A DNA stretch of 32,000 nucleotides from Candidatus Saccharimonadota bacterium (lineage in GTDB: Bacteria > Patescibacteriota > Saccharimonadia > Saccharimonadales > Saccharimonadaceae). This document shows positions 1 through 32,000 of this stretch, piece by piece. The position numbers and the translations under genes are program-made. Where the stretch lies: positions 660,001-692,000 of the forward strand of contig JBDSDX010000001.1 of the NCBI GenBank assembly GCA_039920285.1, in the 5' to 3' direction. Under the pieces are notes generated by a model. That model saw only the letters and a program-made list of their open reading frames with translations, ran no database searches and was not told the origin of the DNA. Within the stretch, counting starts at the first letter, position 1, and every line of letters starts with the position of its first letter.

Positions 1-397
1 TTGGCGTACTAGCGCTTCCGCCGACTCCACTGGCACCACCACCGCCTGAGGCAGGGTATTGACCGCTATACTGTCCTGCAGTACCACCACTATTTCCTTG
101 GCTTGGAATCCCAGTTGCAAGATATGCAGTAGACGACGCGCCGCGCCCACTTCCGCCGCCGCTTCCGCCGTTCGATCCATTTGCCCAATTTCCCGCACCA
201 CCACCTACAGCCGTGAGACCAAAGACGGTTGTATCGACACCGTTCGTTTGCGCAGCTCCGCCAGCGCCAATCGTGACACTATAGAGACCGACTGAAGTAA
301 TTGCAGGTGTTGACGTCAAAACGCCACCAGCACCGCCTCCACCTGAAGCCCCCGCAATGCCACCGCCGCCACCACCGCCGACAAGCAATACATCTAC
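1..397 (-). repeat. Glycine-rich module 3, truncated by the window edge (VDVLLVGGGGGGGIAGASGGGGAGGV ...)
   Basis: Same opening landmarks as modules 1 and 2. It continues beyond position 1. Confidence 0.6.
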
Positions 398-3300
398 TGA
401 AGGATAAAGCACACCAATAATGAAGGTGCCGCTCGAATAGAAGGTGTGGACGGTTTGGCCACCCACTGTCGTGATTGTTCCACCTGTTGCGGTCATACTT
501 CCGATCGGATAGGAGATAACGACAATACCAGACCCGCCATTACCACCTTTATTAGTGAGGTTATAGTGTGCGCCACCACCGCCACCGCCACCAGTGTTCG
601 CCCCAGCATTTCCACCAGGCGTATTGGCCTGTGCAACCGTCGCGCCACCACCGCCAGGAGAACCAGCGTTCAAGCCTGCACCACCTGTTGTTACCCCGAT
701 CGCGCCACCGCCACCGCCACCATTTCCACCGTTTCCACCAATACCTGTGTAGCCAGATCCGCCACCACCACCGCCCCAGTAATAATTAGGTCCGAGAATA
801 TTGTTTGCGACACCAATGCCACCTGTGCCAGGGTTAATTGTGCCTGCACCTCCTGCGCCGCCACCGCCACCAGGGTAATAACAACCTCCCGCAGCGCCAC
901 CCTTAAATCCTTGTCCAAAGACTCCGACAGCTGAATACACTTGGTTACATCCAGCCGTTCCACCGCCTGAAGCACCTGAGAAAGGAGCATTTCCTAATGA
1001 GCCGTCCGTTGAGTAGTCTGAGCCACCACCGCCGCCACCAAAAGCGGTGATAGAACCGAATGTCGAATTTCCTCCACTCTTACCCGATAACTGAGCTGCG
1101 CCCGCAAGCGCTCCAGGACCACCCACTCCAACCACAACGTTAACAGATCCCCGTGCTGTGTATGTCCCGTTATATATGACGCCGCCACCGCCACCGCCAC
1201 CGCCCATCTCACCGCCGCCACCGCCACCGCCACCAACTACCAAAGCAGAAACGGTTCCCGTAGCGAGTGCGTCAGGTGTCGGAACGAAGGACGCATCGTA
1301 CGAATAATAATCTTTGCTTGGCAACCAGACATTGTTCGTCGACCAGTTATAGTCGGTCTGACTGAGCACTAAATTATCTGAGGCACGCCACGCCGTGAAG
1401 TAGAAGTAAGGACTTCCTCCGGCTGCTCTCTGTTTCACAGCAAAACTATGGTCACCTGGTTGCAACGTGACCGAATATCGAGTCACAAAGGCCGAAGTTC
1501 CCGTACCAATCTTATTTCCGTCAAGAAATATTTCACAATCAAATGTACAAGCAAAGCCTATATTTACCGGCGTTGCGACTGATACTGATACCTTACGATT
1601 ATCCCTAAAGTAGGCATACCCCGTACCCGCTGCAGCGGGCGTCGTGATGCCCTTGGCGGCTAAGTTTTCAGCCCAAGCAAGGTGAGTCCATAGTCGTGCT
1701 GGTTGCCACGAGCTAGGATCGGCGTAGTAGTCTGGAGAGCTAAAATGTTCACTATCTCCTGTACTCACACGCCAGTCAGAATCAGTCACAATCAAGGGAA
1801 TACTACTATCTGACTTCTTTATTGCAGCAATAAAACGAGACGCACGAGGTTCAAATGTCTGATTCGTCAGTTCTACCACGATCGTATTACAGCCAGGGAG
1901 AAGGCCAACGGAACCAGAGCCTTGGGAGCCATCTGAATTAAATAATTTTGTCCCATTAATAAATACATCAGCTGAATCTAAATTCGACGGTGTATACGCA
2001 GTGACATTATAGGTTCCTGCTGTTGTAACACTGAAATCACGCCTAAAGTACATGACGCCTGCGTTCACAGATGCATCGGCCAAGCTAATTGATTGAGCTG
2101 ACGGCGCGACTGACAGTGTATCTTGTGCAGAGGTTCTAACAGCACTACTCCAACCCTGTGCATCACTTGTTTGACCAGTACAAAGATCGGGAATGACTGC
2201 TGATTGCGAACTTGGCTGACTAATTGTTTTCCAGACTGAGCCATTCGAACTACGCAGGATTTGAACAAACCCATTGTAGGGGATTGAGACAGCTTTACCT
2301 TGGCTTAGTACCGGCAGTCCTATACTAAAGGAGCTTCTCACATTTCCATTAACGCTCACTGAACATCGTAGGTCGATTGGACATCCTGTTGAGGTAGAAT
2401 TGATTTTAAAGTTGCCACTGCTTGTAAACTTACGAACCGTATAGATACCATTCGTCGTTGACGTACCTCCAGAGCTAGGGTCGACGACAATACCGCTGTC
2501 AGTCGGATAGGACACAATGACCACACCCTTACCGCCAGCACCGCCACTTCCGCCAGCGTAACTCCACCCAGCACCACCGCCGCCACCTGTATTTGGCGTT
2601 CCTGCAATGCCATTAATCGCACCGTTCCCGCCGCCGCCGTTTCCACCTGTGCCACCGTTCCCACCGCCGCCACCGCCACCGTAGTAAACCAATCCACCTG
2701 TAATAGTATTTACAATACCAGAGCCGCCATCACCACCTTTATTGGTTGCTACACTTGCCAAACCGACACCACCGGCACCACCGCCGCCTGATCCAGCAGC
2801 ATAGGCTGCTAGTGGGCCACCGCTGTTACCTTGGCCAGCCGTACCTGCACCTGGAGCACTCGATGAATAATAATTTTGACCGCCGCCGCCTGATCCACCT
2901 GGAAGGCCTGGACCTGCAGCAGAACCGGTTGAATAACCGCCGCCGCCGCCGCCAATCGCAGTGAGACCATTAAAGGTCGAGTTCGCACCACTAATTCCAG
3001 AGGTTGTTTGTCCAACAGCCGCACCTCCATTTCCTACAACGACAGGATAAGTACCCGCAGTAATCGTCATTGAATCATTCGAGACAACACCACCAGCACC
3101 TCCGCCACCACCGGTAGAGCCACCACCTGAACCACCACCAGCAACGACTAATACCTTAATACCCGCACCAGCAAGTTGATTGCCACTACAATCTGTGTTC
3201 GGCTGAAGCGGTTTTGCATTAGTCCACTGCGGGACGTTTCCATTTGCTGCGAGACACGCTTTTGCATAGGCAACGCCCGCTTCACCAGCCACTTGTGCGA

Positions 3301-3448
3301 GTTGGGCATAGTACTGATTCTTTAAGGCTGTTCGGATCGCAGTTGTGGCTGAAACCGCAACAACCAACACACTAATAAGGACAATTGAAGCAATCAACAC
3401 TGTTGGCAGTGCGAAACCCTTGCGAAAGACTGATTGCCTGTACTGCAT
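1..3448 (-). CDS. Giant glycine-rich repeat surface protein, 3'-partial (at least 1149 codons), with minor-pseudopilin-like N-terminal anchor
   Basis: Absent from the supplied ORF track because it has no stop inside the window. By hand translation, the minus-strand frame whose codons end at coordinates = 1 mod 3 is open from ATG (3446-3448) to position 1. An in-frame TAA lies just upstream at 3458-3460. The N-terminus MQYRQSVFRKGFALPTVLIASIVLISVLVVAV has basic residues, then G-F-A-L, then a hydrophobic helix, like PilX/GspK-type minor pilins (no Glu at +5). Three Gly-rich modules and a non-Gly spacer follow. All track ORFs within 59-3030 are other frames of this gene. Confidence 0.75.
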   Translation of the reverse strand, partial: MQYRQSVFRKGFALPTVLIASIVLISVLVVAVSATTAIRTALKNQYYAQLAQVAGEAGVAYAKACLAANGNVPQWTNAKPLQPNTDCSGNQLAGAGIKVLVVAGGGSGGGSTGGGGGAGGVVSNDSMTITAGTYPVVVGNGGAAVGQTTSGISGANSTFNGLTAIGGGGGGYSTGSAAGPGLPGGSGGGGQNYYSSSAPGAGTAGQGNSGGPLAAYAAGSGGGGAGGVGLASVATNKGGDGGSGIVNTITGGLVYYGGGGGGGNGGTGGNGGGGNGAINGIAGTPNTGGGGGAGWSYAGGSGGAGGKGVVIVSYPTDSGIVVDPSSGGTSTTNGIYTVRKFTSSGNFKINSTSTGCPIDLRCSVSVNGNVRSSFSIGLPVLSQGKAVSIPYNGFVQILRSSNGSVWKTISQPSSQSAVIPDLCTGQTSDAQGWSSAVRTSAQDTLSVAPSAQSISLADASVNAGVMYFRRDFSVTTAGTYNVTAYTPSNLDSADVFINGTKLFNSDGSQGSGSVGLLPGCNTIVVELTNQTFEPRASRFIAAIKKSDSSIPLIVTDSDWRVSTGDSEHFSSPDYYADPSSWQPARLWTHLAWAENLAAKGITTPAAAGTGYAYFRDNRKVSVSVATPVNIGFACTFDCEIFLDGNKIGTGTSAFVTRYSVTLQPGDHSFAVKQRAAGGSPYFYFTAWRASDNLVLSQTDYNWSTNNVWLPSKDYYSYDASFVPTPDALATGTVSALVVGGGGGGGGEMGGGGGGGGVIYNGTYTARGSVNVVVGVGGPGALAGAAQLSGKSGGNSTFGSITAFGGGGGGSDYSTDGSLGNAPFSGASGGGTAGCNQVYSAVGVFGQGFKGGAAGGCYYPGGGGGAGGAGTINPGTGGIGVANNILGPNYYWGGGGGGSGYTGIGGNGGNGGGGGGAIGVTTGGAGLNAGSPGGGGATVAQANTPGGNAGANTGGGGGGGAHYNLTNKGGNGGSGIVVISYPIGSMTATGGTITTVGGQTVHTFYSSGTFIIGVLYPSVDVLLVGGGGGGGIAGASGGGGAGGVLTSTPAITSVGLYSVTIGAGGAAQTNGVDTTVFGLTAVGGGAGNWANGSNGGSGGGSGRGASSTAYLATGIPSQGNSGGTAGQYSGQYPASGGGGASGVGGSASTP
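506..1252 (-). repeat. Glycine-rich module 2 (VSALVVGGGGGGGG ... NKGGNGGSGIVVISYP)
   Basis: Same landmark order as module 1, read by hand. Confidence 0.7.
2504..3160 (-). repeat. Glycine-rich module 1 of the giant ORF (IKVLVVAGGGSGGG ... GGAGGKGVVIVSYP)
   Basis: Hand translation. Shared landmarks with modules 2 and 3: LVVGGGGGGG start, Y-x-V-x-VG-xGG, GxNSTF, A-x-GGGGG, NTGGGGG, and the ending GG(S/K)G(I/V)V(I/V)(I/V)SYP. Confidence 0.7.
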
Positions 3449-3570
3449 TATAATAAGTTAACCCTACTCAAATTCTTGTCATTATTGTACCATAAGCGAA
3501 TTGAGTAAACATATTTACGAGCAACAATATTTACTGTATAATGTATAGTGAAAGACGAGAGGGAATTATT

Positions 3571-3849
3571 ATGACAACGGCAACTCCACAAATCACCATT
3601 TACCGCACAAGTTGGTGTGCATTCTGTCATACCGAGATGCAATGGCTTGATCGTTTAGGTATTCCATATATTGCGAAAGATATCGAAGCTGATCCAGCTG
3701 CTAACGAAGAGTTGATGGCGAAAATCAATAATGACTTCCGCGGTGTTCCTGTGACTGATATCGCTGGTGATATCGTTCTCGGATTTGACCGACCAAAGAT
3801 TCAAGATGCCATTAAGGCACACGGCATTCAACCCATAACGACTAAATAA
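3571..3849 (+). CDS. Glutaredoxin/NrdH-like thiol-disulfide oxidoreductase
   Basis: Track ORF 3541-3849. Contains TIYRTSWCAFCH (CxxC), a GVPV cis-Pro motif and a thioredoxin-fold length. I prefer the ATG at 3571, which is preceded by GAGAGGGA (Shine-Dalgarno-like), over the ATG at 3541. Confidence 0.8.
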   Translation: MTTATPQITIYRTSWCAFCHTEMQWLDRLGIPYIAKDIEADPAANEELMAKINNDFRGVPVTDIAGDIVLGFDRPKIQDAIKAHGIQPITTK

Positions 3850-5154
3850 TTACGCTTTTTTAGATCGAGTTCGTCGCTTCTTGACGGGAACTCGGCGACT
3901 GAGGACGTCGGTATAGACGTCCTCTAATTTTTTGGACTGAGCAAATTCAGTGTACTTCGAAGCAAGTTTCTTGCTGTTTTCGCCGTACGTTTTACGGAGT
4001 TTATCGTCATTCAGGAGTGTAATGATGGCATCAGTCAGGCTAGCGATAGTATCCTTTGCGACGATACCGTTTTCACCGTCGATGACTACCTGCGTCACCC
4101 CAGGGTCAGTAATCACAAACGGAAGACTCGCGTGTGCGGCTTCGTGTAAAACAAGACCTTGCGTATCAGTCAGAGAAGGGAAGGCAAAAATATCACCACT
4201 CGCGTAGGCTACACCAAGTTGTTGACGGGGGATGCGTCCCGTAAAAGTGATCCGATCGCCGACGCGTGACTTGCGAGCTTTGAGCTCAAGCGTTTCTTTA
4301 TATTCGAAGTCTCCCACGAACAGAAGACGAGCCTTTGGACGAGTCTTCAACACACGCTTAATTGTTGGGATGAGTATATCAAGATTTTTTTCAGCTGCCA
4401 GACGGCCAACATACAGCACTACTTCATCGTCTTCGGCGATACCATACGTTTGTTTGAATGCTTTTATTTGAGTGGTTGTAGGTTTCGGTAACGCATCAAC
4501 ACCAGTAGGGATCATTTTGACGTCATAGTCATATCCATTGCTCCAACTTTCAAGCTGCTTCTTGCTCTTCGTACTAAGGGCAATGACTGCATCCGCACGG
4601 CTAAAGATCATTGCTAAGAGGCTCTCAACAATGTCGCGTCCCCATTTAGACATTGCGCGACGAGGGCGATAAATTTTCAAAAGTTCTCTCACGTCTTTTC
4701 CTTTAAAACGGAAGGTTGCGGGGAATGAAAGGGCAAGAATCAACAAGCCAGGTACAACGCCCGGGTAGTGTTGAATATACTGAGCGACATCCGTACTGTG
4801 CTGCACAACAAGAGGTACTTTCATTTTTTCTGAAGCGTACACTCCCATGAGGCCCACTTGTCCGGGTGTCATAATTTGAATAATGTCGAGATTTAATTTC
4901 TTAATCTTATGCAGTTCGCGAGGAGGAAAAACGAGAGTTAGTCCATAGTCTTCGAAGAAAGCATCAGGAATACTCGGGAAACGAATAACATGATCTTCAC
5001 GATCTTTCTTCTTCACAGGGCGGACGCTTTCGCCAGCACAAAAAATAAAGACCTCGTGACCCATCGCCTCGAGGTCTTTTTTCATTATTTGAATAACAAA
5101 AGTGATGCCCGTGACGGCTGGAAGGTAACTATCAGTAAATAAGCCAATGCGCAT
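3850..5154 (-). CDS. GT4 glycosyltransferase, alpha-monoglucosyl-diacylglycerol-synthase-like
   Basis: The N-terminus MRIGLFTDSYLPAVTGITFVI closely resembles the Firmicute/Mollicute 1,2-diacylglycerol 3-glucosyltransferase family as I remember it. The C-terminal GT1-type domain has EAAHASLP. There is a basic C-terminal tail. Its stop abuts the convergent glutaredoxin stop (3847-3852, TAATTA). Confidence 0.8.
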   Translation of the reverse strand: MRIGLFTDSYLPAVTGITFVIQIMKKDLEAMGHEVFIFCAGESVRPVKKKDREDHVIRFPSIPDAFFEDYGLTLVFPPRELHKIKKLNLDIIQIMTPGQVGLMGVYASEKMKVPLVVQHSTDVAQYIQHYPGVVPGLLILALSFPATFRFKGKDVRELLKIYRPRRAMSKWGRDIVESLLAMIFSRADAVIALSTKSKKQLESWSNGYDYDVKMIPTGVDALPKPTTTQIKAFKQTYGIAEDDEVVLYVGRLAAEKNLDILIPTIKRVLKTRPKARLLFVGDFEYKETLELKARKSRVGDRITFTGRIPRQQLGVAYASGDIFAFPSLTDTQGLVLHEAAHASLPFVITDPGVTQVVIDGENGIVAKDTIASLTDAIITLLNDDKLRKTYGENSKKLASKYTEFAQSKKLEDVYTDVLSRRVPVKKRRTRSKKA

Positions 5155-5189
5155 ATGTTAGATATATTATAGCAGACGATTCTCGCGTG

Positions 5190-6395
5190 CTAGTTCGACT
5201 TTGCTTTCTTTAAAGCTAATTCATAGAAGGCGACGTACTGGTCAAGAGTGTTCTGTTGTGAATGCTGATCAACAACAAGTTTCCGCGAGTATGCGCCGAA
5301 TTTCTTGCGAAGACCTGCGTCGTTATATAATGCTTCGATCGCTTTCGCACACGCAGTTGTGTCGTCGAGCTTCAACAAGAAACCATTCTTACCATCGTGA
5401 CACAGTTCGCGCAGGGCAGCGATGTCGACTGCAATTATTGGCAACCCGCAGGCTTCAGCTTCAAGTGTCACAATACTTTGCAGTTCAGCAGGCGAGGTAA
5501 TACCGAAGAATTCTGCGGTCTGGAACAATGCGCGTTTTTCTTCTTCAGTCACACGACCGAGGAAGTGAATTCGTTTTTCAACGCCCAGCTCTTCAGCTAA
5601 CTCTTTGAGTTCGTTCGAACGGTTACCCGTACCTGCGATGACAAAATCGAGTTCAGGTGTACTGTGAGCTGCAAGAGCAAAACTTCGAATCAGCATATCT
5701 ATGCGTTTCTCAGCATTGACGCGTCCGAGGTATATAAAGTAGCGTTCCGAAAGATGAAATCGTTCTAACTCTTTTTTTGAATCAGACATTACTTTAGCAG
5801 GATGAAAGAAGTCGGTATCAACGCCGTTACTGATAGCAAATAATGGCTGTTTTAATCCATTATCCTTTAAAAGATCAGCCGCCGTTTGGGTCGGTGTCGA
5901 AACAGCCAAGAATTTATCATGAAATTTCACCAGTGATTTCCAGAAGTGCGCATTGACGCGTTTCGACTCCATAACAGTCTTTGGGAGGCTCATAAGGAAG
6001 TTCTCAGGCATGATGTGATTGGTCGCAACGACAGGAATATGTCGCTTTTTTGCTTCCTTTAGCAGCGACTGTGCAGCCACACCGATCGTATGAACGTGAA
6101 TAATGTCAGGTTTGAATTCATCCAATGCTTTACGAACTTGCGAACCTGCGTAATAACTAATTTTGTAGTCTTTATTGAGCGGCAGACGAACTGATGCAGT
6201 GCGGTAAATATGTGACCCGCCATCTTTCTCTTCGTACGCACGCCACGATTTACCGGGTACAACAAGACGAACTTCATGACCCGCTGCGATCAGTTGATGG
6301 ACCAATCGACGCTCAAAAATAGCACCGCCATCATTGTTTGGCCAGTAACTTTCGCTCGACATAAGTATTTTCATAAACTCTTTCAAGTGTACCAT
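5190..6395 (-). CDS. GT4 glycosyltransferase (second member of a glycolipid-synthase-type pair)
   Basis: GT4 layout: N-terminal SSESYWPNNDGG and a C-terminal E-x7-E-like region (TLEAEACGLPIIA). The likely true start is ATG at 6374 (MKILMSSE), preceded by GAAAGAG. Confidence 0.8.
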   Translation of the reverse strand: MVHLKEFMKILMSSESYWPNNDGGAIFERRLVHQLIAAGHEVRLVVPGKSWRAYEEKDGGSHIYRTASVRLPLNKDYKISYYAGSQVRKALDEFKPDIIHVHTIGVAAQSLLKEAKKRHIPVVATNHIMPENFLMSLPKTVMESKRVNAHFWKSLVKFHDKFLAVSTPTQTAADLLKDNGLKQPLFAISNGVDTDFFHPAKVMSDSKKELERFHLSERYFIYLGRVNAEKRIDMLIRSFALAAHSTPELDFVIAGTGNRSNELKELAEELGVEKRIHFLGRVTEEEKRALFQTAEFFGITSPAELQSIVTLEAEACGLPIIAVDIAALRELCHDGKNGFLLKLDDTTACAKAIEALYNDAGLRKKFGAYSRKLVVDQHSQQNTLDQYVAFYELALKKAKSN

Positions 6396-6451
6396 CGGCT
6401 GTTTTCTTTACAAATTCATACCGCTTCCATATCTGTTACAATAGGGTCATC

Positions 6452-6925
6452 ATGGCACAAAAAAAGAAAACAGCCAGTAAACCTCGCGCGATCGTCAACC
6501 GCCGTGCGTCTTTTGACTATGCCCTCGATGACGAACTCGTCACTGGAGTTGTGTTAACAGGGAGAGAAGCCCGTGCCGCCCGTGATGGGCGAGTGCAACT
6601 AAAGGGATCATTCGTCACCGTCCGAAACGACGAATTGTGGCTCAATAACTCCAGTTTTAGTCTCACCTTAAATAGTAAAACCGATGGGTCTACCTCTGTT
6701 GATACCAGTCCACGAAAACTTCTTGCGAGTCGCAAGCAAATCGATGACCTCTACGCTCGAAAACAATCAGGTATGACCATCGTGCCTTTGAAACTTTTGA
6801 CTCAAGGAAACTACATCAAACTCGTTATTGCGCTGGGTAAAGGTAAGAAAAATTACGACAAACGCCAGTCAATCAAGAAGCGCGACCAAGAACGTGACAG
6901 CAAGCAACTCACAAAACACCTATAA
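6452..6925 (+). CDS. smpB: SsrA-binding protein SmpB
   Basis: 157 aa. Contains NRRASFDY, PRKLLASRKQI, LGKGKKNYDKRQSIKKRD and a basic C-terminal tail typical of SmpB. Confidence 0.9.
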   Translation: MAQKKKTASKPRAIVNRRASFDYALDDELVTGVVLTGREARAARDGRVQLKGSFVTVRNDELWLNNSSFSLTLNSKTDGSTSVDTSPRKLLASRKQIDDLYARKQSGMTIVPLKLLTQGNYIKLVIALGKGKKNYDKRQSIKKRDQERDSKQLTKHL

Positions 6926-6956
6926 GAGCTTGCGCACGAAGTGATAATATAGATTC

Positions 6957-7757
6957 ATGAAACTTTACTCGTGGAACGTCAACGGAATCAGGGCAGTCAT
7001 CAATAAAGGTACTTTTCAAACTTTTATGGCCGACCACCAACCTGATGTTTTGTGTCTCCAAGAAACGAAAGCTAAAGAAGGCCAAGCCGAACTTGATTTG
7101 AAAGGTTACCACGAAGCCTGGAATGACGCCGACAAAGCTGGCTACAGTGGTACGACTATCTTTAGTAAAGTAAAACCTCTCAAAGTTGTAAAAGGCTTCT
7201 CAGACGACATCGTGAAGAAGTATGACTTAGCGATCGATACGTACGGCGACCCCAACAAAGAAGGACGCGTTATTTCGGCTGAATTTGAGAAATTCTGGGT
7301 CGTCACCGTCTACACCCCCAACTCAAAAGGTGATCTGAGTCGTCTCGAACTACGTCATAAAAAATGGGACCCTGCATTTCTCGAACACATCAAAAACCTC
7401 GAGAAACTAAAACCGGTTGTCTTCAGTGGTGATCTAAACGTTGCTCATAATGATATCGATCTCGCCAACCCTAAAGCTAATGTCGGCAAACACGGGTTTA
7501 CTGATGAAGAGCGTGAAGGCTTTGATAATTTTGAAAAAGCAGGACTGATCGACACTTTCCGAACCATGCATCCCGACGAGACCGAAGCCTACTCTTGGTG
7601 GACTCATTGGGCAAATGCACGTGCCCGCAACGTTGGGTGGCGCATCGATTATTGGATTGCCAGTGAATCACTCAAAGATGCTATTACCTCAGCGAAGATT
7701 CATCCTGATGTGCTTGGATCTGACCACTGCCCCGTGAGTATCGAACTCGAGCTGTAA
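6957..7757 (+). CDS. xth: Exodeoxyribonuclease III / AP endonuclease
   Basis: Carries the ExoIII/APE1 family signatures SWNVNGIR, LCLQETK, SGDLNVAH and GSDHCPV. Confidence 0.9.
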   Translation: MKLYSWNVNGIRAVINKGTFQTFMADHQPDVLCLQETKAKEGQAELDLKGYHEAWNDADKAGYSGTTIFSKVKPLKVVKGFSDDIVKKYDLAIDTYGDPNKEGRVISAEFEKFWVVTVYTPNSKGDLSRLELRHKKWDPAFLEHIKNLEKLKPVVFSGDLNVAHNDIDLANPKANVGKHGFTDEEREGFDNFEKAGLIDTFRTMHPDETEAYSWWTHWANARARNVGWRIDYWIASESLKDAITSAKIHPDVLGSDHCPVSIELEL

Positions 7758-8236
7758 TGAACCAAAAAACACTGTCTCTTTTATTTTTACGTAAAGATGA
7801 TCAGATATTACTCGCAATGAAAAAACGAGGATTTGGCGAAGGTCGCTGGAACGGTGTTGGTGGAAAAGTTGAAGCAAACGAAACAATAGAGATGGCGATG
7901 ATCCGGGAATCTCAAGAAGAAATTGGCGTCACGCCACATTCTTACGAAAAAATTGCTGAAATTCATTTTGACGAATTCTTTAAGAACGAGCCAATTATCA
8001 TGAACGTCCATGTGTTTATCTGTACTACTTGGACTGGTGAACCGATTGAAAGTGATGAAATGAAACCACAATGGTTCGCTCTTAAGGACATCCCATATGC
8101 CTTCATGTGGGCCGACGATCCACTCTGGCTCCCGAAAGTTTTAGAAGGCAAAAAAATCAACGCTGACTTCAAACTTGACCCCTTAGATGCTATACTTTCA
8201 CACAGTATTAAAGAGGTGGAGGAGTTCAGCGAATAA
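7757..8236 (+). CDS. Nudix hydrolase, MutT/MTH1-like (8-oxo-dGTP diphosphatase type)
   Basis: Nudix box GGKVEANETIEMAMIRESQEEIGV. The start overlaps the xth stop (TAATG). Confidence 0.8.
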   Translation: MNQKTLSLLFLRKDDQILLAMKKRGFGEGRWNGVGGKVEANETIEMAMIRESQEEIGVTPHSYEKIAEIHFDEFFKNEPIIMNVHVFICTTWTGEPIESDEMKPQWFALKDIPYAFMWADDPLWLPKVLEGKKINADFKLDPLDAILSHSIKEVEEFSE

Positions 8237-8964
8237 TGATACTTAACCCCGAGACACTGACACGATTCAACAACGCTGCTAATGGTCAGCCCCTTTACGC
8301 TCCTAACGAGGCGACTAACGCCATTATTGAACCGAAAACAATCGTAGAGTTCGTTGCCCCAGCCGCAGAAGGTAAATCAGCACTCATAAGAGAAGTTGAC
8401 CTTCTTCATTCTGAATTTTCCGTGGTTACTGGTTTTACGACACGCCCCGAAGAAGCACGTGATACTGGTGGTCGATACACATATTTCAACACCGATGAAG
8501 AATTAAATACCCTCCTAGGACGCATCGAAAAGGGAAGTGTTGTTCAGTACGTCCAACATCCTACTACTGGACAATTCTACGGTTCTTTCCCTGAAGATTA
8601 TCACACCAAATTTAATATGCTCGACGTCCTTTCAAACACAGTGAACGATCTCGATCGTCTCGCATTTAAAAGCATCTTCAAGATCGCCGTCGTGTCCCAT
8701 GGAGAAGAGTGGATTAACCGTTTCTTAGAACGCTATCCAGATGGAAGCGAAGAACGTACCAAGCGAGTCACAGAAGCCATACAAAGCCTTGAGTGGGTAC
8801 AGAATCAGCCAAAAAACTCCCTTTCTTGGCTCCATAACCGTGATGGCTATATCCGTGGCGCTGCACACATAGCGATTAGCATTGTAAAAACCGACCGAGC
8901 AACTCCAGATCTCACACACCTTGCTGCCGAGATGTACGATGAAGCCATGAAAGTCGCCGTCTAA
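8236..8964 (+). CDS. Guanylate-kinase-like protein with atypical P-loop
   Basis: APAAEGKSALI replaces the usual GPSGxGKS/T. TGFTTRPEEARDTGGRYTYF and QFYGS align to guanylate-kinase landmarks from memory. There is an extra C-terminal region. The start overlaps the previous stop (TAATG). Confidence 0.45.
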   Translation: MILNPETLTRFNNAANGQPLYAPNEATNAIIEPKTIVEFVAPAAEGKSALIREVDLLHSEFSVVTGFTTRPEEARDTGGRYTYFNTDEELNTLLGRIEKGSVVQYVQHPTTGQFYGSFPEDYHTKFNMLDVLSNTVNDLDRLAFKSIFKIAVVSHGEEWINRFLERYPDGSEERTKRVTEAIQSLEWVQNQPKNSLSWLHNRDGYIRGAAHIAISIVKTDRATPDLTHLAAEMYDEAMKVAV

Positions 8965-9785
8965 TGGATTACGATTACTGGAAGAAGCAAGCCCTCGATA
9001 CACCGCTTTATCCGGACATTGAGTGGAGTAAACCCGAGCAAAAAGGCCACGCCGGTAAACTCGGCATCATCGGAGGGAACTCACTCGGTTTCGCCGGTGT
9101 CGCGGAAGCTTATTCTGTCGCTATTAATGCCGGTCTCGGCCAAGTTCGCGTCTTACTCCCAGATATACTTAGAAAAACGATTCCACCGATCATTACCGAC
9201 ACTGTATTTGGACCAACCAATCAATCAGGAAGTCTTACGAAAGATGCAATTGCTGAGATGAACGCCGTCGGCGAATGGGCAACCAGCGTCCTACTCGTCG
9301 GTGATGCCGGACGGAGTAGCGAAACGGCCATTGCTTACGAACTATTCATTCAAAGTTACCAAGGACCACTAGTCATCACACGTGACGCTATTGATTTAGT
9401 TAAAAACAATGCTCAAGCACTCGTCGACCGTGAAAATACCGTCCTCGTTGCATCATTTGCTCAGTTGCAAAAACTTTTTCAAGCCGTGTACTATCCAAAA
9501 GTACTGACTTTTAGTATGCAGCTCACAAATCTTGTTGATGCTCTCCATAAATTTACCATTACATACCCAACAACTATCGTCGTCTTACACAAGGACAGTC
9601 TTTTGATCGCCCACAAGGGTGAAGTGATTAGTCAGCCATGGGGAAACCCAATGGCTATATGGCGAGGGAGTGTTGCGGCACGAGCCGTCTCGTACTGGAC
9701 CTGGAATCTCTCGAAACCTCTCGAGGCAATCGCCCAAAGCATACAAACAAATTATCCTTACAGATATGTCAATAATATTATATAA
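8964..9785 (+). CDS. YjeF_C / NAD(P)H-hydrate dehydratase-like carbohydrate-kinase-fold protein
   Basis: KGHAGKLGIIGGNSLGFAGVAEAYSVAINAGLGQVRV resembles the N-terminal landmark of the family. The C-terminal GNPMAIWRGSVAARA sits where G-x-G-D is expected, so the Asp appears to be missing. The start overlaps the previous stop (TAATG). Confidence 0.5.
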   Translation: MDYDYWKKQALDTPLYPDIEWSKPEQKGHAGKLGIIGGNSLGFAGVAEAYSVAINAGLGQVRVLLPDILRKTIPPIITDTVFGPTNQSGSLTKDAIAEMNAVGEWATSVLLVGDAGRSSETAIAYELFIQSYQGPLVITRDAIDLVKNNAQALVDRENTVLVASFAQLQKLFQAVYYPKVLTFSMQLTNLVDALHKFTITYPTTIVVLHKDSLLIAHKGEVISQPWGNPMAIWRGSVAARAVSYWTWNLSKPLEAIAQSIQTNYPYRYVNNII

Positions 9786-9794
9786 TGTGACAAA

Positions 9795-10484
9795 ATGAAC
9801 AGTCCTCACGAATCTATCCGTATAATCCGACCCGTTGCCGAGCAAAGTCTTGGTGGTCTTGAATTTGCTCAAGATGTGGAAGCGTTATTTCCTAATCGCG
9901 GAGTCAGAGGGCGTCCCGCATTAAACCTCACCCTTATAGGTACTAGGGAATTTCGTTCAACTGACAAACAAACTGTGCAAGGGCCCCGATTACCAATGCA
10001 AGATATCCTATTTCCTGTGCCAGACACTGGTCGACAACAGCATACTTTCGAGGTGATCGACGCACGTTTCATGGGCCAGTTTTCAGCACACCGAGCACTG
10101 TCACTTATTATCGATGATCCTGAAAGTATCCTCAACAATGAAAGAGGTGAATACATGAGGCGACTTGGTCACACGATCTGGCGTGATCACAACGATCCTC
10201 ATGTTTCTATCGCCGACGTCGGAACGTCATATGCAACCAGTGATATGGTGAAGTGGCTCAACAACAACGCGCCATCAACTATCACTCTTGAAAGCATTAC
10301 AACAGAACCGTTTATTGAACGTCTGAAACAACTGAAGGGTCCAGCGCCGAAGCCCCGCAAAGAGCAGGTTCACTCTATATCCGGTCCATACCCGGAAGTT
10401 CGACGCTTAGGTGACGCCAAAATACCTGAAATATTTTTAAAATCACTGCGCCCACGCACAACACAATCAGAACCCATCGACTAA
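9795..10484 (+). CDS. Hypothetical protein
   Basis: Track ORF with core-like composition. A TATAAT (9781-9786) lies 8 nt before the ATG. It has one H-x-S-x motif (PHVSI) but no convincing family assignment. Confidence 0.5.
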   Translation: MNSPHESIRIIRPVAEQSLGGLEFAQDVEALFPNRGVRGRPALNLTLIGTREFRSTDKQTVQGPRLPMQDILFPVPDTGRQQHTFEVIDARFMGQFSAHRALSLIIDDPESILNNERGEYMRRLGHTIWRDHNDPHVSIADVGTSYATSDMVKWLNNNAPSTITLESITTEPFIERLKQLKGPAPKPRKEQVHSISGPYPEVRRLGDAKIPEIFLKSLRPRTTQSEPID

Positions 10485-10500
10485 TGTTATAAAAAATGAT

Positions 10501-10587
10501 TGGTGGGCAAGGGGGGAATTGAACCCCCACTCTCCTAAGAGAACCAGATTTTGAGTCTAGCGCGTCTACCAATTCCGCCACTCGCCC
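10501..10587 (-). tRNA. tRNA-Leu (anticodon CAA), CCA encoded
   Basis: The reverse complement folds by hand. Acceptor stem is GGGCGAG/CTTGCCC. D arm is GCG-GAATTGGTAGA-CGC. Anticodon arm is CTAGA-CTCAAAA-TCTGG. There is a long variable arm. T arm is GGGGG-TTCAATT-CCCCC, followed by A-CCA. Confidence 0.9.
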
Positions 10588-10669
10588 AATCATCACTTCT
10601 TATAAAGGCTCCACCGATTCGGTGGAAGTACTAATGTATTGTACAATAGATGCCAGTAGGATTAAAGAT

Positions 10670-11896
10670 ATGAACCCCGATACAAGCAGTCCTGGTGGAG
10701 ATCTGCCGGCCGAAACGCCGTCCGATACATCAACATCAAAAAACTCACCTAACATCCAATCCAACGCGGCGAATGTCATTCGTTCGCAGATTAGTGCCCT
10801 CTATAATGACCCTGTACGACCCACAGACCATCATGACGTCGGACAAACCGCTGTCGCTGCAACACAACAACCAGCCGACACAAACCCTTACCACCGTACC
10901 CACAGCTCACACCCAAAGCCGGAAGCAGAGCAGTGGAAAGAATACCACACAGCGTGGCAAGGCTATTACCAGAAATATTACGAGAGTTATTACACTCACC
11001 AAGCTTCACCTGCCGAAGGTACCTCTTCCGCTACCGCTAATGGAGCTGACGGCAACGAACACTATTTCTCAAGCCAACCTGAAGCAGTGCAAACAACTGA
11101 AGACCTATCGAAAGACCAGGCCCTCTTGGAGCTTCGTCAAAAACTGCTTGGCCGGGTTTCAGAATCGGCACGCAAAGTACGTAAAAGTCGCCACTTCGTT
11201 CCAATCCTCGCTGCCATCTTAGTAGTGCTTGGATTCGTTTTCATTCAGTACAACCAAATCTTCGTCGCCAACGTCCAAGCGTATGTTTCACCAGGCAGTA
11301 TCGACCCACAAAATATCGTCGTTGATCCCACCAATGACGTTCAAGTAAGTGCTGAATCACGTCTCATTATCCCAAAAATTAACGTTGATGTTCCTGTATT
11401 TTACGACGTCGGCTCAGACTATAACTCTCAAATGGCAGCGATGAACAATGGAGTTGCTCACTTCGCAATACCAGGCGCCAGTAGCCATCCAGGTGAAGTC
11501 GGCAATACTGCCATCGCAGGGCACAGTAGTAACGACTTGTTTGATAGTGGCGATTACAAATTTATCTTTGCACAACTTGAAAAACTTGCCCCTGGCGATA
11601 GTATCTATGCCAACTACAAGAGTATTCGTTACACCTATGTCATCACAAAGGTTGAAACAGTCAAGCCCACAGAGATCAATAAGCTCGTGTATCCGACGAC
11701 AAAGCCTGTCCTGACACTTATTACCTGTACGCCACTTGGAACGGCTCTAAACCGCCTCCTTGTCACTGCAGAACAGGTCAGTCCAGACCCTGCGTCTGCG
11801 ACAGTTGCTCCTGAGACCCAAACAACGAGTAAGCAAACGAGTATCCCTGGCACAACACCAACATTGCTCGAAAAACTATTCGGCGCAAAAGGCTAA
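10670..11896 (+). CDS. Sortase-family transpeptidase with long N-terminal cytoplasmic extension
   Basis: Catalytic landmarks are AIAGHS (His), LTLITC (Cys) and NRLLV (Arg). One TM helix (FVPILAAILVVLGFVFIQY). The track starts at GTG 10622; ATG 10670 (MNPDTSS) is more plausible. Confidence 0.85.
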   Translation: MNPDTSSPGGDLPAETPSDTSTSKNSPNIQSNAANVIRSQISALYNDPVRPTDHHDVGQTAVAATQQPADTNPYHRTHSSHPKPEAEQWKEYHTAWQGYYQKYYESYYTHQASPAEGTSSATANGADGNEHYFSSQPEAVQTTEDLSKDQALLELRQKLLGRVSESARKVRKSRHFVPILAAILVVLGFVFIQYNQIFVANVQAYVSPGSIDPQNIVVDPTNDVQVSAESRLIIPKINVDVPVFYDVGSDYNSQMAAMNNGVAHFAIPGASSHPGEVGNTAIAGHSSNDLFDSGDYKFIFAQLEKLAPGDSIYANYKSIRYTYVITKVETVKPTEINKLVYPTTKPVLTLITCTPLGTALNRLLVTAEQVSPDPASATVAPETQTTSKQTSIPGTTPTLLEKLFGAKG

Positions 11897-13393
11897 TTAA
11901 TCTAAGATCATTTTGACACGCTGGAGCTGATAGGTCGCTCCAGACTTTGTAATACTATAGAGATAGCGTCCGTTCTGGCTCAGCGTGGCATCGAAGCCAG
12001 GTTCTGCCGCACCAATGACGTGCACATTTGTACCGTCAAACTCTCGTATCGAAAGGTGACCATCGTAGACAGACCACACATAGGCACCGTCAAGCCAGTT
12101 CAGGGTATAGGCTTTTGATTCACTGGTTTCGACAGTCGCATTGGTTTGTCGTTGGTATTCAATTTCATAACTAATAAAACCAAGTCCTGAACGAATAATA
12201 AGATAATCGCCATCGAGGCTAAAGCTCAATTGGTCAACCGCTGCTGGTGCAGTAAACGTCGCATAAGTTTGGAGGCTGGTTGATTCATCAGCACTCGAAC
12301 TTGGGTAGCGACCCTTTAATACGGTCACTGTCAGTCCTTCAACTATGGCCACGTAATCATCACTAAAGTAACGCGTCGCGTCGATCAGAAGAGGAGTATC
12401 GAAGCTTGTACGGCGCAAAATGTGTGACGATTCATCACCTTCACGGTAGATACCCGCAACTTGTTTCGTTGAATCAGCAGGATCAATACCTATATACGTG
12501 ATAATGTTCGTTTCAAATAAATCAAAGTTTTTGACGTTTGTGACAAGACCGCGAGAAATGGTTGCTGCCCCAAGATCGAGTTTACGAATCACGCCGTCGT
12601 TCGTCAGACCATACAGAATATTTCCACTCGTACCCGAGAACTTTAGGTCACTCAAGCCAATACTGAGTAAGCGAGTAATATTGACACTTGTGCCGACATC
12701 TTGTGTATCGACGACAATCCATTCAGTTTTCTCGTTATAGACATGTTTTACTAAGACAAAGCGACCGCCTTCATCCCATTGATTTAGAGTAAATGTGTGT
12801 GTCACACCGACAGTAGTGGCATCACTGTAAGTACCGACAGGTAAAGTAATCGTTGATGTTTGCGGATTCTGTGAACGAAGATCAACGAGCTGAAAACTAG
12901 GTATCTCAGCTTTTTGCTGAAGTATGAGCCATTTATAATCTGGTGATGCTTTTTCTCCGACAAGTGAAGGGTAGGTTGAGATTTTGTCCGTCTGGAGGTT
13001 TTTTGGGACCAACCGAATATAGTCGAGCCACGTTAATGTTCCCGCTTTAACCGTCAATGATTTTGCCCATTGTTCATAACCATCGCGCGACACAATAAAG
13101 GTATGGCTCCCGGCAATAACAGTTTGCTTGGTTGCCGTTCGTGAGCCGATAGTTTTGCCGTCAATCGTGACATAGGCGCCACTCGGTGTTGAATCAAATT
13201 GGAGGAGTGCACCCTGTTCAAGGCGACCTTTTTGACTATCAAGTCGATATCCTAAAATAAACAGCACGGCACCAGTCATGATAGTTAAAATAGCCACAAT
13301 CATAACGATTGATACGATGGTGCGCCGGATGAGTAGCTGCTTTTTTGAGGGTCGTCGAAACATTATTACGCTTATTATAGCAATCTTGTACAC
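11897..13393 (-). CDS. PEGA-domain membrane-anchored protein with beta-rich C-terminal region
   Basis: N-terminal TM helix. PEGA motif region TPSGAYVTIDGKTIG ... VSRDGYEQW. The long beta-strand-rich remainder may be propeller-like. The track start is GTG; the alternative ATG at 13363 lies 10 nt after a TGCTATAAT box. Confidence 0.75.
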   Translation of the reverse strand: MYKIAIISVIMFRRPSKKQLLIRRTIVSIVMIVAILTIMTGAVLFILGYRLDSQKGRLEQGALLQFDSTPSGAYVTIDGKTIGSRTATKQTVIAGSHTFIVSRDGYEQWAKSLTVKAGTLTWLDYIRLVPKNLQTDKISTYPSLVGEKASPDYKWLILQQKAEIPSFQLVDLRSQNPQTSTITLPVGTYSDATTVGVTHTFTLNQWDEGGRFVLVKHVYNEKTEWIVVDTQDVGTSVNITRLLSIGLSDLKFSGTSGNILYGLTNDGVIRKLDLGAATISRGLVTNVKNFDLFETNIITYIGIDPADSTKQVAGIYREGDESSHILRRTSFDTPLLIDATRYFSDDYVAIVEGLTVTVLKGRYPSSSADESTSLQTYATFTAPAAVDQLSFSLDGDYLIIRSGLGFISYEIEYQRQTNATVETSESKAYTLNWLDGAYVWSVYDGHLSIREFDGTNVHVIGAAEPGFDATLSQNGRYLYSITKSGATYQLQRVKMILD

Positions 13394-13502
13394 ATTTTTT
13401 AACCAACCGCTTGCATAAGCGTGATGATACTTCTAATATAAGACTCAAGCATACGCTCAAAAGAGTGTATCGAATTTGACCTGCGAGGAAAAATAACACC
13501 AC

Positions 13503-14450
13503 ATGCAAGCGAACAAGACAGTCACGATCAACGGTCGAATGTACGACGCCGTTACCGGACTTCCGGTTGAGACGAAGGCTTCGAAGCCCGTCGTCAAAAC
13601 ACCCATGACGAAAGCTCAGGCGAAGCGTGCATCTCAGGTACCTTCTGCATCGGTCCACGCAGCTCCGCAGCGTTCACAAACTCTTCTTCGCCGCGCAACA
13701 AAAAAGCCTGGTGTACCAAAACGACCAAAACCCGGCGTCCATATGGATATTTCACGAAGTGCGAAAGTTTCTCGTTTTGCACCACACCCAGTCGCAGTAA
13801 CTATCAAGAAAGCAGATGATGCGTCAGACATCATGCCCAAGACTCATCCACTCGCTCAGCGAGCGATGAAAAAAGCTCAAAAAGCGACAGCACCAGCGTT
13901 GAGTTCAAAACAAGTCAAAGATATCGCCATTTCTGCCGCGATAGCTAAGACACCAATGAATAGGGAGTCCAAAGAAGTAAAGACTGGTTTCCGTTTCTCA
14001 CGTCGTTTTGCCATTATTAGCGCCTGTTTCATCGTTTTAATACTAGCCGCTGCATTGACATACTTCAATATTCCTAGTTTGTCAGTTGGATTCGCCTCAT
14101 CTCAAGCAGGTATTAATGCGACCTACCCTGAATACCAGCCAGATGGATTTCATCTGAAACAACCAGTGACCTTCAGCGATGGAGAAGTAACTCTCAAATT
14201 TGCTTCAAACAGTAATGATAACGGGTACACCATTACTCAAACCCGTAGCTCATGGGACTCATCGGCCGTCCTCGATAACGTCGTTCGTAAAAAAGCCGGT
14301 GACAACTACGTCACTACTCAAGAACGTGGACTGACTATTTATTCATTCGACAGTACAGCTGTTTGGGTAAACGGCGGCTTGCTCTACAAGATCGTTAGCA
14401 ACGCGCCACTTTCTGGTGAACAAATTCGCCACATCGCAACCAGCCTTTAA
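13503..14450 (+). CDS. Hypothetical single-pass membrane protein (basic N-terminus, TM, beta-rich C-terminal domain)
   Basis: Track ORF. TM helix at FAIISACFIVLILAAALTYF. The C-terminal domain is reminiscent of DUF4367-type domains, but I cannot verify this. Confidence 0.55.
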   Translation: MQANKTVTINGRMYDAVTGLPVETKASKPVVKTPMTKAQAKRASQVPSASVHAAPQRSQTLLRRATKKPGVPKRPKPGVHMDISRSAKVSRFAPHPVAVTIKKADDASDIMPKTHPLAQRAMKKAQKATAPALSSKQVKDIAISAAIAKTPMNRESKEVKTGFRFSRRFAIISACFIVLILAAALTYFNIPSLSVGFASSQAGINATYPEYQPDGFHLKQPVTFSDGEVTLKFASNSNDNGYTITQTRSSWDSSAVLDNVVRKKAGDNYVTTQERGLTIYSFDSTAVWVNGGLLYKIVSNAPLSGEQIRHIATSL

Positions 14451-14468
14451 TCTGTTATACTTGAGATA

Positions 14469-15893
14469 ATGTCTGACGTTGTTCGTACTCGTTTCGCTCC
14501 CAGCCCAACCGGCTTTATGCACGTTGGTGGTGTTCGTACTGCTTTATTTGCGTGGCTCTTAGCACGTCAAAATAACGGTCAGTTTATTCTTCGTCTTGAA
14601 GACACCGATCAAAAAAGAGAAGTTGAAGGCTCGGCTGAACACTTAATGAGTGCGCTTCACGCCCTTGGCCTCAACTACAATGAAGGTCCCGATATTGGTG
14701 GCCCCTTTGCACCGTACAAACAAAGTGAACGCCTCGACCATTACAAAGCGTGGGCACAGAAGCTTATCGACGCAGGTCGAGCATATGCCGACCCTTACAC
14801 GCAGGCCGAACTCGATAGTTTTCGAGAACAAGCGCGTACTGAGAAAAAAGCCTTTTTATTCCGTGATCACCGACCTGAAAACCCTCCTGTCTGGGATGGT
14901 TCAACGCCGCTCCGACTCAAATCCGATCCAAAAGCCTACACATGGCACGATGAAGTCATGGGCGACCTTTCGACAGGGCCCGATGTCATCGATGACATCA
15001 TCTTAATAAAATCTGATGGCTTTCCAACCTATAACTTCGCCCATATTATTGACGACGTTGAAATGGAAATTACCCATATCATTCGCGGTCAAGAATTCAT
15101 CGCCAGTCAACCGAACTACCTCAATATTTATGAAGCTCTCGGCATCGAGCGTCCTATTCTTGCTACCATGCCACACATCCTGGGTGATGCGGGGACGAAA
15201 AAACTCGGTAAACGCGATGGCGCCAAAGACGTCCTCGATTATCTTAAAGAAGGATATCTGCCTGAAACGATGCTCAACTTCATCGCCAGCCTCGGTTGGA
15301 ACGACGGTACTGAACAGGAAATCTTTACGGTTGATGAGCTGATTGCGAAATTTAGCCTCGATCGTGTTCAACACAGTGGCGCACGTTTCGACGAAAAACG
15401 ACTCGAGTGGATGAACGGTCAACATATTCGCTTACTTTCAATTGACGACCTTTACACACGTATCGCCGATTTCTGGCCTGCGTCGGCTGTCAATGCGACC
15501 GAAGAACACAAAAAAGAGATCCTTACGCTCGTACAGGACCGCATGAAAACATTGGCCGATCTTCCGATGCTCACTGAATACTTCTTCGCCGATCCAACAT
15601 CTGACTGGACAATGGTTGATGATAACAAACAGCTCTCGAAGTTCTCGAAAGACGAACTAAAAGAACTATTACGTCACGCTATTGATGCATTAAAAGATTC
15701 TGAATTTACTCCTAATGCTATTCAAGAAACTTTAAATACATTGCTTGAAACAACTGGTCAAAAACCAGGCATTCTCTTTAGTCTGATCCGTCTGGCTGTT
15801 TCATGGGCACCTTTTAGTCCCGCTCTCAACGATACACTCAATGCCCTCGGCAAAGACACGGTGATTCAACGACTCCAAACAGCCATCGCGTAA
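14469..15893 (+). CDS. gltX: Glutamate--tRNA ligase
   Basis: RTRFAPSPTGFMHVGGVRTALF (HIGH-type motif), the KMSKS-type motif KLGKRDG, and class I GluRS length. Confidence 0.95.
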   Translation: MSDVVRTRFAPSPTGFMHVGGVRTALFAWLLARQNNGQFILRLEDTDQKREVEGSAEHLMSALHALGLNYNEGPDIGGPFAPYKQSERLDHYKAWAQKLIDAGRAYADPYTQAELDSFREQARTEKKAFLFRDHRPENPPVWDGSTPLRLKSDPKAYTWHDEVMGDLSTGPDVIDDIILIKSDGFPTYNFAHIIDDVEMEITHIIRGQEFIASQPNYLNIYEALGIERPILATMPHILGDAGTKKLGKRDGAKDVLDYLKEGYLPETMLNFIASLGWNDGTEQEIFTVDELIAKFSLDRVQHSGARFDEKRLEWMNGQHIRLLSIDDLYTRIADFWPASAVNATEEHKKEILTLVQDRMKTLADLPMLTEYFFADPTSDWTMVDDNKQLSKFSKDELKELLRHAIDALKDSEFTPNAIQETLNTLLETTGQKPGILFSLIRLAVSWAPFSPALNDTLNALGKDTVIQRLQTAIA

Positions 15894-15953
15894 CCTCAGA
15901 TTCCACCTCTGAGTGACAAAGGCATAAGCAGTTTGCTATAATACGCGGTAGTT

Positions 15954-17048
15954 ATGAAGCAACATAAACAGGACCCAGTGGGCCCAAAAACTCCAAATTG
16001 GTTCCGTCGCCACCGAAAGTTAGCGATTCTTCTCAGCATCGTGACTGTTCTCATCATTGGTGGGGGAGTTACTGCTGCTTTATTTGTTTTCAATCAAAAA
16101 CCAAAAGCCGACACACCAGCAAAAGTCACTAAACCAGTTGTAACACCCGATGCACCAAAATTTTACTCACCTTTAACAGGTAACCTCGTCACTGATCAAG
16201 CAGCCACCACACAACCTGTAACCGCTATCATGATCGAAAACAGTCCCGACGCACGTCCACAATCTGGACTCAAAGATAGCGGTGTCGTTTTTGAGGCCAT
16301 TGCCGAAGGTGGTATCACGCGCTTCCTCGTTTTATACCAAGAACAAAAACCACAGCTCATCGGACCCGTTCGAAGTGTTCGCATGTATTATGTTGATTGG
16401 CTCGCAGCCTTTAATGCCAGCGTTGCCCACGTTGGCGGAAGCGCGGCCGCATTAGCCGAAGTCAGAAATGGTAGCTACCGTGACATCGACCAATTCTTTA
16501 ACGGTAGCTATTACTGGCGCGCGACCGATCGCTATGCACCCCATAACGTCTACACCAGCTTTGAAAAACTCGATGCTCTGAATGCCACTAAAGGCTACAC
16601 GAGCTCAACATTCACAGGGTTTACCCGTAAAGACTCGAAGGCTGCAAAAGTCACAACTGCCAGCAAAATCGACGTGACCATTAGTAGTTTTCTATATAAC
16701 AGTTCGTACACATACAACACAACGACCAATACCTACGACCGCTCAGAGGGTGGCGCAGCCCACGCAGATAGAGAGGGTGGTCAGATCAGTCCGCGCGTTG
16801 TTATTGTCATGAAAGTCCCAGAACGTCTCGTATTTGAAGATGGCTATCGAGAGCAGATCGACGCTATCGGGAGCGGTGTTGCCGACATCTTTCAAGATGG
16901 AGAAGTAACAGAAGTTACTTGGAGTAAAACAAGTAAGACTGATCAATTAATGTTCACTGGTGCTGACGGCAAAGATGTCCCGCTCGCCCGAGGACAAACG
17001 TGGATCACCTCAGTTTCTAGTACAACAGGAGGCGTCACATGGCAGTAG
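15954..17048 (+). CDS. DUF3048 (YerB-like) domain protein, membrane-anchored
   Basis: N-terminal TM helix. PVTAIMIENSPDARPQSGLKDSGVVFEAIAEGGITRFLVLY matches my memory of the DUF3048 core. Confidence 0.8.
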   Translation: MKQHKQDPVGPKTPNWFRRHRKLAILLSIVTVLIIGGGVTAALFVFNQKPKADTPAKVTKPVVTPDAPKFYSPLTGNLVTDQAATTQPVTAIMIENSPDARPQSGLKDSGVVFEAIAEGGITRFLVLYQEQKPQLIGPVRSVRMYYVDWLAAFNASVAHVGGSAAALAEVRNGSYRDIDQFFNGSYYWRATDRYAPHNVYTSFEKLDALNATKGYTSSTFTGFTRKDSKAAKVTTASKIDVTISSFLYNSSYTYNTTTNTYDRSEGGAAHADREGGQISPRVVIVMKVPERLVFEDGYREQIDAIGSGVADIFQDGEVTEVTWSKTSKTDQLMFTGADGKDVPLARGQTWITSVSSTTGGVTWQ

Positions 17049-18640
17049 ATCCTCAGCTCGACACGGCGCCAAAGCTTGCAAAAGATTTCTGGCCATCCTT
17101 CCGACGAAGCACCGCGATTCTTATCGTTGTTATGCAACTATTAATCCTCCTTGGTATTGCAACTGTGTTATATTTCATCGGTTTTTATGAAAGGAACCCT
17201 CTGGCATTCGCTGGGACCTTAGTCGCCCAAACGATTCTTGGTGTCATCACCTCAGCAATTATCTACAAGTTCGTGAGTCGTCCGATCAAAGATCTTCTCG
17301 CCGCTGTTGTCCACGTCGCTGGTGAACCAACCTCCAGTACGCCACCAAACCCAAATGACCCACGGTTCAAAAAAAGTGGTTTCAAAAACGTTCTTCAAAC
17401 AATCTACCAACTCGCGAGCAACGACAGTACTGCACCTGCGACAACGCCGGTCATCGCTTCAACACCAAGTGACGGAACTGCGGTCATCGCAACACCTGTC
17501 ACACCAGCTGTGACAAACAGCCTTATCGAAAAAGCTCTTAACGACACAATCTGCGGATTCGTCGTCATGAATCATGACCGAAAGATTACCTATTCAAACA
17601 AAGCAGCACCAATCCGTGTCGATCAAGAAAATACATCATCTCTCATGCTCCTGTTCAACGGAGAGGACACACTCGACGTCTGGTTGGCGGATTGTGACAA
17701 GAATGCCGTCCACGCAGAAAAAACTTGGTCACGTGTCCCAAACAAATTGCCCGACGAAGAAGATCGTCGCTTCTTTGACGTCATCGCATCGTATGACAAG
17801 GGGGCTGAAAGCGAAGTCGTCTTGACCCTTATTGACCGTACCGGCCTCTACAGTGTCGGTGAAGAAGAGCTCGACTTCATTGCCTTTGCTGCTCACGAAC
17901 TTCGTGGACCAATCACGGTAATTCGTGGCTACCTTGACGTGCTCGAAGACGAATTGAAAGACGTATTGAAAGATGATCAAGCAGAACTCTTCCGCCGACT
18001 CACCGTCTCTGCAAACCGCCTCTCGGGCTACATTAATAACATTCTCAACACATCTCGTTACGACCGTCGTCACCTAAAAATGCACTTAGCAGAAATTACC
18101 GTTGCCAGCGTCTACGATACGATACGAGACGACATGCAAATGCGTGCCAGCGCCCAAAATCGCCTACTCAGTGTCACCATCCCAGATGGTCTCCCCACAA
18201 TCGCTGCCGACAACGCCAGCCTCAGCGAGGTGTTTGGTAACCTCATCGATAATGCTATCAAATACAGCAACGAAGGCGGCGCTATCAATGTTGTTGCCAG
18301 CGTCAAAGGCGATACTGTCGAAGTAGCGATTGAGGACCACGGCATAGGTATGCCCGGAAACGTTGTGAGCAACTTGTTCCAGAAGTTTTACCGATCTCAC
18401 CGTTCACGCGAGACCGTTGCCGGCACAGGTATTGGACTATACATCTCCAAGGCTATCGTCGAATCGCATGGCGGAAACATTAGCGTTCGTAGTGAGGAGG
18501 GTCGAGGCTCAACCTTTATCGTCTCACTGCCAACCTTCAAGTCAGTTGCGGATAAGCTCAAAGAAGGCAATAATAGTAACGAACAACTAATAGAACAAAA
18601 CAGTGGCTGGATCAAAAACCACTCAATGTATCGGGGATAA
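17039..18640 (+). CDS. Sensor histidine kinase (HisKA + HATPase_c)
   Basis: H-box FAAHELRGPITVI, N-box NLIDNAIKYS, G-boxes IEDHGIGM and GTGIGLYISK. Two N-terminal TM segments. Overlaps the previous gene by 10 nt. Confidence 0.9.
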   Translation: MAVDPQLDTAPKLAKDFWPSFRRSTAILIVVMQLLILLGIATVLYFIGFYERNPLAFAGTLVAQTILGVITSAIIYKFVSRPIKDLLAAVVHVAGEPTSSTPPNPNDPRFKKSGFKNVLQTIYQLASNDSTAPATTPVIASTPSDGTAVIATPVTPAVTNSLIEKALNDTICGFVVMNHDRKITYSNKAAPIRVDQENTSSLMLLFNGEDTLDVWLADCDKNAVHAEKTWSRVPNKLPDEEDRRFFDVIASYDKGAESEVVLTLIDRTGLYSVGEEELDFIAFAAHELRGPITVIRGYLDVLEDELKDVLKDDQAELFRRLTVSANRLSGYINNILNTSRYDRRHLKMHLAEITVASVYDTIRDDMQMRASAQNRLLSVTIPDGLPTIAADNASLSEVFGNLIDNAIKYSNEGGAINVVASVKGDTVEVAIEDHGIGMPGNVVSNLFQKFYRSHRSRETVAGTGIGLYISKAIVESHGGNISVRSEEGRGSTFIVSLPTFKSVADKLKEGNNSNEQLIEQNSGWIKNHSMYRG

Positions 18641-18642
18641 CC

Positions 18643-19026
18643 ATGGCAATTAAAACAATTCTCATCATTGAAGATGACCGCTTTATCGGTGAAATGTACG
18701 TCCGTAGTCTCAAAAAGGCCGGTTTCGAAGTCGACTGGATGGTTGACGGCAACGACGGCCTCATCGCAGCCCGCAACAAACCATACGACCTCATCTTGCT
18801 CGATGTCATGCTTCCAGAACGACGTGGCACAGAAATCCTCGAAGCCCTCCGCGGAGGCAAAGAAGATCTCATCCCTCATAGTAGAGTAGTCGTCTTAACA
18901 AACTTTGAACAAGACGACGAATCACGACTCGCCATGGAAAAACACGCCGACGCATACCTTATCAAAGCCGAAATCACCCCAAGCAAACTACTGTCTGTCA
19001 TCGAGCAACTCGCGCCGCCGGCCTAG
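18643..19026 (+). CDS. Stand-alone receiver-domain response regulator (CheY-like, no output domain)
   Basis: 127 aa. Contains IIEDD, LILLDVMLP and an LIKAE-type conserved Lys region. Starts 2 nt after the kinase stop. Confidence 0.9.
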   Translation: MAIKTILIIEDDRFIGEMYVRSLKKAGFEVDWMVDGNDGLIAARNKPYDLILLDVMLPERRGTEILEALRGGKEDLIPHSRVVVLTNFEQDDESRLAMEKHADAYLIKAEITPSKLLSVIEQLAPPA

Positions 19027-19152
19027 ACATAACCTCTGTTATTTGATAGAGTAGGGCAGACCTCGCTTTGCGAGTCCCATCTCTTCGAGATGAGGACCGC
19101 TTGATTCGGAAATGAAAATAAGCAAGCTCATTTTCATTTCTCTCATCTGCGC

Positions 19153-19227
19153 GGTCCCATCGTCTAACGGTTAGGACACCAGGTTCTCATCCTGACAATC
19201 CGGGTTCGATTCCCGGTGGGATCACCA
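19153..19227 (+). tRNA. tRNA-Glu (anticodon CUC), CCA encoded
   Basis: Hand fold: acceptor GGTCCCA/TGGGATC (one G-U pair), anticodon arm CCAGG-TTCTCAT-CCTGA, T arm CCGGG-TTCGATT-CCCGG, then A-CCA. Confidence 0.9.
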
Positions 19228-19267
19228 AAGTAAATGCCTCATCCAACGGATGGGGTTTTTACTTTGG
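19225..19267 (+). terminator. Long hairpin directly after tRNA-Glu
   Basis: CCAAAGTAAA (19225-19234) pairs perfectly with TTTACTTTGG (19258-19267). There is an inner GCCTCATCC/GGATGGGGT stem. Confidence 0.6.
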
Positions 19268-19294
19268 TTGGTTTCGTCAGAACCCGAAGCCGGA

Positions 19295-19379
19295 GGGTTC
19301 GATAACGAGGAGCTAGACAGAAAAGTTTACTTTTCTGAATACGACGATGGTATATCTTGATATTCCCGGTGGGATCACC
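19295..19379 (+). repeat. Split duplicate of the tRNA-Glu 3' end (possible att-type integration scar)
   Basis: GGGTTCGAT (19295-19303) repeats tRNA 19202-19210. ATTCCCGGTGGGATCACC (19362-19379) repeats tRNA 19209-19226 exactly (18/18). The two pieces are separated by 58 nt that contain a CAGAAAAG/CTTTTCTG hairpin. Confidence 0.7.
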
Positions 19380-19515
19380 GAAGCTGGATAATAGATATAG
19401 ATTCATCACAAACGATGAGTCTCTATTCTCCTTTATCTGTTAAATGGTTTGGCTCCTATCTACTTATACCCGTATCTAGCCAGTAAGTAGAAAGGTTGTC
19501 AAAATATAATCAACT

Positions 19516-19614
19516 ATGAAGTCCGCAACATTCAATGTTTTAGCAGACGCATACACCATTCACAGTGATTGTAGTTATGCTAATCCAGACTCGAAGCATA
19601 TCACTACCAGATAA
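19516..19614 (+). pseudogene. Possible N-terminal remnant of an endonuclease/exonuclease/phosphatase (EEP)-family gene
   Basis: A 32-codon ORF, MKSATFNVLADAYTIHSDCSYANPDSKHITTR*. The MK-x-x-TFNVLAD-x-Y opening is typical of EEP-family proteins, but the ORF stops after 32 codons. Confidence 0.25.
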
Positions 19615-19686
19615 TCTTAAGGCAGAGCTACTTAGGGCTTCTAAACAACTACCCGTGAATAATGTTAGTATAAATGGGACATACCT

Positions 19687-20145
19687 ATGAAAAACCTACT
19701 TAGATGGATTATAGATACTTTTCAAAATCGAGGATTACCGGGCGTACTGGTATGTTTATTTAAAAAGGATCAAAACGCAGAGTTAGAATTGCTACTTGTC
19801 AGATCAACGACGTCGCCTCATTTCTTTCATTTTCCAAGTGGATTTATAAATCCGTTAGAAGATCCTCTCAATGCAGCGCTCAGAGAGCTAGAAGAAGAGA
19901 CCTCGATTGCCCTAGATTCGCTTATTACAACGCCTTACAAGCATAGTTTCACTTACCCGATGGTTCCATTCCATCCTCGCAGCGTTCAGCGGTTATATGT
20001 GAGCGAAGTTTCGCCTGGCACATCGTCCAAACCAGATCATGAAATTATTGAATCCCGATGGTGCAGTATAACGGAAGCGAAGAAACTGGTCTATCCAGAA
20101 TTAAATATCATTATCGACCAAGCTCTTTTATCTATTGCAAAATAA
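19687..20145 (+). CDS. Nudix hydrolase
   Basis: Nudix box SGFINPLEDPLNAALRELEEETSI. GC is low relative to core genes. Confidence 0.75.
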   Translation: MKNLLRWIIDTFQNRGLPGVLVCLFKKDQNAELELLLVRSTTSPHFFHFPSGFINPLEDPLNAALRELEEETSIALDSLITTPYKHSFTYPMVPFHPRSVQRLYVSEVSPGTSSKPDHEIIESRWCSITEAKKLVYPELNIIIDQALLSIAK

Positions 20146-20155
20146 GGTTCGGTAG

Positions 20156-21112
20156 CTAATAGTTAGTGTTTATCTTTTGCATGACACTATCATGATACTG
20201 CTCCCACCTGTGATAGGGGAGCATCAGACCCATCTTCAAAAGACTTTTTTCTGAATCACGCACCGTGAGAAAACGACGCGTGTCCGAAGGGTCTACAGTA
20301 TAAGCCGATTGCACATCGTAAACCAGTTCATAAAAGTTTCGACGACGACTAGTCTCAATTATATAGCCTGTCTGATTGGCTTGATAACCTAAGATATAAC
20401 ATTTAGTCGCAAGTTCCTGGATCTCCTTGATACCGCACGACCCGTCTTTATTGAGCGGCTGTGTCATTCCACCTGCGGCACAATAGGCTTCAATCTCAAA
20501 GGCGCAATTCGGTCCACAGAGCTTCATAGACCATGGATGTTGGTACGACTGCTTAATATGCTCTTTAGCAATGGATAAAAAGTAATCGGTTACGCCATAT
20601 ATTCCCTGAATCCGGGTATCAATTTCTTTAGATGCAGAGTGTGCACCTGATAATAACCCTATGAAATCTTGTTTCTGATAACGCAGAAAAGACTCAACCC
20701 AATCTACATGAGGGCGAGCATCGCTATCGGTAGTAATAAGGTAGTACGGGTTGGATAGTTTTTCTGGTGTTAGCTCCAACCGAGAAACAACTGCGTCCAT
20801 CCCTCTCTTTCTTGCATTTCCTGGACCGGGCTTTTCTTCAGCAATAAGCAATATAGGTATTTCGCTGGTCAGGCAAAAATCTTCAACAATATCCAATGTA
20901 GCATCCGTACTGCCATTATCTACAATAATAATTTCAAAACATCTCGAAGTCTGCAAGCTGAGACAATCAAGCAATGCTCCAACTGTGGACTCCTCATTAT
21001 ACGTTGGGATAATTACGCTCATAACAACATCCCGTGCGATCATCTGTGCATCACTCTCCAGACGTAACTGACGAGCATAATTATATATAATCTGACTCCT
21101 ACTCTTTTTCAC
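20156..21112 (-). CDS. GT2 family glycosyltransferase
   Basis: VIIPTYNEE, VDNGSTDAT and a TTDSDA (DxD) motif. The track start is a GTG that overlaps the upstream stop (GTGA, 21109-21112). The alternative ATG at 21043 (MIARDVVMSVIIPTYN) is also plausible. Confidence 0.85.
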   Translation of the reverse strand: MKKSRSQIIYNYARQLRLESDAQMIARDVVMSVIIPTYNEESTVGALLDCLSLQTSRCFEIIIVDNGSTDATLDIVEDFCLTSEIPILLIAEEKPGPGNARKRGMDAVVSRLELTPEKLSNPYYLITTDSDARPHVDWVESFLRYQKQDFIGLLSGAHSASKEIDTRIQGIYGVTDYFLSIAKEHIKQSYQHPWSMKLCGPNCAFEIEAYCAAGGMTQPLNKDGSCGIKEIQELATKCYILGYQANQTGYIIETSRRRNFYELVYDVQSAYTVDPSDTRRFLTVRDSEKSLLKMGLMLPYHRWEQYHDSVMQKINTNY

Positions 21113-22161
21113 GCAGTCGAATCTCTAACTAGGTCCTCAAGGTGACCTATCTTATACTCGATCCAAGTGTCGAAGGTTTTTGTATGAACACCACCCTGAA
21201 TAGCTCTATGGTAATGTTCATATGCCGACTCATACGTTGCAATAACAAGGCCGTAAGTACTCCCAAATACTCCTGTCCTTTCTATTAATAACTCCATCTG
21301 CATCTGATCAAAATCGTCAAACGATTGTTTGTTAAAAAGTGTCATGAATGTCTTCGTCTCATCTTCGTTACATGCAGACAGCATCTGCTTCAACGCAATC
21401 GTTGGCGTGCCACTACGCATATCCGAGTAGTTTTCCCGCAGCCATCGAGAACTCGTGTGAAGATCTCTCAGGTCATTCAATATCTGTCCAGCACGATTTA
21501 TTTCATATAAACCCATAATAGCCTCACGTTGTGTCTCCACAGGGACGTTAGGTTGCAGAGCTGTCACTAGCCGCACAGGTAGCTCGACATGAAACTCTGC
21601 CCGTTTGTCATAATTTGTAGTAAATTGTTCAAATGAAGAATCTAGCTGCATAGCCTTAAGTTCATCGAGTGATGAAACGCCTCGATATACCGCCTCGAGT
21701 GCATATATAGACAAAGCTGAGCCAAAATGCTCATCAATATAGCTAATAGTGGCATCTAAGCCTGCTTGCGCGGAGATGAGTGTCTCGTCTTTTCCGAACT
21801 GCACCCAAGACGTTTTTCTTCCAGCCCGCTCCTCGTCACCATCATACATATCGTCGTACATCAACGAAAGTGCCCACAGCATATCTACTGTGGCCGCAAT
21901 CGAGGCAGCCGACTGCTTATCGAGACCAGCATTAAAAGCAAACTCAGCTGCATACATTGGCTTCTCCTTTGTAACATGAGTCTCCAGCGCAAGCAGCAGA
22001 GGCCCTCGTCGTTCTTCTGGAACCCTATTGGAGATTCCAACTAACTCATCCATACCACCAATAGCTTCATAATCATAATAAAGCCCCCTAACTGTCGGCT
22101 CAGCAATCCTCTCACCGATTCTCGCTTTCAGCTCACCATTGTTTCCAAAGGATTTTTCCAT
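21109..22161 (-). CDS. Polyprenyl-synthase-like (trans-isoprenyl diphosphate synthase fold) protein
   Basis: The first Asp-rich motif is LSLMYDDMYDGDEERAGRKTSW (DDxxD followed by R-x-G). The second motif position reads GQILNDLRD (NDxxD instead of DDxxD), followed by DMRSGTPTIAL. I prefer ATG 22161 (MEKSFG) to the track start at 22320, whose extra 53 codons are AT-rich and lie in the divergent promoter region. Confidence 0.6.
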   Translation of the reverse strand: MEKSFGNNGELKARIGERIAEPTVRGLYYDYEAIGGMDELVGISNRVPEERRGPLLLALETHVTKEKPMYAAEFAFNAGLDKQSAASIAATVDMLWALSLMYDDMYDGDEERAGRKTSWVQFGKDETLISAQAGLDATISYIDEHFGSALSIYALEAVYRGVSSLDELKAMQLDSSFEQFTTNYDKRAEFHVELPVRLVTALQPNVPVETQREAIMGLYEINRAGQILNDLRDLHTSSRWLRENYSDMRSGTPTIALKQMLSACNEDETKTFMTLFNKQSFDDFDQMQMELLIERTGVFGSTYGLVIATYESAYEHYHRAIQGGVHTKTFDTWIEYKIGHLEDLVRDSTA

Positions 22162-22311
22162 ATTGACATAATACACCTTGTATATAATAATATCAATATT
22201 GGAGTGGTCCACCACACACACTTGAAGCAAGCTTGTTCTAAAAGCTTGCTTTTTATATTTAATGGTCATGCTAAGATAATACTGAATCGTCAAACTATGG
22301 AGATGTATAAT

Positions 22312-22581
22312 ATGGTTCATACAAAACCTATCCTCAGTATAAAACCTGGTAAATTCGCCGAATTCTGTGGATGGTATGGAATGATCGCCCTTATTTTTGC
22401 CTACTTCTTAGTGAGCTTCTCGTGGACATCGGGCGATGGGATAGTTTACCAGGTACTAAATCTCACTGGTGGTATTGGGTTACTTATCGTTGCCGCATCT
22501 AAGCGTGTTGTTCAATCGGTCATACTAAACTTTTTTTGGGCATTCATCGGCGTTATCGCTATTGTGCGAATATTTTTATAG
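22312..22581 (+). CDS. Small three-TM membrane protein (about 89 aa)
   Basis: Three hydrophobic segments (GMIALIFAYFLVSF, LTGGIGLLIVAA, ILNFFWAFIGVIAIV). The ATG at 22312 lies 9 nt after GGAG. The track start at 22204 overlaps the divergent gene. Confidence 0.55.
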   Translation: MVHTKPILSIKPGKFAEFCGWYGMIALIFAYFLVSFSWTSGDGIVYQVLNLTGGIGLLIVAASKRVVQSVILNFFWAFIGVIAIVRIFL

Positions 22582-22650
22582 GGAGTGGCTCATTCCATCG
22601 AACGATTTCCTCCACCATTAGGTTATAAATTGAAGGCTCAAGGATCACCA

Positions 22651-22689
22651 AAGAAATAGCTCAAGGCATTACGCTTTGAGCTATTTCTT
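22651..22689 (+). terminator. Hairpin terminator module (AAGAAATAGCTCAA / TTGAGCTATTTCTT)
   Basis: Perfect 14-bp stem (22651-22664 with 22676-22689), followed by a T-rich tail. Confidence 0.65.
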
Positions 22690-22708
22690 ATGTGATAATA
22701 TAAAAACA

Positions 22709-23179
22709 ATGAGTTCTAATACGATACCCACCAAATCTACTCCACAAAAATACCTCGGCTATTGGCGCAAGAACTACTTATTCGGCATTGCCCGCCCTGG
22801 TGCCTTGTATTTTGATGGTACAAATTTTACGTGTTATGACAATAAGCTTCAATCAGTCTTTAGTGCACCGCTCAAATCCGTCACTATCAAAAAAGGTGCT
22901 GGAGTCTTCAATGTTTTGATTGATGGTGTTCAGACGAGCATTCTGACGTACAGAGGTGGTGGTATCTCCCCAACACCAAGCAAGCAACTACTTGCATTTA
23001 TGGAACAGTCGACAAGCGGTGCATACAAGAACGATCTTCCAATCATAGCCACCGGAGTCTCCACGTTGGTTTCTCCCGTGCTTGGTGCAGCCGTGGATGT
23101 CGTCGCAATAGCTGATTATGTAAAAGGCCAGAAGACACTCGGTCAATTCTTGCAATCTATCGGGTTACTCCCAGCTTAA
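22709..23179 (+). CDS. Hypothetical protein
   Basis: Track ORF trimmed to ATG 22709, because the track start TTG 22676 lies inside the terminator stem. No family recognised. Confidence 0.5.
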   Translation: MSSNTIPTKSTPQKYLGYWRKNYLFGIARPGALYFDGTNFTCYDNKLQSVFSAPLKSVTIKKGAGVFNVLIDGVQTSILTYRGGGISPTPSKQLLAFMEQSTSGAYKNDLPIIATGVSTLVSPVLGAAVDVVAIADYVKGQKTLGQFLQSIGLLPA

Positions 23180-23202
23180 TTACATTAATCAGGTCACCAA
23201 AG

Positions 23203-23233
23203 AAAATAGCTTGCCATTGTTGTGAGCTATTTT
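23203..23233 (+). terminator. Hairpin terminator module related to 22651-22689
   Basis: AAAATAGCT (23203-23211) pairs with AGCTATTTT (23225-23233). It is preceded by GGTCACCAAAG, similar to GGATCACCAAAG at 22642. Confidence 0.55.
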
Positions 23234-23256
23234 ATACTCTCAATAACTTATGAATA

Positions 23257-23285
23257 TTGCTTATTTTTGTAAAATATGCTATAAT
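23257..23285 (+). promoter_or_regulatory. Sigma-70-type promoter with extended -10 for the high-GC cassette
   Basis: TTGCTT, 17 nt, then TATAAT, with TGc immediately upstream of the -10. Confidence 0.55.
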
Positions 23286-23326
23286 TACAACCGTCTTTGT
23301 TGAGGTTTCGTCCTCCAAAGTACTTT

Positions 23327-23409
23327 GACAGACAGTGAAACACAAGGTGTTAGCTGGGTTGAACGCTCGCCCGTTGAACCCACATATCACCTTGTGTTTA
23401 CGAATAACA
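23327..23409 (+). repeat. Left inverted-repeat arm (GACAGACAGT ... ACGAATAACA) split by a 63-nt hairpin
   Basis: The 10-mers at 23327-23336 and 23400-23409 are the exact reverse complements of 24056-24065 and 24045-24054. The intervening 23337-23399 folds through a perfect 12-bp stem (23338-23349 with 23388-23399) plus an inner GGGTT..AACCC stem. Confidence 0.75.
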
Positions 23410-23468
23410 CAGTATCGCCCCGAAAGGGACGGTTGGCGCCTAATGCCAGGTGAAGTTGGGACCCATCC

Positions 23469-23978
23469 ATGAAGAACCCTCTCAAGAACCGCCAGCAGTT
23501 CTCCTGCGGCACTCTCTCGACCAGCTTGCTGATCGAGAACGGCGAGCACCCGGAAGCAGTGACGCTCGGTGTGATCGACGAGGTCTGGAGCGAGTTCCAG
23601 GTCTTTTGCCAGCGCGACATCATCATGATGAGCACGACGAACCTCGACGAGGTCGTCGAGTCGAGCTACAGCCGAGTCAAGCAGTCGGTGACCCTTGAGG
23701 TCAACGGCACCAAGTTGACGATCGGCGCCACGCTGACCGTTCGCAAACCCGGCATCGAAGTCGAGATCGGTCACGACCTGGCGAGGTTGCTATTCCGTAG
23801 CCACCACCTGGTGGACACGGTCTCCCATCTCATCGAGATGGAGGTGCAGCGCGCCGGCCTCCCGGAGGACCCGTTTGGTTCCGGCATGCCGTTCGACCCG
23901 TCGAACATGCCTGAGTTCCTGCGAGATCTCATGGGCGAGCGCGGCTTCACCGTGATCGAGCTGCGTCCGCGCGGCTAA
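23469..23978 (+). CDS. Hypothetical protein, high-GC / GC3-biased (foreign-looking) gene
   Basis: Track ORF of 169 aa. Sampled 60-nt lines have 55-65% GC versus 47-48% in core genes. Third codon positions are mostly G/C. The antisense ORF 23232-23774 looks like a high-GC shadow. Confidence 0.65.
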   Translation: MKNPLKNRQQFSCGTLSTSLLIENGEHPEAVTLGVIDEVWSEFQVFCQRDIIMMSTTNLDEVVESSYSRVKQSVTLEVNGTKLTIGATLTVRKPGIEVEIGHDLARLLFRSHHLVDTVSHLIEMEVQRAGLPEDPFGSGMPFDPSNMPEFLRDLMGERGFTVIELRPRG

Positions 23979-23993
23979 CACTTGCCCTAGGGT

Positions 23994-24033
23994 GCTGCGG
24001 CTTCGGTCACAGCACCCTAGGGCATCCACACAC
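23994..24033 (+). terminator. Very stable hairpin after the high-GC ORF (no U-tract)
   Basis: GCCCTAGGGTGCTG (23994-24007) pairs perfectly with CAGCACCCTAGGGC (24020-24033). The apex contains C(TTCG)G. No T-run follows. Confidence 0.55.
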
Positions 24034-24044
24034 TTGTTATTCGT

Positions 24045-24065
24045 GACTGTCTGTCGCACCGCTTA
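24045..24065 (+). repeat. Right inverted-repeat arm (TGTTATTCGT-G-ACTGTCTGTC)
   Basis: Exact reverse complement of the two halves of the left arm, joined by a single nucleotide. Confidence 0.75.
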
Positions 24066-24189
24066 CATGAATGTATGTTCATGCTGATGAGCTGAAAACA
24101 GCGAAAAGCAAACCTCTTGCACTTACCCCCGTCATAAGTCATACTAACCACAAGTAGTTTGACCTGAAGGGTAGGGCACTATAACACCG

Positions 24190-26163
24190 TTGAGCTTGAA
24201 TCGATTCTGGCACCGCCGCATTTATGAGGTGGCTTTTTTGCTTTCGATTGCAATCGTCATATTGTTTGTCGTGCCTCTGCTTACAAACATTGCCCCGACT
24301 GGCTTGTTTAATGTCAGCCTGTGGGTTGCCGTCGGCGCCGGTATTACGGCCATCGCTAGCATCGTGTGTTATCTTGTGACACCTGAAAAACCCGGCTATC
24401 TCTATGCGCTTATTATTTATCTGTTATTCACCGCAACTGTCGGACTTTTGGTCATACAAACAGGGGGTACGAGCTCTCCGTTCATCGCCGTATGGATGCT
24501 CGTGTCGTTCTTCGCTGGTGTCTTCGCCTTCTGGGGACTTGTACCAATTGTCCTTGCTTCAGGTACCTTTATCGCTGTTGAATACCTCAGTAGTCATTTT
24601 TCAGCCGGCCTCGTGGCAGTTGTGGTGTTTACCTCGATCGTTCCTCTTATTATTAGTATGTTCGTCTGGCGCAACCAGAGTGATGACACAACATCAAAAG
24701 ACGTCAAAAATCTTGCCAATCAACTCTCAGAAGTCGCCAGTAAATCTGAAATAGTCATTAATGCCATCGGTGACGGAGTGATCGCTGTCGACGTTCAAGG
24801 TGTTATCCAACTCATCAACCCAGCCGCCCAAGAAATCCTCGGATGGGGGAAACAAGACGCACTTATGCTCAATTACAAAACAATTCTGAAATTGTCAGAT
24901 TTGAATAATAAAGAACTTGACCCATCCCAAGATCCCATCCAACAAGTGCTTAATACCAATCAAGAAGCACGGTCAAATGCCATCACCATCGTGACTAAGA
25001 CCGGGAAGAAAATCACCAGCTCAATTGTAGTTTCTCCCGTTGGTGATGCCGGTAACGGTGTGATTGCGGTGTTTCGTGATGTGACGAAAGAAAAAGCCGA
25101 AGAACGCGAACAAGCTGAATTTATTAGCACCGCCAGTCACGAAATGCGCACTCCGGTTGCCTCAATCGAAGGATATCTCGGCCTCGCTTTGAACCCAAAC
25201 ACTGCCCAAATTGACGAAAAGGCCCGCGACTTCATTATGAAAGCCCACGAAGCCGCCCAGCACCTTGGTCGTCTCTTCCAGGACCTTCTCGATGTCTCTA
25301 AGTCTGAAGATGGTCGTATGACCAACATGCAACGTGTTGTCGACATGGCAAACTTTACTGGCACTATCGTTCAAGGTCTTCAAGCCAAAGCAGCCGAAAA
25401 AGGCCTTCAGCTTGTCTATACACCGACTGAAGCAAGTGGTCAAAAGCAAATCACCCCTGTTTATTTCGTGAACCAAGATAATGACCACATCCGCGAAGTT
25501 CTCGACAACCTGATCGAAAACGCGATTAAATATACACCCACAGGCCAAGTTCTCGTTGACATCCAAGGCTCTGAAGACAAAGTCACCGTCAGTGTTAAAG
25601 ATACCGGCCTCGGCATTCCTCCTGAAGATGTCTCGCATCTTTTCCAAAAGTTCTACCGCGTCGACAACGCCGATCGTCAATCAATCGGTGGGACTGGTCT
25701 TGGACTCTATTTATCTCGTCGTTTGGCTGAAGCGATGGGCGGACGTCTCTGGGTTGAAAGTGTCTATAAAACGGGAAGTACCTTCTTTCTCGAACTTCCT
25801 CGTATTACGAGTGAAGAGGCAGACCGTTTCAAACAACAGCAAACAGCCCAAGCCCAAAAAGCCGCTGCCGACGCCTTGGTTGCCCCAGCCCCTGCTGCAC
25901 CAGAAATGCCACCAGTCATGGGACCATTACCGCCAGCTCGACCGTCTGTGTCTGGTGACATCAAGCCTGCGACCACTGTTCCAAGAGGTGAGAGTTTGAG
26001 TCGTGAACAAATTGCTGAACATGTTCGTCAACTTCAAGCAATGGCTCGTCAACAACAGCCAGTTGCTCAGCGACCAGCCGATGCAACAACACCAGCTCCT
26101 GCTGCGCCGACCCCAGTATCGACACCCGCGGCCACACCGCCAGTGCAAGCTGGACAACCGTAA
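24190..26163 (+). CDS. Polytopic PAS-containing sensor histidine kinase with Pro/Ala-rich C-terminal tail
   Basis: About 5-6 N-terminal TM segments. PAS-like region (INAIGDGVIAVD ... VFRDVT). H-box ASHEMRTPVASI, N-box LIENAIKYTP, G-boxes KDTGLGIP and GTGLGLYLSR. The tail of about 120 aa is rich in P/A/Q. The start is uncertain (TTG 24190; GTG 24229 is an alternative). Confidence 0.88.
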   Translation: MSLNRFWHRRIYEVAFLLSIAIVILFVVPLLTNIAPTGLFNVSLWVAVGAGITAIASIVCYLVTPEKPGYLYALIIYLLFTATVGLLVIQTGGTSSPFIAVWMLVSFFAGVFAFWGLVPIVLASGTFIAVEYLSSHFSAGLVAVVVFTSIVPLIISMFVWRNQSDDTTSKDVKNLANQLSEVASKSEIVINAIGDGVIAVDVQGVIQLINPAAQEILGWGKQDALMLNYKTILKLSDLNNKELDPSQDPIQQVLNTNQEARSNAITIVTKTGKKITSSIVVSPVGDAGNGVIAVFRDVTKEKAEEREQAEFISTASHEMRTPVASIEGYLGLALNPNTAQIDEKARDFIMKAHEAAQHLGRLFQDLLDVSKSEDGRMTNMQRVVDMANFTGTIVQGLQAKAAEKGLQLVYTPTEASGQKQITPVYFVNQDNDHIREVLDNLIENAIKYTPTGQVLVDIQGSEDKVTVSVKDTGLGIPPEDVSHLFQKFYRVDNADRQSIGGTGLGLYLSRRLAEAMGGRLWVESVYKTGSTFFLELPRITSEEADRFKQQQTAQAQKAAADALVAPAPAAPEMPPVMGPLPPARPSVSGDIKPATTVPRGESLSREQIAEHVRQLQAMARQQQPVAQRPADATTPAPAAPTPVSTPAATPPVQAGQP

Positions 26164-26214
26164 GCACAAGCACTATAGTATTTTTAACAAGCATTAGATA
26201 GAATAAGGGTGAAT

Positions 26215-27216
26215 ATGGCAAAAATTTTACTGGTAGAGGACGACAAGAGCCTAAGAGAAATCTACGGCGTCCGCCTCATGGCCGAAGGCTACGAAATCGT
26301 TTCAGCAGGTGATGGGGAAGAAGCCCTCGCTATTGCTATTAAGGAAGCGCCGGCATTGATCGTCAGTGACGTCATGATGCCAAAAATTAGTGGCTTCGAC
26401 ATGCTCGACATTCTTCGAAGTACCACTGAGACAAAAGACATCAAGGTAATTATGATGACCGCGCTTTCCAGCGACGACCAACGTGCCCGCGGTGAAGCTC
26501 TTGGAGCTGACCGTTATCTCGTCAAGTCTCAAGTCGGCATCGAAGATGTCGTCCGTACTGTTCACGACGTCCTTGGTGACGGTGTTGCCGGATCTGCGCC
26601 TGCAGCTCCTAGCTTTTCATCGACTCCTGCACAACCTGGTAACCCCTCGGCACCTGTTATGCCTGCGCCTGTTGCAGCACCCGCTCCTATGGCTCCAATG
26701 CCTGCTATGCCGGCACCATTACCCAATCCTGTTGCTATGCCCGCCCCAGTTACTTCGGACCCTGTAGCTCCTGCTCCCGTCGAAGCACCACTTCCTCCTG
26801 TTATTAATATTCCGACTGAAGAACCAGTTATGGCTCCGCCTGCACCAATTCCCGCACCAACACCAGAGTTTGTTATGCCTGAACCTGCCATGCCTGCACC
26901 AGTAGAAATGCCAGCACCTATCGCTCCAACTCCCGCCGCTCCAGCACCGTTTGTTGCGCCAGCGCCCTCACCATTCGCACTTCCTGAGCCAACTGCGCCA
27001 TTTTCTTCACCAGCCCCAGCATCTCTCGGCGATCGCATCATCGCACCATTGAATCCTAACCTTCAGGTTGGTGCTCCCAATGATATCGCGACACAAATGA
27101 ACCAAGAGCTGGCTGCCCAAATGGCACCACTTCCTCCAGCACCTGCTCCAGAGCCACCATTGCCTCCACAGCCACCTGTTCCTCCTATGCCGCCACAACC
27201 AGGCGCAGCTCTGTAA
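26215..27216 (+). CDS. Response regulator: receiver domain plus roughly 200-aa Pro/Ala/Met-rich tail, no recognisable output domain
   Basis: ILLVEDD, LIVSDVMMPKISG and YLVKSQ define the REC domain. The remainder is low-complexity (MPAPVAAPAPMAPMPAMPAPLPNPVAMPAPV ... PPLPPQPPVPPMPPQPG). ATG 26215 is preferred over the track GTG at 26209. Confidence 0.85.
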   Translation: MAKILLVEDDKSLREIYGVRLMAEGYEIVSAGDGEEALAIAIKEAPALIVSDVMMPKISGFDMLDILRSTTETKDIKVIMMTALSSDDQRARGEALGADRYLVKSQVGIEDVVRTVHDVLGDGVAGSAPAAPSFSSTPAQPGNPSAPVMPAPVAAPAPMAPMPAMPAPLPNPVAMPAPVTSDPVAPAPVEAPLPPVINIPTEEPVMAPPAPIPAPTPEFVMPEPAMPAPVEMPAPIAPTPAAPAPFVAPAPSPFALPEPTAPFSSPAPASLGDRIIAPLNPNLQVGAPNDIATQMNQELAAQMAPLPPAPAPEPPLPPQPPVPPMPPQPGAAL

Positions 27217-27234
27217 TAAGGTATACTAAAAGCC

Positions 27235-27909
27235 GTGAGTGAACGTCTCAATAAGTATTTAGCCTTTCAATTAGGCATCTCTCGTCGTGAAGCCGACGGC
27301 TTTATTGAACATGGTCACGTTGCCGTCGATGGCAAGAAAGCTATCCTCGGTGCTCGTTTTGAAGAGGGGACCAATGTCACCGTCAAAGGAAAATCGATCC
27401 AGGCGGGCGAGTCAAAACAATATCTCATGCTCAATAAACCTATTGGCTACGTCTCTTCGCGTAAATCTCAAGGTGACGTTCCCACCATTTATGAACTTCT
27501 TCCGGCAAAATATCATGCCCTGAAACCAGTCGGTCGCTTAGATAAAAACAGTAGCGGACTCATTCTTTTGACCAACGATGGTGACTTTGCCTACCAAATG
27601 ACTCATCCGAAATTTTATAAAGTCAAAAAATATACCGTCACGCTTGATGATGCTCTGGCGCCATTACACCAACAAATGATCAACGACCACGGTATTAACC
27701 TCGAAGATGGTGTCAGTAAACTCACCCTCGAGCGTACTGATGACACTCGTTTGCACTGGATTGTCACCATGACTGAAGGTCGTAATCGACAGATTCGCCG
27801 GACCTTTCATGCCATTGGCTACGAGGTAACTAGTCTCCATCGTACCAACTTTGGAAACTTCGCATTGAACGGTTTAGAGCCCGGTTCATTCATTCCAGTG
27901 ACTATCTAA
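27235..27909 (+). CDS. RsuA/RluB-family pseudouridine synthase (S4 domain + catalytic domain)
   Basis: S4-like N-terminus (RLNKYLAFQLGISRREAD). Catalytic motif VGRLDKNSSGLILLTNDG. C-terminal GRNRQIRR. The GTG start lies 7 nt after TATACT. Confidence 0.85.
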   Translation: MSERLNKYLAFQLGISRREADGFIEHGHVAVDGKKAILGARFEEGTNVTVKGKSIQAGESKQYLMLNKPIGYVSSRKSQGDVPTIYELLPAKYHALKPVGRLDKNSSGLILLTNDGDFAYQMTHPKFYKVKKYTVTLDDALAPLHQQMINDHGINLEDGVSKLTLERTDDTRLHWIVTMTEGRNRQIRRTFHAIGYEVTSLHRTNFGNFALNGLEPGSFIPVTI

Positions 27910-27971
27910 TATTTCGTATCGTGGTTATGCTCGCAAAAAGGAGCTACCTCTGTTATAATTACCTCTGATTT

Positions 27972-29423
27972 ATGGCTTCAAAACTTCCAACAGTAGCAAT
28001 CATCGGTCAAGCGAACGTCGGCAAAAGTTCGCTTTTTAACCGTTTCGTCAGATCACGACAAGCGATCGTCGCCAAAGAGGCGGGGACGACTCGTGATAAC
28101 GTTTTGGGCCGTGTCCTCTATAACGACCATATGTTTTGGATGGTCGACACTGCTGGATTGAAAGATCCAAACGACGAATTCGAAGCATCAATCCAAGAAC
28201 AAATCACTGAAGCGGCTGATGCTGCTGATGTCATCTTGGTTGTCGTCGATAGTACGCAGTACGTCAGCGATGACGACCGTTTTGTCGCGAAAAAAGCCCT
28301 CCGAAGCAAAAAGCCAGTTATTCTTTTAGTCAACAAACACGACCTTTCAGGCACATTGCCAACCGACGAGTTTAAACGCCTCGGTATCAAAGATATTATC
28401 CGAACCAGTGCCGAGCACAATATTGGTATCGAAGAGGCCTTAAAGCAGGTCACAGCCATGATTCCGGCTAAATCTGAAGAGCCTGCCGGTGATGTCATTC
28501 GCATTTCTCTCATTGGTCGTCCAAACGTGGGCAAAAGCCAACTCTTCAACACACTTGCTGGTAAGCAACAGGCGCTCGTTGCTAACATCGCCGGTACGAC
28601 ACGCGACGTCAACCGTATTGGTGTCAAATATAAAGGTCAATCTATCGAAATTCTCGACACCGCTGGTATGCGCAAGCCGGGTAAACAAGAAGTCGGCATC
28701 GAGAAGTTTAGTGTGCTGCGTTCATTGCAGGCTATTGAAGAAAGCGACATCTGTTTCCTCCTCATGGACGTCAATGAACTCAACACCCAACTCGACCAAC
28801 GTCTTGCCGGTATCATTGATGAAGCAGGCAAAGGTCTCGTTATCGTTGTCAGTAAATGGGATAGTGTCATGGAAAAAGACGCCTACACTCGCGACGCGCT
28901 GGCTCCAAAGATCTCGCGAACCTTCGACTTCGTGCCATGGGCACCACTTATCTTTACCAGCAGCATTACTGGTCAAAACGTCACTAAGCTGTTTGATCTC
29001 GCCATGGAAATCGACGTTCGTCGTCACCAAGAAATCAAGACTCGTGCGCTCAATGACCTCTTGCAGAAGATTGTTCAAAAACACCCACCAGCTGGGCTAA
29101 AGAACACCTTCCCACGCCTTCGTTATGTCGTCCAGACTGACGTTTCACCACCATGGTTCGTTATTCACGGAAGCAATCTCAAGTTCCTTCACTGGAGCTA
29201 CAAACGCTACATCGAACGCAACGTTCGTGAAAGCTTTGACTTCGTCGGTACTCCTATTAAATTTAGCTTCCGCGATGAACACCAGATCAAAGACAACATC
29301 GCTCGTGTCGCCGCCGGTAAAGAGCCTATCAACAAGGCGAAAGCCAAAAACGAAGCAAAAAAAGAAGCCCTCTCAGGCTCTAAAAAAGAAAAAATCGCTC
29401 CTGAATCTTCAGTAAGCGAATAG
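27972..29423 (+). CDS. der: Ribosome-associated GTPase Der/EngA
   Basis: Two tandem G domains (GQANVGKSS / DTAG / NKHD and GRPNVGKSQ / DTAG / SKWD) and a KH-like C-terminal domain. Confidence 0.95.
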   Translation: MASKLPTVAIIGQANVGKSSLFNRFVRSRQAIVAKEAGTTRDNVLGRVLYNDHMFWMVDTAGLKDPNDEFEASIQEQITEAADAADVILVVVDSTQYVSDDDRFVAKKALRSKKPVILLVNKHDLSGTLPTDEFKRLGIKDIIRTSAEHNIGIEEALKQVTAMIPAKSEEPAGDVIRISLIGRPNVGKSQLFNTLAGKQQALVANIAGTTRDVNRIGVKYKGQSIEILDTAGMRKPGKQEVGIEKFSVLRSLQAIEESDICFLLMDVNELNTQLDQRLAGIIDEAGKGLVIVVSKWDSVMEKDAYTRDALAPKISRTFDFVPWAPLIFTSSITGQNVTKLFDLAMEIDVRRHQEIKTRALNDLLQKIVQKHPPAGLKNTFPRLRYVVQTDVSPPWFVIHGSNLKFLHWSYKRYIERNVRESFDFVGTPIKFSFRDEHQIKDNIARVAAGKEPINKAKAKNEAKKEALSGSKKEKIAPESSVSE

Positions 29424-29500
29424 TTATTGATTGAACATGGAGTGTCCGACTCGACGAGATACTCTCTCGCCGAGCCGGTTGTCCCTGGTGATCTGAAGGC

Positions 29501-29866
29501 CTAGCGGTCATCGAGCGGCGCACTCGTGCGCTCTGCTCGTTGCTGCTTGACGAGCACTCTGTCAGCGTCCTTGAGGTTCAAGATGGAAAATATCCATCCG
29601 CCAACCACAATGGCAACGCCTATGAGCCAGAGGTAGAACATCTGCTCGGAGTCGTGTGCGTGCAAACCGATGTAACCCCAGATGAGCGACGCGATGAATG
29701 CCATCCAGGCAAACAACCGCGCCAGATCAAGCGAATGCTTGGCGAACCGCTGGTTACCCAGGTTGAGTTCGTGGTGGATGTTGGACGCCGCCTTCAGGGT
29801 GAAGACGACGAGCAAGACGACAGCCAAGGTGACGATCACCCAAGCTGCAATTGCAAATTGGTCCAC
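29501..29866 (-). CDS. Hypothetical three-TM membrane protein, high-GC / GC3-biased gene
   Basis: Track ORF of 121 aa. A sampled line has 58% GC. Codon third positions are mostly G/C. The gene sits between der and pth in the opposite orientation. Confidence 0.6.
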   Translation of the reverse strand: MDQFAIAAWVIVTLAVVLLVVFTLKAASNIHHELNLGNQRFAKHSLDLARLFAWMAFIASLIWGYIGLHAHDSEQMFYLWLIGVAIVVGGWIFSILNLKDADRVLVKQQRAERTSAPLDDR

Positions 29867-29915
29867 GGTAATGCCCTTCTCGTTGAAACCTACGACTATC
29901 GCAGGGACGTGTTAT

Positions 29916-29944
29916 ATTATAGCATATTTACTTAATAATATCAA
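29916..29944 (-). promoter_or_regulatory. Sigma-70-type promoter with extended -10 for the 29501-29866 gene
   Basis: On the minus strand: TTGATA, 17 nt, then TATAAT with TGc upstream. The 14 nt AAATATGCTATAAT are identical to the promoter at 23257-23285. Confidence 0.5.
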
Positions 29945-29963
29945 TAGACTACAATGGAGAGTA

Positions 29964-30545
29964 ATGAAGTTTATATTCGCCCAGGGCAATCCTGACCAAA
30001 AATACGCCGGTACCCGTCATAACACCGGTTTTATGGCATTGGATGCGTTTGGTGAAGAACATAGTGCACTCTGGAAGAACCTCGACAAATTTGATGCTCG
30101 CATCGCTGAAATCGTTATTAATGGTGAAAAAGTCCTGCTCATCAAGCCATTATCTTTTTATAACGATACAGGTATAGTGGCCCGGCGCGTATTAGATTTT
30201 TACAAAGCCGACCCAACCAAAGACCTCCTCGTTATTCATGACGACCTCGCGCTCCCACTCGGAACTATTCGTGTCCGAGTCAAAGGTGGCGATGCAGGTA
30301 ATAACGGAGTAAAAAGCTTGACCGTCCACCTCGGACCACTCTATTCGCGTATACGTGTTGGTATTTGGACCGAACTGCGCGACCGCATGGATGATGTTAA
30401 TTTTGTACTCGGTAGATTTGACTTACATGAGCAAAAAAAACTTGATACTCATATCTTTCCTCACGTCATAAAGCTAATTGATCAGTTCCTCAAAGGGACA
30501 CTCGAAGCCACCAGCGACACTCTTCCCGAAATTGTGCAAACCTAG
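29964..30545 (+). CDS. pth: Peptidyl-tRNA hydrolase
   Basis: MKFIFAQGNPDQKYAGTRHNTGF plus the family length. ATG 29964 lies after GGAGAG. The track start at 29682 is an artefactual extension across the antisense of the high-GC gene. Confidence 0.9.
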   Translation: MKFIFAQGNPDQKYAGTRHNTGFMALDAFGEEHSALWKNLDKFDARIAEIVINGEKVLLIKPLSFYNDTGIVARRVLDFYKADPTKDLLVIHDDLALPLGTIRVRVKGGDAGNNGVKSLTVHLGPLYSRIRVGIWTELRDRMDDVNFVLGRFDLHEQKKLDTHIFPHVIKLIDQFLKGTLEATSDTLPEIVQT

Positions 30546-30612
30546 GGTCCATTGACTTTTCATCTGTTGAAGATGATAATACGCCACAGATTCCGTTGAG
30601 AAAGCCGCCAAA

Positions 30613-30640
30613 AAACAGCCATTCTCCGGAATGGCTGTTT
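30613..30640 (+). terminator. pth terminator hairpin
   Basis: AAACAGCCATTC-tccg-GAATGGCTGTTT, a perfect stem with flanking A and T runs. Confidence 0.65.
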
Positions 30641-30658
30641 GAGAAATTAAGGAAAAAC

Positions 30659-31090
30659 ATGACTCGCATCACCGCGCGTCACGTGCGCGAAACACTGCTT
30701 GGCCCGTACTACCGTCTGCGTGCGTCGATTAATGAACGACGCGAGCACAACAATGCCATGCGCGAACTCAAAGATGATGAGCGTATGCAAGCAAGCGAGA
30801 AGAAGATTGCGGAAACAGAGAGACTCCGCAGGCTTGTTGATACGACCATTCCCGGTCTTATCGGGCAGTGTTCCGGTGTTCTCGAAGCCGCGAATTACGG
30901 TGGTAAACACTGGCATCTCGGCCACGTCTATGACATCGGGTTCGTGTATCTGATCCAAGACGGCACGATCGCGACAGAAATCACGTCGACGAAGGCGACA
31001 GTCCCTCTCGGCGCGCTCAACTACCGTCAAGCAAGCGACTTGCATACACACCTAACTGCGATGCTCACGAGCGCACGCAGCAGGGTATAA
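30659..31090 (+). CDS. Hypothetical protein, elevated-GC gene
   Basis: Track ORF trimmed to ATG 30659 (AAGGA lies 8 nt upstream). The track start at 30596 runs through the pth terminator. Sampled lines have 52-65% GC. Confidence 0.55.
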   Translation: MTRITARHVRETLLGPYYRLRASINERREHNNAMRELKDDERMQASEKKIAETERLRRLVDTTIPGLIGQCSGVLEAANYGGKHWHLGHVYDIGFVYLIQDGTIATEITSTKATVPLGALNYRQASDLHTHLTAMLTSARSRV

Positions 31091-31118
31091 GCCTCTCGCC
31101 GAGTACTCCTCTCAAACA

Positions 31119-31147
31119 GTAGCCCCCGTCATTACGACGGGGGCTAC
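31119..31147 (+). terminator. Rho-independent terminator
   Basis: GTAGCCCCCGTC-attac-GACGGGGGCTAC, a perfect 12-bp stem, followed by TTCAATTTT. Confidence 0.75.
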
Positions 31148-31181
31148 TTCAATTTTGACAGATTATTTTTCCAACTAAAAA

Positions 31182-31452
31182 GGCACCAGGTAAGGGTGGG
31201 CATCACCTGGTGCCATTTTACCCTTTAACCCACCCGAGTTTTATCAGCGAAGCGTACGCGATCGATAGAAATGTATGATGCGCGCCTGACTCACCGAAGT
31301 GGGTCACTACTGTATAGTCGCTAATCGATAAAACCTGTAGGGTCCAACCCCGAAGGGAAGGTGTTAAAGGGATTAGTATTCATACAAAGCTGGTCTCTCG
31401 AGAGAGAGCCCATAAAGTGGAGGGTAGTTACTATACAGGCACCTTGTATGAA
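31182..31452 (+). ncRNA. Candidate structured RNA of unknown class (strand uncertain)
   Basis: Nested helices found by eye. Hairpin 31182-31214 has a 10-bp perfect stem. A long-range helix pairs 31221-31234 with 31360-31371. ATCGATAG (31261-31268) pairs with CTAATCGAT (31321-31329). Hairpin 31287-31306 is fully paired on the plus strand only via one G-U. TTCATACAA (31379-31387) pairs with TTGTATGAA (31444-31452) and encloses hairpin 31392-31410. No ORF on either strand. Confidence 0.35.
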
Positions 31453-31612
31453 ACCTAACATAGAGTGATACCCCAATAAAAAATTAAGATATCACAGTTA
31501 GAATAGGGGGTATAAGGTGCTTGGTCATCCTCGCAGGAACGACCAATCATCATGCATTCTAGCACTTGTTTGACTAAATGTCAATACTTATCTCAGGGTG
31601 AACATAAAGTAG

Positions 31613-32000
31613 ATGAAAATCAAGCGAAGCATAACAGGAATGGAACCGTATCTTCAACTTTTGAAGCACCTTTCGCATGCTCCAACGCAACTCTATATCA
31701 GTGGAACATTACCCGAAGAACGTCGACCCTCAGTCGCTATTGTCGGAACACGCAAACCAACTACGTACGGTAGGGAAGTGAGTTACGATTTAGCTTACAC
31801 ACTTGCTCGCAAAGGTGTTGTTATCATTAGTGGACTCGCCCTCGGTGTCGACGCCCTTGCTCACAGGGGAGCGTTGGATGCAGGCGGGGTGACTATTGCC
31901 GTTCTTGCAAACGGATTAGATGAAATATATCCAGCAACTCATCTGTCATTAGCCAAAGAAATCATTAAGAAGGGTGGGGTATTAGTCAGTGAATACGAGC
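31613..32000 (+). CDS. dprA: DNA-processing protein DprA/Smf, 3'-partial
   Basis: Hand translation from ATG 31613 (in-frame TAG at 31610-31612) gives MKIKRSITGMEPYLQLLKHL...SVAIVGTRKPTTYGREV...VVIISGLALGVDALAHRGALDAGGVTIAVLANGLD. This frame is not in the ORF track because it runs off the right edge. Confidence 0.85.
   Translation, partial: MKIKRSITGMEPYLQLLKHLSHAPTQLYISGTLPEERRPSVAIVGTRKPTTYGREVSYDLAYTLARKGVVIISGLALGVDALAHRGALDAGGVTIAVLANGLDEIYPATHLSLAKEIIKKGGVLVSEYE

Follow-up and report, generated by a model that had tools for sequence, protein, structure and literature searches.

What is the very large protein encoded at the left edge of this locus, and where in the cell would it act? The window is a stretch of 32,000 nucleotides from Candidatus Saccharimonadota bacterium, one of the ultrasmall, episymbiotic Saccharibacteria. 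A preliminary description had recognised in it, from position 3448 to position 1, an unlisted open reading frame of at least 1,149 codons, encoding a glycine-rich protein with a minor-pilin-type N-terminus. The frame is real: all 1,149 codons of the minus-strand frame 3448..1 are open in the translation of the window, and an in-frame TAA lies four codons upstream of the start ATG at 3448. The full-length protein (P0001, encoded on a 795-kb contig) has 1,282 aa and is identical to the window-encoded part. The coding sequence in the window (1..3448, minus strand) covers aa 1-1149, and the last 133 aa are encoded outside the window, past its left edge. The complete C-terminus, which reads ...TFTTSGTFSVTALH, refutes the suggestion of a sorting signal for a sortase, since no LPXTG-like motif with a hydrophobic segment and a basic tail occurs in it (...GGRTIHTFTTSGTFSVTALH). 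Upstream of the gene, the intergenic region at 3449..3540 is shared with a divergent glutaredoxin gene (3541-3849, plus strand). This divergence is kept in the orthologous loci, and the promoter presumably lies within the region.

The protein starts with MQYRQSVFRKG, followed by FALPTVLIASIVLISVLVV and by a Cys-containing segment (C65, C87). The first 11 residues (3416..3448, minus strand), as delimited by the family alignment, form a basic, Gly-ended leader. With its short hydrophilic segment ending in Gly and about 20 hydrophobic residues after it, the N-terminus (MQYRQSVFRKG, then FALPTVLIASIVLISVLVVAV) has the features of a class III leader. In 114 family sequences the leader is basic but variable in sequence, with a length of 3-44 aa. 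Position -1 is G in 67 of them and A in the other 47, and positions +1 to +5 (FALPT) are invariant in all 114. Precisely between -1 and +1, entropy falls from 2.3-3.8 bits to nearly 0, and the variable leader gives way to the stem signature, G or A followed by FALPT(V/I)LIAS. Residue +5 is Thr in 114/114 members, and Glu occurs there in 0/114. From the sequence, we regard the leader as a putative class III-type peptide, for which we propose cleavage between G11 and F12.

What follows the leader is a stem of about 140 aa in two parts. The first (aa 12-95; 3164..3415, minus strand), defined by conservation, AlphaFold2 and profile searches, comprises the hydrophobic FALPTVLIAS segment, a long helix and a Cys65...Cys87 loop ending in TDCSGN. 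At 0.74 bits per column, no other portion of the protein is as conserved. Its hydrophobic stretch of about 27 residues runs unbroken into a continuous helix of 54 residues (15-68) in the AlphaFold2 model. The second part (aa 351-415; 2204..2398, minus strand) carries a Cys pair and a beta-block (VNGNVRSSFS...LRSSNGSVWK), with beta-strands predicted at 364-410 (pLDDT 63-85). Alignment across heads shows that this block is kept in all stem proteins regardless of the head they carry, including the RCC1-type and the actinobacterial copies.

The two parts are split by the first of three glycine-rich modules. These modules had been proposed on the basis of recurrent landmarks, and all were found: the starts (LVVAGGG or LLVGGGG), the ends (GKGVVIVSYP, GSGIVVISYP and GSGIVIISYP), GxNSTF and NTGGGGG. 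The end motif of module 3 lies outside the window, because the edge cuts the protein at aa 1149. The modules share 49-51% pairwise identity (27% without the Gly-Gly columns), and their mutual similarity is significant, with Smith-Waterman z = 17-19 against composition-preserving shuffles. Module 1 (aa 96-350; 2399..3163, minus strand) has 255 aa, made of a Gly_rich_2 domain (PF21722 match at 96-314; phrog_2295 E = 4e-44; pLDDT >90) and a closing beta-hairpin. It appears as a clean insertion when aligned with module-less stem proteins. Module 2 (aa 733-1013; 410..1252, minus strand) matches phrog_2295 at E = 1.5e-34, aligns with modules 1 and 3, and has the same strand pattern as the others in the model. 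Module 3 (aa 1017-1282, of which aa 1017-1149 are encoded at 2..400, minus strand) was delimited by alignment and model. The modules do not form the contiguous series first described, as about 380 residues that are not glycine-rich (aa 351-732) part module 1 from module 2.

The proposed likeness to a phage glycine-rich domain was borne out. The protein belongs to Pfam PF21722 (Gly_rich_2), matched in four stretches with 141.3 bits (cut-off 24.3, E = 6e-41), and to phrog_2295, and in BFVD over 100 proteins of phages superpose on the modules at 2.3-3 Å rmsd. The closest PDB structures found by Foldseek are marginal matches to the Bxb1 tail tip (9d93, E = 0.04-0.06) and to the Pam3 fibre (7ypx, E = 0.07, probability 0.91), whose domains are described as polyglycine/PPII host-recognition domains (PMC13243192, PMC13243795). 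The glycine-rich domain (GRD) of ALK/LTK gave E > 1. Most residues of the modules are neither helix nor strand according to DSSP, at pLDDT above 90. The likeness to the polyglycine-rich domains of phages (Gly_rich_2/phrog_2295; Bxb1 'brush', 9D93; Pam3 fibre, 7YPX/7YFW; S16 gp38 adhesin, 6F45) consists in family membership and in superposition on predicted phage proteins, whereas similarity to the solved phage structures is marginal (E = 0.04-0.07) and the domain here belongs to a protein of the cell, borne by a membrane or pilus stem rather than by a phage tail. Within the modules, the Gly motifs are conserved and the intervening segments variable (0.67 versus 2.03 bits). Dunne and colleagues are said to have described in 2018 the same layout, glycine-rich motifs with hypervariable segments, in gp38-type adhesins.

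The middle region, with the beta-block and two duplicated beta-sandwich domains, was absent from the preliminary description. A linker and a first sandwich, D1, occupy aa 416-575 (1724..2203, minus strand), and D2 occupies aa 576-732 (1253..1723, minus strand); both were delimited by the model, Foldseek and hhalign. D1 is modelled with pLDDT >90 over most of the domain, and D2 is its duplicate (hhalign probability 98.8%). Foldseek matches in the PDB include the Pleurotus ostreatus lectin (E = 4e-10, probability 1.0), accessory domains of GH35 and GH78 enzymes, and RsgI sensor domains. The lectin-type matches belong to the middle region, because they are missing when the glycine-rich modules are searched alone. 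Judging from the model, the region would have a jelly-roll fold of the lectin/CBM kind; no Pfam model matched it. The arrangement of the domains relative to each other is uncertain (full-length pTM 0.51).

The stem defines a discrete family with exchangeable heads. A profile of its first part finds 776 clusters, mostly from Saccharibacteria and always with the stem at the N-terminus. The stem is present in 117 GTDB species genomes, almost all of them Saccharibacteria. The heads of 75 stem proteins are Gly_rich_2 (20), RCC1 (13), ConA-like lectin (12), and also fn3, phage tail collar, Gp10_C, fibrinogen-C, CBM and others. The RCC1 type combines an RCC1 propeller with ricin, and the same stem is found in 118 of 120 RCC1/ricin proteins (median E = 6e-29). 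The heads carried by the stem elsewhere are exclusively of the binding type. Hence, the contact or adhesion role suggested for the protein is plausible, because its modelled middle domains are lectin-like and all heads on the same stem in other proteins are of the binding type.

Is the stem a pilin? The proposed GspK/PilX-style N-terminus has indirect evidence on its side: the jump in conservation at the (G/A)-F border, the Thr at +5, the 54-residue helix, homologues beside N_methyl pilins in four loci, and the JGI names PilX (P0238) and PilV (P0232). It finds no support in HMM or profile matches, nor in a pilus locus at the window gene. The N_methyl signature (PF07963, IPR012902) gave no match even at E <= 10. 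The T2SSK model gave no match either. The whole PilX_N model (PF14341) could be aligned, in register, with 2 of 10 relatives, though the scores stay under the threshold (E = 0.009 and 0.029; 15-16 bits for a cut-off of 25.5); 1 of 24 family members also gave a sub-threshold match (E = 7.4). The NCBIfam prepilin-type model PRK10332 was also below threshold (E = 0.19). Comparison of the stem by hhalign gave probabilities <1% with E. coli GspK (0.6%) and GspG, and 0.7-3.8% with the canonical pilins encoded beside stem genes, while those pilin families gave 50-91% among themselves. The protein has the binding domains but lacks the IPR012902/N_methyl signature of the modular pilins as defined by Raynaud et al. 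2021 (PMC8179133): it would work like a modular pilin without being a formal member of the class.

The window gene is outside any pilus locus. Like most of its orthologues (47 of 83 loci), it adjoins the ATP synthase operon, amid housekeeping genes (glutaredoxin, GT4 glycosyltransferases, SmpB, ATP synthase). There is no canonical pilin ORF within 10 kb of these ATP-synthase-side copies, no GspE-type Walker A motif near any copy in the surveyed loci, and no other pilin-like ORF in the window. Stem homologues accompanied by partner minor pilins or pilus machinery were found in loci L065, L068, L089, L090 and L087. In the first four, the stem gene adjoins the same two canonical E5 minor pilins, whose N_methyl matches were confirmed in L065 and L068. 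RCC1/ricin proteins are among those encoded beside canonical pilins, and in one genome the RCC1-type protein P0238 occupies the exact slot of the window gene, between glutaredoxin and the ATP synthase operon.

Three known systems help to place the protein. PilX2 and PilX1 of Nanosynbacter lyticus TM7x belong to the same phylum, are large, and have an N-terminal helix, a signal that is not predicted as PilD-type, and lectin-like heads. TM7x requires PilX2, a minor pilin whose signal peptide is non-canonical, to bind its host efficiently; SignalP gave no PilD signal for PilX1 or PilX2, and deletion of pilX2 caused a host-binding defect similar to that of the deletion of the major pilin gene pilA2 (PMC11623550). 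The RCC1 beta-propeller of PilX2 matches the architecture of the RCC1-type stem proteins, a link made by architecture and context, not by alignment. The window protein differs from PilX2 in having three Gly_rich_2 modules and two CBM-like sandwiches but no propeller, in carrying module 1 within the stem, and in being encoded outside a pilin locus. With the GspK/PilX-type minor (pseudo)pilins it shares several traits: the leader is short, basic and Gly-ended, the hydrophobic N-terminus lacks Glu at +5 (QRG followed by VALLIVL in E. coli GspK), the protein is large, and a domain interrupts the fold, which here is putatively of the pilin type. A tip position is proposed in both cases and, in stem homologues, two smaller minor pilins are encoded alongside. 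There is precedent for such a design, since an inserted domain interrupts the pilin fold of GspK, and pilus tips are where modular pilins sit (PMC8179133). However, there is no significant sequence or profile similarity to these proteins, and the insert is an alpha-domain in GspK and a glycine-rich module here. Finally, Streptococcus sanguinis PilB (vWA) and PilC (ConA-like lectin) also have a small pilin module presenting grafted binding modules, a probable place at the pilus tip and a monoderm-type cell (PMC8179133), and ConA-like heads occur on the stem family as well. They have a canonical class III signal (IPR012902/N_methyl, Glu at +5), whereas the stem fails this signature, and its family would therefore have escaped the InterPro-based survey in which modular pilins were catalogued. 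Their modules are C-terminal grafts, while stem proteins such as ours have up to five extra modules, one of them inserted.

We favour a PilX-type modular tip adhesin on a PilX/GspK-type stem, a reading to which we give a probability of about one half. More generally, the protein probably serves in attachment to the host, with a binding head that varies between lineages. The E5-less pilin-like stem (aa 12-95 and 351-415) would insert into the membrane, the basic leader would probably be removed between G11 and F12 by the prepilin peptidase, and the stem would then join the minor-pilin priming complex. Type IV pili and PilD are nearly universal in Saccharibacteria (PMC11623550). The tip of the pilus would be the expected location because the filament body could not accommodate so bulky a protein. 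There, the stem would present a head made of two lectin/CBM-like sandwiches and three polyglycine-rich modules of the kind used in phage tail fibres and tips, with the conserved Gly motifs as a scaffold and the variable segments between them as a surface. On the host bacterium, the head may contact glycans or components of the envelope, and differences in head composition between lineages may tune host range.

The main rival is a surface fibre anchored in the membrane and independent of any pilus, with an uncleaved signal anchor or a stem docked elsewhere in the envelope, from which a long adhesin or spike would extend from the cell body. The position of the gene outside a pilus locus, the housekeeping neighbourhood of the 47 loci, the failure of pilin HMMs and profile comparisons, and the SignalP result for TM7x PilX1 and PilX2 (PMC11623550) all fit such a fibre, and binding-type domains suit any surface adhesin. 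Against it stand the recurrence of the same two canonical minor pilins beside stem genes other than the window's own, the onset of conservation exactly at the G/A-F border after a variable basic leader and the pilin-like length of the modelled helix, neither of which is direct for the window protein, and the similar defects of the pilX2 and pilA2 deletions, which concern another protein. We regard the fibre as possible, if unlikely. It is improbable that the first 34 or so residues are a long Gram-positive-type Sec signal peptide, cleaved at VSA-T to free a soluble or wall-associated glycine-rich lectin. The basic n-region, the hydrophobic core and the small residues at +21 and +23, which fit the -3/-1 rule, do provide a candidate signal peptidase I site in the family alignment (V-[ST]-[AS] before T, at +21 to +23). 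Yet the FALPTVLIAS segment that would be discarded is invariant and belongs to the most conserved part of the protein, and is therefore unlike a disposable Sec signal; moreover, the hydrophobic stretch of about 27 residues is continuous with the 54-residue helix. A phage or prophage tail fibre, or a recently acquired mobile gene resembling a cellular adhesin, is very improbable: Gly_rich_2 is abundant in phage proteins and other stem proteins have phage tail collar and Gp10_C domains, but synteny with core genes is kept across dozens of species genomes with no phage genes nearby, GC is raised solely over Gly codons with the middle region at the genome average, and the modules, which share no long DNA repeats, are old duplications.

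To our knowledge, genetic support for a part in the binding of episymbionts to their hosts exists solely for type IV pili and large PilX minor pilins, and this in one oral strain. The window protein is a member of a discrete family of 776 clusters whose stem goes undetected by standard pilin signatures. Phage-type polyglycine domains are among its interchangeable heads, which are swapped at a conserved locus. This suggests that Gly_rich_2/phrog_2295, so far without an assigned function, is a surface-recognition domain. If the stem is a pilus-tip adaptor, it would provide a sequence handle for the host-recognition proteins of uncultivated Saccharibacteria and a testable hypothesis on what determines host range, and it would link phage receptor-binding modules to a cellular adhesin. 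One may tentatively go further, into a broader proposal that we hold to be rather doubtful as a whole: Saccharibacteria and some Actinomycetota would have a dedicated E5-less 'adaptor stem', missed by pilin signatures, on which whole receptor-binding heads, including the polyglycine-rich and tail-collar ones shared with phage tail fibres, are exchanged at a conserved slot, so that the host range of episymbionts is set by phage-like modular receptor-binding domains, possibly exchanged with phages. If this proposal of an adaptor stem with head exchange were true, host specificity would be predictable from the head read in the genome.

The minus-strand frame from position 3448 to 1 is open over all 1,149 codons, confirming the unlisted, stop-free ORF of the preliminary description. 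An in-frame TAA lies four codons 5' of the ATG at 3448, so the start of the gene is well defined. A homology search in a collection of 5.8 billion proteins returned an identical full-length protein of 1,282 aa (P0001) on a 795-kb contig, of which the window omits just 133 residues. Its C-terminus (...GGRTIHTFTTSGTFSVTALH) carries no LPXTG signal, and the suggested link to a sortase found no support there. None of the window ORFs checked, among them those of the Gly-rich protein and of a PEGA protein, showed an LPXTG-like motif, and for this reason we rejected a sortase-anchored reading of the Gly-rich protein. The sortase gene (10622-11896, plus strand) adjoins the gene of this 498-aa PEGA-domain protein (11897-13393, minus strand), and the pair is kept in orthologous loci. 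The sole public contig found via the neighbouring genes (L001, Logan SRR26386597_7472) breaks 90 codons into the window gene, and in GTDB MAGs, too, contig ends truncate several members of the family. This points to a tendency of short-read assemblies to break within Gly-rich sequence; Gly-rich proteins of this family are probably under-represented or fragmented in them. The ORFs of 80-162 aa at 446-934 (plus strand), 691-990, 994-1236 and 2356-2697 (all minus strand) read the DNA of the Gly modules in other frames. They result from the GGN/CCN periodicity of that DNA and do not merit annotation as genes.

The Pfam model PF21722 (Gly_rich_2) matches the window protein in four stretches (E = 6e-41), and membership in Gly_rich_2 is established at the level of sequence. 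The glycine-rich modules of P0001 span aa 96-350 (module 1), 733-1013 (module 2) and 1017-1282 (module 3). They align in register with 49-51% identity, or 27% after removal of Gly-Gly columns, and pairwise Smith-Waterman scores lie 17-19 SD over composition-preserving shuffles. Alignment, shuffles and Pfam thus agree with the proposal of three related modules, but not with their direct succession: about 380 non-glycine residues (aa 351-732) part the first from the second. DNA-level similarity between modules is limited to low-complexity (GGN)n, hence the duplications are old.

The likeness to a phage glycine-rich domain also held, with matches to Gly_rich_2, to phrog_2295 and to predicted viral structures. 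In PHROGs the modules fall in phrog_2295 (E = 4e-44 and 1.5e-34), a family listed as of 'unknown function'. Compared with predicted viral structures, module 1 can be superposed on over 100 phage 'glycine-rich domain-containing proteins' (2.3-3 A rmsd, 40-46% identity), which derive from uncultured Caudovirales, Pelagibacter phage HTVC025P, cyanophage S-TIM4, Halorubrum phage HF2 and Bathycoccus viruses; these proteins often also carry collagen, fn3 or ConA-like domains. A predicted model of aa 720-1282 (pLDDT 73) gave marginal matches to solved structures, the best of them to the tail tip of mycobacteriophage Bxb1 (9d93, E = 0.04-0.06) and to the fibre of cyanophage Pam3 (7ypx, E = 0.07, probability 0.91), with the ALK/LTK glycine-rich domain next in rank. 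The Bxb1 and Pam3 domains have been described as bundles of polyglycine/PPII helices akin to the gp38 adhesin of phage S16, and proposed as candidate antireceptors or 'brush' domains (PMC13243192, PMC13243795). Sequence searches of the PDB returned only noise for module 1 and no match for the module profile, and annotated phage genomes yielded no tblastn match to module 1, probably owing to low-complexity filtering. Within module 1, Gly columns are conserved (entropy of 0.67 bits) and the intervening segments variable (2.03 bits). Its layout is that of a conserved scaffold with variable surface loops.

No Pfam model covers the middle region (aa 351-732). In an AlphaFold2 model of aa 1-759 built on a 72-sequence alignment (mean pLDDT 88), residues 15-68 form an unbroken helix. 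The Gly module, modelled at pLDDT above 90, has little regular secondary structure, and strands at 364-410 make up a small beta-block. The model also contains two beta-sandwich domains, which arose by internal duplication (hhalign probability 98.8%, E = 7e-17). In Foldseek searches of the PDB the sandwiches match a Pleurotus ostreatus lectin (E = 4e-10), with complexes containing GalNAc, rhamnose and melibiose, as well as accessory domains of GH35 beta-galactosidases and GH78 rhamnosidases, and RsgI sensor domains. These matches vanish once the search is restricted to the Gly modules.

The remainder of the N-terminal region forms a domain that we call the stem (aa 12-95 and 351-415), and we refer to the binding domains it carries as heads. 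Alignment with stem proteins lacking module 1 identifies the latter as a clean insertion of about 255 residues, which follows a helix/Cys-loop block (...TDCSGN) and precedes a conserved beta-block (VNGNVRSSFS...LRSSNGSVWK). Module 1 thus splits the stem, a domain of about 140 residues, in two. The insert occupies the position of the variable alpha-beta loop in type IV pilins, and a domain placed inside the pilin fold is known from GspK (PMC8179133). Several Cys pairs of the window protein are invariant. A leader of 3-44 residues (median 12) precedes the stem in 114 of 120 homologues; it is basic (mean of 3.2 K+R vs 0.2 D+E) and unconserved (2.3-3.8 bits). Cleavage of this leader would fall at G11|F12 in the window protein. 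Position -1 is G (67) or A (47) in these 114 homologues, and is followed by an invariant FALPT(V/I)LIAS in which position +5 is Thr and never the Glu of canonical pilins.

The preliminary description had assigned the protein a GspK/PilX-style N-terminus, and in HMM and profile checks all pilin models fell short of significance. N_methyl matched none of the family members searched and PilX_N one in 24 (E = 7.4). In the stems of relatives, PilX_N aligns full-length and in register, yet below threshold (E = 0.009 and 0.029). The NCBIfam prepilin-type model PRK10332 gave E = 0.19, and the stem profile retrieved only noise from PDB sequences. With hhalign, the stem scored below 1% probability against E. 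coli GspK and GspG, the GspG alignment being in register at G|F, and 0.7-3.8% against lineage-matched canonical pilins encoded beside stem genes; these canonical families match one another at 50-91%. E. coli GspK reads QRG|VALLIVL and, like the stem, has no Glu at +5. Judged by sequence, membership in canonical type IV pilins fails on both the Glu+5 and the HMM tests. The failed homology tests favour the main alternative, a membrane-anchored surface fibre with the stem as signal anchor, which we consider possible but rather doubtful. A second alternative is a Sec-cleaved secreted lectin, for which the small residues at +21 and +23 offer a possible signal peptidase I site. However, the stem is conserved more strongly (0.74 bits per column) than any other part of the protein (1.48 and 1.67), which argues against a disposable Sec signal peptide and makes this alternative unlikely.

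The stem defines a family of its own. Searched against 1.84 billion proteins, its profile retrieved 776 representative clusters; the match lies at the very N-terminus in every case, in proteins of up to 1,861 aa, and the stem occurs in 117 GTDB species genomes, nearly all Saccharibacteria. The heads vary, with domain strings ranging from N-M to N-G-M-G-G-G-G across loci. Pfam searches of 75 representatives identified Gly_rich_2 (20), RCC1 propellers (13), ConA-like lectin (12), fn3 (5) and phage tail collar (3) domains, together with Gp10_C, NHL/SGL propellers, fibrinogen-C, CBM_4_9 and an ALK/LTK-type glycine-rich domain. All surveyed head domains are binding-type modules. The ALK_LTK_GRD domain, present in one stem protein, is a second, unrelated polyglycine-rich fold on the stem, and the orthologues P0064, P0073, P0075 and P0087 have added fibrinogen-C and fibrillar-collagen-C (COLFI) domains. 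Among 120 RCC1/ricin homologues, 118 share the stem (median E = 6e-29); two of these homologues are labelled PilX and PilV by JGI. Genes of the stem family are found in high-GC Actinomycetota as well, in Gulosibacter macacae YIM 102482-1 (NZ_RQVS01000021.1; locus L087, 9881-10783), near three canonical pilin ORFs, and with an RCC1-like head in a Pseudonocardiaceae MAG (locus L080, 8086-10005). Their GC (0.61) fits that of their loci (0.63-0.65), which indicates native genes rather than contamination from Saccharibacteria. The known hosts of Saccharibacteria come from the phylum Actinomycetota, and shared ancestry or exchange of the stem between the two groups is worth a look.

At the window locus, the head is exchanged and both the locus and the stem are conserved. 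The gene is divergent from a glutaredoxin gene, beyond which lie two GT4 glycosyltransferases, SmpB, an Exo_endo_phos nuclease, a NUDIX gene and the sortase; an F-type ATP synthase operon lies directly downstream in orthologous loci. This arrangement of glutaredoxin, stem gene and ATP synthase occurs in 47 of 83 loci, many of the remainder being truncated contigs. The glutaredoxin-like and GT4 genes (3541-6395 in the window) are conserved immediately upstream in most orthologous loci, and their products might glycosylate the Gly-rich protein or serve its maturation in another way. Orthologues vary in Gly-module number (761, 1,034, ~1,300 and 1,575 aa), and in locus L091 an RCC1/ricin stem protein (10001-12175) fills the same slot between glutaredoxin and the atp operon, with the same upstream block. 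We found no pilus gene or other pilin-like ORF in the window and no GspE-type Walker A motif within 10 kb at any of the 83 loci; a canonical pilin-motif ORF flanks only eight of them. This housekeeping context also favours the membrane-anchored fibre. A phage-derived gene is unlikely, and we rejected a prophage or recent-transfer origin, because synteny is conserved and GC is raised solely over the Gly modules, the middle region being at the genome average. Elsewhere in the window are two histidine kinase/response regulator pairs (17039-19026 and 24190-27216, the second kinase with a PAS domain), and tRNA-Leu(CAA) (10501-10587, minus strand) and tRNA-Glu(CTC) (19153-19227, plus strand), ordinary features unrelated to the Gly-rich gene.

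Homologues of the stem are associated with minor pilins at other loci. For example, a 313-aa stem protein with Collar and Gp10_C domains is encoded by the final gene of a co-directional pilin-motif run (L065), after a 284-aa pilin-motif ORF and a 758-aa N_methyl pilin with Ig and ConA-like domains, with two smaller N_methyl pilins further upstream. In L068, four N_methyl pilins flank a 753-aa stem protein with a ricin lectin and an RCC1 propeller. In L089 and L090, an RCC1-type stem gene is directly followed by two canonical pilins with Glu+5 (140 aa, ...G|FSAIELL; 286 aa, ...G|FTLIEMM), and both types also occur in L065 and L068. TM7x PilX2 is a minor pilin that bears a seven-bladed RCC1 propeller and in which no PilD signal peptide is predicted; its gene accompanies pilA2, pilV2, pilW2 and pilZ2, and the protein is needed for efficient host binding and competition (PMC11623550). 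The RCC1-type stem proteins resemble it in architecture and context, a likeness by description and not by alignment, and no match named Nanosynbacter appeared among the RCC1/ricin homologue matches. O-glycosylation is predicted for the TM7x PilX proteins.

As the reading with the best support, we give roughly even odds (about 0.5) to the window protein being a modular adhesin on a PilX/GspK-type stem lacking Glu+5, placed at the tip of a pilus. Given its bulk, it could sit only at the tip, with partner minor pilins. From there it would present its lectin-like sandwiches and phage-type polyglycine modules to a putative ligand on the host-cell surface. Such a protein would act like the 'modular pilins' of Streptococcus sanguinis, yet without their defining IPR012902 signature, and for want of this signature published surveys of modular pilins would have missed the stem family. 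Large lectin-bearing PilX pilins of Saccharibacteria are already a published concept (PMC11623550). What is new here is a discrete stem family, with heads that are exchangeable at a conserved locus, and a phage-type glycine-rich module inserted inside the stem. The context of stem proteins provides a functional hint for Gly_rich_2/phrog_2295.

Follow-up and report, generated by a model that had tools for sequence, protein, structure and literature searches.

In the hok/sok-type mRNAs studied by Gerdes and co-workers the extreme 5' and 3' regions of the transcript pair with each other, giving a compact and long-lived mRNA. Long-range stems are also known from 16S and 23S rRNA, where they are RNase III sites that enclose a non-coding RNA. 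Hammerhead ribozymes occur in clusters in bacterial prophage regions, where they flank single genes of changing identity and cleave (PMC3088659). Our search of the literature found no paper tying hammerheads to Saccharibacteria, TM7, Patescibacteria or the candidate phyla radiation, and no description of a hammerhead stem III adjoining the end-clamping helix of a protein-coding mRNA. Here we analysed a GC-rich single-gene segment within a 32,000-nucleotide stretch of Saccharibacteria DNA (the window). We read this locus, with a probability of about 0.6, as one copy of a Saccharibacteria-specific set of self-contained single-gene units, in which the mRNA is held in a conserved RNA frame, cut by a ribozyme and clamped at its ends.

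A predicted hammerhead beside long-range helices

The elements of the unit, all on the forward strand, are as follows.

23257-23285 (+): promoter read from the sequence, with a -35 TTGCTT at 23257-23262, a 17-nt spacer and TGcTATAAT at 23277-23285
23295-23320 (+): P0, 5'-terminal hairpin (minimum-energy fold, alignment A4, model R2)
23321-23325 (+): UACUU, single-stranded linker between P0 and LR1 (16 aligned cassettes)
23326-23336 (+): 5' arm of long-range helix LR1, UGACAGACAGU, pairing with 24046-24056
23338-23399 (+): P1, long hairpin at the three-way junction, arms 23338-23365/23372-23399
23400-23409 (+): 5' arm of long-range helix LR2, ACGAAUAACA, pairing with 24035-24044
23410-23468 (+): remaining 5' UTR, with small hairpins at 23414-23433 and 23434-23448 (fold prediction only)
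23469-23978 (+): payload ORF of 169 aa, GC3 0.87 (codon periodicity, two homologues, structure model)
23983-24024 (+): P3, GC-rich hairpin after the stop codon, arms 23983-23997/24010-24024
24035-24044 (+): 3' arm of LR2, UGUUAUUCGU, pairing with 23400-23409
24046-24056 (+): 3' arm of LR1, ACUGUCUGUCG, ending 4 nt 5' of hammerhead stem III
24057-24114 (+): predicted type III hammerhead ribozyme (Rfam RF00008, family alignment, model R1)
24061-24064 with 24106-24109 (+): hammerhead stem III
A24065 (+): hammerhead H17, predicted cut between 24065 and 24066
24066-24072 with 24077-24083 (+): hammerhead stem I
24084-24090 (+): hammerhead core CUGAUGA
24091-24094 with 24099-24102 (+): hammerhead stem II
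24103-24105 (+): hammerhead GAA

The hammerhead adjoins the right arm directly and had been overlooked in the first-pass annotation of this DNA. Its core is complete, with C3, U4, G5, A6, N7, G8 and A9 present together with G12, A13 and A14, and across 81 family members only the free position 7 varies among them. The pairs closing the core are Watson-Crick (A24106-U24064, that is A15.1-U16.1; C24066-G24083; G24091-C24102) and H17, an A in the window, is C, A or U across the family. Perreault et al. 2011 (PMC3088659) accept a hammerhead on these same grounds, a complete core, Watson-Crick closing pairs and a suitable H17. Searching with Rfam RF00008 gave the window copy 26.9 bits (E 0.003), under the gathering score of 48.5, a threshold that was reached by 0 of the 12 family loci tested. 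The RF00008 model is derived mostly from plant-pathogen and eukaryotic examples, so that the sub-threshold score concerns the curated family and not the fold. Model R1, which had the window sequence among its building sequences, gave 66.5 bits for the same hammerhead.

Comparison across the family supports the fold, in which helix III is the open one of the three. In the alignment of 81 sequences 93% of the cells are paired, compared with 29-43% when the partner is slid, and stems II and III contain 10 pairs with two-sided changes (262 such cells); compensatory changes in stem I were seen in one locus, L072. Both loci that encode homologues of the window's protein retain the hammerhead, with a CUGACGA core and compensatory changes in stem II. 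These features lead us to infer self-cleavage at A24065, with the predicted cut 9 nt 3' of the long-range helix. The window's stem III has only 4 Watson-Crick pairs, compared with 6-7 in most members, and because of this and of the Rfam score under gathering the window copy could cleave poorly.

The long-range helices are formed by inverted repeats of 10 nt each, 23327-23336/24046-24055 and 23400-23409/24035-24044, both 100% complementary, and among 1000 shuffles of 23100-24300 that preserved dinucleotides none contained a split 10+10 inverted repeat of this kind. The first-pass annotation had read the right flank as TGTTATTCGT-G-ACTGTCTGTC, which is exact, and had placed it at 24045-24065; it really lies 10 nt lower, at 24035-24055. 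The 63-nt hairpin described as splitting the left copy of the repeat is P1, whose 28-nt arms are 86% complementary. The same annotation had proposed that as RNA the repeats would close the mRNA into a three-way junction, and indeed the two long-range helices and the hairpin are kept in related loci whose sequences differ. Across the family LR1 measures 10-19 bp, and 8 of 10 pairs show compensatory changes; its paired fraction is biased upward because the arms were located by complementarity. Its mismatches are more often G-U than A-C (5 versus 1 cells in the anchored alignment, 12 versus 3 with G-U-favouring scoring), an excess that is no more than suggestive. In 23 cassettes the spacing between the end of the LR1 3' arm and stem I is nearly constant, at 7-11 nt. 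The LR1 sequence (TGACAAGCAGAC) is conserved beyond structural need, which may point to a protein that binds it or to a function as DNA.

When about 20 cassettes were folded at minimum energy, they showed the common plan P0 / LR1 / P1 / (LR2). A P1-like long hairpin with the base ACAARGUGAG lies 3' of the 5' arm in nearly all family members, and a second helix of the LR2 type, of 7-12 bp, was found in L002, L034, L055, L042, L094, L097 and L043. Behind the ORF, P3 consists of 15 perfect base pairs plus 3 inner pairs around a UUCG apex. A P3-like hairpin is present shortly 3' of the stop codon in most cassettes; its sequence is not conserved, and P1 and P3 are unrelated to each other. The UUCG hairpin lacking a U tract, which the first-pass annotation had likened to terminators of high-GC Actinobacteria, is in this way a recurring element of the frame. 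No terminator-like site was detected in 23000-24400, P3 being followed by AUCCACACAC, which does not fit the intrinsic-terminator pattern, and the scan likewise gave none from the ORF to the next gene.

Helices surrounding a functional RNA raise the possibility that RNase III cuts the stem formed by LR1 and LR2 (~21-24 bp) and that this cut, rather than the hammerhead, sets the mature ends. Coaxial helices of 11 and 10(+3) bp do surround the ORF in a conserved architecture. However, the P1 junction and a bulge break up the duplex, many family members possess LR1 alone (11-16 bp, short for RNase III), and the ribozyme would be left unexplained, so that we regard RNase III processing as very unlikely.

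Upstream of the left arm lies a further conserved module. The promoter had been called near-consensus; TTGCTT-17-TATAAT with TGn is as read, but the label was too generous since the -35 agrees with the consensus at only 3 of 6 positions and is weak, and a simple consensus scan did not list 23257-23285 as a promoter. A TGnTAnAAT box recurs 7-9 nt 5' of the first hairpin in related cassettes, and transcription in the window would start at about 23292-23295. P0 has an outer stem CUUUG/CAAAG, a UU bulge and an inner stem GAGG/CCUC. In alignment A4, 90% of its cells are paired compared with 31-60% after sliding the partner, with C-G to U-A changes and numerous G-U pairs on the transcribed strand, and a search with model R2 gave 53 bits for 23281-23342 of the window. 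In the UACUU linker the C, U and U are invariant in the 16 aligned cassettes. Pairing of AAACCUC (24110-24116) or of the post-cleavage 3' tail with P0 (GAGGUUU) was also considered; compared by eye it was inconsistent across loci and we dropped it.

The whole transcript is more stable than its dinucleotide shuffles (z = -7.3) and than synonymous-codon shuffles (z = -2.3; 1 of 100 shuffles equally stable), the ORF alone giving z = -0.9 against the latter; nine other cassettes gave a mean z of -2.4. A rod-like, viroid-style fold of the ORF was rejected in view of this fall in z with synonymous shuffles. In the minimum-energy fold of the single window sequence, 23449-23458 pairs with 23942-23951 and the start-codon region (23466-23472) pairs with 23929-23935 in the 3' part of the ORF. 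Together with the conserved 5'-3' end pairing and the stability relative to synonymous shuffles, this start-region pairing would suit a hok-type translational lock, in which the clamp keeps the full-length mRNA stable and untranslated until 3' processing or a trigger. Several short membrane peptides among the payloads would also suit it. Yet many payloads are enzymes or large proteins, that of the window is a soluble-looking protein of 169 aa, and the start-region pairing is a prediction from one sequence. We consider such a lock distinctly unlikely.

The fold bears on another possibility, a circular or viroid-like RNA comparable to retrozymes, Obelisks or engineered circles with flanking ribozymes, in which the ends held by LR1 would be ligated after cleavage, for instance by RtcB, into a circular coding RNA. 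The hammerhead is of type III, LR1 brings the 3' end beside the 5' end, the transcript is far more stable than dinucleotide shuffles, and in tandem arrays an upstream hammerhead could provide a 5'-OH. Against this, each unit has a single hammerhead and no second hammerhead core exists anywhere in the window; a search for other known self-cleaving ribozymes in 23100-24250, 5' side included, found none at E up to 5. In addition, a promoter-derived 5' triphosphate is no ligase substrate, the ORF alone is not unusually structured, and the unit sits in a 795-kb chromosomal contig. Circularisation seems to us quite improbable.

A family of cassettes around unrelated genes

A pattern scan yielded about 85 further loci, all in Saccharibacteria or Patescibacteria assemblies, and searching with the model gave 110 hammerheads in 85 loci, with at least 7 hammerheads in a tandem array at L072. 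The elements of the frame are conserved, covary and are coupled to one another: of 31 matches to the 5' module, compared by hand, 27-28 have a hammerhead on the same strand within 0.45-1.3 kb. A recognisable canonical 5' module accompanies only about 30% of the family hammerheads, and the clamp is therefore a feature of a large subset and not of all members. Indeed the closest relative of the window's ribozyme, L129, is without an obvious 5' arm. The 89 payloads fall into 77 clusters and are nearly all unrelated. That of L055 carries a Tad4 (anti-Thoeris) domain.

The word cassette, used in the first-pass annotation, holds in the sense that the frame is multi-copy and surrounds unrelated genes, but this repeated unit does not end at the arms. 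Nor are the arms simple terminal inverted repeats as had been suggested, because conserved sequence extends beyond both of them, for about 70 nt on the left (promoter and P0) and over the 58-nt ribozyme on the right.

This bears on whether the family is a mobile DNA cassette, in which recombination or transposition would take place at the arms or at P1 and P3 as palindromes (as in MITEs, IS200/IS605-type elements or integron-like attC) and the RNA features would be secondary. Several observations would agree with mobility: the multi-copy frame with unrelated ORFs and tandem arrays, the LR1 sequence conserved over many loci, and a tRNA gene within 250 nt of the cassette in about 12 of 60 loci. 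Between the window and L001 the ribozyme and downstream flank share 83% DNA identity when the payload proteins share 37-41%. Moreover, of 80 related loci with an orthologue of the kinase gene, 79 have no cassette 5' of it; L129 alone has a ribozyme, which lies 2 kb upstream and accompanies another gene, one of normal GC. No clean empty site can be defined in these 80 loci because synteny begins only at the kinase. On the other hand, the arms are internal to the unit, P1 is unrelated to P3 and the P3 sequence varies, the helices show G-U over A-C on the transcribed strand, and a promoter is part of every cassette, which is not so in integrons. No recombinase, transposase, reverse transcriptase, ligase or integrase was recurrent among 485 neighbouring ORFs (8 kb per locus), no phage genes were found near the cassette loci, the hammerhead pattern had no match in IMG/VR, and no similar DNA was found in phage or plasmid collections. 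We think it unlikely that mobility of the DNA is the primary property of the frame.

GC-rich payloads and their origin

The strong GC3 bias that had been noted for the 169-codon ORF is confirmed, at 0.87 compared with about 0.44 in neighbouring genes. Its overall GC is 0.616 (GC1/2/3 of 0.59/0.38/0.87) in a window of 47.4% GC, where the other long ORFs have a GC3 of about 0.35-0.51. Searching 1.84 billion representative proteins, we found two homologues of the 169-aa protein with 41% and 33% identity, which share with it the conserved start and an LTVRKPG motif and are both encoded in Saccharibacteria loci that have this frame. At E <= 0.001 just three proteins were found among the 1.84 billion, all 3 in the same frame and 2 of the 3 in contexts that are clearly Saccharibacteria. 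Word-indexed and exhaustive searches (1.84 billion representatives, 5.8 billion clusters) gave only those two relatives, and the protein and its two homologues had zero matches in Pfam, PHROGs and PADLOC. The AlphaFold model (pLDDT 69, pTM 0.59) predicts a beta-alpha-beta-beta-alpha core in a soluble-looking alpha/beta fold without a membrane helix; it has no significant neighbour in PDB or BFVD (best E 0.04, TM ~0.2-0.3). Assigning a function by homology was dropped, as neither sequence nor structure searches gave an annotated relative. For the window's payload family and the L103 paralogues dN/dS is about 1.1-1.3, a value that is unreliable because strong GC3 bias compresses dS.

The first-pass annotation had favoured a transfer from an actinobacterial host. 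A recent acquisition from such a high-GC host or its phage, with an actinobacterial-style terminator, would indeed agree with a GC3 of 0.87 inside a window of 47% GC and with a P3 hairpin lacking a U tract. But the searches above place the homologues solely in Saccharibacteria cassettes, phage and plasmid collections are without a match, and a P3-like hairpin recurs in most cassettes. The GC3 excess is also family-wide: payload GC3 lies above the local background, by 0.20 at the median, and varies with each genome's own GC3 (for example 0.30 versus 0.19 in L094), and it stays high in payload pairs that have diverged to 27-82% identity. With over 100 occurrences of the frame around unrelated GC-rich genes, Saccharibacteria have a lineage-wide cassette system and not a one-off transfer from a host. 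The sharp GC island around this one gene reflects a systematic trait of the resident cassette family, and host acquisition of the window's gene did not stand up; we consider it highly improbable.

The frame does not explain the GC excess. One speculation would be that the frame (P0, the LR1 sequence, the P1 base and the cyclic-phosphate 3' end) is a tag for export or packaging, and that payload mRNAs, with codons far richer in GC than those of the epibiont's own genes, are delivered into the high-GC host cell and translated in it as RNA-encoded effectors. If this were true it would account for the GC3 excess, for payloads without relatives, for stabilised monocistronic mRNAs and for the sequence conservation of parts whose role would otherwise be structural alone; the Tad4-domain payload could be one of several immune inhibitors among the effectors. 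We hold it to be extremely improbable.

Proposed mechanism and comparison with known systems

Taken together, the data are best explained by the self-contained unit with a clamped and ribozyme-cut mRNA. Its parts stand in the order promoter with a TGn-extended -10, P0, UACUU, LR1 5' arm, P1, LR2 5' arm, ribosome-binding region, variable GC-rich ORF, P3, LR2 and LR1 3' arms and hammerhead. As the polymerase passed the 3' arms, LR1 and LR2 would close the three-way junction abutting hammerhead stem III, and cleavage after A24065 would free a single-gene mRNA. This mRNA would carry a hairpin at its 5' end and a 2',3'-cyclic phosphate at a 3' end 9 nt past the clamp. No terminator would be needed to uncouple it from the histidine-kinase gene that follows, and both of its ends would be shielded from exonucleases. 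Since promoter, frame and ribozyme travel together, any ORF between P1/LR2 and P3 would be expressed alike, which would explain the unrelated accessory genes in one frame and the tandem arrays. The stabilising and insulating effect of the frame, like the mode by which its payloads would be exchanged, is proposed here.

More than 100 unannotated hammerheads, all below Rfam thresholds, are added for a major uncultivated bacterial lineage. The units look like a modular packaging of accessory genes in reduced symbiotic genomes, some of them in tandem arrays that recall those of integrons but have no integrase. There is also a caution for genome interpretation in that a single-gene GC island may mimic a transfer from a high-GC host. 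Genetic manipulation is now possible in some Saccharibacteria, and the architecture, a ribozyme stem III beside a helix that clamps both mRNA ends, is defined and testable.

Among described systems, the prophage hammerheads (PMC3088659) resemble the units in being canonical, intergenic and arranged in arrays with flanked genes that vary from place to place. Anti-defence genes are present in both (ardA there, the Tad4-domain payload of L055 here), and the inferred role in both is the cutting of transcripts into single-gene mRNAs. The Saccharibacteria units differ in several ways: each brings its own promoter together with a conserved 5' module, the 5' UTR is joined to the neighbourhood of stem III by a long-range helix that covaries, and the payloads are GC-rich relative to the genome. 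They are chromosomal, lack nearby phage genes and IMG/VR matches, and form a sub-class under the Rfam thresholds.

With hok mRNAs the units share the 5'-3' end pairing, given here by LR1 and LR2; in hok, however, the 3' end is trimmed by exonucleases whereas here it is predicted to be made by a ribozyme, and hok is a small toxin under an antisense RNA whereas the payloads here are diverse, the window's being 169 aa long. The rRNA stems are alike in that complementary flanks enclose a functional RNA. As in integron cassettes, single-ORF arrays are found with a structured boundary element around unrelated accessory genes, many of them without relatives. Integron cassettes are promoterless, bounded by attC and moved by IntI, whereas each unit here has a promoter and a ribozyme and there is no attC-like site or nearby integrase. 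Retrozymes, viroid-like RNAs and Obelisks also have type III hammerheads and base-paired RNA ends, and some encode proteins, but they are cut at both ends, circularised and RNA-replicated or reverse-transcribed, in contrast to the one ribozyme per unit, DNA promoter and chromosomal location seen here. Finally, synthetic insulators of the RiboJ type use cleavage by a ribozyme to make a gene independent of the transcript around it, as we propose for the units. RiboJ and the ribozyme-flanked circular RNA designs are engineered, with ribozymes at the 5' end or at both ends; the cassette frame looks like the counterpart of such insulators in nature.

The window ORF, its flanking helices and a hammerhead ribozyme

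The window has a GC content of 47.4%, and the ORF at 23469-23978(+) has GC1/2/3 values of 0.59/0.38/0.87. The first-pass annotation had described this 169-codon frame as GC3-biased, which is borne out by comparison with the window's other long ORFs (GC3 about 0.35-0.51). Its strong three-base periodicity argues for real coding sequence and not a chance ORF in GC-rich DNA. The elements surrounding it are listed below.

Features around the ORF (hammerhead elements and promoter read from the sequence)
Upstream of the ORF, forward strand: promoter, TTGCTT, 17-nt spacer, TGcTATAAT
23327-23336 with 24046-24055, forward strand: outer inverted repeat (long-range helix LR1), 10 nt, exact complement
23338-23365 and 23372-23399, forward strand: arms of hairpin P1 between the left halves, 28 nt, 86% complementary
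23400-23409 with 24035-24044, forward strand: inner inverted repeat (long-range helix LR2), 10 nt, exact complement
23983-24024, forward strand: hairpin P3 after the stop codon, 15-bp perfect, UUCG apex, without U tract
24061-24064 with 24106-24109, forward strand: hammerhead stem III, GCUU with AAGC
24065, forward strand: hammerhead H17, A
24066-24072 with 24077-24083, forward strand: hammerhead stem I, CAUGAAU with GUUCAUG
24084-24090, forward strand: hammerhead core, CUGAUGA
24091-24094 with 24099-24102, forward strand: hammerhead stem II, GCUG with CAGC
24103-24105, forward strand: hammerhead GAA

The split inverted repeat had been quoted with its exact sequence but with right-hand coordinates 10 nt too high; a 10+10 repeat of this kind occurred in none of 1000 dinucleotide-preserving shuffles. 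For the promoter, the TGn-extended -10 box stands, as it is conserved in relatives at a fixed distance to the first hairpin, but "near-consensus" overstates a -35 hexamer with only 3/6 matches, and a simple scan did not list this promoter.

When 23100-24250 was scanned permissively against Rfam, a single match stood out: a type III hammerhead at 24058-24112(+) with 26.9 bits (E 0.003), short of the Rfam gathering score of 48.5. The motif is complete, was overlooked in the earlier sequence-only reading and qualifies as a hammerhead sequence under the acceptance criteria of Perreault et al. 2011 (PMC3088659). The predicted cut at 24065/24066 falls 9 nt past the end of the long-range helix; stem III has 4 pairs only, a caveat on the self-cleavage reading. 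A 14-nt direct repeat (86%) relates 23620-23633 in the ORF (TCATCATGATGAGC) to 24079-24092 in the hammerhead (TCATGCTGATGAGC), and this likeness of the ORF to the end of stem I and the start of the core is probably due to chance.

The sole hit of a word-indexed protein search was the 169-aa query, which is annotated on a 795-kb contig of a Candidatus Saccharimonadales assembly; when 1.84 billion representatives were searched exhaustively with HMMER, 2 relatives emerged, P0002 (41% identity) and P0003 (33%), both encoded on short contigs. The loci of these relatives, L001 and L002, each retain a GC-rich ORF. L001 has the downstream histidine-kinase gene in common with the window and is thus the window's locus in a relative, while the upstream genes of L002 differ from the window's. 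In L002 the promoter and 5' hairpin are preserved, as are the two long-range helices with their intervening hairpin; the L001 contig begins within the 5' UTR and so shows the 3' arms alone. Arm sequences differ from the window's (in L002, for example, AACAACACACGC with GCGUGUGUUAUU). Both stretches retain the hammerhead, with the core CUGACGA (position 7 is free), and stem II of L001 carries a G-C to A-U change. Between the window and L001 the ribozyme and downstream spacer are 83.5% identical over 212 nt; their payloads can hardly be aligned as DNA and share 37-41% identity as proteins.

A recurrent RNA frame in Saccharibacteria

An exact-pattern scan for stem I and core across one genome per species (185,579 species) matched 109 stretches, about 85 of them with a full hammerhead and all of these in Saccharibacteria or Patescibacteria assemblies; no match was found in IMG/VR. 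The remaining matches, in other phyla, lacked stem II and GAAA and were rejected as chance. In an alignment of 81 distinct hammerheads the core is invariant except at position 7, pairing holds in 93% of cells, compared with 29-43% once the partner is slid, and stems II and III show 262 two-sided changes. Stem I was set by the search pattern in that alignment; in the L072 array it reads CACAAAU/AUUUGUG, compensatory to CAUGAAU/AUUCAUG. A covariance model built from the 81 sequences found 110 hammerheads in 85 loci (627 kb), many loci having several. The tandem array L072:1-8000 holds at least 7 hammerheads or cassettes on one strand, and payload blocks of 60-70% GC alternate with junctions of 40-46% GC, each of which includes a ribozyme and, after it, the promoter and 5' module of the next unit. 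The search for further copies revealed a recurring, multi-copy frame. None of 12 family loci set against the Rfam threshold (L041, L057, L046, L072, L103, L025, L055, L001, L129, L016, L069, L034) reached the gathering score for any hammerhead model, though canonical cores were present in all. Such scores would explain the absence of annotation for these ribozymes: the sub-class in the tested loci escapes annotation that relies on Rfam.

The stretch immediately 5' of stem III forms pairs, in at least 23 cassettes, with a site located 0.4-1.7 kb further upstream, which comes after a conserved motif, CCRARGUAC-NU. Since only 7-11 nt separate the end of the 3' arm from stem I, this helix (LR1, 10-19 bp) lies only 0-3 nt from stem III. 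It is commonly TGACAAGCAGAC/GTCTGCTTGTCA, and the variants TAACAGTGTAGTG, TAACAAGTGGT, TGACAAAGTAATTC and TAGCAGACAC each have a matching partner of their own. An alignment anchored on flanking landmarks showed two-sided changes at 8/10 pairs (44 cells) and 5 G-U cells against 1 A-C; the paired fraction is biased because the arms were located by complementarity, while the covariation is unbiased. Upstream of LR1 lies the hairpin P0 (CUUYG, UU bulge, GAG...CUC, CRARG), in which 90% of cells pair (31-60% with a slid partner), C-G to U-A changes occur and G-U pairs are numerous. It begins 7-9 nt after a TGnTAnAAT box and should therefore be the transcript 5' end. Directly 3' of the LR1 5' arm is P1, a long near-perfect hairpin whose base is often ACAARGUGAG, and P3 recurs as a GC-rich hairpin without U tract soon after the stop codon; the hairpin earlier read as a terminator of actinobacterial style is thus a recurrent part of the frame. 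A model search found 31 copies of the 5' module, and comparison by hand placed a same-strand hammerhead 0.45-1.3 kb downstream of 27-28 of them; only some 30% of ribozymes in the family are accompanied by the canonical module. For the window's 3' arm and ribozyme, the nearest relative (L129:1946-2017, 89% over 72 nt) sits after a different gene of ordinary GC without an obvious 5' arm, so the 3' module need not be accompanied by the full frame.

Minimum-energy folds gave the same plan of P0, LR1, P1 and in many cases LR2 in about 20 cassettes. The split inverted repeat is this plan, a family feature, and the proposal that long-range helices and a hairpin enclose the mRNA gains from both the recurrence and the LR1 covariation. 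The elements are conserved, covary on the transcribed strand and keep a fixed geometry, and the 5' module is coupled to the ribozyme. The best-supported reading is that the cassette works at the RNA level, as a self-contained unit that runs from promoter to ribozyme. Transcription would start at P0, the hammerhead would cut the mRNA free, LR1 (and LR2) would tie its ends together and P0, P1 and P3 would cap it. The product would have a defined 3' end with a cyclic phosphate, would be uncoupled from the downstream gene without a terminator and would be protected from exonucleases. This reading is qualified by the short stem III of the window, by the limited share of ribozymes with a canonical 5' module, and by the conserved sequence of LR1 and the P1 base, which suggests a protein partner or a DNA-level role.

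Rival readings have lower probability. One is a DNA-level recombination or transposition site; the arms fail as simple terminal inverted repeats since the conserved unit reaches past both, and no recurring recombinase, reverse transcriptase or ligase was found among 485 ORFs near cassettes. Circularisation of the tied mRNA, or its processing by RNase III, we likewise consider less probable than the RNA-level device. The same grade applies to a hok-like translational lock. Hok-type end pairing resembles the cassettes in single respects, and they lack defining features of that system.

Payloads and their GC excess

The ORFs just upstream of 89 hammerheads form 77 sequence clusters. Most have no Pfam match; the others vary (family 2 glycosyltransferase, GH113 glycoside hydrolase, fatty-acid desaturase, SPFH/Band 7, ThiF, DUF350), and 10 have PHROG matches. 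A canonical cassette at L055:5326-6590(-) encodes a 312-aa payload with a Tad4 domain, a type I Thoeris inhibitor (E 5e-30; 104 bits, cut-off 25); by this domain match, an epibiont carries a predicted immune-evasion gene in one of its chromosomal cassettes. A ThiF-like E1 enzyme stands beside a JAB/MPN-like protein in 3 cassette-bearing loci, including L066:6682-7970 and L095 (ThiF gene about 400 nt upstream of the hammerhead); the pair could be a ubiquitin-like conjugation or defence module.

Payload GC3 is higher than the GC3 of the other genes in each locus, with a median difference of 0.20 (Wilcoxon p = 7e-13) and an excess of more than 0.1 in 76% of payloads. It tracks the local background (L094, 0.30 vs 0.19; window, 0.87 vs 0.44), and homologous pairs of 27-82% identity mostly keep high GC3 in both members. 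The excess is thus a standing family property and not a mark of recent import, and since homologues were also confined to the family (among 1.84 billion representatives), transfer from an actinobacterial host to its symbiont is left without support. The synonymous-shuffle comparison of the window ORF gave no explanation of the excess by RNA structure: taken by itself, the ORF has no unusual degree of structure (z = -0.9). The full transcript exceeds its synonymous-codon shuffles modestly in stability (z = -2.3, 1/100; mean z -2.4 in nine other cassettes), and its z of -7.3 against dinucleotide shuffles is owed mostly to the UTR hairpins and helices. Nei-Gojobori dN/dS values of about 1.1-1.3 (L103:4092-6002, oriented strand, paralogues with dS = 0.24; window 23469-23978 vs L001 and L002) could reflect fast or diversifying evolution but are unreliable, as strong GC3 bias compresses dS.

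Chromosomal setting and known systems

The window's neighbours are ordinary chromosomal genes (NUDIX hydrolase, glycosyltransferase, polyprenyl-synthase-like protein, histidine kinase, response regulator), with no integrase or phage genes among them. Across 80 kinase-orthologous loci (46-72% identity) the downstream response regulator is conserved and nothing upstream is. A hammerhead is present in L129 alone, 2 kb upstream of its kinase, indicating that the window cassette is accessory; the lack of upstream conservation left no clean empty site. The 19400-23200 stretch between tRNA-Glu and the cassette is low in GC (37-45%) and carries the NUDIX hydrolase, GT2 glycosyltransferase and polyprenyl-synthase-like genes and two ORFs without relatives. 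As these genes are absent upstream of the kinase in the 80 loci, the whole 19.2-24.1 kb may be a variable island. The tRNA-Glu gene itself (19153-19227) lies 4 kb upstream of the cassette, before the low-GC stretch. In about 12/60 loci a cassette end and a tRNA gene are less than 250 nt apart (among them L041, L046, L055, L060, L043, L081, L025, L074, L014 and L016): the L025 cassette lies within the 16S-23S spacer beside tRNA-Ile, and in L074 a hammerhead without payload follows tRNA-Ser by 38 nt. The histidine kinase and response regulator have low-complexity Pro/Ala/Thr-rich tails (25900-26163 and 26600-27216), which lift local GC to 54-57% with unusual GC1 and GC2 values.

A search of a paper library found no literature linking hammerheads with Saccharibacteria, TM7, Patescibacteria or the candidate phyla radiation. 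The cassettes have single traits in common with integron arrays, retrozymes and synthetic ribozyme insulators, and lack defining features of each. The closest precedent is in bacterial prophage regions, where hammerheads of demonstrated cleavage cluster around single genes whose identity varies, the anti-restriction gene ardA among them (PMC3088659). In contrast to those clusters, the Saccharibacteria cassettes have a promoter per unit, a conserved 5' module and a covarying clamp adjoining stem III, carry GC-rich payloads and lie in a chromosomal, non-phage setting.

What the first reader, a model, noticed from the sequence alone, without database searches (positions are those of the whole stretch)
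31155..31550. About 400 nt of ORF-free, heavily base-paired sequence upstream of dprA: candidate novel structured RNA
There are no credible ORFs on either strand, but nested complementarity is dense. A 10-bp perfect hairpin lies at 31182-31214, and its loop AAGGGTGGG can pair with ACCCTT/CCCACCC just downstream, giving pseudoknot potential. A 13-bp long-range helix pairs 31221-31234 with 31360-31371. Inside it are ATCGATAG/CTAATCGAT and the hairpin 31287-31306. A second domain is closed by TTCATACAA/TTGTATGAA (31379-31387 with 31444-31452). Further hairpins lie at 31465-31495 and 31521-31546. A TTGACA box at 31155-31160 could start a plus-strand RNA at the first hairpin. The G-U pair in 31287-31306 favours the plus strand. 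However, on the minus strand the first hairpin is followed by TTTTT like a terminator, and 31295-31298 becomes a C(UUCG)G loop. Strand is therefore unresolved. I looked for RNase P (GGAAAGUCC, ACAGAA..CGGCUUA), tmRNA (tRNA-like ends, tag ORF) and SRP (GGAA/AGCA domain IV) signatures and did not find them.
Basis: seen in the sequence. Interest (0 to 1): 0.6.

Follow-up and report, generated by a model that had tools for sequence, protein, structure and literature searches.

The report
Conserved orphan RNA gene beside dprA
The gap upstream of dprA holds a real, separately transcribed, intricately folded RNA gene of about 370 bases on the minus strand. It is kept across a whole order of the tiny epibiotic Saccharibacteria and matches no described RNA family. 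Its last hairpin is copied by many of their phages and is complementary to the start site of one conserved host gene.

Summary
Window 31177-31550 is ORF-free and folds far better than shuffles. It is a stand-alone non-coding RNA gene on the MINUS strand. Its promoter is TTGACA-17-TGcTAGAAT (31584-31556), and a 3' hairpin (31182-31214) plus a U-run closes it.

- **Structure:** in 28 species of the genus, 94% of 100 modelled pairs hold and 46 pairs show compensatory changes. G.U pairs outnumber A.C 319 to 51, which settles the strand.
- **Distribution:** homologues of 253-480 nt lie between pth and dprA throughout this Saccharibacteria order, one per genome. None was found in other orders of the class.
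- **Identity:** no Rfam family matches. RNase P RNA and tmRNA are elsewhere in the genome, and SRP is absent, which is a known CPR trait.

This scan has already met the same family at least ten times in other Saccharibacteria genomes. It called the family new and of unknown function each time.

New here:
- The 3' hairpin, with invariant loop core UGCCCACCC, occurs alone in about 100 distinct phage contexts. Both host lineage variants of the loop are found in phage contigs.
- The loop's longest complement in the whole genome (12 nt) overlaps the start codon of a conserved 160-aa Saccharibacteria-only gene. That GGUGGG box is kept across the order.

My best guess, at modest confidence, is a trans-acting RNA whose 3' loop masks that start site. 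Function remains untested.

The parts
31556..31584 (-). Sigma-70-type promoter of the RNA gene: TTGACA (31584-31579), 17-nt spacer, TG-extended TAGAAT (31561-31556). The -35 box is half of the palindrome TTGACTAAATGTCAA (31570-31584), which faces dprA.
   Evidence: 11 of 12 matches, TG present. The same TTGACA-N17-TGcTAnAAT is present upstream of all 61 unique homologues.
31177..31550 (-). Inferred transcript of the structured non-coding RNA, about 370 nt. The 5' end is inferred from the -10 box and the 3' end from the U-run. Neither end is mapped experimentally.
   Evidence: Conserved in 36 of 36 genomes of the genus at 66-92% identity (the tally includes the unpublished genome G030).
31521..31546 (-). 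P1, the 5' hairpin. It is capped by a GNRA tetraloop (GCGA here; GAAA, GCAA, GUAA or GAGA in other lineages).
   Evidence: Helix 1 (6 of 10 pairs with double changes). Loops read.
31497..31520 (-). J1/2, a 24-nt segment (GCACCUUAUACCCCCUAUUCUAAC) invariant in the genus and in the forms recovered by the pattern search, and predicted single-stranded. It is diverged in some genera of the same family.
   Evidence: Invariant columns. A covariance model built on P1 plus this segment finds one copy per genome in 48 of 151 genomes of the order.
31455..31496 (-). Variable hairpin closed by CUAAC/GUUAG. The long 31465-31495 stem is specific to this species and its nearest relative. GUUAG can alternatively pair with CUAAU at 31372-31376.
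   Evidence: Insert lengths of 0-45 nt at this point. Both pairings involve invariant bases, so neither is proven.
31379..31452 (-). P3 domain: the long helix 31441-31452 with 31379-31390. It encloses the L3 hairpin and a UCGA-capped hairpin.
   Evidence: Helix 2 (9 of 16 pairs with double changes, 99.6% paired).
31417..31427 (-). L3 loop CUACCCUCCAC, a C-rich loop resembling the 3' tail of 16S rRNA (GGAUUACCUCCUUU in a genus member). Diverged genera keep a CCUCC-like core.
   Evidence: The 16S tail was read.
31363..31371 (-). P4 5' strand, CCCUUUAAC.
   Evidence: pairs 9/9 with the 3' strand in 111 of 114 homologues. Variant pairs include CCCUUUGUC/GACGAAGGG, GCCUUUAAC/GUUGAAGGC and CUCUUCAAC/GUUGAAGAG.
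31236..31362 (-). Variable middle domain. It includes the UUCG-capped hairpin at 31287-31306 and is replaced by one short hairpin in the 253-292-nt forms of other lineages.
   Evidence: Helices 7-12.
31221..31235 (-). G-rich strand GGGUGGGUUAAAGGG. GUUAAAGGG (31221-31229) is the P4 3' strand. GGGUGGG (31229-31235) is complementary to the loop of the last hairpin and is a candidate pseudoknot.
   Evidence: The pseudoknot is invariant and therefore untested (helix 13).
31182..31214 (-). L6, the last hairpin. It has a covarying stem and an invariant 17-nt top, GUGAUGCCCACCCUUAC (31190-31206), with 9-nt core UGCCCACCC (31194-31202). The same hairpin occurs alone in phage contigs. Its loop is complementary to the start region of the gene at G000:C1:101279.
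   Evidence: Helix 14. Phage copies. Complementarity.
31177..31181 (-). U-run after the last hairpin. It pairs with the A-run upstream of the stem. In some lineages it is replaced by an extended stem and a separate terminator follows.

Best explanation
**What it is (about 95% sure).** This is a stand-alone gene for a compactly folded non-coding RNA of about 370 nt. It is transcribed on the minus strand from its own near-consensus promoter and ends at a long 3' hairpin. It belongs to an undescribed RNA family found once per genome between pth and dprA across one Saccharibacteria order.

**How it most likely works (about 35-40%, inferred, not shown).** It acts in trans by base pairing. The invariant loop of the 3' hairpin (UGCCCACCC) serves as a seed that pairs with the GGUGGG(C)(A) box lying over the ribosome-binding site and AUG of a conserved 160-aa Saccharibacteria-specific gene. 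A few other genes may carry the same box. Pairing would block or tune their translation.

The RNA's own GGGUGGG tract, next to helix P4, can hold the same loop in a pseudoknot. The fold could therefore gate the seed. The second C-rich loop (CCUCC, like the 16S tail) may contact Shine-Dalgarno sequences in the same way.

Phages of these bacteria carry solitary copies of the 3' hairpin. Some copies have their own promoter and terminator. They would then mimic the seed, or compete for whatever binds it.
For: **Gene and strand**
- Promoter.
- G.U 319 against A.C 51 cells.
- Minus-strand fold z = -6.4.

**Structure**
- 94.2% of 2800 cells are paired and 46 of 100 pairs show double changes.
- 0 of 500 shuffles reach this. 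Slid controls give 35-50% paired.
- P4 covaries across 114 homologues.

**Family**
- 36 of 36 genomes of the genus carry it.
- More than 115 species representatives match a motif.
- 48 of 151 genomes of the order match the 5' model, one hit each.
- Genera that miss the model still carry a diverged copy.
- Synteny with dprA holds in 124 of 142 loci.
- 16 and 17 species share identical 255-nt and 284-nt sequences.
- No known family matches.

**Seed model**
- The 12-nt complement AAGGGUGGGCAU is the longest anywhere in the 795-kb genome outside the gene itself, and it overlaps the AUG of the 160-aa ORF.
- Orthologues occur in 56 of 61 relatives.
- The box sits at the same place in all 29 genus members (counting one with GGUGGA) and in 12 other families.
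- The longest Watson-Crick match is 5-12 nt in 34 genomes. It beats composition-preserving loop shuffles at p<=0.05 in 25 of 34.
- The central U of GGUGG fits the A of CCACC but mismatches the anti-Shine-Dalgarno CCUCC (direct reading).

**Phage copies**
- 59 and 53 contigs carry the two lineage variants, in 46 and 50 distinct contexts.
- Stems covary and there is no GGGUGGG within 400 nt.
- About a quarter lie right after a -10 box.
- These are genuine phage modules.
Against: - No expression, end-mapping or binding data exist. The target link is purely computational.
- The target link was found post hoc, from one best hit.
- Start regions are G-rich anyway. Shuffling a C-run loop therefore overstates significance, and related genomes are not independent.
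- Matching of loop variant to box variant across lineages is weak. A loop on A box averages 8.2 against 6.7 on B box. B on B averages 7.9 against 7.6 on A. One genome (G055) has only 5 nt.
- The loop and its partners never vary, so neither the pseudoknot nor the trans pairing is supported by true covariation.
- A 250-480-nt RNA with GNRA-capped helices, long invariant joining regions and species-identical sequence is far more constrained than known base-pairing sRNAs. That points to a protein or ribonucleoprotein role.
- In the cis pseudoknot the seed would be occupied.
Confidence: 0.4

Rival explanations
1. Ribonucleoprotein scaffold or protein sponge. The RNA's conserved C-rich single strands and the 3' hairpin loop are binding sites for one or more host proteins, for example KH-domain KhpA-type proteins. 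The RNA stores, delivers or titrates them. Phage hairpins would be decoys or hijackers of that protein.
For: - Sequence is extremely constrained outside helices, and whole-RNA sequence is identical across 16-17 species.
- GNRA and UUCG caps and a multi-domain fold are typical of RNP RNAs.
- Phage copies present the loop without any nearby complementary strand. This resembles solitary-repeat decoys.
- The genome encodes two ORFs with a KhpA/B-type KH domain. KhpA/KhpB bind the orphan raiA/ModT RNA in Clostridia (PMC12968392).
Against: - No protein partner is identified.
- No gene co-occurs specifically with the RNA apart from pth and dprA, which have no known RNA partner.
- There is no Jag_N (KhpB N-terminal) domain and no Rho.
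- This reading does not by itself explain the conserved complementarity to the start site of the 160-aa gene.
Confidence: 0.3
2. A catalytic or structural housekeeping RNA: a ribozyme or machine component that replaces a function lost in these reduced genomes.
For: - Size, pseudoknot potential, tetraloops and invariant joining regions resemble RNase P RNA or large ribozymes.
- There is one copy per genome at a fixed core locus.
- It has a very strong promoter.
Against: - The 5' invariant segment and the middle domain are lost or replaced in some genera of the same family. That is unusual for an active site.
- Nothing was found in other orders of the class.
- No candidate reaction or substrate emerges.
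- Complementarity to rRNA is no better than for shuffles.
Confidence: 0.1
3. A highly diverged member of a known RNA class: 6S RNA, SRP RNA or the raiA/ModT motif.
For: 6S and SRP RNA models find nothing anywhere in this genome, so those slots look empty. raiA is likewise an abundant orphan RNA of about 200-250 nt with pseudoknots.
Against: - No Rfam model scores above noise on the long or the minimal form.
- The 5' and 3' ends do not pair, unlike 6S and raiA P1.
- There is no GGAA/AGCA domain IV, and there is no Ffh or FtsY for an SRP RNA to bind. This is a loss already reported for CPR bacteria (PMC4508563, PMC8080830).
Confidence: 0.04
4. A cis-acting leader or riboswitch of a neighbouring gene (dprA or pth), or a plus-strand RNA starting at the 31155 TTGACA.
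For: Fixed synteny with dprA, and a shared palindromic promoter region.
Against: - The RNA is divergent from dprA and convergent with pth, so it precedes no gene.
- It ends in a hairpin plus U-run.
- The plus-strand promoter is not conserved.
- The G.U/A.C ratio rejects the plus strand.
Confidence: 0.02

Closest known systems
C-rich-loop trans-acting sRNAs: RsaE/RoxS (Bacillota), 6C RNA (Actinomycetota), RNAIII hairpins
   Same: They display conserved C-rich motifs in hairpin loops that can pair with G-rich ribosome-binding regions. They are stand-alone genes with their own promoter and terminator. The best complement of one loop lies on a start codon.
   Different: - This RNA is three to five times larger and has a multi-domain, covarying fold.
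- It has long invariant joining regions, GNRA caps and a candidate internal pseudoknot.
- There is no sequence or covariance-model similarity.
- Its 3' hairpin also exists as a solitary module in phages.
Orphan large structured bacterial RNAs: raiA motif/ModT, OLE, ROOL, GOLLD
   Same: It is a lineage-wide, highly conserved, complex fold with pseudoknots. It is probably abundant, and its function is unknown.
   Different: - There is no homology to any of them.
- It has no closing helix of 5' and 3' ends as in raiA.
- It is restricted to one Saccharibacteria order.
- Unlike ROOL and GOLLD, it is a fixed chromosomal core gene and only one hairpin of it is phage-borne.
Phage-borne mimics of host RNA modules, for example solitary CRISPR-repeat RNA anti-CRISPRs (from my own knowledge, not checked in the library)
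   Same: Phages carry a single hairpin identical in its recognition part to a module of a host RNA. The copy sometimes has its own promoter and terminator.
   Different: The host RNA here is not a CRISPR RNA. No defence role is shown. Whether the phage copies are decoys, seed mimics or stability elements is unknown.

Membership tests
Any Rfam 15 family | Covariance-model score at or near the family's gathering threshold | tested here: not met
   The whole window at gathering threshold gives only two tRNAs. At E<=10 the region, and the minimal 255-nt homologue, give only noise of 14-19 bits.
Bacterial RNase P RNA / tmRNA | Being the genome's copy of that RNA | tested here: not met
   RNase P RNA lies at G000:C1:15613-15948 (258.7 bits). 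tmRNA lies at 12380-12783 (75.4 bits). ARAGORN finds no tmRNA in the window.
SRP RNA (4.5S or large) | Domain IV motif scored by RF00169/RF01854, and presence of its protein partner Ffh | tested here: not met
   - No SRP RNA hit in the genome.
- No SRP_SPB or SRP54 GTPase domain.
- No GKTT...DTAGR...TKxD ORF.
- 0 of 121 genomes in the phylum sample.
- The loss is reported for CPR (PMC4508563, PMC8080830).
6S RNA | Rod-like fold with 5' and 3' ends paired around a central bubble; RF00013 score | tested here: not met
   No RF00013 hit. The consensus fold is multi-branched with separate 5' and 3' hairpins. Binding to RNA polymerase is not testable here.
raiA motif / ModT RNA | Closing P1 of the two ends, PK1/PK2 core, conserved UUAGACGUAA linker, RF03072 score | tested here: not met
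   There is no model hit on long or short forms. The ends do not pair. Only a loose UUAGAC-like string occurs in some short forms. Features taken from PMC12968392.
Base-pairing sRNA with C-rich seed (RsaE/RoxS-like, by function not homology) | Exposed conserved C-rich loop with conserved complementarity to translation start regions of target mRNAs | tested here: inconclusive
   The loop UGCCCACCC is complementary (5-12 nt) to the start region of one conserved gene in 34 genomes, and 25 of 34 beat loop shuffles. It is the longest complement in the genome. However, the test is post hoc, start regions are G-rich, lineage covariation is weak, and there is no experimental pairing.
Cis-regulatory leader / riboswitch | Lies upstream of, and on the same strand as, the regulated gene | tested here: not met
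   It is divergent from dprA and convergent with pth or the inserted ORF.

The most novel reading that the evidence does not exclude
The RNA and the phage-borne copies of its 3' hairpin form a host-phage RNA mimicry system. A core, order-wide structured RNA controls a small regulon through one invariant loop, starting with a Saccharibacteria-only 160-aa protein encoded next to groESL. Phages express the same hairpin as a solitary RNA, either to take over that control or to disarm the RNA's partner. This would be a new kind of regulatory RNA and the first functional RNA-level host-phage interaction described in the Candidate Phyla Radiation.
Probability: 0.2. Interest if true: 0.85.

Novelty: new variant of a known kind. 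Interest (0 to 1): 0.72.

Why it matters
Saccharibacteria have genomes under 1 Mb with almost no spare DNA. Even so, they keep a 250-480-nt non-coding gene whose conserved segments stay identical where the flanking DprA protein is only 41-50% identical, and which is identical across many species in the short forms. No RNA beyond the universal set has been described for this lineage in the literature I could search.

A new, strongly constrained RNA with a testable target and phage-borne mimics offers a concrete way into gene regulation and phage-host conflict in bacteria that are hard to grow and largely uncharacterised. Genetic tools based on natural transformation now exist for some Saccharibacteria (from my own knowledge), so the predictions can be tested.

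Tried and rejected
- **Known RNAs.** Rfam was run at gathering and permissive thresholds on the window, the region, eight homologous loci and the minimal form. It found nothing.
- **SRP RNA.** I suspected this because no SRP RNA is found. I rejected it because Ffh and FtsY are absent too, which is a known CPR trait.
- **Small ORF.** A 13-codon ORF runs through the 3' hairpin, preceded by AAAGGG. I rejected it because stem changes keep pairing rather than amino acids, and the AUG is not conserved.
- **boxA-like reading of CCCUUUAAC.** Rejected. The string is the 5' strand of a covarying helix and changes in short forms.
- **Pairing with rRNA.** Duplex energies of six conserved segments against 16S, 23S and 5S of a genus member are no better than for shuffled segments. 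The best, z = -2.5, is 1 of 18 tests.
- **Rho decoy (C-rich loops).** There is no Rho RNA-binding domain in the genome.
- **Phage attachment site in the 3' hairpin.** Most phage copies have their own different stems. They lie in RecT/exonuclease or portal/protease modules or between tRNAs, not next to integrases. One contig end (L166) matches a host-type hairpin and remains compatible with this idea.
- **A second genomic copy.** There is none. A 14 of 17 look-alike at G000:C1:258477 lies inside a membrane-protein ORF.
- **RNAalifold's pairing of the 5' invariant segment with the G-rich strand.** Rejected in favour of P4, which covaries.
- **Literature.** Searches for a description of this RNA in Saccharibacteria or Patescibacteria found nothing.

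Full report
**1. Context**

The window is G000:C1:660001-692000 of a 795,370-bp single-contig genome rated 99.9% complete. Motif searches in public genomes return almost only Candidatus Saccharibacteria, Saccharimonas and Microsaccharimonas records. The organism is therefore a member of the Saccharibacteria (TM7, Candidate Phyla Radiation).

The flagged gap lies between a 164-aa ORF (30596-31090, plus strand; its own terminator is at 31118-31148) and dprA (start 31613, plus strand).

**2. The observation**

No ORF above 51 aa lies in 31155-31550. Both strands fold well below dinucleotide shuffles, and the minus strand folds better: -141.8 kcal/mol at z = -6.43, against z = -4.15 for the plus strand.

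One pairing, ATCGATAG/CTAATCGAT, is not conserved.

**3. Strand and transcription unit**

On the minus strand there is a TTGACA-17-TAGAAT promoter with an upstream TG, matching 11 of 12 positions (31584-31556). The same TTGACA-N17-TGcTAnAAT lies upstream of all 61 unique homologues I collected.

The plus-strand TTGACA at 31155 lies in sequence that is not conserved even within the genus.

The RNA ends in the 31182-31214 hairpin followed by UUUUU. In some lineages the U-run is replaced by an extended stem and a separate terminator follows. The hairpin is therefore part of the functional RNA and not merely a terminator.

In my consensus structure, 319 cells are G.U and only 51 are A.C. On the plus strand these numbers would swap. 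The gene is on the minus strand, running from about 31550 to 31177. Both ends are inferred, not mapped.

**4. Structure**

I aligned 28 species of the genus (A1; the unpublished genome G030 was left out). The consensus model has 100 pairs in 14 helices.

- 94.2% of 2800 cells are paired.
- 46 pairs show changes on both sides.
- All five measures exceed all 500 column shuffles.
- Slid controls give 35-50% pairing.

The long-range helix P4 (31363-31371 with 31221-29) is invariant within the genus but covaries across the family. In 114 homologues it is 9/9 paired in 111. The pair types are:

- CCCUUUAAC/GUUAAAGGG
- CCCUUUAAC/GUUGAAGGG
- CCCUUUGUC/GACGAAGGG
- CCCUUUGUC/GAUGAAGGG
- CCCUUUAUC/GAUGAAGGG
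- GCCUUUAAC/GUUGAAGGC
- CUCUUCAAC/GUUGAAGAG

More types appear in diverged genera: CCUCUUUGAC/GUCGAAGAG and CCCUCUAAC/GUUAGAGGG.

P1 is capped by GNRA tetraloops in most lineages, and other hairpins carry UUCG. Four C-rich elements and one G-rich strand are essentially invariant:

- J1/2: GCACCUUAUACCCCCUAUUCUAAC
- The L3 loop: CUACCCUCCAC
- The P4 5' strand
- The loop of the last hairpin
- The G-rich strand: GGGUGGGUUAAAGGG

GGGUGGG is perfectly complementary to CCCACCC in the last loop, which makes a candidate pseudoknot. Because neither side varies, this is unproven (helix 13).

**5. Distribution**

- **Genus.** BLAST finds the region in 36 of 36 genomes at 66-92% identity, once per genome. 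This tally includes the unpublished G030.
- **Motif search.** An 18-nt motif hits more than 115 species-representative genomes, nearly all labelled Saccharibacteria.
- **Full-length homologues.** Profile searches recover forms of 253-411 nt. The short forms lack the middle domain. 16 species share one identical 255-nt sequence and 17 share one identical 284-nt sequence.
- **Order.** A covariance model of the 5' domain (R1) finds exactly one hit in 48 of 151 genomes sampled evenly across the order. This includes the unpublished G188.
- **Class.** The same model finds no hit in families of other orders in a class-wide sample of 151 genomes. I write 'not found in those searched'.
- **Genera missed by the model.** Genera of the same family that gave no R1 hit still carry a diverged copy upstream of dprA. 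These copies keep the same promoter, P4 and last hairpin.
- **Synteny.** dprA flanks the RNA in 124 of 142 loci and pth in 72. The ancestral order is pth, then the RNA on the opposite strand, then dprA. In this window an extra ORF has been inserted between pth and the RNA.
- **Relative conservation.** DprA is only about 41-50% identical across the families, whereas the RNA's conserved segments are identical.

**6. What it is not**

- No Rfam family matches.
- RNase P RNA and tmRNA are elsewhere in the genome.
- 6S and SRP models find nothing in the genome.
- The SRP proteins are absent as well. They are also absent in 31 relatives and 121 genomes of the phylum. This matches published reports for CPR bacteria (PMC4508563, PMC8080830).
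- The raiA/ModT RNA shares only general character (PMC12968392).
- I found no paper describing this RNA.

**7. Earlier notes of this scan**

The same family was found at least ten times in other Saccharibacteria genomes. Each time it was judged a new structured RNA of unknown function. I reach the same identification independently.

One note said the last hairpin's loop also occurs in phage-like contigs. I followed that lead.

**8. The last hairpin is an autonomous module in phages**

The exact 17-mer GUGAUGCCCACCCUUAC occurs in 59 IMG/VR contigs. The variant used by most other families of the order, GCGGUGCCCACCCCCUC, occurs in 53. Profile searches on the first set show that only the hairpin is present, not the rest of the RNA. 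In the second set, one contig (L296) also carries the 3' end of a host RNA gene.

- In 46 and 50 distinct contexts the stems differ but stay complementary.
- The two variants share the 9-nt loop UGCCCACCC. They differ by a compensatory change in the inner stem (A-U to G-C).
- The contigs are genuine phages. One family carries the hairpin about 250 nt upstream of a RecT-like gene and a nuclease-FtsK fusion. Another carries it between the portal and head-protease genes. Others carry it between phage tRNA genes.
- About a quarter of copies lie just after a -10 box. About a sixth are followed by a U-run, so some are probably tiny independent RNAs.
- No GGGUGGG lies within 400 nt of any of the 96 copies. 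In phage RNA the loop therefore has no local partner.
- In the host genome the hairpin is unique.

**9. A candidate target**

Scanning the whole genome for complements of the loop, the longest match outside the gene itself is the 12-mer AAGGGUGGGCAU at G000:C1:101269. It overlaps the AUG of a 160-aa ORF (101279-101761), which is divergent from groES/groEL.

The next best matches are three 10-mers, none at a credible start. Three of the 9-mers lie within 15 nt of credible starts.

The protein has no Pfam or NCBIfam family. It clusters only with Saccharimonadota hypothetical proteins. Orthologues occur in 56 of 61 relatives across 22 of 25 genera.

All 29 genus members carry (A/G)(A/G)GGUGGG(C)(A) (GGUGGA in one) immediately before the AUG (this includes the unpublished G030). 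Twelve genomes of other families carry similar boxes at the same place, for example AGGGGGUGGGUAC-AUG, GGGGGUGGAA-AUG and AAGGGUGGGC-AUG.

Pairing each genome's own loop with its own start region gives 5-12 contiguous Watson-Crick pairs in 34 genomes. The median p is 0.007 against composition-preserving loop shuffles, and 25 of 34 reach p<=0.05.

Caveats:

- The hit was found post hoc.
- Start regions are G-rich.
- Shuffling destroys C-runs.
- Relatives are not independent.
- Lineage matching of loop and box variants is weak (8.2 against 6.7, and 7.9 against 7.6).

A point in favour: GGUGG has a central U that fits the loop's A but mismatches the anti-Shine-Dalgarno CCUCC. The 16S tail read in a genus member is GGAUUACCUCCUUU.

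**10. Mechanism**

Shown:

- A conserved, independently promoted, structured minus-strand RNA gene.
- A covarying fold.
- An autonomous 3' hairpin shared with phages.
- A conserved complementary box on one gene's start site.

Inferred:

- The loop pairs with that box in trans and affects translation.
- The internal GGGUGGG competes in cis.
- The phage hairpins mimic the seed or compete for its partner.

I rate the base-pairing model at about 35-40%. A protein-centred ribonucleoprotein or sponge role is about 30%. A catalytic or structural housekeeping role is about 10%. Anything else is small.

Supporting checks: there is no Rho and no Jag_N domain, but two KhpA-type KH ORFs are present. There is no meaningful complementarity to rRNA.

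**11. Verdict**

This is a real and interesting feature. It is a member of an undescribed, order-wide RNA family that this scan has met repeatedly. Two concrete, testable leads are added here. Function remains unproven.

Noticed in passing
window 31570-31584 (and the same place in homologous loci L040-L154): The RNA's -35 box is one half of a palindrome, TTGACA-N3-4-TGTCAA, lying 25-30 nt from the dprA start codon. The two divergent genes share this element. It could hold two face-to-face -35 boxes or act as an operator. No good -10 for dprA is visible in this window.
   Followed up: partly
window 30596-31148: A 164-aa ORF of unknown family, with its own strong terminator (31118-31148), sits between pth and the RNA. 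Many other loci have pth within a few kb of the RNA and I detected no homologue of this ORF in any of them, so it looks like an insertion.
   Followed up: no
whole genome G000: No Ffh, FtsY or SRP RNA was found: no SRP54 GTPase domain, no M domain and no motif-bearing ORF. The same holds for 31 relatives and 121 genomes of the phylum sample. This agrees with published reports that CPR bacteria lack SRP.
   Followed up: yes
whole genome G000: The assembly contains no 16S or 23S rRNA gene: no Rfam SSU hit, no universal primer sites and no N runs. A 5S-like string lies near the contig end at about 794756. The rRNA operon is probably missing at the contig break, although the genome is rated 99.9% complete.
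   Followed up: partly
G000:C1:101279-101761 (outside the window): A conserved 160-aa Saccharimonadota-only protein with an acidic N-terminus, a Pro/Ala-rich linker and a helical C-terminal domain. It is divergent from groES/groEL and has an unusual GGGUGGG box instead of a canonical Shine-Dalgarno sequence.
   Followed up: partly
G000:C1:718849, 455795, 276159, 792133 (outside the window): A few other genes carry GGGUGGG-type boxes, or 9-nt complements of the hairpin loop, within 15 nt of plausible start codons. They may form a small regulon.
   Followed up: no
loci L159-L217 (IMG/VR contigs of about 35 kb): One phage family encodes a RecT-like annealing protein followed by a fusion of a PD-(D/E)XK nuclease with an FtsK/SpoIIIE translocase domain. 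The solitary hairpin lies about 250 nt upstream of recT.
   Followed up: partly
locus L296 (IMGVR_UViG_3300049064_000004): One 'viral' contig carries both the 3' end of a host-type RNA gene and, 1.4 kb away on the other strand, a phage-type solitary hairpin. It may be a provirus sitting next to the RNA gene.
   Followed up: no
G000:C1:440359-440577 and 145883-146101: Two ORFs carry a KhpA/B-type KH domain. No Jag_N domain and no Rho RNA-binding domain were found in the genome.
   Followed up: no
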